From contig JANJGN010000035.1 of the NCBI GenBank assembly GCA_026770705.1, forward strand, positions 7,750,001 to 7,814,000: a DNA stretch of 64,000 bases, read 5' to 3'. Both the position numbers and the translations under genes were made by a program. The notes under the pieces were generated by a model. That model had not been told where the DNA came from and made no database searches. It saw only the letters and a list, made by a program, of their open reading frames with translations. Source of the DNA: Isurus oxyrinchus. Taxonomy: Eukaryota. This document shows positions 1 through 64,000 of this stretch, one piece after another; positions within the stretch are counted from its first letter, which is position 1; each line of letters begins with the position of its first letter.

Positions 1-2200
1 TCTTCTCCAAGTTACTGTGAAACTGCATTCCACTGTCCCTGGAGCAAAGCGTAAATGTCCTCGCTGCCTTTTCAAGTATCTAAACATCCTTCCCAAAGTG
101 GAGTTAACTGCACAGGACGCAATAAACGACTTGAGAAAAATCAGATATTCCTTGCTTTCAAAAAAAAGCAGCTCCGTTTTTGTGCACAAAGCGTCAAATT
201 GTGAAACGATTCATTTCCATATACTAGGATAATTGCTCTCTGAATGAGCCTTTCCAACTTTGATATCATGCACCTAAACTACCTGATCCCTCTGCCCTTG
301 ATTGGTCTTTAAAATTTGCAACATAATTTATCGTCTTGTCACTGTTAGGAAAATATTTCTCTTCACAATACTCAGTATTAAATATCATCTGCCGCATGTC
401 TTACTTTTCTGCTTGGCTCAGTCCTGCTGTGATTCTCTCTATGAGTGCCACCTGCAACATTATTTAAAAAACAACTTGATGTGTCTAACTTGCCTTCCAA
501 TACAAGGCTTTTTAGCAAATAATCATGTACAATCTGATAATGCCAATTCTGTATCACGATCCTCGAACTTGTTAAACATTTTTTAATGTGGCATCAGATA
601 ATCAAATACATTATGCAATTACGCAGATTTTTTTCATGAATCCGAGCTCGAATAACATAGTTAATTGCAACCTCTCCCGAAATTTGACGCTTTATTTCAT
701 AATTATAATAATGAAACCCTACACGCAATGAACGTTTAGAGAAGTAACTTGTTATTATCCAGTATGTCGTTACACATAGTTCTATATAAGCTAATAGCAT
801 GTGATACATTCACCTGTATGGAATGTATATCTTAGCCCCTGTGACTAGAATGACAGCCCACATGAAATGCAGCTTTATTTATTCTAAGCAAAGCGAGGCA
901 TTCCAAAACATTTTCTACTTCGGTTTTCAACCATTTTCATACCATTTTTTATACCATCATGTACATATGTCTCATGCATATAGAAATGCATGAGGATCTT
1001 GATCACTAGTACGAAATCACTCTAATAACATTAGTGGAATTATTTGCATTACAGTTCACAGGATTGGTTCCAACATCTTTCTCCTCTTCTGAAGCACTCA
1101 TTTCAAGGATATTTCAGTAAGTAAACACCGATAAAATGTACTAATTATATATTCTCACATTGTTCTTTACCTCCATGGATATATAATAATTGTTATCCCT
1201 CTTAGCGCCACTGACAGATTATCCCAATCTGCTGATTATTAGAACGTTCTATGAATGTTATTCCTTTTTGTTTCCCATTCCTGTTTAACGTCTTCCAAAT
1301 CAAATATTATGTTAAAACTTTACGTTATCATATTCTACCTTTCCACTCTCAACTTCAGCGTTTTGGACTGCTTGTCATATACGAAATTGATCTGGTATGC
1401 CTCGAACACCCCTTTATTTATTTAACGTTATTACATTAAAGTCTTGTACATCATACTTTGTTCATTTTTAGTCGGGTCTGATTCCCCTTGCTCCCAGAGA
1501 AGTATCATTCTAATAAGGGAAAATATCTACTTTAGAATGCCTCCTCCTTTTCTCCATCACATTTGTTAACATAATTATACGATGATAAACAAAAAGCAAT
1601 GGTTCACCGATAGACACTTGGTCCTAATGGCACACCTTATTCTACAGAAGAAGCATCCCTGGTCAAAAGACCTTCGTAGTTGTAACATGAAAGCATTGAT
1701 AAAAGAAGTCCAAAAGGACAAATATTGGCAGAGCTCATATCACTGATCTCCCTTCCATATGTTTCTTACAGAAGTATTGAAAGTATAATTGACTATATGT
1801 TCTAATAAAGAAAAATCATTTTATTACATCTGAGGCCACATAGATACACATTGCAGATGGCAAGATAAAAAAAGAGCCATAATTTCCCCCGCAGTTTGTT
1901 CGAATAATGCTCTCGGGTTAGAGCACAAACAAAAGGATAAGCATTATCCAAAACTTTGTTTGCGCCACAAACACGTAATCAGCCCCAGTGCACCAGAGAA
2001 AGGAAAAACAAACTGATCATAAATTGTTACTGTGTTCCCAATCACAACTCTTTGGACTTGTTTCCGAATTGTCCTTTGGAAGAAAATTCCACATTTATTC
2101 CATTATTTATTCATTTCCATTTTCATCAACCAGTTTTCGGCGATGATATTTGTGGCCATGGACGCTTTAGATTCACATTTAATATGACATTTTTTTTCAA
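1..2200 (-). mobile_element. Heavily decayed CR1 LINE ORF2 remnant (module B, unit 1)
   Basis: Collinear with 20150-22750 and 25020-27300 (CATCTGCCGCAT at ~385/21044, CTGGTATGCCTCG at ~1392/10458). The homologous inverted copy at 8560-9500 reads as a CR1 RT C-terminus. Confidence 0.6.
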
Positions 2201-2249
2201 TCTCCCAACTCCAATCTTTGTTTTACTTTGATTATGCTGAAATGCCTCT

Positions 2250-3780
2250 GGTCCATTGAACGTCTCTGCTCCTGACTTCCATGCAGAATGGTTTCAAAAT
2301 TATTTCGCTAAATTTGCTTCAGAGACTCTTTCCCAGAGATCACAAAGATTTTTGAAAAAGCTGTTCAGCAATTAAAGTACTCTGTGGTTACATTTGAATG
2401 CAATAATTTTATCAAACACATTGTTGTAACCAATTTATATAATGAAACATGAGACTGGTCATATCGATCTTCACTATCACGGATCCTCCGTGTTTAGTAT
2501 GTTATTTGTTTTGCCTACATCAATTGGGGAATTGTGTTTATCAACGTACTGACAAACTCAAAATTCAATATTAATGCGCATGTTCCAATCATGCGATTAT
2601 CAGAAACAAGAGGTGAGCTCTGTGCCAGGTAGTAAGTCCTGCATGGAAAACGGTGATATCATAGCACCCGACAACACCATAAATGATGATCCAGAAGAAA
2701 AGCAGCAAGTAAAGAAAGCCTACCATTTTGAAGGAATCAGACAACAATCCGGAGAGATTACGTTTCCTTTGAACCAGCAACAATCAACTTATTGCTTCAG
2801 TCTCGTCTCATTCTGAAGCAGTTTTGTGGCTCCACCGCGAACTTTAATTGAAATCCTCACCTGTGTTCTACAGCATGATACACATACAGAGGGCGATTCA
2901 GACATGATAATTTGACCAGCCGTGAAACCTTACATTAAAGCATGGATAACTGTTTACTTCACCGCATGGATAACTGATTACTTCGCCCATTGCTTTTTAT
3001 ATATGACAGCCTATTGCATCAGAATGTCTCATTCTCAAGAGCCATTTGGTGGTGCATGTTTCCGCTTCCTACAAAGATGGCCACACGGTTACATTTATTT
3101 TATGAAATGATGAATAACATGAACAGCTCACAGTTGGCATTCTCAAAGTGGCACTCAATTCACTCAAGAAACTATTTTGGTAAAGCTGATCTGATGTTCC
3201 TCTCGGATTCTCCTCATACTTGGTTGCCTCAATCTTCCAGCAGGACAGTCCACCACACTGTATATCTAACCTGTAAACTTTCCACATGAGTTAACAGCAT
3301 CATTCCAAACCATTTTGACTACAAGCAACTATCCCTTTCGTGATCCATATTCAAATGCTCGACAACATATTAACTCTGAAAAGGCTCATTTATGTAAACG
3401 AGGTTCGAATAGGTCAGCCATTCCCAACATTTCATCTTTAATGACACAGAGTTTCTTTTTCACTAGTTGAGCACTCATACACTCTCATGCTGCTCAATAA
3501 CGAAATGCGTGCAAATAACAAGCTACGGATTGCGAGGATGAGTCCACCACTTTTTCCATCATTTCTGCTGAGGCATTGAGAAAATCATGTCTGTTTGACT
3601 GTCTTCTATCTACACTGCCGACCACTGGTTTTGTTCCATCAAACCGGGAGAGATGGTAGCATTCACTTTAATCAAATTTGGTACGGCCTACTTCCAATGG
3701 CTCAAAATCCCAGCGTTTAAACTCCGTCTGAGCGAGGAAATGCAATCTAATCTCATTCACAAACACTTGTCCCTTTTCAA
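2250..3780. repeat. Module C, copy 1 (unidentified sequence, possibly a dead exon or unrecognised TE)
   Basis: Aligns by eye to 11330-12820, 22800-24000 and 27330-28185/31725-32100. Contains a 24-bp tandem duplication at 2940-2987. Confidence 0.8.
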
Positions 3781-5199
3781 AACTTTACTGACTCGCCCAA
3801 CTTCTCTCGCCACTGAGGCCTCCTATCACTAACCAGCTGCATATTGAGCTCCCCCACAGATTACCGACTCCATTCCGCACTTAACATGATATCCTATTAT
3901 TCTCGGATGGCTATCGACTTTAGAATGACAAAGTTGATTAATCCTATCCCGTCAGTCATTACTAAACCCAGGGTATGTTTCTCATGGTAGGCTTTGGAAT
4001 GCACTTACTTAGGCCATTACCCAGTTCAATTTTATCAAAAAAACAAATTCCAGGTAAACTTTGCCAGTCTATTTCTGCAATTATGGAAGTCGTTTCAATT
4101 AACCCATAAAAAATACCTTCGGGATTCTGTTATTCAATTGATAATAGAATTGTTCATAATCAAGAGCAGAACCTATCCTTTAGTGTTGTTCACTTCATTG
4201 ATAGATATATGGAACTGAAGAACTTTATCACGCCATTTTCTGTTCAGAGTTCAGGTATGCCCTGAGCGCTTCACAACAGGCAGGCAACAGGACTCATGCT
4301 CTAAGTCGCATTAACTGTGTCTTTCCATATGACAATACTGCCGCACACTACCACTACATTCCTGTTAACTCCGACATGCAAGAATAAATAGTTCCCTTTA
4401 ATAAAGCGCCATGGACAGTTGTTCAGTTACCATGTTGCTGCTGCTCTCATCAATACAAGCTTCAAGTTTAAGAAAAACTTCTCTCAACTGATGAGCCCCC
4501 CTGAACTCCCGCACCCCCACCCCCCCACCCCCCCCCCCCACCAATTTTACTTTTTGTTCCTCATTTTTGCTTCGTTAGCAGTAACACTCACTTGTCCCTG
4601 AACACTGACCAAATCAGAATTTTTATCCCAGGGACTGTGACCGCATCCTTTAGTAATGTGCCCTTGGAAATCTCCCCCACGTAGCTGTCTGTTGGTTCAT
4701 AGTCTGCATAGCTTGGTCACAAGATTAATGACCCTGAGCCCCAGTTCTTCAAGCCGCATCCACTTACTCCAGGCATGTTTCTTACCAAAGACGTTTCTCC
4801 TTGAGCCGTTGAATTACAGTTACCTTTTATTTGACACGTTATTAAACGAGTTTTGAAAATGCTTGGAAAGTTCACGCATCACTTCTCTTGATCTGCACAA
4901 GTGCCTACTTCATCATCAAGTTTTCTAAAATTTTCAGTTATTAAAACGGCTTGCCTAAAATTTGACCAATTGTCTCTGCTAATCCTATGTTAAGACTTCC
5001 TAGTGAATAGGTGGCTTTATATACTCCACGATCGTTTTTGTGCTTCCTTACTTGTTCCCTGTTTTCATGTCCCTGCCTGTCACGGTTAGAAGTTTTATAT
5101 TTGTTAACATCGATTTAAGCGCAAACTTTGTAAGATACAATAAATTTCAGAACGTCATCAGCAGTGCCTGAAGTCTGTCTATGATGAGTAAACCTAAGA

Positions 5200-5340
5200 T
5201 TTAGCCATGTTCTGAGGACGAATCGTATTGCACTCAAGATGCAAACTCTGTTTCGTTGTTGAACGATTCTGCCAGACTTCCTGAGTATTTTTAGCTGTTT
5301 GGGCTTTCATTTCAGATTTCCGGCATTGCAGCACACTTCA
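5200..5340 (+). mobile_element. Old Penelope-like 3' tail fragment
   Basis: GTTCTGAGGA...AAACTCTGTTTC...GATTCTGCCAGACTTCCTGAGTATTTTTAGC...TTTCAGATTTCCGGCATTGCAG resembles the tail at 35533-35632. Confidence 0.55.
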
Positions 5341-5979
5341 TTATATGCAGTGTGTTGCAATCGTGAGCTGGGGAATATGTCTGTTTACGTTCCCTGAACG
5401 TTGTCTTCTCAGCTGCTGTTGTTTAATTTAGGTTTCTCAATCTCGATCGTCAATTTCTTACCAAGTTTTCTCGGAAGGGAAGCATGTCTCACATTTGTTA
5501 ACACAAACAAATCTTCGGGTCAGAGTTAAAACTCCTGTTTCCAAGTCAACGCAAACATAAAAATACTCACTTAGATATATATGTTTAACAAAGTCATCCT
5601 TCTGTTAGGATGCAGTAGCATCAATCACCCAAACGTACATCCACGCAGGCAGCTGCAAACAGATTCAATGCTGAATTTTTAACTTACAAGCTGTTGTAAC
5701 TTTAATTTATGCATTTACCCGTATATTCGGGTCTCCAGGGCATTGTATCTAAAGGGGCAACCACAACACCCATTCACCAACCACCACCCCCACGCAACCC
5801 CCACCCGCACAGATCCTTCCGGGACGTTTTATCGATTTTGCTACAAGTTCAAACCTCCGTTAGGCAATTGATCTACGGCCGTGCTGATAATGCGATTGCA
5901 ATCATCAGAAGATTCCACTTTTGCTACAGTATGAGATACCAAGAAAAAGCATTATGAATTAAATTTATGAAGAATTAAA

Positions 5980-7050
5980 ACCACTCCAGCTTCTGGGTAA
6001 AAACAGCACTGACCCAGCCCAACAACCCAGTGAATTTCCTCAACCTATCTCGACCCACGTCTGCAGTCCCAACAAGGGCCATTGGGCTCCCGCAGCTACC
6101 TCATATTAGCCAATACCCTGACACCGGCCATTGGACATTATAACACCGCCCTTCCTATGGAGTATACCCCTACACCCCGCATACCCATGAATCAATACAA
6201 TCGCCAAAGGAACCCCAACATTGTCGGATAGAATGCCGGCCCTGCTTACACCAGAAATTACACCCCCAACATCACACATCTAGCCGCAGAAGCACTTACA
6301 GTCCTTCTCTGCTATCCAACATCAAAAAAAAAACCACCAACCACCTTCAGAACTGCTCAACCATTGAACAGCACATCCGGTGGACTGCGCCCCCAAATCA
6401 AGACTGTCGAAAATCGCTTTTCTGACCAAACCCCTGAATGCACACAGAAAAATACGCACCATGTGGTCCTTCATGCATGAAAATACATCACTGTTACGGG
6501 ACTGCACGCACCACACACTCATTATATTGCCAACTCAACTTTGTGTCCCAAAACAAGCTCAGGTCTCCAACCCACAGTGCACTGACCACCCGAAATGTAC
6601 GCCTCCCCAAATACGCTCAACACATAGCCTGCACTATGCACTACCGATTACAACTCACCTCACCAACTTACCTGCTCAATTCCAACTGCAGACCCACACA
6701 CAATTGGCTTCCAAACAGCCGAAACTTCAAATGTACAGCTGATACCCGCACACCCTTCACACCAGTGGCCATCTCTCACTGTGGACCTCCAACACTGGCG
6801 ACCCCCAAGCTGATCAGCGGCACAGGTTTACCAACTCCCAACCATATGGACCAAATCCTCAGCTTTCCGGCACCTCACATGACCACCCAGGTCCCCACTC
6901 AACCCAACCCACCGGACCCTGCCCCAACACTGTTCAGTTACCCTACGAGCTTACTTCATCCCTGACTGCTCAGAATGGCTGAACCTTCAACCTGCCTGCT
7001 TGATAGTCATTCCCATCTGTCGCTGAAGCCCCTCTTGGGCATAGTTTAGG
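5980..7050. repeat. C/A-rich strand-asymmetric low-complexity tract (similar tract at 13270-13570)
   Basis: Dense CCAC/ACCC/CAAC motifs. Yields Pro/Thr/His-rich ORFs in overlapping frames with no recognisable domain. Confidence 0.6.
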
Positions 7051-7322
7051 TGCGGTGCAAAGGAAACGGATTAGAGTATTCCTAAAATATTTTCCATGTC
7101 TTGTGTTTAATGATGATTTATCCAGCTATGAGCTCTTAGGCAACAATGATTACTTTAGCCATTGTGCTCACTTCCATTTAAGTGAAGTACTTCGAGCGAT
7201 CTATATATATATATTCATTTTCCTGGATCTTGTGATCACTCTTTTTTTTTTAGTTAGTATCACGTTTGTCTCCCTTAATTCAATTGTTTGTTATTTTGTT
7301 TTGTTCAAGAACAAGCAATGAC

Positions 7323-7324
<2 letters not shown>

Positions 7325-7370
<46 letters not shown>

Positions 7371-7372
7371 AT
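7325..7372. repeat. (TG)/(TA)n microsatellite
   Basis: Directly visible TGTGT(AT)n run. Confidence 0.95.
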
Positions 7373-7429
7373 TTTAAATTCAACGCATTATTGGCTGACA
7401 ACATACACTACTGTTACTTTGCATTCAAA

Positions 7430-8066
7430 ACAACGTTTGTTCTTTTTTGTTCGATGGTGAAGAATTTTAGCAATTAACGTTTAGCCATACCTTGCTCATG
7501 CATATTTAGTGGAGGACACATTAATTTGAATTTAGTAACAAAATCTTATAGACGTTATTTATTCTTATTAACACATTTGAAATTACCTGAAGAAAACATA
7601 ATTTGAGATTACTGACCTTGAAATATCACACCACCTGACGCAAAACGTTTTACAGGCTATTGCACTTATGTTGCCTGATTGTATTTGTACCTTTTATCCT
7701 TGAGTTCGCAGAAGATCGTTCAGATGCAGTAACCAACTTGCCATTCATTCCATTGGCGGGAAATGAGATTGAAATTACTGATAAATAGGTTAGCAAAGAG
7801 AAGGCGACTATATAAATGTTGTATAGATTTCTGCACTGGCAGAGCGAATGGAAGGAAGCTAGCCAATCTGACCGACAGCATTGAAATTTTCCACATAACA
7901 CAATTACGTTATGTGTCTTTCCCTCTTTTTTTAATGAATTACTTGAAATAGCAGAAGTGAATTATTTGCTCAGCTTCCACGGATTTTCGGTTAAAATTCT
8001 AATGCATAGGGCAAGATAATACTGGACTTGAAATATCTAACTTGGCTGGCGCTCAGAGTCATCATA
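7430..8066. repeat. Module A linker (copies at ~7430-8066, 13720-14055, 19360-20100, 24060-25000)
   Basis: Shared AAAACATAATTTGAGATT, CTTAT.TTG.CTGATTG and ATAAATAGGTTA (7781, 14041, 19561). Confidence 0.75.
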
Positions 8067-9686
8067 TGAGTATAATTCTGAATTTAACTACGTTAGTTAA
8101 TTTAGACTTAAGTGCGGCTCAAACATTAATTAAGCGGTTGCTTTCACCACAGTCTTTTGCGACGGTCACTATGTAATTTGGAATAGTAATAATTCCAATA
8201 ATGGTATTTTGTGGATTTCATAGTATTGATCAAAAGCCCCTGCACTTCCATATATGCACGCTATAAAGGTGAAAAGTGTATAGAGTGCATCTTCGTCAGA
8301 AATATATGTATTCCGTTTCGATTCTGGTCAGTTCTGTCCGGATTCTTTCTACGTACTTCACCTGCAACATGATGTTATAAACAAAAGTTTTACTTCCTAA
8401 AACAAGTTAATTCATTAAAAAAAACATTGCCTGGAAGGGCTTCAGTGCTGCTATTATTTAAAAAAAGTGGCACGCTCTCGAGAAGACTGAATTATTTTGC
8501 CGATCATGACGGATTTATAAGCGCCAGTGCGACATGCTAACCTATTTTATTGTTTGAAACCAGCTTAGCTAATGGCCAACAATATCGTGTTCCGTCGTAA
8601 AGAATTAACTGTATCACTTTCAATAGGATTATTCGATTTGGAGAATGGTATTTGAATTATAGGTGGAAACACACTTTTGTTTATAACATCATGTTGCAGG
8701 TGAAGTACGTAGAAAGAATCCGGACAGAACTGACCAGAATCGAAACGGAAGACATATGACAGGTGGAATGTAAAAAAGGGGATTTTGAATCGATGAATTT
8801 CGGTAACAGGGATTGGGAGATAAATTATGCTGCACATTTTTAAAGAGCAGTCAGGGGACAGAGTGTTCGGCTAGAGCAGATGCATGATATTGAAGTTGTC
8901 AGAACTCGTTCAGAGAGCAATTAGTCAAGAAAAAGTGGAATGTGCCGCTTCAGAAATGTTCACATTGAATAAAAAAGTGTTGCTTTTCTGAACTCAAAAA
9001 ATCCAGGCTTCAAGTTTATTACTGCGTCCAATTCAGCCAATTATATAATGGGAAGGATGTAAATGGTTGTCGAGGAAATTGACAATTTGTTCCAGGGACG
9101 GTGGAATATAGTTTCAAAGTTACCTTGCAGAAGCACAAATTATTTACTTTGCAGTGAAAGAGATAACAAATATACAAGAGGCAAGGGCGATTATTACGGT
9201 CTGAGATAAAATAACTAATTTTTAGACGATGCTTATTAACTGTTGAAAGAATAACAAGGCTAAATGGATTTAAAATTCTGGAGAAGAATCAATGGAATAA
9301 TGTGATGTGAAATGTTTGTTATGCTGCAATTCGTCATAACTGAGAACACAATGACAACGAGGGTGCTTCAGTATGATCGGGGATAGCACTTAACGTGAAC
9401 ACATTTGTGGGGAAACCTTCACAGGCAATAGAGGTTGGAATGATTGGATTTCTTGGCAGAGATTTTTTTTGTGCAGCAATTATGCAATGCACATATAACT
9501 CATTGATATGGAAGTGCAGGGACTGTTGATCAATACTACGAAATCCACAAAATACCATTATTGGAATAATGACCATTCCAAATTAAAAAATGACTGTCAC
9601 AAAAGACTGCGGTGAAAGCCTAATTAATGTTTGAGCTGCACTTAAGTCTAAATTATCTAATGTAGTTAAATTCAGAATTATACTCA
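8067..9686. repeat. Nested inverted repeats: outer arms 8067-8253/9506-9686 (imperfect), inner arms 8311-8388/8673-8750 (78 bp, perfect)
   Basis: The reverse complement of 8311-8388 equals 8673-8750 base for base. The outer arms match with scattered substitutions and small indels. Confidence 0.95.
8560..9500 (+). mobile_element. Decayed CR1 RT C-terminus and 3' region, inverted relative to module B of the other units
   Basis: Degenerate traces of the CR1 motifs K-C-E-V-M-H-F-G and Y-C-V-Q-F-W (TACTGCGTCCAATTCAGCC at ~9020). This is the reverse complement of AACTGGACGCAGT at ~20768. Confidence 0.65.
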
Positions 9687-10149
9687 GTTACCATTAAGTG
9701 CAATTGCATTTAGTGACTCTGGTTAAACAAAATATTTCTAATCAATACGATCTAGTTAACTGCATTTTATTTACCAAAATTCCTCATATTCTGTTTGGCT
9801 GGGTCGACTTTCTTAGGGACCTTCTGCACTCTGGTACGCAAATGTTCCTCGTTTGTTTGAGCACTGTTATGATCTAATTATGTCATTTTATTTCATAATT
9901 ATAATATTGAAAACGTTCAAGCCAGTGATGTTAAACAAAATAACATATCATCTTTGGATAAAATGATACACATATTTCTGAAGAACATAATAATATATAA
10001 TATTGTTTACATGTATAGAGATCATTCCTTACTGTCTATAACTACACTGCGGACAAAAAAACAAACGAAGATTTATTTACTCAAATCATAGCTCCAGGTT
10101 AGGTCATTTTGTCTTTCAGTTTTATAATGAGCCGTGCCCCCAACCAGCT

Positions 10150-11300
10150 CCACCTCTGACAACATTAATTTCAACTACATGTTCCTAAGGAAACACAGAT
10201 AAATGCACAAACTATATAAGCTCAATCTGCTCGCGAACTCCATGCACATATAATGTTTTTTTTTTTACCTCGCATCGTCTCTCCAAGATTCTCCATTACT
10301 GTTGACCATTTGCACGTTCTTAAAAAACATCTCTTCCGTTTCTGCGCATGTTAAATGTCACCCAAAACGAATATTATCTCTACAACTTATTTCAGCATGC
10401 TTTGGACTCGCCCTTGCATCTATTGCATTTGGCTTGGTCCTCGCTTGCTAACTGTACCTGGTATGCCTCGTAAGCCCCCTTATTAAATAATGTTACAACG
10501 TTTTAGTTTTTAACATCAACATTCATCATTTTTTATTCAGAGCTAATTCCCGTTCAAGCCAGAGAATTGTCATTCTAAAAACGGATGAGCTCCACTCTCC
10601 AATGCTCCTCATTTTACCATCAGATTGGTTGAACTAATATTACGGTGGGGAATGTAAACTATGGGGTCCCCTACAGAGAACTTGTCCCAATGGTGCACCT
10701 CATTTCCAGAAGCAGAAGCCACGGACATATCACCGTCATAGTTGGATTAAAAATGCGTTGATCAAAGATGTCGAAAGCAACACATATTAGTGTTGCTCTT
10801 AACACTGATCCTACTTTCATGTGTGTCGCATAGGAAGACCTGAAATATAATTAATGATATGATGCTATATAGTAATATCATTATATGCAGCTGACATCGC
10901 ATCCATACACATTGGGGATTGCAAAATAAAAACTGAGCCAAATTTCCTGTTCAGATTATTCTAAAAATTACCTAGGATAAGGATGCAGATAACAGGCTAA
11001 GCACAATCCAAGTTGGCCCCAGTTCATCAATAAATAAGAAAAAAAAACAACCTTATGGTGAATTATCACTGTGTCACCATTCAGAACTCTTGAAACTTGT
11101 ATGCCACATGGCCTTTCGAACCTATTGCACATTTAACTTTACTTCAGTGTTTATTTGGATGTACTTCCCTTTCTATCCGACCTGTTTTTGGCTCAGCTTC
11201 TTGTGTCAATGGATGCTTTGGGTTGACATTCGGTCCGCAGAATTCACTTAGTCTTCCAGCATTCTCCTACCTATGCTTTTGCATTGATTGAATATCTTAA
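10150..11300 (-). mobile_element. Decayed CR1 5' (endonuclease-side) part of module B, unit 2
   Basis: Collinear with 1150-2200 and 21700-22750. Confidence 0.55.
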
Positions 11301-11329
11301 AACCCTCTGGTTGTTTTGATGTCACTGTT

Positions 11330-13260
11330 TCAAATTTTCCTGCAGCAATTTGTTACAAAATATATGCATGATAATTTTAAAAACTCATTCTCAGAAAGTG
11401 CAAATGTTTCTGATAACGGTTTTCAGCATTTTAGAAACTCTGAGATTACACTTTAATTAATTAATTTATAAATCAATGTGTTCCAGCCATTGCGATAAAC
11501 GTGAGTATCATGTTAATTGCGACTGTTCATTGTACTTTCACAAGCATGCATGCTGTGTATGGAGATTTTAAGTAGTTTGCCTTCTTGTATAATGGAATTG
11601 CATTAATCAGCGTGTGGGCAAACTGACAAATTAATGTCAGTACTCATTTTCCAAACTTGTGATTATCAGAATCAAGGGATGAATTCTCCACCACAAAGTA
11701 AGCCCTGCATGGAAAACGACGAGACCATCGCACCCAATGACAGCATTAATGATGGTCCATAAGAAAAGCAACATGAAAAGAAAGCCAGCGATTTTGAAGG
11801 AACCAGAAATGTATCAGGTGAAATTATTCGTTGAACAAGCAAATATCATCGCATCATTTCAGTCTCGTGTCATTCTGCTGTAGTTTTCAGCTCCACAGAA
11901 AAGTTTAATTGAAATCGGCAACAGTGTCGTAGAGAATTATATGCATACAGAGGGTGATTCAGACATGAGGGCTTGACCCACCGCGAAAACTTGCATTCAG
12001 GAACGGTTTACACATTCATTCGCCCATTGCTTTTTACAGTTAGCAGCCCATTGCATCAGATTGTGTGATTCTCAAGAGCCATTTGGTGGTGCATGCTTAC
12101 GCTTCTTCCAAAGATGGCCACATGGTTACATTCCTTTTAGAAATTTGAGAAGAACAGGAAGAACAGACAGCGGGCATTCAGTAGTTGGCACAATGTTCAG
12201 TTCTTGAATTTTTTGGCAAAGCTGATCTGATGTTCCTCTCTGATTCTCCTTATATTTGGTCCCCTCAGTCTTCCAACAGAACATTCTACCGCACTGTGCT
12301 TGTAACTTTTACCCTTTCGACAATTGTTATCACCATCCGTCCAAACCTCGTTGACTACACCCAAATATACCTTTGGAGATCAATATTCAAATGATCGCCA
12401 GCAGAATAAGCCTCCAAAGGTTCATGTACTAACTATTTAACGAATGTTTGTAAACAAGAAACGACTCTGCCGGTCTGTCCCCATCCTTCATACTTAACGG
12501 TGCAGGCTTTCTTTTTCTCTAGTACAGCACTCGCAAAATCTCATGCTGTACAATAACAAAATGCTGCTGATATGAAGCTAAGGATTGCCAGCATTAGTCC
12601 ACCCAGTTTCACATCTTTTCTGCGGAGGAATTGAGAACAATCATGTCTGCTCGACTGCCTCCAATCTGCAATAGCAATCACTGGCTCTGTTCCATCAAAC
12701 AGGGAGATATTGTAGCCTTCAATTTACTCAAATTTGGAATGTGCACTTTCCTGAGGCTCGAGTGTTTAACCTCCTTCTGAGGGAGAAAATGCAATCGAAT
12801 CGCACTCACATATATTTGTCACAACTGAAACTGTTGTTTTAGTGCCCACGCTTCCCAGCTATTTTTGCAGAATGAAAGACTCTCTCGTCCCCTACCCTGT
12901 CAAAACATCAAAACATGGAAAGTCACAACTCATTCCCCTCTCAAACCATCTTATGTTCAGAATGCGTAGGGTCAGTTCACTCAGGCTCTCGCTGTCGGAA
13001 GCACCCTCCTAAATGGAATTAATATCCTGAAGATTGTCTGTAACTCATAGAAAGTAAGTCCATGCTTCCTTGCCCATGGAAATTAAAACTGTGCACAGTA
13101 GACAAGATATTGTTTTCGCAAAACCATATAGAATTTCAGAAAGACTCCTTGATCTTTCAGCATTTGAACCATTGGAATGTAATTTATTTTCCCAATTGTT
13201 CCCTGTAACTGCATGCCAAAACTGCGGACTTACTTTCATGTAAAAGGGCACTTTTACAAC
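11330..13260. repeat. Module C, copy 2 (longest uninterrupted copy)
   Basis: Matches 2250-3780. Its distal part matches 31725-32480 (TTTTGCAGAATGAAA, ACTCAGGCTCTC). Confidence 0.8.
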
Positions 13261-14059
13261 CAGCATTTAAAATATTCCTCACTCCTAATACCCTCCCCAA
13301 CCCCTCTGTCTGCCTCACCCCGGAGTACAGTGCAGCTAAGCGACTGACCTCCCCATCCCCATTTACACACGCACACTCAAATATCCTCCCAAAACCCAAA
13401 CCCCCAACTAACAGCCGGCACCGTGACACCACCTCACCCTCCATTGATCACCACCTCAATGAGCAGATCCAATATTGCAAATGCCCTTTCTAACCACAAC
13501 CACACATTACCCAAATTCCAGCACACCATGGACAAAAACGACCCATGCCTATTACCTTACTGACCACCCGAGACCGCACTGATTTTGTTAGCTTTAATAT
13601 TGATTTATTATTGTTTATGATTATTATGCTTATCTTCACGTGAAAGTGATGGATGTATCTGGAGATGTTTTTCCAATTCAAAGCATTTTTATGGTTGAAG
13701 GTATTGAATATTTTTATGTACATGCAAAACAACGTGTTTTTTTTAAGCCACATCTTCCTCGATCATATTTCCATGGTGGACGCTTTGATTTGACTTTAAA
13801 AAATTGATCGAGCAGAAGTTATTTGTTCAGAACAACAGTTTTCAAATTTCCTGAAAAAAAAACACAAAAAACATAATTTGAGATTTTTCCTCTTGCAAAT
13901 TCCTATTATATGGCCCAAAACTTTGGTCTGGCATTTGTCCTTATTTTGTCTGATTGTATTCACAACATTTATCTTTCCGTCTGCTAAATATCAGTTGGAT
14001 GAAATAACTAACCTGCCGTGCATTTTATTACAAGTGACAGATAAATAGGTTAACCTAGC

Positions 14060-17000
14060 AACATAGGTACAAAGGAAGGGGCAGGAGTAGGCCTATCGGC
14101 TTTCGGGCCTGCTCCACGTACATCATTATCATTGAAGATTTTGCGACTCTATAGGCTGCTGCCACTTTACCCACAATTCCTTTCAGCTTTGCTGTGCCAA
14201 GAGCTAAGTCTAACTTATTCTGTCAAGCATGCAATGCTTTAGCCTCAAATACATTCTACGGTGGCCAATTCCACAGACTCAACACATTCTGGGTGAATAA
14301 TTTTCTCCTTATGTCAGTCCTAAATTGTCAGATTGTGATCCATGGTGCTTTACTCCCCCAACAAAGTGAACATCCTTCCGGCATGTACCCTCTCTAGCCT
14401 TCTTAGGATTTTATCAATTTCAATGACATCCCCCAACATATTTCAGAGCTCCACAGAATATAATCCCAACTGTCTCAATAATTCCTCATATTTAAGTCCC
14501 GCCATCCCAGGAGACAGTCTGGTACACCTACGCTGCAGACCCTCAATTGGAAGAATAACTTTTCTCATATAAGGAGACCAAAAATGCACACGCAATTCCT
14601 GGAGTGGTCTCACCAATGTCCTGAAAATTGCAGCAAGACATCGCTGCTCTTGTACTCGAATCCTTTGGTTATTAGGGCCATCATAGCATTTGCCTTCTCT
14701 AACACCTGCTTCTCCTGCATGCTTACCATCAGCGACTGGTGTAAGTGCACACCAAGGTTGCGTTGCACATTCCCCTCTCTCATTTAGAGCCCTTCAGATA
14801 ATAATCTACCTTCTTGTTTTTGCTGCCAAGGTGGATAAGCCCACATGTATGCACATTATACTGCACGTGCCATGCATTGCACAATAACTCAGGTATTCCA
14901 AATCACACTGAAACATTTCTCCGTTCTCCTCACAGCTCACCATCACACCCAGCTTTGTGTAATCTGCCGATTTGGAGATAAAGCATTTAGTTCTGTTAGC
15001 TAAATCATTAATATATATTCTGAATATCTGGGATCCCAGCGCAGTTCCCTGCTGTGCCCAACGAGTCACTGCCCGCCATTCAAAAAATTACCGGTCCATT
15101 CCTAGACTTTGTTTTCTGCCTGCCAATCAGTATTCCATTATTCTCAATACACTACCCTCAATGCATTGCGAATAATACTTTAGAAGCTAATCTGTGATGT
15201 GGGAATTTGTTGAAAGCCTTTTGAAAGTCTAAATAATGAGGCTCCACTGGCTTGCCCTCATCCAGCCTTCTAGTTACATCATCAAAAATATCATTTTAGA
15301 TATGTCATTCTACCACTTTATTCAAAGGGCCAAACAATTAAGTATCTTAAAATGGACTTTGGATATTTCTGCACTACAGACGCCATGCTGACTGGTCTAT
15401 AATTCCCTGTTTTCTCTGTTCCTCCCTTTTTTTAAATAGTAGGGTTACATTAGCTACCTTCCAATATGCAAGAACATCCAGAGACTACAGAATCTCAAAA
15501 GGCGACGCACTCTGGGATATACATTATCTGCTCCTGGTGATTTTTCGGCCTTCAAAGAGATCAATTTCCCCAACGCCATTTCCCTACTAATACTGACTAC
15601 TTTCACTTCCTGCCGCTCAATAAACAGTGTTTCCCAACAGTTCTGCTGTAATATTTGAGTCCTCCATTGTCAAATCTGTTGCATAGTATGTATTTAGTAC
15701 TTTCGCCAAGACTGTAGTCTCCATTATAAATTACCTATGTTCGAAGGTTAGGGAACTACATTAGTCTTCACCAGTCTTTTAGTCTTCACATACCTATAGA
15801 AACGCCTACAGTCAATTTTCATGTTCTCTGCAATCTTACCTTTGCACGTTATTTTCACGTTCTTAATAAATCTCTTGGTCCTCCTTTGCTCATCTCCATT
15901 CTGCTGACAATCCTGCTGATTTTTTTTCTGGCAATTTCTTTGCCCATTTCCTCACATCTAGCACTATCTCTAGTTTCCCTTTAAGCCATGTTATGGCTAG
16001 CTTTCCTCTTTATTTATTCGCTAAATGGGAGTAAGCATTTTTTGCACTTCACCCGTGCACTTTTTGCAAGTTTGCCATCGCCTAACCACCGCCATCCATT
16101 TAAGTAACGTCACCAAATCCATCATAGCCATTCACGATGTGCACAATCATACTTCCCTGTGTTAAATTCTGGACCCTAGCCTCAGTGTCAACTACATCAA
16201 TATCCATCTTGTTGAAATCGATCAGATTATCAGCTGTCATCCCTAAAGGTCCTCGCACAACTAGTTTGCCAATTACTCATTTCTCCTTACACAATGACGT
16301 GTATAGGATGGCCAGTTCCTCATTTGGTTCCTCAAGGTGTTGGCCCCGAAAAGCATCCCGTACGCATTCCAGGAATTCCCCCTGTACGGGTATTGTTGCT
16401 AATTTGGTTTGCCCAATTCAAATGCAGATTTTGGTCACCCATAATTATAGATCTTCATTTATTGCATGCATATCTACCGTCCTGTTTAGTGCCATAGCCA
16501 TCATTAGCAATGCAGTTTCTGGTTCTATATAGAACCCTGAAGAATGTTTTTTGTTCCTTCGCGTTTCTCAGCTTTACCCATACAGATTCCACATTTTTGG
16601 AGTTAATAACTTTCCTCACGCATGGTTAATTTCTCATTAACACGCCAAGCAACGCCACCACTTTTTTTTTACTTCCCTATACACTGAATTCGCCTGTTGT
16701 TCAGCCCCTACTTCTGGTCACCCTGCAATGATGTCCCCTAATTCCGGCTGTAACATACTGGTTTACATCTAATTGCACTATCAAGTCATCCACTTCATGG
16801 TGAATGTTCCTCGCGTTAAGCATGTAGCCTTAAGGCGTGTTATTTAAAAATTATTTGTCCGGTTCCCACTATTTATCACTAAATACCTGTTGCCCTATAT
16901 TTCTCTGCATATTACTTTCTTTAAATTCCACTTTTTTTATTTTGCTCTAGTCCTTGATTCCAACTCCTCTGATTCCTTGCATAGGTCCCCATGCCTCTGT

Positions 17001-19352
17001 CAGTTTGCTTTAATCTCCTTCAGTCACTCAAGCAAATATTCCCCATAGGGCATTGGTCCCAGTCCTGCCTAGGTATAACCCATTAGGTTTTAGTTATCCC
17101 ACCTCCTTCAAAACCGGTCTCAATTTGCCTGGAATCTGAAATCCTCTCCATTAATCCAACCCTTCAGCCACGAACGCATCTGATATATCGTGCTATTTCT
17201 ACTCTGAGTATCACGTGGCACATCCAGAGATGACTACTTCGAGTTCAAAATTTTTATCACTTTCTCTAACTCCCTATATTTTGCTTTTAGGCCTCATCCC
17301 CTTTTCACCTTTTACCAATACGCACCAAGGCTACCGGCTCTTCTTCCTCCAGCTTCAGGATGTCCTCTAGTCGCTCTGAGGCATAATTGACCCAAGCAAC
17401 ATGTAGGAAGAATAACATCCTGGAGGCTCGGCTGTGGCCTCCATAAGGGCTATATATTCCCTAACAATTAAATCCTTTATAACTATTGCATTCCCAAACT
17501 TTTTATTCCTCTCTTGTGCCGCAGAGCCAACGGTGCTGCAACGAGTTTGGTTGTGGTTGCTTTCCCCTGAGAGGACATTCCCCTCCACCTAATCCAATGT
17601 GTTTTATAAATTATATATAAATATTCGCAGGGGAACACCCAAAGGAGATGTCTGCACTGCTTGACTAGCCCTCTATTTCTGCCTGGGTGTCACCCATTTC
17701 CTCCTGCACTGGACACTTTGGCTGCGGTGTGACCACCTTTCTATAGGTGCTTTCCACGGTACTCTCCGCCTCTCAGATGTCCAGCCTTGTTCCCAGATGA
17801 CGCCACAGCTCAGAAATCCGGTCTTCCAGGTGCTGCAGTCGTTGACACTTCCCATCACATGCTGGCTCTGGGCACTGGTATTTTTGGCTTCCGACTTAGA
17901 GCAGGAGATGCACACGATGTATTTGGGCTCTTAATATTTTAAAATAAGTTGCAGGCTTTCCGAAACAATTAATTTGAAATAATATCAATTAATCTCGAGC
18001 TCTTCTTCCCTGCTCCTCGTTGTTACAGAATATCGCCCTTACAAAGGAACACAAAATAACTACAACAAAACTATCACCGATAAAATTAGGGAGAAGATTG
18101 GCTGTCTAGCAGGAGGCAGAGAGTGGGGGTATAGGGGTCCCTCTTGGGATGGCAGCCAGTGTCTAGTGGAGTTCTGCAGAGGTCAGTTTTGGGACCACAA
18201 CTTTTCTCTATATATGTTCATTACCTAGAGAAATAACGGAGTGCATTACGGCTAAGTTTGCAGATGATACAAAGGTAGGTCTAGGGACAGGTAGTATTGA
18301 GGAGCCAGGGAGGCTACAGAAGGATTTGGACAGCTGAACAGAATGCACAAAGAAGTGGCAGATGGAATAAAACGTTGGCAAACGTGAGATCATGCGCTTC
18401 ATTAGGAAGAATAGATGCATTGACTATTTCCCAAATTGGGAGAGAATTCAGAAATCTGGAGTGCAAAGGGACTTGGGAGTCCTCGTCCTAAATTCTCTTA
18501 AGGTTAACGTGCAGGTTGAGTCCGTAGTTAGGAAGGCAAATGCAATGTTGGCATTTATTTCCAGAGGAATAGTATATCAAAGCAGGAATGTGCTGCTGAG
18601 GTTTTAAAAGGTTTTGGTCGACCACATTTAGAATATTGTTTGCAATTATGGGCACCATATCTCAAGAAGGATGTTCTGGCCCTGGAGAGGATCCAGAGGA
18701 GGTGCACGAGAATGATCCCAGGAATTACAGGCTTAACATATGAGGAATGTTTGTGGAATCTGGGTCTATACTCGATGGAGTTTAGAAGGATGAGGGGGGA
18801 TCTGATTGAAACTTACAGAATACTTAGAGGCCTGGATAGATTGGACGTGGGGCAGAAGATTCCATTAGTGGGAGAGAACAGGAATCAAGGGCACAGTCTC
18901 AGAGTAAAGGGAATACTTTTAGAACAGTGATGAGGAGAACCTTTTTCAGCCAGAGAGTGGCGATACTATGGAATTCATTGCCACATAAGTCTGTGCATGC
19001 CAGGTCACTGATTGTCTTTAAGACAAAGATAGATAAGTTCTTGATTAGTAAGTTGTGCAAAGTTTATGGGGAGAAGGCGGGAGAATTGGATTGAGAATCT
19101 TAACAGCCATAATTGCATGAGGAACAGATTCGAAGTGCCAGATGGCCTAATTTCTTCTCCCATGTCTTATGTTCTTATGGTCTTATAGTCAATACTTAAC
19201 CAATCGTAATCACGGTACTCAATGATCACATCATTCTCTCATCACGGAACTCACGAAGCAGCACTCCAGTGCAAGCAGTGATGCTGACTGCAGGACACTC
19301 TTCCCACACTGTTTCACAGCGAAACTGACAGCAGGAAACTCTTCCCACTCAA
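14060..19352 (-). mobile_element. Near full-length inactive CR1 LINE (5'UTR, ORF1 zinc finger/esterase, ORF2 EN-RT with internal deletion)
   Basis: Minus ORFs give CISCS..HV (ORF1 zinc finger), GSAAQ..KFGNAIVIKDLIVR (SGNH esterase GDS-like) and QQGTALGSQIFRIYINDL..ISKSADYTKLG (RT). CR1 3' tail at ~14060-14130. Repeated CTCTTCCCAC 5' end at 19298-19350. Confidence 0.88.
18090..19187 (+). mobile_element. 5'-truncated CR1 LINE nested in the 5'UTR of the preceding element
   Basis: KFADDTKVG, RDLGVLV..SLKV, QLWAPYLKKDVLALERIQRR..RRMRGDLIETY. Ends in the repeat tail TCTTATGTTCTTATGGTCTTAT. Confidence 0.93.
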
Positions 19353-20149
19353 ACTAATATCTTTTCAATAACGCAAGAAGTCTTAATTTGCGATTAATGT
19401 CCTTGAAATTTTGCACTATATGGCACATTCCTTTTTTCAGGCCCTTGCCCTTATTTTGCTTGATTGAATTGGCAACATTCCCGTTTGATTCTGATTGGTT
19501 AGATGCAGTCCGAAACATGCAGTGCATTGCATTGTAAGGAATTTCAATGTTATATGACGTATAAATAGGTTAATCATACCGGAGGGCGATTATATCAAAG
19601 TTATATAGTTGTTGGAGTAGAAAAATCAATGATGGTACACCAGCCAACCGGACAGAACACTTAGAAAAATTGCGAAATATGCAAGCACCTCAGTAACTTG
19701 ACATTTCCTTTTTTTAATGAATTATTTCTTAAAGGACAAGTGAATCTTTAGTTCTGCTTCCAATGTCTTTCCAGTTATTTTAACTCCGATGTATTCTTTC
19801 TCATTAGATCCCAGAGCATATATTGCTGGGAATACAAGAATACAGTTGACAGGTGCTCAGACTTACGTTTCCAATGACGTGCAAAAACATCATATTGGTA
19901 ATCAATTTCAAACCAGCGAGGAACCTACGGATAACTTCAGGGCAGAACGTCTTCAAGAAACTATATCTAGTCAAACAGAAAAAAAAAGTTGTTCTCGGTA
20001 TGCAATGGACAGTTAACTACGATCGAGTTGGTTGGAAGCCAATTATTTGACTATGCTCAGTTTATGCAGTGCTCTTAATGGTACACGAGCATACCTGTGA
20101 ATTCAACTGTGTTAACGTGCTGCTCAAACTTTAACTTTAAGAGGCTGCT

Positions 20150-22750
20150 TTTCCAACAGTGTTTTGCACATTACTTTCTAAACTGGAAATGGAATTATTC
20201 CAATCACAATATCTGGTCGATTTAGTGCTACTGATCTACAGCCTCTCCACTTCTCCGTCTATGACGCGCCTATACATAAACTCACTGTGGTTCAGGAATA
20301 TTCACTGCAGGGAAATCCATTCAGTCATCCCCGTATTCTCTGTCAAATTGGCCATGCAAATATATTTTGCCCAAGAGCTATCATGTTTTTTCCTCAAGCT
20401 ATTGATTGCATTGGTTTCCATGTCTGTTGTTGTGAACATTTTTCAATTTATGACATATTGCAGCACAGCAAACGTTTGTCCTCAAATTATTCCGGTATTT
20501 CTTATTTTGAAATTTAAATCAATTTATCCCTGATTTTCTAGCAGTAGCACGTGAGCATCAAGAAATATTTACTTATCCTATCGAAAATTGTATTCATCAT
20601 ATGTGTTTCTAATCTACCCCCAGTATCCTTTACTCCACTGAAAATAATCACGGCTCCTCCAAGTAACTTTTTAACTTTGTGACCAGCAAACACCGCCTCT
20701 GGAACAGATCGTATTTTTACTCTGCTCCTTTTAAAGAATCTTCACATCATTTTAAAATGTCGTTGCCAACTGGACGCAGTTAACTAATTGGAGGCAACGC
20801 AGAACTTCCATGCTTTTAATGAAATGTTCAAAGTTTTTGTACACAATGTGCCAATCTATTAAGCACTACATTACCATGTGGTTAATTAAGTAGTCTCTTA
20901 GTTAGTCTTGCGAACCTCAATGTCATGCAGCTATACTACTGTACCACTTTGCCTGTGAATAAGTTTTAAAATGGTTTAATTTTTTTTCCCTCCTTAGCAC
21001 TCTTCACAAATGGCATCACCTCAAAATTTACATTATTATGTTTCATCTGCCGCATCTCTTCTGTTTCTCAGTACTGCTGCAATTGTTTCTTTATGCACTA
21101 CAACTGCAACATCACGTTAAAATCACCTCTATGTTTGTAACTGGCATTCCAATTCGGGGCTCTATATCAAATATTCTTTCTGAAATTAATATGGACAATT
21201 CTTTACCAAGAGATTGGGTTTTGCTTATAAGCCTTTAACGTGGAATCAAATAATCAATTAGATTAACTCATCATTTTGGTGTTTGTAAATTTGTGCTCAA
21301 ACCACTTAATGAATTGAAACCTCTTGCCAGAGTACGTGACTTTAACCCTGATTACACTGTTTAAACCGGTCAAACCACTGATGATAAACGAAATAATTCA
21401 TTGCTGTTAGAAATGATGACACAAATATCCGTGTAGGAGTTAATAAAACGTGACACGTTCCACTTGCATGTAATGCATATTTTATGAAAACTTTAAACAT
21501 GTTATAGTTCTCTATCATTAGACTGCTAGACACAATGAACAACTGACTTATATACTCTAAGCAGAGATGAACATTACAGAACATTTGTTTTCTTTCAAAA
21601 TCCATACGATCCATTCCCACAACTATTTCCACTTCTGAAGACATAAATTTCAAAGACTATTTCCAAAGAAACGCCAATGTAATATTATAATTATATAATC
21701 TAATCTTGTGCTGTAAATCCATTCACATTTATTCTCTTTTCCCTCTCAGCACCTGCCTCAGATTCTTCCAACCTGCTGTAATTTGCATATTGTGAGAACA
21801 TTTGTTTATTTCGTTCCCCTTCATGCTAAATGTCGTTCAGCTTGTAGAATATCTGTACTGATTGGTTTATCATGCCGTTCAGTTCCTCGCTCACCTTTAA
21901 CATTTTGCCTCGTAACCATTTTCAAAAATATTGTGAAATGCATTGTATGTACTTTTTTAATGGAATGATGCATCCGGTACACTTTGAAACAGGAACATTT
22001 TTTCAATGTTACTCGGGGCAGATTGCTCTACACCCCAGATAAGTATTAGTCTTTCATCGTAAAAAGTCAAATTTTAATTGCACGTTCTTATTCTCCATTA
22101 ATTTTCTTACACTAGTAATACGACTGCCACTGTTACCGAAAGGATTTGCCAACTTTGCCTCGTTCAAAATTGTTCTCCTCTTTCCCGAGAAGCAGCAGCT
22201 GTGGCAATAAATGTTTCCTAGTTGGAACAAGAACGCATTGATCAAGGAAATTAATACTAACACGTGGTAATTTTTTCTATAGTTTTAAACTTCTTTTCAT
22301 ACGTGTCTTACAGAAAGATCTAGCGCATAATAAATGACGTGATGTTAAATACATCGTTTTTTTCTCTCGATCGGGCCGCATATGCATTCTTTGTAGGCTG
22401 TAAAAAATGTAAAAAAGGCAACATTTAGCGCAGTCCAATCAAATAATTCACAGGAATTAGGATACACACAATGGCCAGTATGGAACCCAAGTCATTTGTT
22501 CTTGACCCAAAAACACAATTTGTCAGAATACTGCAAAAAGGCATTTTTACTATGCACTATGACTCTGTCACAAATCATAACTCTTAAATTGTATCTCCAA
22601 CATGGCGTTCAGGAGTTAGTACACATTCAACTTTACTCCATTTTTTTAACGGCATTTCCTTTCACTTCTGAGCAGCTTGCTTTTGGCTATGGTTTTAGCG
22701 GCCATGGTACTTTGAGTTTCATTTTAATTCGACAAATTGCATTAATCTGC
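20150..22750 (-). mobile_element. Heavily decayed CR1 ORF2 (module B, unit 3)
   Basis: Collinear with 25020-27300 (GAAATCCATTCAGT at 20313/25183) and with the inverted copy at 8560-9500. Confidence 0.65.
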
Positions 22751-22799
22751 CAGCGTTTGTATCTCCTTAATTTTAACATTTTGTGCACATCCTTAAATC

Positions 22800-24000
22800 A
22801 CTCTGATCACTTTGAAGCCTCTGCGATTGACTTCCATGGAGAAAGGTATGAAATAATAGCCACTCTTTATAAACCACTTCCCCGGAAAGCAGAGAGACTT
22901 TTGAAAGCGAATTTTAGCCGTTTAGGAACTTTGCCATTACATTTCAAGGAAATATTTTTATCAATGATTTTGTTGTAATGATTGATATGAATGGTATTAT
23001 AATGAAATTCGGGGCTATTTGTATTTACGTTCTTTATCATGCCTCCTGCCTGTGGAGCTTCTAAGTCATTTTGCTAGGTCTCTGGGGGGCCTTAATGACC
23101 ATGCTGACCAATTGAGAATCCATTCTCAATGAGTGTGCTTTAAACTTGCGACAATCATGATCAAGACGTGAATAGTCCACCAAAAAAAAATGCCCCATAT
23201 GCATATCAGTGATGTCAGCAGAGCCAAGACACCACGGATGAAGCTCCAGAAAAAAAAAACTGCAGTAAAAGAGGGCGGACACTGTTGAAGGAATCTGGCC
23301 CGTTTCCAATGAGATTACATTTCCTTTGAACTGATAAACACACCAGTACGGATAAACAATGCATCAAACATCAGCTGGTATCTTCAATCTTGTCTGGTTT
23401 TGTTGCTATTTTTGGCTCGACTGAGCAGTTTAATTGTTTTCAGCCCCGGTGAGGTAGAGCATGTTATACATGTTGAGAAAGGTTCAGATCTGGAGCCTAG
23501 ACACCGTGACAAAGCTTACATTCAATTATGGCTGAACCAGATCTTAAGCCATTGCTTTGTCCACCTAACAGCCTATTGTATCAGGTTGCCTGATAGTCAT
23601 CATCCATTTGGTAGCTTTAGATTAGGCTTATTCTGAAAATGGCCACATGGCTACATTATTTTCGCAATATGAAGATTGAAAAGCCGAGCACAGGATGGCA
23701 TTCATCATGTGGCACCAAGTTTAATCCCTCCAATGTTGGTCTGGTCCATCTGATGCTCCTCTCTGGTTCTTCCAATACTTGGTGGTTTCGCACTTCCACC
23801 TGAACTAATTCACCGCTTGGTGCGTGTAATCTGCAACATGTCCTCACTCGTTTATCACCATTCTTCCAAATCACGCTGGCCACACGCAGTTCTCCCTTAC
23901 GAGAGTGACATTCAAACAATTGAAAGCAAAATTAACATGCAAATGCTCATAAGTTAATTAGTCCACGAACATATTAAACGAGGATCACCTATTTCGGCCT
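22800..24000. repeat. Module C, copy 3
   Basis: GACTTCCATGG, GAGATTACATTTCCTTTGAAC, CCATTGCTTT, ATGGCCACATGG.TACATT. Confidence 0.8.
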
Positions 24001-25019
24001 TTACTCAGCTACTCACTTTCTAACGCAGGAGATATCAAATGTCGTTGTTTAAATTGAAAATCGCTTTTTTTTTGTTTGATTGTCATACAGCCATGGCTTT
24101 TAGCAAACTAGCTTTGTCGAATGTTCCTCACAAATATTGCAGTGGTGGCCGCATTAATTTGATTTTTAAAAATATGGTATAAAATAATATACTTATTTTC
24201 TTCAGACCACATTTCAAATTACCTCAACAAAACATCATTTCAGTTCATTGTCTTGAACTGTTGCACTATCTGACACACAACATTGTTCGGGCGCTGTACT
24301 TATACTGTCTGATTGTCTTTGTAAACTTCGTCCTCCCCGGCATTAATGATCTGTTAGATGCAGTAACTAATCTGCCGATCAATCTATTACAAGTAAACCA
24401 GTTTTAAATGACAGGTATGTACGGAAAATACAAACAAACAGGCGATTACATCAGTGATATATGGATTGTTGGACAGTTAAATTCGGAAAGAGTAGGCGAG
24501 CCAAATAGACAAGCAGCATGGACAAATCGTGAAATTAGCATGCACGTTTGTCATTTGACTTTCCCTCTCCTTGTTCTGCTTAAGTTGATATAGGGCAAGT
24601 GCACTACTAGTTGGGTTTCAAATATCTTGTCAGCTACTGTAATAACTCGGATGTTTTTGCTCTAATTCTATTCCAAAATGGAAGATCATAGATGAAGTAA
24701 AAGACTTGATTTGACAGGCGCTCCGTCTCCTCGATTCAACTATGCAAAATTACATCATAAGTGTAATCAAGTTCAAGTAAGAGAGGAGCCTGCGGACAGC
24801 ATAAGTGCAGAAGAGCTTGAAAAGGGACTATCCTGTCAAATACAAAATGAGGTATTTTGGATATGCAGTAGATATTTAACAACGATCGAACTGGCGAGGG
24901 GTCTAATATTTAACTGCTCCACGTTTTTGCGATTTGTACTTAAGAGTTGTTGATACTTGTAAATTTAACTTCAACCTTAGTCTCAAGTGCCACCCAAATA
25001 TCAAGTTTAAGTGGTAGCT

Positions 25020-27300
25020 TTCACCAGAATCTTTTGGGCCATCACTCCGTGAACTGCAATTTGAATTACTCCAATGATATAATTTGAACAATTTAGTATT
25101 TGTGATCCACAGCTCCTGTACTTTTCTTTCCATAAATCCTATACAAATAGCCTCATTGCAGTGCCGAATGTCACTCGGCAGAGAAATCCATTCAGTACTC
25201 CAGTTATGCTCCAACAAGTTGGCCCAGCAAATTTATTCACATCAAGCGCTATCCCAGTTCCTACTGAAATTACTAATCACCAAATTTCCCAACATCCTCG
25301 TTGTCAGCGCTTTTAAGCTTATGACGAATTGCAGAATAATAATTTTTTTATCCACATTGTTCAGCCATTTCTTGAGGAGAGCTTTAAACCTGGTAACCAT
25401 AGTCGTTCTAAAAACAGTTAATGAGATTCACGTTTTAATTAACTTCTTGATCTCAGCTGAAACAGCAGGCGTCACACATGTCTCTTATTACCCTTGAACA
25501 TGTTTACGCCGACGAGGAGAACCCCAGCTTCTCGAACTTAATTGTGGAACTATATTCCGCCGCCCCTGGAACAAATCGTAATTTCCCTACACAGCCTTTC
25601 AAAAGTCTTCACGCACCTCCTAAAATTTATTGGTCTGAACTGGACGCACTAAACTACTTGGAGTCTAATCTGGCCTTTCTTGGGGTCAGGAATACTTCAA
25701 TGATTTTGTAAACAACGTGGCTATTTATGAAGCGCTAAATTTTCATATCGTTTGCTAATTGCTCCTCAATAAATGCTGCCAACTTCAACAACATGCATCG
25801 AAACTAGCGGACCCCTTTTCCCCTTTACAATTTGTAAACACGCACAATATATTTACTCTCCCTATTATTGTTGCCAAAATGCATCATCTCGCAAATCTCA
25901 GTATTTAATTTCATCTGCTTCATGTCTTCTGTTTCTGATTGGCTCAATCATTTTTGCGATTCTGTCTCTGCACTACAATGCAACATTACTTTAAAAACAA
26001 TTGTTTTATTCAATCATGCTTTCCAGCACAAGCTTCGATATCAAATATTCTTACTCCACATGATATTGACAATTCTTTATTACGAGCTTCGATATTTTTA
26101 TTAGACTTAAATGTGGTGTCAAGTAATCAATTAGAATAACTAATCACACTGGCCTTTATAAATCCATGTTCAAAAGTCTTAGTTAACTGAACACCCCCCT
26201 CCCCGCGCCGCCCCCGGAGGTTGTTAACTTTATTTCTTAATGATATTATTGTAATGTTCACGCCACCAATGTTAAAGCAAATAATTTGTTGCGACAAGAA
26301 ATAGTGATACAAAGATTTGCAAAGAATTTAATAATGGGTGGTGTGCTTAGAGTGCATATTTTAGTGTCAATAACTAGACTACGAGGCTACATGAACAGGA
26401 GATTTATTTACTTATTTAATCGCCACATAGCTAGGCATTCTAGGACTTTTCGTTAATGTTAATATAAGCCTTTCTGACAACCATCTCCAATTCTGAAGAT
26501 ATTCTTTTCAAACATTTGTTTCCGAACTAAACACCGGTAAAATATACTAATTTTAGCTTCTAACCTTGTTCCCTTCCTCCATCCATTTGGATTATTTTTC
26601 TTTCCAAACACCGTCCTTCCAACCTGCTGATTATTTGTGTGTTGTGAGAACAGTTTCTTTTTTTCGTTGCATTTCATGTTATGTGTCATCCGACTCGTAT
26701 ATTACATCTACATATTATTTTATCAGACCCTTCACTTCCACTCTGAAATTTTGCATTTGACCTGGATTGCATTGGTCAATGTTCAGAGGAACATATCTTA
26801 GTGATTCGTCATACCACTGAGACCTCTTTAACATGTGTTTTATAGGAATACCTAAAATATATTTGGCGATATACAGTTAAAGGAAAATATGCTTTTATAT
26901 TTCAGGCCACGTCAGTATTCATTGTGGGCTGTAATGATGAATAGAAAGCCAATTTCCCAGCGTAGTTCATTCAATTACATGTCCTGGATTAGAATACAGG
27001 CAATAATTGGTGTACAATCCAAGCATTTTGTTCATGTCACGAACAAGTAATGTATCCCATTCCTCCAAAAATAGAGTAAAACTTACCTTGAGTTGTAACT
27101 TTATCTATATTCAGAAATTTTGCACCTTATATCCAACATATTGTTTAAGAGCTATTGCGCTTTCAAATTTACTTAACTGTTTAACCCCACTTAGTTTCCT
27201 TTCTCACCAACTAGTTTTTGTCTATGCAATTTAGTTTCATGGATGTTTTACATACATATTTTGTCTGACGACTTTACCTAATGTCCCTGATGTCATCTCC
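25020..27300 (-). mobile_element. Heavily decayed CR1 ORF2 (module B, unit 4)
   Basis: Collinear with module B of units 1 and 3 (AACTGGACGCA, CACTACAA.TGCAACAT). Confidence 0.65.
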
Positions 27301-27329
27301 CCCGGGATTTACTTTGATTCATTGTCACT

Positions 27330-30300
27330 AAATTTGATTCTTCAGTCTCTGACTTCCATGGAGGATTGTGTCAAAAATATCTGTGAAATCGATTTTAGAA
27401 ACACGGCCCTAGAAAACAACAGGAGTTTTTAAAAGCGCTTTTCAGCCAGTTAGGACAGCTGTGATTACCTTCACTTCAATAATTTTATCAATAACTTTGT
27501 TTTAATCATTGCTATGAATGTCATTATTATGAGAATTTGGAATGGTTTTTTTTATGTATATTCGCAAGCATGGGTTTTACCTCTAATGCTTTTAAGTTGT
27601 TTTATCTACTTCCAATGGGAAATTGCCTTAATCAGGAAGTGACAAACTGACAATGGAATGTTAATTAATGTCATCCACTTTTGCTATTTTCGGGCACATG
27701 AGGTGGACGTTCCGCTAGAAAGTAAGCTGCGTGCGGATATCTGCCTTATCATCACATCCAACGACACTGTGAGTGATGCTCCAGAAGAACAGATGCAGGA
27801 AAAGATTGCAGACCGTTTCGGAGGAATGAGAGGCGCATCCGGTGGGATTACGTTTTCTTTGAACTGAAAAATCCATCATTATGACTATACAATGCAGCAG
27901 ATATCATCTCATGGTTTCAGTCTCTCCTTAAACTGATTATGTTTTCGGCTTAACAGGGAAGTTTAATTGTTATGTGTACCATTGAATTAGAACATTTTAT
28001 ACGTGCTGAAGATGCTTCCGACACGACGACTAGACCCTGTAGCAAAGTTTTCATTCAAGCATCGTTCAACGATATATGTGCCCATTGATTTCTCGAGCTA
28101 ATGGCATATTGCATCAGATTGTTTGATAGCAATGAACCACTTGGGGGCGTATGTTTTTTATCTCCCTCTAAGTATGGACGCAAATGTATTTAGAGGCAAG
28201 TATGTGGCATCACGAGTGGCTTTGATTTACAGGAGGGGAGTTAGAATAAAGGACGTGCTATGTTGGTAGTTTATTCATCGGTTTTGGGAATAGACATGTG
28301 CCTCTGTGGCCATAGCCGTGACTCCAGGTTGGTATGTTGCCTCCCTGGTCCCAAGTTCAAGTGTGCAACAGAACAGTTGCAGGACAATTTTCTTTGGACA
28401 CTGATCAGCCAGGAGCCCTGGTCCACACTGAGACCAATGACTTACATACAAATGTGAATGTATCCTGTGATTTTAATTTAGGGAGATAGGTGTAAAATTA
28501 GCGAGCAGGCACTCTAGCGTAGTAATCTCAAATTTGCTCCCACACAAATGGCCAGTGAGTACAGAAATTGGGCAACAAGTTTTAAGAGGCTGCAAAGATT
28601 GTGCAGGAGGATAACCCTTATGGTACTCGGACAGTATGACTGGGTTTCGGGGAGGTGAGAATGGTTGAAGCTGGATGTGTTGCACCTGAACAGAGCGGGG
28701 AAAGAATGCCTTGCTGCTGCTGTTGGGAGGGATTTAAATTAACTCGACAGGGGTGTGAGAACCAATAGTAAATATGGGAGAGGGATACCAGGGCGCACAA
28801 AGCCCCGAGAGGGACAGATAGCACTAGTACATTCTATCATATAAACTACATAGTGGATATTTAGTTAAACGGTAATGTCTGGGAATAGGACACAGTAAGA
28901 CATTCTAAATCAGGGCTACTATACATGTATGTGAATACACGGAGCAAAGAAAATAAGCTCGGGGAGTTACAGGCACAGGTTGCCATGTGCAATATGAGGT
29001 TGTGGCGAAAACAGGGGCCTGGGTCAAAGAAGGGCAGAACTAGTTGTAAAATATTGTCTGCTACTAGGTGTTCTCAAGATATTGGAAAGGGAGGAAAAGA
29101 GGAGGGTGGCCTAGTTCATTAAGGATGGCATTGAAGTTTAGAATACACAGGATTACCCTGGGTGTTCAAGGACTAACCACGTTGGCTAAAGCTAAGGAAA
29201 CAAAAAACTAAGTATTGAAATTTTCCTGTGTAGCCTTTAGGACGCCAAATCTTAAGAAGAATGGGGTAGAACGAATCCGCTGGGAAATTACGGAGAGATG
29301 TAGGCGCTAAGGAGTAGTTATAACGGGGGACTTTACTTACCAGAACGTAGACTGGGTCAGTGTTAGTCGTAAGACCAGAGAGGGTAAAAGTCCTAGAATG
29401 TGTTGAGGAGAATCGGTTACAGCAATATGTGTCCAATCCAATAACAAAGGAAATGGTTCTTGGTAATTAGGGGAGTAAATTAGATCAACTGACAGTGGGG
29501 GAAATTTTGGGGGCAGTGATTGTCGGATTGTGCGTTTTAGGACGATGATAGAAATGAACGAAATACAATCCTGAGAGAAAATATTTACCTGGCAAAAAGC
29601 TGACTTCGATGGGGTAAGAACGGAGCTCGGGCAGATAGGCTGGAATGAAAGATGGGAATGGAAAAAATGCAGCTGTGCAATGAACCTCCTTCAAACAAGA
29701 ATTGGTTCGTTCACAGTCAAGATAAATCCCTCAAAATGGAATGAGGCAAACACACCTGCAGCTTGTTGAATATAGAATGAGATTGAAATTAGGATAAATA
29801 AGAAAAATGTTGCTTAATTCAGGTGTGATGCAGAAAATACAATTGAGACACAAAATTAATGCAGAGGTTTCAGCGGGAAGGTGAAATGCAGCATTAGAGA
29901 ACAAATAGTGATTGTGAAAAAGCCTGGCAGTCAAAATGAAGGGGTAGCCCCAATCCTTCTCTAAACATATAAATAGCAAAAGTGTGGTAAAAGGAGGAGT
30001 AGGGCCGATTAAGGACCTCAATAGGGAATTTATGTTAACGAGGGGGCCATGACTGATATTAAATGAATAATTTCTATGCGGCTTTTACAAGAAAGCACAG
30101 GCTATCTAATTTGTGCTGACAGGCGAGGAATCTCTATCACTAGAAGGGTTCAAAATTGATATGGGGGAAGTCATTGAATCGGCTATAGCTACTTAAGGTT
30201 GACTAAGCCCAGGGGCTGGCTAAGATGCATTCAGGAACATAGAAAAAATTAAGTGTAGAAATTGTAGGGGCACTGGTCATCATCTTTCAGTCATCTGTAG

Positions 30301-32480
30301 ACACATTGACCGTGCCAGAGTACTGCAGATTTGCAAACGTTCCGCCCTTGTTCAAAAACGTTGCATGCGTATGTCGAACAATTACTGACCACTCAGTTTA
30401 ACTTCAGTGGTGGGCATGATCATAGAAAGAGTTATTAGGGATAGAATTAATCGTCACATGGAAAAACATGGCTTAAAAAGGAAAAGCCAGCATTTATTTC
30501 TAAAGGGGAAATCGTATTTAAGATATTTTATGACGTTATTTTTAAAGATGTAACAGGAAAAATTGTTGAGTGTAAAGCTGTTGATCTGTTGTACTTGGAC
30601 TTTACTAATGCATTTCAGACAATGCCACACCCAGACCTATGAGATAAGCTGTTTCTCAGATAATGAAAGGTACAGCAGCAACGTGGATAAAAAAATGCCT
30701 AAAAATTAGGCTGCAACGCGTTATAGTCAATGGATATTTTTTCAGACAGGAGACAGTTTTGTACTGGAGTTCACGAGAGATCGGTATGGGGCCCCCACTG
30801 CTCTTGATCTCTAATAACTTGCTGTGCAAGGGGTAATTTCAATAGTTGAGTATTATACAAACCTTGTGCGTGTCCCGAGGAGGACGGTGTAGAGCTTCAT
30901 ATTGACATAGACAAGTTGGTGGAGATAGAAAATATGCGTTACAAGAAGTTCAATGTTGTGAAGTGTGAGGTATTGAATTTTGGTAGTAGGAACATGGGCA
31001 AACATTTCAAAATAAAGGATGAAATTTTGAACAGTCTGCAAGATTTGGGTATAAATCTGCATGGTTCAGTGAAGCTGACAGGACAGGTGGAGAGAAAAAA
31101 ATATTAATGCATACAGCATCCTGGACTTTATTAATATAGGCATAAAGTATAATAGCAGGGAGGTTATGCAAAATTAATGTAAATATCTCGTTAACCTCTG
31201 TCTGAATGTCATGTACCGTTCTGGGCACCATATTTTGTGGAGGAGGTGAACACATTGGTGAGAGTGCAGGATTGGTTTACAAGAATTGTCGTTGATGTGA
31301 GAAACTTCAACTATGAGGATACTGTGTAGAGGTTGAAACTTTTCTCCGTGGATAGAAAATGGCTCACTGCAGATTTGATAAAGATGTTCACAATAATATA
31401 GAGGATGGGCAGAATAGTTCGCAGAATATGTTCACACTCGTAAAAACATCAAGAACAACAGGGCACAGTGATAGAGTGATGTGGAAAGTGAGAAATGTAA
31501 CTTTTTCATGCAACGAGTAGTTTGGTTCAGAAATGCACTGTCTAGAAATGTAGTGGAGGCAGCTCCAATCCATATGTTCAAGGGGGCATTAGATGATTAT
31601 TTGAAGAGAAATAATTTGCAGGGTAACGGTACAATGTCATTATGCACATTTGGAGAGCCGTTGCAGACTTGATGGGCCGCAAGATGTCTTTACGTGACGT
31701 TAAGGCTCTGTGATTATCTAATGACTGTCGTTAATTAACCGCTCAATGAATTTGGATCCAGCATATCGGCTTTACCCCGCTTATGACTAATGACTCGGGG
31801 TTGTTGTTGTTTACAAATTCTGTACGCGCATACTATCGTACTGCACAATAACAAAACACAAACACATATGAAGCTAACGATATGGAACATCAAATCGCCA
31901 TATTTCCACTCGTTTCTGCTGATGTGCAATCATGGCTGCTCTACTGACTCCATTCCACATTCCCCACCGCTCTGTTTCTCCCATCAAAGCCGGAGAGAAC
32001 TTATACGCAAATATGCAGCACGCAGATACCTGTGGCTGGAAAATTCCAGTGCTAAACCTCCTTCTGAGAGAAGAAAAACTATCTAATCACACACTCAAAT
32101 AATTGACCCCAAATGCTGTTTCAGGGCCCGTTTACCATCTACTTTTGCAGAATGAAAAAATATCTTGATCACCAGCTTGTCAAGAGCTTCCAGATTCTTG
32201 AAACAATCAACTTCTTCTCCTTTCATTCTTCCTGCACTTCAGAACGCATAGACCCAAATAACTCAGGCTCTCATTGATGACAAAAAACTCTTGTTACAAC
32301 TGTAATTTCATGAATGTTATAAAACATGCAAAGTAGCTGCATGCTCCCTTACACATGGAACGTAACGTTCTTTACAGTACAAACATGCCGTCACGCCAAA
32401 GCCCTTTAGAGTTTCTGCAAGAGTTTTTTTATTTTTGCTCTTTAGAAGCCTTGTAATCTAGGCCAAAATGTGTTTAATCT
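27330..32480. repeat. Module C, copy 4, split by the CR1 insertion at 28190-31715
   Basis: 27330-28185 matches the proximal half and 31725-32480 the distal half of copy 2. Confidence 0.8.
28190..31715 (+). mobile_element. Inactive CR1 LINE (ORF1 esterase part plus ORF2 EN-RT)
   Basis: CGHSRDSRLVCCLPG (ORF1), YVNTRSKENKLGELQAQV (EN start), KFNVVKCEVLNFGSRN and NFFMQRVV..NAL..VVEA (RT C-terminus). Many stops and frameshifts. Confidence 0.92.
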
Positions 32481-32559
32481 TTCTAATTCTTCCCTATACA
32501 TGCACATCAGCCTCTGGACCTAATTGTGTGAATCTGGACTTTTTGGCACCTTCAATTAA

Positions 32560-32686
32560 AAGGGAATATGGTGTTGGGATAGTGGGCCAGCAAAAATCAT
32601 ATTCAATGCTGGAACAGGCTTGAAGGGCCCAATGGCCTACTCATTCAGCCAGGTTCAATGTTTCACCTATTTTATATATATCTATC

Positions 32687-32738
<52 letters not shown>
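32560..32738 (+). repeat. Short CR1 3' tail followed by a (TA)n microsatellite
   Basis: GGAACAGGCTTGAAGGGCCCAATGGCCTACTC tail motif, then (TA)n at ~32674-32738. Confidence 0.75.
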
Positions 32739-32743
<5 letters not shown>

Positions 32744-34209
32744 GTGGAGTGAAATTTGATTCTGATTGCCACTTCACTTGTGCTAACTTGAAATCCCACC
32801 ACTCCCATCTCGCCCAAACTTCCGAAACAGACCTGGTGAGACGTGTGTAGCACATTGGGTGCCCGGTGCCTAACGTCGATGGCAACTTGGCCGAAATTAA
32901 GTATTCATTACGTTACTATCAGCCATGGCAAGGGGGCAGGTCGGTGGTTAGTGGGGCTGGGTTTTTGTTTCTACATGGCATGTGTGAGGATGCTTGGCCA
33001 GTGTTATAGCCACACGGAATGTGGAAGTGATTCTAATTGTTCTAACGTTTACTCATAATTATTCAAATAAAACAGGCGGATCTATCCGAAGTTTTGCATG
33101 TAACTCTCAGTTTAGAGTGTTTCCCAGATCAGCACAATTGGCACGGAAATTTCAACTTCCGGGCAATCGCTGTGCAATCCTGGGGATGAATTTTACTTTC
33201 CAAATTCATGAACATTTCAACTTGTGTGGAAAACTTCATCTTTTGCTTTAATGTCCGGCGCCCTGTTCATTGCCGTTAAGCTAGTTTTCCATTATATAGC
33301 AAGCAATCGGGTCAGAACATCGGAAACCTGCCCACATTATTTAAAATTGATTATCCAAGGAAATTAAGGCAATTAAGTACGCAATAACGCAGCGAAAACC
33401 GCTGTGGACTGGCGGTATGCCAAGAATATGGCAAACGGGGATTTTTTTTTAAGGTCAAGCTTCTATTGGCGGGCATTGAAACTGCAGCTGAGGCCAAAGT
33501 GTGAACTTTGCTGATCGAGCACAGCAGGGCCTCCTAATTTAAGTGGGTGGAGGGACCATAAGGTTATTGTACATGAGGGAAAATGTCCTCTGTTACAAAG
33601 GGCTCATCAGGCGGACTATTTCCCTGTACAATACCTAGGTGAGAGATAATCGGTGTAGGAATCAGATGGGGAAATTTGTCTCAGCTTCGCTGAGGTGGTG
33701 TGGGGGGTGGGGGGTGGTGGTGGGACCGTTTATCATTAGGAGTAAGAGGAGAAGTGTGAGAGGATGCAGGAAACACGGGAAAGTTCGGGGCCATGTGGGT
33801 CCTCCAGAAGGAAACCAAGCAGCAAGATGGTCAGTGGTAGCTCAGAAACTCTCAGCGGGAGAAACCAACAAGCTTATGAAGGAACAAGTTTATATAGGCA
33901 GAGTTCCAACTGAAAGCAAGGGATGTCATGATGTCATTGAAACTTTTCTGGTTCTGGGACCAATTCCAACAGGACCACAACAACGCCCTTGAAGTCGTGT
34001 GCCCCTTCCTCCCACAAAGCATCTTTCTGCCTGAGCTTCCTTTGCTTCCCAGCGCACGGATTGAGCTGACATGTTTGTTTTACTACACTTTAAGCAGGAA
34101 GGCACCAAAGTTTGCCTGATTGTATCCCGGGGCAGCTTGTTCCCTTCTGTCACACCTCTCCCCTCAGTCCAATGGGGTTTCCCCTTACGCAAACAACGAT
34201 GTAATTGAT

Positions 34210-34730
34210 GTAAAACTGTTCATGGCCAATTCATGGAGGCTGGCAAAAATTTAAAGATCCTGGCACCTTTGAATATTGAGATTTACGAAGATTCAAAATG
34301 AGAACCTGAGAAGTTAGTAAATGATCAGCAGCCCTGTTAACATCTATGGGGGCATAAACAGATTTACGATCGACTTCATGTGATACTTCTTCAGCGCTGA
34401 AGTGAGATCGAAATGTAATGGGCTTCTGTTGTTGAACAGAGCAGGTGAAGCAGGTAGATAAAAAATAAGGTGCAGAGATAGGCGGGAGCTCAGCACAGAT
34501 TTTACAAATATGTCATATACACAAAAAAAAGGAACTGCTAATGATAATGTTAAAGACGTTGGCAAGTACTAAGAGTTGCATATAAAATAGATACCACAAG
34601 TGCTGACTTGTGGAAAGAGGGCTAACGCGTTTCAAAAGAACAATTAAGAACAATTTGAAGACTGGACATTTGCTGAGAGCGGGTTGGGAAAAAATAATAA
34701 CATGGAGGCCAAAATTATTGGTCTGGGAAA
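34210..34730 (-). mobile_element. Possible decayed L2-type LINE 3' fragments
   Basis: Resemblance only (GCAGAGATAGGCGGGAGC..GATTT) to vertebrate L2 3' regions read antisense. Confidence 0.35.
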
Positions 34731-34732
34731 TT

Positions 34733-35632
34733 GGGCCCAAACAGTCCTTTCAAGTGAAGCAGCATTTCACTTGCATTTCCCCCAACTTAGTCTACTGCAT
34801 TCGTTGCTCCCAATGTGGTCTCCTCTACATTGGAGAGACCAAACGTAAACTGGGACACCGCTTTGCAGAACACCTGCGGTCTGTCCGCAAAAATGACCCA
34901 AACCTCCCTGTCGCTTGCCATTTTAACACTCCACCCTGCTCTCTTGCCCACATGTCTGTCCTTGGCTTGCTGCATTTTTCCAGTGAAGACCAACGCAAAC
35001 TGGAGGAACAAAACCTCATCTTCCGACTAGGCACCTTACAGCCTTCCGGACTGAATATTGAATTCAACAACTTTAGGTCGTGAGCTCCCTCCCCCATCCC
35101 CACCCCATTTCTGTATCCCCCTTTCCTTTTTTTCCAATAATTTATATAGATTTTTATTTTCCCACCTATTTCCATTATTTTTAAATATTTTAAAATCTTT
35201 TATGCTCTCCCCACCCCCATTAGAGCTATACCTTGTGTGCCCTACCATCCATTCTTAATTAGCACATTCGTTTAGATAATATCACCAACTTTAGCTTTAA
35301 CACCTATGTGTTCTATTGTACCTTTGTCGTTGACATATTTTGATGATCTGCTTCAATCACTGCTTGTTTGTCCATACAACCACACCCCCAACCCCCCACC
35401 GACCAACCCCACCCCCCCCACCCCCCCCCCCCCCCCCCCACCAACCTCGCTCTCTCTCTCTCTAGCTCTCCGCCCACCACACACACACCTTAAACCAGCT
35501 TATATTTCAACTTTTTCTTGGACTCAAACTCAAGTTCTGTCGAAGGGTCATGAGGACTCGAAACCTCAACTCTTTTCTTCTCCGCCGATGCTGCCAGACC
35601 TGCTGAGTTTTTCCTGGTAATTCTGTTTTTGT
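34733..35632 (+). mobile_element. 5'-truncated Penelope-like element: intact GIY-YIG endonuclease frame (34733-35083) plus 3' tail
   Basis: NLVYCIRCSQCGLLYIGETKRKLGHRFAEHL..CHF..EEQNLIFRLGTLQPSGLN is a PLE GIY-YIG domain with the CCHH motif. The tail ends GGTAATTCTGTTTTTGTT. Confidence 0.95.
35533..35571 (+). ncRNA. Minimal type I hammerhead-ribozyme-like motif (variant core CUGUCGA)
   Basis: AGUU-CUGUCGA-A-GGGUC-augag-GACUC-GAAAC-CUC-AACU. Stem I is AGUU/AACU and stem II is GGGUC/GACUC. This copy has CUC in place of the consensus GUC. Confidence 0.7.
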
Positions 35633-36361
35633 TCCAAAATATTTATTTTTCTTTAAGCTAAACACCAGAGTGTACAGGCACAATGTGCTCATTCTCCCAT
35701 TACCTTTCAGTCATATGAAACAGAAGGATTCTTCCTGTTGAAGAAAGTTATATAATTAAATATAGAGTTCCTAATTCCCACAGTGGTCATTTTGTGATCT
35801 CCACAAAGGCTAAAGCTATGGATGTATGACTTCATTTTAATTCAAAGTCATTTCTCTTGAAAGATGGGCCAGTATGCGATTTTTGCTTTTTGTCACTTGA
35901 TGCAATTAAATGCTAACTTTTCAGCTTCTTTGCACGAGCACAGCTGGTCTCTCTGTATTTCGTTGTTTTCCAAAAGTGACTATTTTAGAAATTTGCTGCT
36001 TTACTAATTTTCGTTCCAAATTGAGCGACTTGAGCCTTCATAAATTTTGTTGAATCTTCTGCCTTCCTACCCATTACATCCGCCGGTCATTGCTTAATAG
36101 CAGCGATTGTATTCCCCTTAGCAATCCTGTTCCCATCGACCTTTGGGTTATCAGCAAAATTGAATAAATCAATAGGCCTAAGATAATAACTTAGAGTGCA
36201 AAGCAAGGAATCACCAGAAGTGATCACTCCATACTCCTATATTGATGTAACAATTCTTTGTTTGTGTATCATTTGTGCTCAATTTGCCAGAAATAAACTT
36301 CAATTCTGCATAATTTATTGCCTCCAAATCCGTGTGACCATAACGTGAGTTTTACCTTTTT

Positions 36362-38460
36362 TTTTCATTTTTGCGATGTACACGTGTCTGACGCGGCCAG
36401 TATTTATTGCCGTTGCTTACTTTCCTTTAGAAAGAAGAAGGCCAGGTAAGTTCTTCAAACACTTTCGTTCACTGCAGGAATGTGCACCCTCAGAGAGGGA
36501 GTTCCGTGGTTTTGCCCACGAGACAGTGCAGCAACGGTGATTTATTTCCAAGACAGAACGGTGCAAGCCACGGTGGGGAACTTCCTGTGGATGGGGTTCA
36601 TGCGTGCCTCCTTCCACTGCCAGTCTAGATGATAAAAGTTGCAGCATTGGAAGGTCCAGCCTCAGAGGGTTTGCTGAGTTTCTGGAGTGCACCTTGCAGT
36701 TGGTACACTCTGACACCACGGCATGTCGAGGGTGGGCTGAGCGGCTGCTTGTGGTTGGAGTGTGGATCCTGACACCTCTTTTGTCCTTTACGGTGTCACG
36801 CTTCTTGAATCATGTTGATGATGCACCCATCCATGCTAATGAAAAGAATTCCCTCACAGCCTACACACATTTATGCATTTTAGCTGGTAATCAGGCTTTT
36901 GTGAGCCAAGACGTGAGTTAATCGCTGCAGGATTGCGAGGTCCTGAAATTCTCTTGTAGCCAAAGTAATTATGTGACAATTCCAGCTCAGTTTCTCGTCT
37001 ATGATAACCTCCAAGATTTTGATAGTGCTGGAATCAGCATATAATGTTATTGAATGTCAATGGGCGATTTTAGGTTCTCTTTCTTTGGTGGTGGCCATTC
37101 ATATGACCACAGCTGCGCAAATCAAATCTCTCATCTTCTTTTCGAACACATCAAGTAGTTCTGATCTCAGCTCCAAGGCTCCTGTAATACTTCTGCGATT
37201 TAAGGGAAAATGGCTAATTCAACAAAAATAAAATTAAACGTAAGCACACATATTTCAGGCTGATAGTTAAATTCAGTCTTACAGCGTGTCCAGCCAAAAA
37301 GTATCTTTTCATGGTCAGACCCACAATTAAAAGCCTTCCAGACATCATTCGTCGTAACTGCCTAACTACAAAAAATGTCAGCAATGTTATGTATGCAATA
37401 TGTTTTTCTTTAATACAGGCTTAACAGAATGTCCACAATTCTTTTTCCGAATGCTTGAGAAAACCAGACATCAAAAACATTGTTTTTACATCCGAAGACT
37501 TTTCTGTTTTCAATCCAGGATCCATTGTTTTCACAACTCTTTGAAACGCAGATCGTTCAAAATATAATTTTATCCAAGCTTTGATCTTGCCTTTGCTTAG
37601 TGTCAATACAAAATAACATCCCCACCATTATTTACTTATGCAACAGCTGTAATATGCAAGCTTCGGTTTTGAACCTCTGATTTCACTTTGATGCTCAAGC
37701 GAAATCTCAACTTATGTGAAATGGCAAATTTTAGTTCTAACCCATTCATTGGCACCTCAAACCTAGCACTTCCACCTCTTAATGCTTCAAACCGCCCAAA
37801 CAACCATACTCGGGTTAAGCTTGCGCATCTTAATCAAGTCACACACACACAGACACGCACGCACATGCACACACAATCTCACAGTTATTGCTTGGAACTT
37901 TTGTGGTTTGAATGTCTCTTGCCGCCTGCCTGCCATAGCCTACATATTGTCCAGCTATTTCTGCATTTGAAAATGGACTTATTAAGTCCCAGAAGATTCA
38001 GGACTGGTACTGAAAATTGTGCAACCATCAGCGGGCACCCCAACTTCTCACCTTAAGATGCAAAGAAGGTCATTGATGAAATAGTTGGAAATGGTTGGGA
38101 CCAGGACACCACCCTGAGCTTCTCCTACAGTGATGTCACGGAACTTAAATGATTGACGTCCAACAACTGCGCCCTACTTCAGTTGTGTTGGATCGGACAC
38201 CAACTGGCAGAAAGTTTCCCCCTAAATACCGTTGACACCATTTTTTCTCCCCATGCATTCATATGCAACGTTAAGCCATTGGGAAATCCGTTATCAAGAC
38301 CTGCTATATTGTGTCCACTGCTTCCCCTTTACATATGCCCTTCGTTATGCCTTTCTCAAAGCTCGAATGCATTTTTCAAGCATGGTTTTCCTTTCATACA
38401 ACCATATTCACTTCGTGTGCCTGTAAATCGCGTTTCTAAACGCAATGTTTAAAACCGTTA
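36362..38460 (-). mobile_element. Fragments of a CR1/L2-group LINE (3' end 36362-37110; RT piece ~38050-38460)
   Basis: Collinear with 57980-59100 (CCAG.ATTTATTG tail, CCAG.TCAGTTT.CGT, ATGGTTGGG.C.AGGAC). Confidence 0.7.
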
Positions 38461-39539
38461 GTAAGTTTCCAGCTTTCATGCAATCATCTTAACAGGCTTT
38501 TTCGAAGCAAATCCGTATTTTAAATAGCTGTGTTATATTTGCCAACTCCAAGTCCACTGACAGCTTTCAACAATCTCGAAGGAAGAACGTTTTCTTTAGA
38601 TGCCCTTCACTTCTCTGAAGAATCTGATATTCGCCGTCTTTTAGCAATCGGTTACCAAGCTTAAGTATGCTACTATGCAGCAAACTATTTTATTCGTGTT
38701 TTGTTGAGTATTTTGAAACAAAAAAGGAATGAATCAAAACTTTCCTTATTATCGTAGCTTCCTGTCCATTACTAAAGCAAAAACCTTCAACCCCCATTTA
38801 TTGATTTAGCTGATGAATGTACTAAATTGAAATAAATTACATGAACATGTAAAACACATTTTATTCCAATTAGCACATTTAAAGAGAAGCCCTTTTCAGC
38901 AGATAACCAGGTCTTTTTGCTTTAATGCAGTATTGCCCAATTCCCAATCCATCCTTCCAGATCAACTTGCGCATTATCATTCTACGGCGAGGGATATAAC
39001 AATAATCATCACAGGAATATTTCCTGAAAACATTGCCTATGCCAACCATATGCTAATAAGGAAGGCTCAAAACCAATACCCGGTATTTTGCAAGTCTATA
39101 ATTACCTCAGAAATAACGATTGCTACATCTATTAATTTGACCATCATGTGTAGTCATCAAATGGATGGCAATGCATCATATGAATTGAACATACAGAGAA
39201 GAACAGGCATAGGAAATATTTGCTGTTGAGCATGATCAGGCATTCGGTATTCTAATCTATCATCCATGTCAACCCAGCTTTTATGACTGCTCCCGCTAAT
39301 CCTGTGACTCCCTGAGAGATCACCAATTTTTCCAGCCGCACCTAGAATGTAGTCAAACAGGGCGCCTGCACTGGACGTCGGGTTGGAGAACTTTCAAGAC
39401 TCACTAACATCTTATAGGGAAATAAACCTCCTCATGGCACTATCTATTCTTCAACCCATCTCCTTCCTTTGCTTGAACAAAACCTGGCGCAGCTCCATAT
39501 CGGTGCTCTGTTCAAAGTCCAAAGAAAGTTTCTTAGGTT

Positions 39540-42500
39540 CATGAGTGAGCATCAATCCTTTGAAAAAAAAGAAACGGTTGCGTGGACAAATTGAACGAGA
39601 ATTCACATTTTTAAAACAAATTGTTTTTTTGTAAATGCCCCAACTGGTGCTAATATTGGACAAATAACAGGAAAGCCTGACTTGGGTTGTCCTGAACTTT
39701 TCTTTTTTTGAAACCATGGATTTCAATTCCTGAAATGTTTCACACGATCCTGCCGGGATACTGCTTAAGAATAAATCATGTATTATGCAAGCACGGAATA
39801 TACCATAATACACGAAATAAAAATGTTGAAGTTATTGCAATACACTTAATAGGGAATGTTTCAAACTCATGGTATTTCTTTTATGCCAGCGATCCCAACA
39901 CATAATTAACCATTTTCCAATGTCACATTATGAGGCTTCCATCGGTAGGTTTGCTGAAATTCGAATTTAATTTACTGGCAGCCTTTTCAACTTTCTCTAG
40001 ATGATTTTCTTCAGCTATTACCTCTCCCTGGAGCACCCTATTCCACAGCCTTAATTCACTGCTACTTAACTTCGGAGCAAGCACATGAGTACCCTAAGTT
40101 AAGGTCCCTGGGCGGATGTTTGATTTCCTATGAGAAGGATTAGACTTGTTGTCTGCAGTCTCTGGTAAACAGAGGCGAAGTGACAACTCTTTTGCGTCTC
40201 CCTGCCCGTTTGCGTGTGTCTCTGGACCTATGTCGCTAAGCAAAGGCACCGTTTTCTTTTTGTAGTTTTTTTTTACTTCACTAAATTACTAACCCCTTGG
40301 TATCCCATCTGTTAACGCAAAAAGTTGTAAAACCTCATGAAAATTGCAACTATAAAAACATTCTCTCAGAGCTTTCGGAATCCTGGTCACAAATACTTCC
40401 AAATTACGTAACAGCTGTTTTCACCTGTCTTAGCAACAACATATAATATATAAAGTAAACTGACAGCTGGCAATTTTACTACACCTACCTGCACAAACAT
40501 AAATTATAGTTATCTTTGAGAGGCAATGACAACCTTTTGCAAACTCCTATCATCGTTATCGCTATTTTATTGATACAGATGTTTCTCTAGCAGTGAAAAT
40601 ATATACGTATCAAATATATTATACCTTTCCATTATTTTCATATTATGCACAAGTCCATCTTGATCAGACCCCATTGCTAATTCATATTTGCGCTTGTTAA
40701 AGCATCTGGTATGATAATGTCCCTTTCTGCTGTATGAATGATTTTAAGTTTGCATTGAAATATTGTTAATGCAAAACGAAATAGCCACATGTTCGTAGAA
40801 ATAAATTTTGATAAAGGGTGTAAAAGAGAAATTTTCCTTACAAATAATTCTGCAAAGAGTACTTGCATATGTGGACTTCAAAATGTTTTAGAGCCAACAC
40901 CAAACACTAAGCCTATTTTCCCATAGTTGAGAAACTCTGCTGGACAAAATTAAACTTTCGAGAAAAGGGACTTCAGGGCCTTTTGAACTCCCTGCTGTCC
41001 TCCTGTATTTAATCTGCTCCAATAGCTACATCTCTGACATTATGGGAGTTCAAATGCCTTAGCATAATTTTGTGCTCTGATGATTGATGTGGTAGTCAGT
41101 ACAAAATTCAAGCTCTCAAAGCACTGTTTTCCCTCCTATAGTTATCCAAATGTATTTCTGTCTTTAACAAGTTTGTCAGGGGAGCTACAACAGTGCTGAA
41201 CATCGTAACGAAATTTCGAAACAGTGCACTCATTCCAGTGTACCAAATAATCATGGGTTGTGTCACATTGTGGCCAAAATAAGGCACGTTGTTTCAGAAA
41301 AAAACTTTTATGATTCTTTGGAACGGATTAAGCAATTGTTCATCGGTTGTAAATTGCCCTCAAAGATTTGGCTGGAACACCCAAGTCATCAACATGTGAA
41401 ACACATTTTGATAATCCTTCAGTTAAATTTGCATAATTGTTCAAAAATATCGATTGTAACTGTTGGTTTCCTGGTATTGAGTGTACATAATCCATGGACA
41501 CCCTGTTAACAGTTTCTTCAAAAGTTGGTTTCGATATTAGTGGTGTAGATTTATGGGTGATTGGTTTTCTACACCACGTGATATGTATGGCATCTGCGGC
41601 AGGACTTAAATATGTCCTTCTGTAATCCTCGCCAATAAATCTCTTTCAGCATTTTATCCTGCATTTTTCACATAAATAAGTGAAATGTCATTGTACTTAT
41701 GTGAGCCACTCATGAAATTTTGTTTCAATGCCCAGACGGAACTACGACCTGGCGACCTCCTGCGCATTTCTCCTCTACGTTTGTTTGTGATGTTATCCAA
41801 ATCCTCATTCACACTTCGGATTTTAACTAATAATACTCAAGCATTGGTTCTGATTCCGTCTCTGAGCAGCCTGTTTGTAACAATTGTCTGCACTCAGGAT
41901 CAACTTGATGAATTTCAATTAAAGAACATTGGTTCAGCATGTCATCCTGAACCTCATTTCTTTTTTTCATTTTTACACCTATGCTTGAATACGAAAATCA
42001 TCAATCAACCTAAATATGTCTAGATTGTTTTCTGAATAACTTAAATATGTGCTTAAAATTGGCTGATTTATTTGCAAAACTCTTTCATTTTAACTTGAAG
42101 CCAATTATATCAAATCTGTCATTCCCGGAAAAAATCATGCAGGTCAAATTTATTGTGCAGACATTTTCTCTTAATAGAAAATAAAACGCACATGTTATTA
42201 CATTTTTAAAGAAATGTTCAATTCGAATATCAATATTTTTACTTTGTTTTCAACTTACCATTGGAGTTAATGTTGTACAATAATTTAGATTTCACAGCAC
42301 ACTCTAAGTTAATCTCCATTCGATGTGTGCGTTCACTGATATCGACAACGATATCGACATATCTCGTTTAAACATGACAACCCTCTTGTATCTAAGTTTT
42401 TGTGATGTGTCCATGCGGTTGAAGTTTTGGAATTCGGAATTCCTGCACTGAAGTGTGGTGTAAGACCTGCGCTGATTTCAAGCAAATTCACTTCTGTGTG
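39540..42500 (-). mobile_element. Decayed Gypsy LTR retrotransposon (RT-RNase H at ~40680-41600; possible LTR-like region at 39540-40560)
   Basis: Minus frame LFRFAL..KLKIIHTAERDIIIPDALT (RNase H end). FSTVVAPLTNLLK at ~41160-41205. The LTR assignment is tentative. Confidence 0.7.
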
Positions 42501-44399
42501 ACATAGACAATAATTTCTTGGATGATGATTTTACTTTGTTATGGGACAGCTGATAGTAAATGCATAACTGTCCAAATCTCAAAACGAAATTTGAAACTAT
42601 TTCCAAATCGGTATTTGCAATTTGCATAGTGGGGAGAGTTTCTGAAATCAGAAAATGGTGTCCCCGTGTGCTTGTGATAACTTTATTGTAGCGAAAACGT
42701 TTAGTAAATAATAAGGCCAAAAAAACACAGTTACACTAACACACATGTATGACATCGCAGAGTAAGCAGGACATAGAAAACCATTCAGGACATCAAAACG
42801 TAACTACCATCATACCTCACTTTCCCTTTTGCTATTCAGCAACTATCCTTATAGATGTTAAAATATGGATAATTCCAGTAATTATTACCACTGTGTGTTT
42901 TCCCTCCCCTTGAGGTGCCCAATGAAGCTGACAGCGACTGGACCTCCATGCCTAGCCATGTTTGCCTTGCATTCCACAAGTTCTGACCAGCTATCCTGCT
43001 ATCTTCTGTGAAATCTAAAAAGCTGTTCCACCACAAAGGTTTCAGCATATCATTAAATACGAGCCTTCATTTTTTTTCCTTCTATTGCCTCAATTAGTAT
43101 CAACAAAAATGCTTTCATCCAAGGAGGGATTAATCGTTCCTTTACTCTAGTTTTTAGGCTTGAATAAATGCCCTATATTTACCTTAATTACCTAGAGCTT
43201 TTATAACCTTTACATATCAATTCTTGATATACATCAAATCAAATTAAAATATATTATTTATTTATGTACAATTCTGTTTGAAGTTCCTCTTGGCTAATTA
43301 ATCTGTAAAAAACAGTCTTTACTGTTGGTTTGGTTCTTGCAGTCACCCTGGACCTTGCTCCAATTATCATTGTTAAAGCCAGAAAAAGCCAATTTTCCAA
43401 TACATAATAAAATTGGCACTGGTAATACCGGAAATGAACATTCACACTTAAAAAAATGGTTTCAATTTCTCAGCTCCAATTTCCTAATTGCTACTTACAT
43501 AATATACCTTGCATTCACGTGATAACAGGCCCACGGTTTTGGCATCAATGGAATTAATGTTTCCCGAGCATTCAAATGTCCAATCTTCCTTACAACTTAA
43601 ACCTTTTCTCAAGCACCTGCAATTAGGTTAATTAGCCCAGCCACATGCATTATTTATACGTTAAATGGCTGCAAATTATGGACTCCATTTAAACAGTCTA
43701 ACACTCCAAAAGTATACCTTTGGTATGGTCAGTGTAAACAAAAGTTTCTGATGAATTGCTGGTAACATAATTATCATGAAATTGCAATGCCAGCACAAAA
43801 CTCAATGTTTCCGTGTCAAAAGTGGAACACATTCGTTGATGAATTTTAAACTAATTTCAAAAATATCGTACAATCTCATACCTCTTTCGTCTCCATGCAG
43901 CAATACAGCACCAATTCCCTCATCACCTCTATCAATTGTGAATTTAAAGTGATTGGCATATTTACGATGTTGCTGTTGTTAAAACATTTGCAATTTTTTG
44001 AGTGTATTTGAGAATCTGAATGCCCCTGTGCATTTTTGTTATTTTTTTTAATACCTCAGTTAATGTGGCAACCACAATCCTAATAATTGGCATGGTATAA
44101 CTCTCTGAAACATTCATGCCTCAGAATCGTAAATGTTCCCTTTTCTTTGAAGCCACCCGTCTATCGGCTTCAATTTTGCATCTCGGTTGGCCATCTGATC
44201 ATGTCCAACACTCTAGCTCAAATATGTAACCTGTCCTTATTTAAATTCTTTCTTAGCCAATTGGCCAGCAAATTAGCTTCTTTCAGACGATCAAATTGTT
44301 CTCCCAGCTTCTGTATGGTTTCCTCCGATGTTTGACGGAATACCATCAGAGTGATAATTTTGCACAGCACAGTAACTCGGTCCAATAATGAACATAAAA

Positions 44400-45283
44400 A
44401 CAAAAAAAAAAAACGATGGATGCTGGAAATCCAAAACAAAAACAGAATTACCTGGAAAAACCCAGCAGATCTGGCAGCATTGGCCGAGAAAAAAATAGTT
44501 GATGTTTCGAGTCCTCATAAGCCTTCAAGAGAACTGAGTAAAATTAGGAGAGGGGTGAAAAATACGCTGGTATAAGGTGGGGGGGGGAGGGGGGGGGGGC
44601 TGGGTGGTAGGTGGGGGGAGAGAAGTGTGTGGGGGGGTGTTTGTAGGGAAAGCAAGCAGTGATTGGAGCAGATATTCAAATGTTGTCACAGACAAAAGAA
44701 CAAAGAGGTATTGAAGGTAGTGATATTATCTAAATGAATGTGCTAATTAAGATTGAATGGCAGGACACACAAGGTACAGCTCTAGTGAGAGAAGGTGGAA
44801 TAAGACTAACAGGGCATAAAAGTAAAAAAAAATAAAAATAATGGAAATAGGTGTAAAAATAATAATCTATATGAATTATTGGAAAAAAAAAGCAAAAGGG
44901 AAGGGGAAGAAATGGAAAGGGGTGGGGATGGATGAGAGAGGTAAAGACCTAAAGTTGCAGAATTCAATATTCAGTGTGGAAGGCTGTTATAGGCCTAGTC
45001 GAATAATAAGGTACTGTTCCTCCAGTTTGCGTTCAGCTTCACTGGAACAATGCAGCAAGCCAAGGCAAGGCATGTGGGCAAGAGAGCAGGGTGGACTGTT
45101 GAAATGACTAGCGACAGTGAGGTTTGAGTGATTCTTGCGGGGAGACCTCAGGTGTTCTGCAAAGCGGTCACCCAGTTTGCATATGGTCTCTCCACATTGA
45201 GGACACCACATTGGGAGCAACAAATGCAGTGCACTATGTTGGGGGAAATGCAAGTGAAATTCTGCTTCACTTGAAAGGAGTGT
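44400..45283 (-). mobile_element. Penelope-like element, inverted arm (GIY-YIG plus tail)
   Basis: ETICKLGDRFAEHLRS..SHFNSPPCSLAH..EEQYLIIRLG. The tail with a hammerhead-like motif lies at 44497-44535. Confidence 0.93.
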
Positions 45284-46598
45284 GTAAGGACTACGTTCCA
45301 TTCACTCAGTTCCTTCGCCTCTGTTGCATCTGTTCTGATGATGCTAAATTCAAAAGCAGTTCCTCTGACATGTCCTCCCTCTTCCTTAACCAAAGTTTTC
45401 CACTCACGGCCGTTGACAGGGCCCTCGTCCGTGTCCGGCCCATTTTCAACACATCTGCCCTCAGGTCTTCTCCTCCTTTTCAGTAACATGATAGGGTACC
45501 CCTTGTCCTCACTTATCACCCCACCAGCCTCCGCATAGAAAGGATCATCCTCCACCCTTTCTACCAACTCCAGCATGTTGCCACCACAAAACACATCTTA
45601 CCTTATCCCCCCTGGTGGCATTCCAGAGGGATTGTTCCCTCCAGGACACGATGGGCAACTCCGCCATCACCCCTACTCATCAACCCCCACCTACGGCACC
45701 TCCACATGCATACACAAAAGATGCAACACGTGCCCCTTCTCTTCCTCTCTCCTCACCGTCCAAGTGCCCAAACATTCCTTCCAAGTGAAGCAGCTTTTCA
45801 CTTGCATTTTCCCGAACTTAGTCTACTGCATTGTTTGCTCCAAATGCGGTCTCCTCCACATTGGAGACACCAAACATAAACTGAGCGACCACTTTGCAGA
45901 ATACCTGCGGTCTATCTGCAAGAAAGACCCACACCTCCCTGTCACTTGCCATTTAAAAATCCAACCTATTTTCTTTCCATCATGTCTGTCCTTGGCTTGC
46001 TGGTTTGTTCCAGTGAAGCTCAACGCAAACTGGATGAACAGCACTTCATCTTCCGACTAGGCACTTTACAGACTTTCGGACTGAATATTGAAATCATCAA
46101 CTTTAGATCTTGAACTCTCTCCGCCATCCCCACCCCTTTTCCATCTCATTCCCCTCCATTTTGTCTTTTTATCCAATAATTTATATAGATTATTATTTTC
46201 ACAAATATTTCCATTACTTTTAAATCTATAACTTTTATGCCCTGTTAGTCCTATTCCGCCCCACCCCCCACTAGATCTGTACCTTATGTGTCCTGCCATC
46301 CATTCCTAATTATCACTTTCGTTTTGATAATGTCACCACCTTCAACGTCTCTTTGTTCTTTTTTCTGTGACATCTTTTGATTATCTGCTCCTATCACTGC
46401 TTGCTTGTCCCTACAATGACAGCTTCCCGCACTTCTCTCCCCCCACCCCCACCCACCATAAACCAGCTTATATTTCACACCTCTCCTAATTTTCTCAGTT
46501 CTGTTGAAGAGCCATGAGGACTCGAAACGTCAACGTTTTTCTTCTCCGCCAATGCTGCCATAACAGCTGTGTTTTTCCTAGGTAATTCAGTTTTTGTT
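45284..46598 (+). mobile_element. Penelope-like element (Neptune-type): RT thumb, linker zinc finger, GIY-YIG and tail; frameshifted
   Basis: KDYVPFTQFLRLCCICSDD..VDRAL, CIHKRCNTCPF (C-x4-C-x2-C linker), NLVYCIVCSKCGLLHIGDT. Confidence 0.93.
46497..46534 (+). ncRNA. Minimal hammerhead-ribozyme-like motif (variant core CUGUUGA)
   Basis: AGUU-CUGUUGA-A-GAGCC-augag-GACUC-GAAAC-GUC-AAC. Palindromic ACGU in place of stem III, GUC cleavage triplet, one stem II mismatch. Confidence 0.7.
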
Positions 46599-49500
46599 GA
46601 CAAATATGAATTTATTCGTTAGTCACTAGAGTTTGGTTGGTGCACATTTCAATGCCAAATTTCATCACTTCAACTGATATAGTCCATCTGGCATCCCAAA
46701 AACTAAAATCTTCTTTGGGCTATCCGATGACACTACTCACTAATATCCTCTCAGGGTGACAATTTTTTGCGAAAAATTGCAATTGTCCCACGTTGTCTAT
46801 GCAATCTTGCAAACGTGGAATGTGATATGAATCCGTGTTTGTCACTGTGATTGCTTTTCGATAATCTACAAGCAGCCTATATGATCCATCTTATTTTGTT
46901 GCCTTCATAATGGTTGAATGCAAGTTTCAAGAACAATGCTCAAACGTATTGTTTTGAAGAATGAATTTAATTTCCTTCTCTCCGTGCGATAACTTCACTC
47001 GAATAATTCTATTTTGGTCTTACCTTATCGACAATGAATCACGTACATGTATGTGAGCTGCAGCTAAATTTGTTTCCCCGTGCTTATTCCTACACATGGA
47101 TTTGTGTTGTCGCAACAGCTTCTACAAATCACCGTCATTTGTCTGGAAGGTAACTCAATATTACATTTAAAATTTCAAGCATCCCCACATTATCCAATTT
47201 ATTAGAGGAAAGTTAATTTCAAAATATTTCTTTTCCACTCCGCCTCCTTATTTACCACCATTAAAAGATTTTTGATTATCTTTGCTGTAAAATACGTTTT
47301 TAACATATTAACATGACAGACCTTTTGTTCCATTCTTCTATTTTGAGTCTTTTTTAAATAGCACACTTCAGTAATCTTCTTCTCAATCTTGTAAGGTCTA
47401 ATAAACCTTGCCTTTAATGGCTCACCCATAACTCGTAATAAAACTTGCACAGCTTTCCCCCGCAGAAAAACTACGTGCTGTGGCGTTAATTTCTGTCTTG
47501 GTCTTCATCACCTGCAGTGATCTATTGAAATGTTCCTTCTGTAAATCACAAGCTCTGTTTAATATTTTCTAGAACTTTGATAAAGAATCTAAGAGTGTGG
47601 TCTCTGAATAAACAGCTTTGTATACTCAAACCGTTTTATTTTCGGTCCTTTAGCTTTAACTCTATCAATTTCCTTGAGTTAAACACTTCAGCGTCATTCT
47701 CCTCCATTCTCTCTTCCTGATCAAACTTTTCAAAGATTGTTATATTTTGTACGTCAGTTTCTTTCCACTGTGTTGCGGTATTCTAGTACTGATTGAACTC
47801 ATGGCATTGTAGCCGTGATGCCACACAGTCTGGAAAAAAAAAAAAACATGCTGATTTTACCGCAGCTGTTCTAATACATTAAGGTTCACCAACATGTGTG
47901 ACCCAGCTATATAATTTTAACAAGATAAGTTGTAACACTGCAATAGGGAAGTTCTCATGTGCTCTTTCAATCACTTCAACTGTTTTCAAACTTATTTTCG
48001 ATTCACCTTACAAAAAGGAAATGTCTTGCTTTTCCATGAATTTCTTTAATATAAACATTTGTCTGACAAATATCCTCGGGACAACAAATGTTGTTACCCA
48101 TAAACTGAATAGCTCCCTTATTAACATCTATAATATTGAAACACATAGATGAAATCTTGAAACAGTTCTGCTACACATCTTTCAGCATCACTTCGAATAG
48201 ACTGCGAATCCATTTTGAGATCTTCGCCTAACATTTGGGCCTGCTTTTCTAGTTGTACAAATTCCAACTAGTTTCTCTTGTTCTTAGCGTTTTATTTTAC
48301 AGAATCTTTTATAGTTCTTAGAAATTCACAAGGATTCCCATTTAACCCGAGCACACTGATGTTATATGACCAAAATTGTTACAATGGTTAACATTTCAGC
48401 TTTCTTTACTAACTCTCAGAACCTTCCCCCTTGCTCTGAGTCGATTTTTCAGTCAGTGGCTTCTTTGGGATTTGCCCTACAATCTACTTCTGTTTAACAA
48501 CAGTTTCACCGTGACTTTGTGCCACAGCAAAATCCCACTTCTAAAGAATCGGATTAAAAGTTCATATCTCTACATTTTCATTTGCTTTAATTGAATACAA
48601 TCTAAATAAAATAAAACTCAATCAATCACCTGCTCTTTACTATCTCTGAGGTTCACGTCTGCTAAGGCAATTTTCTGTAGAATTGGCAATAACCGTAATT
48701 GCAAAAAGAAAAATTTACAGAATAATCATGGAACAATACCCAGAGATAATCGCCCTTAAAACCTGTGGAGTGGCAATCAGAGTCAAAGAGTGATATTGTG
48801 CCCATAGTTACGTGGAAATGAATACCCTTCGGGATGGTGTGGGGGAAGGGGCAGGATGGAAGTCCTACTGGTACATAGAATTTTAATTGTATTTTTTCTA
48901 ATTCTGTTCACATTTTCTGTGCAACAATTAATGGGAGACAGTCAAAATCATTCCAATTTTGAGAATTGTTTCGCATCTTAGCATCGGATGATTCCAGAAG
49001 TTGGGTGATTGCCCAATGGAAGTTTGAACTCCGCAGCAAGTGTTGTGTAATCGTTTTCTGTTGGCTCGTGGTGTCCGAGTTGTGCTGTGATCGCAGCACA
49101 ACATTGGACCATCACCACAATGTCACCCAGGATCTCAGAATTTACAGACCACAGAAAGCATGAAGAATAATTAATGCACACATGATTTCAATGTTGCTTT
49201 GATAATCCCGACGTGTATTAACCACATTTATCCAGTAAACATTCGTCCATTCAGCTCACAAAATACGAAGCAGGAATTTTTTTTTCAGTGTATTTTAAAA
49301 ACTAAGCTAAAAATAAAAGACATTTGTACTTCTATTCAAATAAATAATCTTCAGAAGAACTTTGTCTTTAGGACGAGGCAGGGAACTTATCAATTCTAAT
49401 GTATTCACCCCTCAGAATCAAAAAAAAATCCTTCTTACTGAGCAAAGGGCAAATTTGTTTAGTGTAAATAAGATCAGAGATAAATACATTGAATTGAAAA

Positions 49501-49839
49501 ATGGCGTGGGAGCCTAGAAATTGGATTCATGGTCCACTGGCAACAGTTCCACTGGAAATCGAACACAGGGTCGGCCTTCATCTTAAACCCATTCGGACTT
49601 ATGTTCTGATTAATCGGTGAATCCCATAACGAGTCTTATGGATCGGCCATTCAAAAAATATGAGGGTTGGGCACGGATCATCTGAGATGAGTTCACAGAA
49701 TTAATGAGTTAGAAAATGCAATCGAGCAGATAATGAAACAATAAATGGTACCGGAGGGTAGAACTGAGGGAGACAGTTTGCAAATATTTGAGAAAACAAA
49801 CAAAAAGTATGGTTAGGTTTCATTCTTAAAAACAAAATG

Positions 49840-52190
49840 AATTAAAGGCTCTGCATCTGAAATTCACCAGGTCCGTTGCCAAATGGCTGAAATTAGCGCA
49901 GAAAAAAGAATAGACGACTATAATGTACTAGCTATTACAGAGATGTGGCTACAACTAACGGAGGTTCAACCTTAAACATTAAAACATTTTTTTGTGATTC
50001 AAAATGACAGAATGGAACGGAAATGCTCTGGGATTTCGCAATTAATATGCCCTCAGATGGTTACAATAGTGAGCTGGGGTCTAATTTCAGGAGATCTGTT
50101 TGAATGGGAGTAGTGAATCGAAAATTGATGATAACACTGGTAGAATTGGTTTCTTGCTCCTACCCACTCATCGCCCTTCACTTCCACCGCAAGTGCAGCT
50201 ACAAAATAGGACAAACTGCGCTTCAACAAGTACTTTAGCTTGGAAGAAAAGCATTGCAATACACTTTGTGACTCGAAACTTCACGTTGATTGGATAAACA
50301 AGATTTCCTTTTGTGCGCTTAGCATGAGTTCATAGAATGTAATGGGGACAGTATTTTCGTGCAATACTTCCAGGAAGCTATTAGGTGCCAGACTAAGTCT
50401 GGAGCAGTGGTACGTAATGAAAAAAAATCCCTAATTCTCGAGAAAGCAAAGGAAGAGGAATAGCTAATTCAATTTTATACTGAGTTCTCTGGGCCTGATA
50501 TCCCTCAGTATTGAATTAAATAAAAGAAGTTGCAGAACTAATGATGTATTTCTATCACAATAGCAGTAGAAATCTTTCAATTACACCAGAAATTCTAGAA
50601 AGTTACCAATGCATCTTTCATGTTCCAGAAAAGCCCCGAGAATGCCGACATGAATCTCGATGTCAGTAAATTTTTTGTGTTTGATTAGAAACTGCTAGAA
50701 CACATTAGTAAGGAAATAGTAGCAGAATATTTTGAAAATAATAATGCAGTCCAGCAGATGCTACACATTCATGTGACAGGGAAGGCATGTTTTACTTATG
50801 TGTTGGAGTACTTTGAACATTTATTAGGCCGGGTGGATAAAGCCGAAGCAGAAGATTTAGTATAATTGGATATTCAATATTCATTCGATCAGGACATCAA
50901 TAAAAGCAAAAGTCTGCTTTTCTTAATCTTAAATGAAGTAAGAAAACGTTGAGGAATAAAACGTCGGCAGCTCAGCAGGTCAGCAGAATCCGTAGAGAGA
51001 GAAAAAGTGTTAATATTTTGATGTGGCGTGAATCTGATTCTGAGGCAGAGCTGCTCATCTTATCCAGCATTGTCCTTTCCTTTTGCAATAAAGACACATA
51101 ATCTGCCCGTTATAAGCTTCCATTAAAAAAGGACTTTCGACAGAAATGGGTCATTTTTAATTGTAAAGTTTAACTATTGGACTGGGAGAGGAATCACTGT
51201 GAAGACCTTAACTATTGCCGATGCGTATTACATACGTGGAAGAAAAGGGCAACTGTGCTGAAGCCAAATGCAAGGCAAGTTCGAAAGGCCAGCACAATTT
51301 GAGGCAGATCAGAAGGTATGGAGAACATAAGCAACTGGACCCATATTTGATTCATTGAACATGATGTGGACAAATATGATGTTGTTCACTTTGACTGAAA
51401 GAATAGGCTAGGCAAGAACATATCTTAATCGAAAGAGGCTGCAGAACATTCTGGCGTAGAGGGGCATTCGTGTGATTGTAGGTGGAACACAATCATGTCA
51501 GCCATCTGGTAAAACAAGAAATTAGTAAATCAAAAGACATAAGGTCCTTTATTGCAAGGGCAATGCAGAATAAAGGAGGCAGTAGTGCAATCTTGATACA
51601 ACAGTGCATGTTATTGGTTCGACTACACCCAGTGTACTGTATACAGTTTTGCTCACCCTGAATCAAGAGCCCGTAAGATATAATTGAATTTTGAAGTAGT
51701 TCACACAAGGCTGATTCAGAGAATTTCGGGAGAGAGAATGTTGCCTTGTTAAGAAGTGTAGGGCAGGTTTCGAATACACTCGTGGCAATTTTGAAATAGG
51801 AGGGTTGATTTTATTGAAGCATACTCTGTATGGGGCTTGACAGGGTACATACTGAGTTGATGTTTCCCATTGACGATGGATTTAGATTCCGAGTTCCCTG
51901 TTTCAAAATAAAGAGCCTCCCAATTCAGTTGGAAATCCAGAGCAACTTGTGTTTTCCGCAAGTAGGTTGAGTTCCTTATTACCTCCACAGGATAGTAGTG
52001 GAGCCTTAATCATTAAATGTCTTCAAAAAAAAGACACGCAATTTTCTGATTGACTAGGACTTCAAAACCTGGGGAGCGGCGGGCCAGCAGTCAGGAATGT
52101 GGAGTTAAGGCCACAAACATTAACGATATTGAATGGCGGAGCGTGCTTTGGCGGCTGAATTGTGTACTTGTTTTATTCTTATTTGATAAT
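49840..52190 (+). mobile_element. Decayed, internally deleted CR1 LINE ORF2 with a small Penelope-tail-like insert at ~50940-51090
   Basis: LKALHL..YNVLAITEMWL (EN start), L-V-R-L-H-P-V-Y-C-I-Q-F (RT C-terminus at ~51615-51650), CR1 3' tail at ~52120-52190. Confidence 0.8.
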
Positions 52191-52389
52191 GTTTGTATGT
52201 TGTTATCCATTATTCAAATACCTAACCCCCTATATTTGGTTGCTTCCTAGACCGTACTCTTGATCGATATACTGACATAGGGGTCGTAATTTGGATTAAA
52301 ATCGAAACTAAACTTCTGTCTCTATATTGCATGAACATCAATGACAAAGTATTGTCTGACATTATGTCAGGAGTATTGTGAAACTTTTG

Positions 52390-52600
52390 AACATATATAT
52401 TGTTTAAACAGCACCAACTTGAAGCAAATGTGCCAAGTGATTATCTCAACATTGATTACAGGATCGATACTTGCACATACGTCCGCCACTGTTTAAATGA
52501 GTATAACCTGAAGCGTAATTCAAGTGCAGTTCAGTCGTTCTGAAGTGCATTGGGTCATTCTGCGAATATGCAAAAACCTATCAGCGCAGGGGCTACTTGT
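52390..52600 (+). mobile_element. Possible decayed Deu-domain SINE 3' half
   Basis: Weak resemblance (TTATCTCAACATTG..GATC..TGCAC..GAAGTGCATTGGG) to the DeuSINE core and tail. Confidence 0.3.
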
Positions 52601-54759
52601 TTACAGTTGAATGTTATATCTTAAAGCCGAATGTGTGTTGAAAGCTAGTGCTGAATTCATTTGCTTTCTTCTTCAGAGTAATATGATGCATATAGTACAG
52701 GAGCTGTGCAAGAGACCCGGGCTGAACAAATCAGGCTTTGTCAAGCAGGCCATCTATATTCCAGATCTAAGCAACGTAGGCTTGTCTGTTTCCATATCAA
52801 TAAGTGTGCAAGGCTGACAGAATGAGTTTTTAAACAGGCAGTGCAGACCACTCGTTATGTATATTTTTGATTACTTCCTGGTAGGAGTCTCGTGGCCTGA
52901 GGACCGTCAACAATATGATGGATTCAAATGGAGGTAATTCGGAAGTTGCATCCTGACCGGCTCTGGGAAGGGTGTCTCATCTTAGTGAGCATGTAGACTT
53001 ATTTGAACGAGATGAAGAATTGTCAAACGAGTTGCATACAACAACATAATCCGTGGAAACAGGTAATTTAAATCATTTTAAAGTCTGTTCTTCCAAAATA
53101 TAAATGTTTTCTCTTCCCATGAGGGAAGAGGGCAGCGACCATATCTTTGAATCACAGGTACCAGAAATGACGTGTATCTTAAGTGAAGTCAACTGGCCAA
53201 TGCCACTTAATTGATTCAATCTTTTGGAAGGGTGGGGGGGGGGGGGGGGGGTTGGTGTGTGGTGGCGGTGGATTGGGGGGGGGGGGGGGGATTTTGAAGA
53301 AGAACCCAACGGGGATCCCTGGATCCCTGCCAAGGGTGGATGAATGCGGCTTGAAGGTATTTGGAGCTGCTTGTTGCTTTTGCTTTACATTTTGTAACAT
53401 CTTTGAAGGCAGCAGAGCACTTTAGAAGAAATGACTGTGAGTTGCGCCAGTGCATTCTGCAACACATTCATGCAGGAGCTGCATCAGTAGGTATTAGAGC
53501 AGCGAAAACTAATTCTAAATCCGGCTAATTTATGAAAGCATCTCACTGTAGAGATTTGCATCATTTTTTTTAAACAGCGGTGTGATGCATTTCTTTGGAT
53601 TCCAGGCACGTGCTTATAATGTAGGAGCGCACATTCATGGATGAAAAACGGGGAGGGAAGTTTGTGTCATAATGAATAAATCATTGAAACTCCACATGCC
53701 TTGCTGTACGAACTATTGGTGTGATAAAAACCGATTGATTTTCCAAACTACATTTGCACAGTATGAACTACGCTCCTTATAAAAACATTGTGATAAGGCT
53801 CCACGTGGACCAAGCATTCAGTTTTACAAGGCCAACAGGTGTGGGATTGGAAGGCTGGTGATGATATTCGGAAGGAGAATGACCAAAATAGCAACAAATC
53901 TTAAGGTTCCCTGGGATCAGGAACGAGGGTGCTTATTAAATTTCCAAAAATGAATTTTTACCTCAGTGAATGTATTATTCATAATTTTGAAAAAGGCATG
54001 CCATTTTCAAATTTAGTTTTCAAAGAGTCCTTGGTTTCTATAACCTTAATAGTACTTCTCTAGGCAAAAGCCTTTTGAATTTTCTAGCCGTTAGATGCAT
54101 TTTGAACTTCAGCATTTAATATAGTGTAAAGTTTGTGCCTCTGTAAAACAGACCCTACGCAGCCAACCTGATTTGTTTGGCGTAGAAGCCATCGAAAATC
54201 ATCTAATATTTCCAATGTCGCATTATAGACAGCATTTACATTTCCCGTTCTCCCTTAATTTGGTGGTACCTTAGGTTCTACGACTTCACAATGAATTGCC
54301 AATAGTAGTACTGGATAAGAGGCATTTTAATTAAGGATCGTTAGGATGAGAAAATTATGTTGTCTTTGTTCTGTTTTCTATGGATGTCGAAATCATTTGG
54401 ACTGCCACCCAATACCGTTTGTCAATCAGATGCAAGGAGTCTGCAGAACAATGAAAAAGACGATCAGTCGATCAGTTGAAAACACGCCTAATCAGCTTGA
54501 GAATTACTGCGAATTTATCATCAACACAACTAGATGCCAGTTCCAGGAGAACAGATGATATTTTAACATATTTTCTATTCAGGGTATGCATTATACTCAG
54601 TGAACAAAGAAATATTAAAAAGGTTGCTTAAAGTGGTGCAAGAAAATACAATATAATAATGAAAGAAGGGAAAGCGACAAACAGTCTGCACTATATAATT
54701 AGCAAGAAACTTGAAAATGCACTCTCCAGGCAAGTGCAAACTATGGCATTACGCTCGTT

Positions 54760-57260
54760 ATTTCGCATTGTACTTGAAGCGGACGCTTAGGAGAAACAGG
54801 AGGTGAGTACTTGGCTCTTGTTTACTAGCTCCTGATATTTACTTAAGCTGCCGAATGCGGATGGCTGGTCAATGTAATTTTTAACTCAATGGTGACTCTC
54901 CAAGATGCTGCCTCTTAGTGATCGATCGATGGAAATTGCCTTGAGTATGAATGGGCAAGTTTAAGGCGTCTCGTCACGGAATGATAATTGTCTTGCACTT
55001 GCCTGGTTCGAATGTTCATTGTCAGTTTTCAACGAAAGTCTGAATATTGCCCAGGCCTTCTTGACCCTAAACCAAAAAATAAAATGCTCTTAACTACCTC
55101 AGGAATCAGGATGGCATTGAACAGATTGATATTAGTAGTCAAGTCCTCATTTCTCTCCTTTTTATAGAGCGAATATTGCTGATGAAACAATTGAAGATGT
55201 TTGGACGTGGAACAGGTCTATGATAAAATGCTGCAGCAAAGAAATGGAGCTCGAATGTTTCACCGAAGCATTGCCATTTTCCTGTCTCTTCTGTAATACT
55301 CCAGGCAGCAAAGGAATCCAGTTAGACGATTCCCTGATCTCCATTCACTTTAATTATACCAGGGCTCCTTCATGCCAAACACCTTCAAACGTCCCCGACA
55401 ACACGTTTCCCCCTTCCCCGCCCCTTTGATGTCAAGGGCACTCAGCTGCCCATCACATCTTGAATTGTAGTATTTTTTTAATGTTTGCAACATGATTGTA
55501 ACCAAATCAGTATTGGAGTGATTTTGACTGAACCAAACCAGATAGCAATTTTTTGTTTTGTAAATGCAGTTTGATAGCAATGCCATCGGTGCCGCATGCC
55601 ACAGTCTTGATGATTGAGAAATGGCAGATGGGGCGATACTTTTTCATTTAGATTTTGCCCGGGTTTCAGTGGAAAGGTCATACCAGAGAAACGTTTTCTC
55701 CAAGTTGCCGGGTGTAGGCCGGTGTAGTAGCAGCACTAGAACATCTTCTCAGTTCTGCCGCAGAAGTATTCAGTGTGATGTCTAGTATGGTTTTAGAGTG
55801 CGGTTTGTTTGCTTCTTCCAGTCCATTCGGCTTGTTGCTGCCAGCCCGTGTTATAATTTTATTTAGCTAAATACAGGAATTTGTGAATCTTTGAAACTCA
55901 TATGGAAGCTGAGTTAGCTCATGAACGCAAAACCTCTGACTAAAGATGGCTGCAAAAGTTTCAGCCTTCTTTTTTCTTATAGAAGTGTGTTGCTCGACAA
56001 TTAAGGATGGCAGTACTTTAGTGCCCCGCCACCCCCACCCCTTTTGTCACAATCACCCACTTTCTTCAGTTAGATATTTAATTGCCGACAACGATTCTTT
56101 ACTGGATGTGACATTACTACATTTTTTGAGCTGATCCATTCGTTGCTGTATTACCTATCTCAGTTATGTTTAGTTCGATATCTGAGCAATTGGTATGTGG
56201 TCATGTCGATGTATTGTCATTCGCCTGATACTCCAGGGACAAGCGTTTGTATCCCAAAACGACAGATGGTGGAATTTGAATTCAATAAAAATATGGAATT
56301 ACAATTATTTAATGACTGTGAAACCATTTCTGATTGTCCCTAAAACCCAAGTGGTTCACATATGTACTTTAACTCTGCCACCCTTACCTGGGCTAGCCTA
56401 CATGTGACTCCAGGCCCACATCAATGAAACTCAAAGCCCTCTAAACAGTGCAATTCGGGATGTACAATCAAGTTTTACCTGGTCAACATAGCCCACCTCC
56501 GATGAACGAAAAAATAAATAGATTTGTTTTTGTTTAGCCACATTGAGACTGCCATTTAACCAGGAATGATTCCTGCCTTTATCTTAATTATGTAGTGAAT
56601 AATATGTCCGATGATGATGTTAGAAATTGTGGGGTAAAATGTATCTTACGATCCTGAACCGCTGAGCTTCAGCGATGCCAAGTTTTCAACTACTAGATCT
56701 TTTCTGAATCGAACCAGTTCGGGAAGTACTTAGATCCATCGATGTTGGTCGATTAATCATGGAGAGGTCAACCAGCTTTTTTCCATCCTGCTCTCTTCCT
56801 CACCAACTGCGACAAGCACAGTGTAGCAAATAAGCTCTTCATGAGTAGACCAGCTCAATCAGTTGTGGTGGTATCACGATATCATTTATAAAAGGAATTG
56901 ATCTCCTGTGTCCTGAACCCATTAAGTGTCCTTGATGTCCTCCGTTCCTTTGTCTAACGTATATATGACCTAACGTCATGAAAAGTCGTGGGATCGTGAT
57001 GCAACTTCAATGATCAACAGGGAAATACTTTCAGAAAGAAATGAACCTCTGTGGCACGACCTTTGGCGAGTATGCCCTGTACGATGGACAGTCATGATAA
57101 ACAGTGAGACTATGACCATGGCTGTCAAAGCGGATTCGAAAGGAATGAATACATGAATTGGATCATTAATTTCTCGATGACAGATTTGTCCAATTTTGGA
57201 ACATTTGTCTTTGGCTGCACTTGCAGATCGCTGTTGGATGGATCGTCCGTCTTGAATTCT
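54760..57260 (-). mobile_element. Decayed CR1/L2-group LINE (EN plus RT)
   Basis: Minus frame FSQNHSNTDLVT..SALDIKGA (RT domains 2-3). The EN region at 56530-57260 is collinear with 60020-60300. Confidence 0.8.
56215..56520 (+). mobile_element. SINE inserted in the LINE
   Basis: GGTGGAATTTGAATTCAATAAA..CCTACATGTGACTCCAGGCCCAC..A-rich end. Reverse-complement homologs at 62100-62410 and 63705-64000. Confidence 0.75.
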
Positions 57261-57979
57261 TCTTCATTTTTCCCCTGAAGTTTACAAATTGAAAGGGCAT
57301 TTCAGAGATGATTAATTGTCAACCGCGTCTTCTGGTCCAAAGCGACACACAATGAAATGCACGCAGGTTCACTACCTGATGGATATCAATAAATTTATTT
57401 AGCAGATATGAGAATTTGGCAGTTATATAGTCCAAACTGTTGTGATGGAACTTTAACTAGCAGAGTTCCAACACAGGGCCCGTGGATTGCGACTTCACTT
57501 CCCCCATGAGCACAGACCGTCGACTTACCTCCGCCCTGACTATGATCACGACCAATCCCAAAGGACTGTCCTCCTCCAACGCAGGACCACAAACCCTCAC
57601 GTTTCTTTCAGGACCTCCCACCTCCTGGTTTTAGGACTCCAGAACAAACAACGGGATCTGCACCACTGCAAGCTGTGATTTCAAACTTTACCCCTGGACT
57701 TCGGGCAACCACAGAATAGACACCCCTAAGACCGAATCCGATCGCATGACACCCACAGAAATTGCGTGCTCACAACTCTACCACTTCCCCGCCCCCCCAA
57801 ACACCCCCCACCCCCCCCCCCCCCCCCCACCCCCCACCCAACCCAGCCCCTATTGCCGGTTCAAGTCAGGTTAGACCGTTAAACGGCACCGCTCAGCTGT
57901 AGGTATCAGCTGATCACTAATGGAACCTTGAAGGGAAAACAACTGTGGACCAGTTGGCATTTTACTGTCCAAGTCATGT

Positions 57980-60300
57980 TTCATTCATTTATAGTGGGTG
58001 ACCTTCGCTGACTGGACCAGCATTTATTGTCTATACCTTGGTGACTTTCAGATGGTGGTGATGGGATGTCTTCTATAGCTGCTGCGGTCCATGACGTCCA
58101 GGTACATAAATAGTGTTTTGATGATAATAAATTACGTATTTCTACACAGTGACAGTGAATTAACAGCGATATAATTCCCATTCAGGTTCCTGAGCGAAAT
58201 GGAAGGGAAATTCCAGCTAGTGCTATTGCAAACTATTTCATTCCTTTGTGGATTATATGGTAGTTGTCATGGGTTTGCAAGATGCTTTCAAAGGAGTCTT
58301 GTGGAATTCCTGATGTTTATGTGATAAACGGTTCACATTGCTGCTCCTGCACGTCGGTGGCAGAGGGTGTGAATAGTTGTAGATGTTGTAGAAATCATGC
58401 GGGCTGTTTGGCACTAGATGGTGCCAAGCTTATTGAGGCTTATGGGAGCTGCACTCAGGCAGGAATTTAGGCAGTACTCCATCGCACTAATGCATTGTGC
58501 TTGGTAGATGCAATCAGTCTTTCAGGAGTGAAGGGTGTATTTACTGCTGGCACATTGCTTAACATCTGAAATGATCCGGTAGCCAAAGCACTTACATGGC
58601 TATTCCAGTTCAGTTTTCGTTCAATGGTAAACCCCACGAAATTGACATTGAGAGACTCATTAACGGTACTCCAATTGAATATTAAGGGGCAGTGGTTGTA
58701 GTCTCACCTGTTGGTGATGGTGACTGCCTGGCATTTGTGTGGCGTGAATATTACTTGCAAATTGTCATCCCAAGACTGGTTATTATCAGTTATCTATGTA
58801 TTTTGTCATGGAATGCTTCAGTCTGTATGGAGACGTGAATGGCGCTGAACCTTCTGTAAACATCAAGAACATCCCCACTTCTGACCCTATGAAGGAAGGA
58901 AGTTAATTGATGAAGCTGCTAAAGATGGTTGGGCCAAGGACGTTACCCTCAGGAAATACGGCAGTCATGTCCTGGAGCTGAGGTGACTGACAACCAACAA
59001 GCACAACCGCCTCCATTCTGTTAGGTTCTGAGTGCAACCAGCGGACAATTTGCTTCATGATTCCCATTGGATCGTGTCCTGCTCATCCTCCTTGTTGCCA
59101 CAATCGGTCAAATGTTGACTTGATGTTAAGGGCTTTATTTATAATCTCACCTCGTGAGTGCAGCCCTTTGCCTATGTTCAAAGCCTGATTCTAATGAGGT
59201 CCGGACCTGAGTGGCCCTGTCGAAACCCAAACTCGGCAGTGAGCAGGTTATTGCTAAGTAAGTGATGCTTGACAACATTGCTGATGGGCCTTCCATTACT
59301 TTGTTCATGATCGAGAGTAGACTGATAGGGTAATTGGCTCAAAACAAAAACAGAATTACCTGCAAAAACTCAGCAGGTCTGGCAGCATCGGCGGAGAAGA
59401 AAAGAGTTGACGTTTTGAGTCCTCATGACCCTTCGACAGAACTACGTTGACGTTTCGAGTCCTCATGACCCTTCGATATAACATGGAAAATTGGCTGTTT
59501 TGGTTTTGTCTTGTTTTTTGTGTGCACAACACACATGGTCAAGTTTCCACATAGCTGGGTGAATGCCACCGTTGTAGATGTACAGGGACAGCTTGGCTAG
59601 GGGTGCTGCAAGTTCTTGAGCACAAATCGACAGTGTCATTGTCGGAATGTTGTTATGGTCCATAGCCTTCAGCTCTTTGGTGATATGATGTGGAGTGAAC
59701 TGAAGCGGCTGAAGACTTTCATCAGTGATGCTGGGCAACTCTGGATGACGCACAAAGTTATCTTCAAGTCGTCACTCCTGCCATTAGGGTGTAGCAAATG
59801 GAACGGCCTAATCCTTTCCACTGATGTGTTGGACTCCTCTATCATTGAGAATGGGGTTAATTGAGAAGCTTACCACTCATTGCGTTGTTTGCTTTTCAAC
59901 AAGCATTCACGACTAGATGTGACAGGACTGCGGAGTTTTGATCAGATCCGTTGATTGTGGAATCGCTTAGGCATGTCCATCACTTGCTGCTCATGCTGTT
60001 TGGCACGCACGTGGAGCTGCGTTCGACCTGAAGCCTTGAGACTCCATGGGGTGGAGAATCGATTCTTTCAATTCCCTTTGCGAGTCACCCCTGCCTCTAT
60101 ATGACTCTGTCAACACGTATGCTGGGCCCGCCATCTGGTTGGATAAAACTCACTTTAAGAGTTGGTGATGATGGCTCCTGGACCATTTTAACAATTGTTT
60201 GATACCATGAGGATGCCTATCGCAGGCTGGTGCTTGATGATACTGTGAGAGCGCAGCCCCAATTCTGCCACTATTCTGAAACTCTGCACTCGGCTGCATT
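57980..60300 (-). mobile_element. Decayed CR1/L2-group LINE (3' tail, RT, partial EN)
   Basis: SLQPLQFTPHHI..NNIPTMTLSICAQELAAPLAKL..HPAMWK..HKKQDK..AN (RT N-terminus). PEGNVLGPTIFSSFIN (RT domain 4, ~58905-58952). Confidence 0.88.
59341..59480 (-). mobile_element. Solo Penelope-like tail with a tandemly duplicated hammerhead-like core
   Basis: Near-identical to the reverse complement of 35533-35632. A 31-bp unit is repeated at 59406-59436 and 59446-59476. AATTGGCT occurs on both flanks. Confidence 0.92.
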
Positions 60301-62099
60301 TGACAAATTCGCCCTATCAAGCCTGTAATTTAAAAAAGTGAGTTTCACACTTGACGTTATTCTTAGGTTGAAGGCGTCTTTCTGCTTTCAGCCCTTATTC
60401 TCGTCCTCTGCGCACTTGTTATTTGTCTCAACCAACATGTAAATAGACATTTAAATAATGTGGGCGAGTTCCCAAAGTTTTGACCCACAAGGCCAATATA
60501 GTTGTTGTTCACATGTACTGGGTTGTAGAACAGGAGGACAAGCAGAGCTTGGTTAAAGACTTCCTGAACACATCCATTCATTTAGCAAGAATGCCCCCGG
60601 CTTCCAGTTTCCTGTGATTTTATTTTCCAAGACTATTGTTCGTTGAATGTATCACCAGTGTTTTACAGTGTCCGACTGCTTCCGAATAAAAGAACAGCAG
60701 CTGCACCCGAACTTGCAATTAAGCACTTTACAAGATTCCAGACTCAGCACCGTGATCAAAATTTTCAGTTATTAACAGCAGCCTAAATATTTTGGAAATG
60801 AACTGTAGTAATTATTGTGGTATTTGCCACTTTCAGCAGCTCTGACCCCATCTTTTGCTAGGCTTGCGGTGCTCCATTATCAACTTATTTGGCGCTGGAA
60901 CATCATAATGTTTGTGAACATATCTTTTCTGCCTTCACTTTCCACAGGTGAAAGCTTTAGACATCTCCTGCCACTCCACCCCTCCATCCTTCTGTGCAAG
61001 CATAATGTTTGTCAAATAACTGCTGGTTTCAGGTTATGCGACCTGAATACGTGATTCAATATATTCTCTCCGCTGATGCCTTTGATCATATGACTGTTTT
61101 CAGCTTTTAAAGTGTGAATCGTTTATTGCACTAAATCTAGGATTGTTTCAGGGCACAAGGTCCAAGGATCTTGTTTTCTATGACTTCTCTAAACTTCTTA
61201 TATGTCAATCTGTGCAGCACTGCAGATGCAGAATTCGGCTATCAATTAATGGCGATTTATTTGCCCCTGGCATCATTCTTGTCACAATATGTGTGGATCA
61301 TCATTATGTGGAAGACGCATGATGTCAGTAAGCAAAACTGTCCTAAGCCGATGGAGGGGATTTGAGTGTTCAATGGGCTTCATTGCAGAAGATATTTTAC
61401 TTAACATGTACACTAACTTGTGCATGCCCTGGGAAATAAATTACACATTTACTCATCTACAAATGAACTGAACTCTTCACCAAATCTTAGTGTCTCTGTG
61501 CCAGGAGTGTTTAATCGGGAAATTTAGAGGAAACTTACATGTGTGCATGGTTATCTAGCTTTAATGGAACTCTTACTTGGTTGACGTGGGTCGTGTGGCT
61601 ATTTTATTGAGCTAATTAGAAGGACAATATAATCAGTGACACTTTTAAAAATATAGCACTACGAAAATACACTGAGGCCAGTGAGGATGAACAGAAAGAT
61701 CAGATACATAGCTCTGACTAGGAATGGAAGTCAGGAGGAATTGGGAAAAATGAAGAAAATATATATAACGATAGATATAAAGACTAAGGGACAGGCGTAG
61801 AAAATGGAACATAGGGAGCAACAGAAATATAGAGACAGATGCGTAAATGGCATTAGGCACGTAGGTCATGCGTTTCTTCCTTGGTGAATGGTCACTGGGC
61901 AGAAGGACCTCGTCTGCACAGTGTGATTCTGTAACACTGAGAAAGGGGCAGATAGGACTCTGCAGAGAGATGGGTGAGCGAGAAAGAGCCAGCGAGATCG
62001 ATCTTTGCTGATTTTGAATATTATCTCTTCTAAGTGTGTGAATCAGGAATTATTTCAATCAATATCACTTTTTAAGTTCAGCAGAGGTTTTTCTTTTCT

Positions 62100-62412
62100 T
62101 TCATGGAATGTGTACGACATGATTTCCCATCCCTATTTACCTTTGTTTGGAGGACAATTAAGAGTTAACCACAGTTCTGTGGGTCTGGAGTCACACGGAG
62201 GCCAATCAGGGCGGCAGATATCCTTCCCAAAAGGACATTTGCGAAGCTGATTTTTTTTGTAACAAATGGAAATGCTCTTCCTTAGAACCTTAATTCCAGG
62301 TGCATATTTAATTCAAATTCTAGTAACGGCTTCGGCGAAGATTGGAACCCAGGTCCCAATGTCATTGCACTACGCCTCTGGATTAGTAGTCTAGTGATTA
62401 TGTAACTCGGCC
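62100..62412 (-). mobile_element. SINE (same family as 56215-56520)
   Basis: GTGGGTCTGGAGTCACA..AATTCAAATT..GGAACCCAGGTCCC..CTCTGGATTAGTAGTC. Confidence 0.75.
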
Positions 62413-63704
62413 AACTCTCTCCCCTTTCACCAATCGATAATTGTAGGTTTTATCCTCAAATTGCAAATAATCGTTAAGGAATTAACTTTGGAGAATGTTT
62501 GCAGTTTTTGTTTGACAGCAGCATAATAATTATGGCCTGTGGCTGAGAATAGCGAGCAACCGCTCACTGTCGCACGGTACGCAGATCAGCTCTTAATTTT
62601 TTGTCTCGAGTTTTCAGCATCCAACCCACCTTATCGATGGAGGAGTAAAAACAACTGGGAGCAATTCATGATTAATCCCAATGTGTTATGTTGGAGAATA
62701 AGGTCACTGTTTGCGTTTCCCCTCTTACTACTCTGATTCGATGTATCCTTCTGTCTTCCCTATATCCACTACAGCATTAAATTCCGAAGCATTCCTCCTG
62801 CACACATGCGTCTTTCCACAATGTTTATCACAATATATTGCATTTATATATTTCATTTTATAAAACTTTTTTTTTTCTTTGCAGACGCCGTTCTATGAAA
62901 TGTATATTTATCAGTTTGTCTCGGAAAACGAAATGAGGAAAAGCATTAATAGAAAGGTCCAGCATGGAGAAAATAACATTATGCAGTGACTAACTTGGAT
63001 CGTCTATAATAGTATATGCCACATGTAGGTATAAAGTACTGGAAACACTTTGTTCGATTAATCTGAGCTACCATACACAGACACACATCTAATTTCCAAC
63101 AGATGGCCATTAATTATTTTCAGATTTCTCTCACTGTGCCCATAATACCACAGGCAAGACATTCATCTAGCACCATAGATGGCACACTCAAACATTCCTG
63201 AACAATGTTTTGGTCTATTTCAAAGGACTCATATCATCAGTATTTTGTAATCTTCACCTGCCAAACACAGACCTAACTTTATGTAAATTGGAAGCAACAA
63301 CGTTGAACTCAATAAATCATAAACAAGTGATGCAATTCTTGCTCATAATTTGATCATTTGAGAGACTTATTTTTTTCCATTATATTGAGCCGGCATGCAG
63401 TAACAAACCCCCTGAAAAACGGGATTAACTTTGCCTTGCAAAACACCTACAGGAAGGAAAAATTATGTTTTTCACTTCTGTAATAGTAATTTCTGTGAAT
63501 TCTTCCTCTCGGATTTTGAAGTGGGTTAAAACATGCAGGATCCCCAGACTCGAAATGCACATGATTTAATAATATGTGATCAGCAGTCCCAGGATGTTGA
63601 TAATGGAGGCATTCTGTAAGTGCAATACAATTGAACGTCAAGGGTGATGTTTAGATAGCTTCATTTTTGTCAATGCTCACTCACATCGTGCCAGTGCTAT
63701 TGCG

Positions 63705-64000
63705 ATGAGTTTTGGTCAGCATTTATTGCCCGTCCCGAAGTGTCATTGTTCACAGGACATTTAAGAGTCAACCTCGGTGTTGTGGGTTAGGATTCAAATG
63801 TAGGTCTGATCAAGTGAGGGCAGATATTTCCCTTCCCTCATGGGGTATTAGTGAATCAGGTGTTTATTTTTCTAACAAACAGTACATGTTATAAATATCG
63901 GGATTTTAACTTAATATTCGATTGAATTCAAATTCCTCAATTAGCCGTTTTGAGAGCCAAACCTCAGTCACCAGGTTATTACGCTGGGCCGCTGGAGAAC
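63705..64000 (-). mobile_element. SINE (same family), running to the window edge
   Basis: CAGCATTTATTGCCC..TTAAGAGTCAACC..GCAGATATTTCCCTTCCC..TTGAATTCAAATTCC. Confidence 0.72.

Follow-up and report, generated by a model that had tools for sequence, protein, structure and literature searches.

Metazoan Penelope-like elements (PLEs) carry in their pLTRs minimal type I hammerheads, which show a short stem I, a 5-bp stem II, an extra nucleotide after A9, a G10.1-C11.1 pair, a palindromic 15.2-16.2 and no stem III (Cervera and De la Pena, 2014, PMC4209133); the same source describes the activity of these minimal motifs as low. The motif studied here shares this architecture and the pLTR position, but its core reads CUGUYGA and not CUGANGA, and the sole core variant named in the main text of that paper is U3-A8. 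A natural substitution at position 6 is described for the hammerhead of phage Bcep176, A6C, which is slow in Mg2+ (PMC3088659, PMC7151607). Unlike the phage hammerhead, the present one has U, is a minimal dimer-type motif and is fixed in ~10^5 copies of a eukaryotic retroelement, and its A6 ancestor and a C6 side lineage coexist in the same genome. The third related system is Poseidon PAc of Anolis carolinensis, which also shows RT and GIY-YIG, two classes of 3' ends ~33 nt apart and an apparently uncut template (PMC11167929). It differs from the present element, which has a Neptune-type linker and a hammerhead ~130 nt upstream of the first ATG, whereas that of PAc overlaps the ATG, and the main text describes no core change for PAc. 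According to the same source, cleavage by the anole hammerhead requires protein, no reads end at its cut site, and its catalytic mutants leave insertion in vitro unimpaired. The function of PLE hammerheads is debated: they are proposed to process precursor RNA, were found dispensable for insertion in vitro, and have even been taken for passengers. No natural A6U hammerhead was found in the literature searched, and the A6U core variant of this known motif in a known element class is probably new.

The element and its copies in the window

The window is the whole stretch of 64,000 nucleotides that was analysed, within a genome of 4.98 Gb. It contains the following features:

5208..5326, + strand: strongly decayed tail from an old A6 family, with CUGAGGA at 5212-5218 and the second core half decayed
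34733..35633, + strand: 5'-truncated PLE copy of the youngest subfamily (F6), with the GIY-YIG end, 3' UTR, hammerhead and short tail
35520-35532: direct repeat GACUCGAA, also found in L002, L162 and L194
35533..35571, + strand: minimal hammerhead motif with lesion G16.2C, core CUGUCGA, U6 at 35540; cleavage would fall after 35567
44402..45283, - strand: left arm (long-tail end) of an inverted PLE insertion belonging to the older subfamily F4
44497..44535, - strand: decayed hammerhead motif, core CUCUUGA, U6 at 44528
45283..46598, + strand: right arm of the inverted PLE insertion (joined at 45283), short-tail end
46497..46535, + strand: hammerhead motif, core CUGUUGA, U6 at 46504
59341..59443, - strand: short insertion of hammerhead and tail, beginning at the 5' edge of stem I
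59405-59443, - strand: hammerhead of the short insertion, U6 at 59436, lesion G12A
59446..59476, - strand: 5'-truncated duplicate of the motif, beginning at U6 (fifth motif of the window)

The preliminary description had reported four tails with U at position 6 and private lesions in each, and all four motifs, their U6 and their lesions are read in the window at these positions. The motif at 44497 carries G5C, two stem II changes and G16.2A, and that at 46497 one stem II change and a change of the last base. A strict descriptor finds two of the four, against one match in total across 50 resampled windows. The four motifs are not four independent insertions: those at 44497 (-) and 46497 (+) lie in the arms of one inverted insertion, 44402-45283 (-) / 45283-46598 (+), so the window contains three. 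The tail at 5212, taken before as canonical, does show the CUGAGGA heptamer, but its GAAAC half is decayed and it is therefore canonical in its first half only. Rfam covariance models gave no match in the window, and missed natural A6 copies as well.

At L077, tandem units follow each other at distances of 3,353 and 3,340 nt and are 99.5% alike, and a 926-residue open frame encodes RT, a CX4CX2C linker and GIY-YIG. The protein matches RVT_1 (E=7e-8); the GIY-YIG match has E=9e-4 in the full protein, under the curated cut-off, which the fragment from the window exceeds. The CX4CX2C upstream of the GIY-YIG match (P0001) corresponds to the CX2-5CxxC linker before the endonuclease, which defines the Neptune/Nematis clade (PMC8557442). 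The exact leader pattern of the element has 3,761 matches genome-wide, and 20 of 30 copies containing the ORF leader extend upstream of the motif, as in a tandem or partial-tandem pLTR arrangement. Counted from C3, the 3' ends form two classes, at +96 to +100 (75 of 177 copies) and at +131 (45 of 177), which fits the optional 30-40 bp tail of PLEs, and an inverted, 5'-truncated copy typical of EN+ PLEs is present at window position 45283. On its sequence, the element is an EN+ PLE with a single ORF, RT plus C-terminal GIY-YIG and a Neptune-type linker; the Penelope-like identity proposed earlier for the tails thus holds, since RT and GIY-YIG frame, tandem pLTR, inverted copy and tail are all present. 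A non-LTR retrozyme, whose tandem repeat unit is non-coding, does not match the 3.3-kb unit seen here, which codes for RT-EN.

Two other kinds of repeat are found in the window. A decayed repeat of >1 kb shows at least four copies (2234-3769, 11565-12818, 22789-23412 and 27589-27945), which neither an open frame nor a recombination signal identified. At 8067-9686 there are nested inverted repeats with arms of 69-114 nt, 89-99% complementary, possibly another fold-back insertion.

Position 6 and the history of the subfamilies

With the rest of the pattern fixed, U6 is found genome-wide in 86,140 of 88,527 exact-pattern copies (97.3%), A6 in 180 (0.20%) and C6 or G6 in 2,207; reversed-pattern controls gave no match genome-wide. 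The proposal that A6U belongs to the whole lineage is therefore upheld by 86,140 U against 180 A: U dominates the tabulation and an A6 consensus was not found. The A6 frequency is near that of T-to-A decay in the tails (2 of 1,925 sites in 77 copies), and the late A6 copies are scattered tips of a tree of 40 rows in which F6 was subsampled, so they look like isolated back-mutations. That these late copies form a hidden A6 subfamily was rejected, as they occur in all upstream backgrounds and as scattered tips. An assembly artefact was rejected too: contigs with four different organism labels contain U6, and it is present on either strand. An arbitrary sample of 96 stretches of 10 kb (960 kb), taken at round coordinates, contains 80 tails, 54 of them of U6 subfamilies, which scales to ~280,000 copies. 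Of its 40 readable U6-subfamily copies, 38 have U, one C and one A; the lone A6 copy, decayed and of 82% identity, was probably misassigned to these subfamilies. In contigs from public runs, whose RNA origin is a guess, no non-U letter exceeds 5% at position 6 on the young reference under any of the four organism labels, and on the A6 reference U makes up 36%, 59%, 73% and 100% of the depth.

A hand count of the first 100 of the 2,207 C or G matches gave 85 CUGCUGA, nine CUGCCGA, one CUGCAGA and five with G. CUGCUGA is often present in both arms of one insertion, which indicates a real C6 side lineage; this C6-U7 lineage (L176-L195) has ~1,900 pattern copies and the same substitution as the phage Bcep176 variant. 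Canonical CUGANGA motifs number 10,380 genome-wide (control 65), and nearly all of the first 100 have older loop types; searches based on CUGANGA miss the dominant hammerhead family of this genome.

Consensus lines and tree order the subfamilies as a ladder, which starts with F1 (A6 U7, loop AUACG, U17) and continues with F2 (U6), F3 (loop AUUCG, A10.2G), F4 (loop AUGAG, C17), F5 and F6 (C7). At the level of sequence, it shows an A6 ancestor, a single A6U change and then five further subfamilies, in all of which position 6 remained non-A. The consensus of the ancestral F1 has the canonical core C3 U4 G5 A6 N7 G8 A9, which the U6 majority does not, and F1a and F2 differ at one of 39 motif sites, position 6. 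Median divergence from the own consensus falls from 7.0% in F1a (seven copies) to 2.6% in F6 (20 of 47 copies), although not monotonically, as F4, a mixed group, shows 7.0%. The lineage had been called comparatively young, which does not hold for A6U itself: the change predates five later subfamilies and occurs under four organism labels. Older still is a CUGAAGA family (L095, L102, L092) with a canonical core and a C.A mismatch in stem I, repaired in F1. A further, still older tail family, in which stem II differs (A-U at 10.1-11.1) and the loop has 3 nt, is found at:

L158:1126-1162
L137:8130-8166
L357:777-813
L387:726-762

Apart from A6, the minimal type I architecture described for the tails is confirmed in all eight subfamily consensus lines: G12 A13 A14 A15.1, U16.1, G10.1-C11.1, the extra base after A9 and the palindromic 15.2-16.2 are invariant, and N17 is U or C (H17 kept). 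Pairing of stems I and II was also claimed, and 93% of cells do pair, but within the U6 lineage there is no two-sided stem covariation, solely a one-sided A-U to G.U change; one two-sided pair change is seen, only in comparison with a distant family represented by four decayed copies. Between F2 and F6, 71 of 329 UTR sites, 11 of 78 third codon positions and five of 39 motif sites differ, the last being N7, N17, two loop II bases and the stem II A-U to G.U change, which keeps the pair. No variation is seen among the F2-F6 consensus lines at the 22 sites of core, stem I and palindrome. Four of seven free sites do vary (P=0.0015 for the difference), and so do 73 of 310 sites in the UTR (P=0.0035) and 12 of the 78 third codon positions (P=0.041); the comparison consists of five changed sites in consensus sets of three to 20 copies, with the F5a set enriched for C6 by sampling and the UTR columns partly of low complexity. 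The tail next to the motif is conserved as well, with eight of 61 sites variable, so the constraint may not be ribozyme-specific.

These data bear on one explanation of the U6 motif, that A6U is a working natural variant with a useful cleavage rate in dimeric form or in complex with the element protein; its substrate would be an RNA pool for translation, turnover or circularisation and not the integration template. While flanking sites diverged by 14-22%, no other catalytic position changed, and U17C, which produces the GUC triplet, followed A6U in parallel to the A6 sister branch F1b, which has the same 10.2 and N17 changes as the U6 lineage. The anole PLE hammerhead needs protein to cleave (PMC11167929), and A6C is described as nearly rescuable by Mn2+ (PMC7151607). 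However, mutants of the CUGA turn show low activity, rescued by no single or double mutant when another hammerhead was scanned pairwise (PMC9901934). U6 came with no compensating change in the core, and position 6 has also drifted to C, which fits relaxed constraint. We consider a working variant possible but rather unlikely.

Insertion junctions and the copied template

A cut template is expected to leave 5' junctions directly after N17, and no junction peak is present at the cut site in U6 or A6 families. There are 786 copies truncated between A14 and the cut site, many of the 30 inspected being inverted pairs, and the first 100, counted by hand, fall into classes of 23, 6, 16, 24, 14 and 17 over six positions. 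A second junction pattern matched 1,026 times; in a hand count of the first 100, 30 lie at the cut site, ~23 of these 30 explainable by small deletions or microhomology, and the cut-site junctions by this pattern represent under ~1% of copies. None of 30 ORF-reaching copies starts at the cut site and 25 run through it, while in the 960-kb sample two of 54 U6 copies begin near it, one being a locus edge and one real. A6 families show 17 cut-site junctions against ~4,000 tails, the denominator being pattern-counted intact tails.

The 5' ends pile up instead within ~9 nt upstream of C3, in A6 and U6 families, with many short head-to-head pairs; examples are window 59341-59443, L083, L245 and L259. 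A hand count of the first 100 young copies places the 5' end of 24 at 1-9 nt before C3, among them five pairs that are arms of single insertions, and 22 of 54 random U6 copies and nine of 26 random A6 copies have their 5' end between -9 and +8. Since the junctions run past the cut site and pile up 5' of the core, both A6 and U6 forms were apparently copied from uncut RNA. The pile-up likely marks the RNA start, which places the 5' end of the copied RNA likely just upstream of stem I, and the pattern supports that cutting is dispensable for integration; alternatively, a cleaved tail might not be used as template. The A6 ancestor is likewise without cut-site junctions, so the junctions do not distinguish A6 from U6 and are no evidence that A6U had any effect on activity.

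In F5 and F6 the motif's 3' half recurs as a direct repeat, GACUCGAA, which was built stepwise just upstream of stem I, and in some copies it is predicted by folding to pair with the 5' core half. A permuted second hammerhead formed through this repeat was rejected as cause of the pile-up, which is also present in subfamilies lacking the repeat and has junctions to -9. Splicing to an acceptor at the stem I AG is not supported as the cause, because most junctions keep the AG and upstream bases. At L150, telomere-type hexamer repeats directly adjoin a truncated copy.

The pile-up also bears on a second explanation, that the motif is catalytically dead and was kept as the first 40 nt of the transcript, serving as internal promoter or in RT binding, or through hitch-hiking with a few master copies. 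An RNA start just upstream, as the pile-up suggests, would fit it, as would the conservation of the neighbouring tail, and the Penelope element of D. virilis is reported to contain an internal promoter (PMC2377424) and Naiad PLEs to thrive without canonical hammerheads (PMC8557442). Against it, the five changes sit where a hammerhead is free to change, which a promoter would not predict, and we regard a dead motif as unlikely.

Function of the U6 motif

The preliminary description left a functional variant and a crippled ribozyme side by side, and of these two the evidence speaks rather for an attenuated ribozyme whose fold is conserved. The explanation that we favour, with modest confidence, is that cleavage by the A6U PLE hammerhead is likely attenuated, its fold likely still selected, and cutting likely not needed for integration. 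The element RNA would start just 5' of stem I, and the element RT would begin at two tail sites and copy through the uncut motif to the RNA 5' end. Such read-through would yield the short and head-to-head copies, and the hammerhead fold would be retained for residual, protein-assisted cleavage or for RNP recognition.

A more specific proposal, which we hold to be speculative and improbable, is that A6U was favoured for throttling self-cleavage, sparing the template and displacing the A6 relatives, with the fold kept as a 5'-terminal recognition structure. If true, this would be a ribozyme on its way to becoming a chiefly structural RNA, and a single genome would preserve its ancestor, intermediates and revertants. 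The A6 ancestor, U6 intermediates, C6 branch and A6 revertants form an ordered natural series differing at one to six positions, which could reveal whether catalysis was lost while the element grew to an estimated 280,000 copies.

Folding predictions for natural copies give a gap between the ensemble and the open hammerhead of 2.1 kcal/mol for F1a, 3.0 for F2 and 2.1 for F6. An origin of A6U as a cure for misfolding is not supported, since the first U6 form (F2) is predicted to fold worse than the A6 ancestor. For A6 revertants of F6 the predicted gap is 5.9 kcal/mol, with U4-G8 fully paired with the cleavage site. Because A6 in the F6 background would pair the core onto the cleavage site, U6 may now be entrenched, and in these models the changes that entrench it may be the later U7C and U17C.
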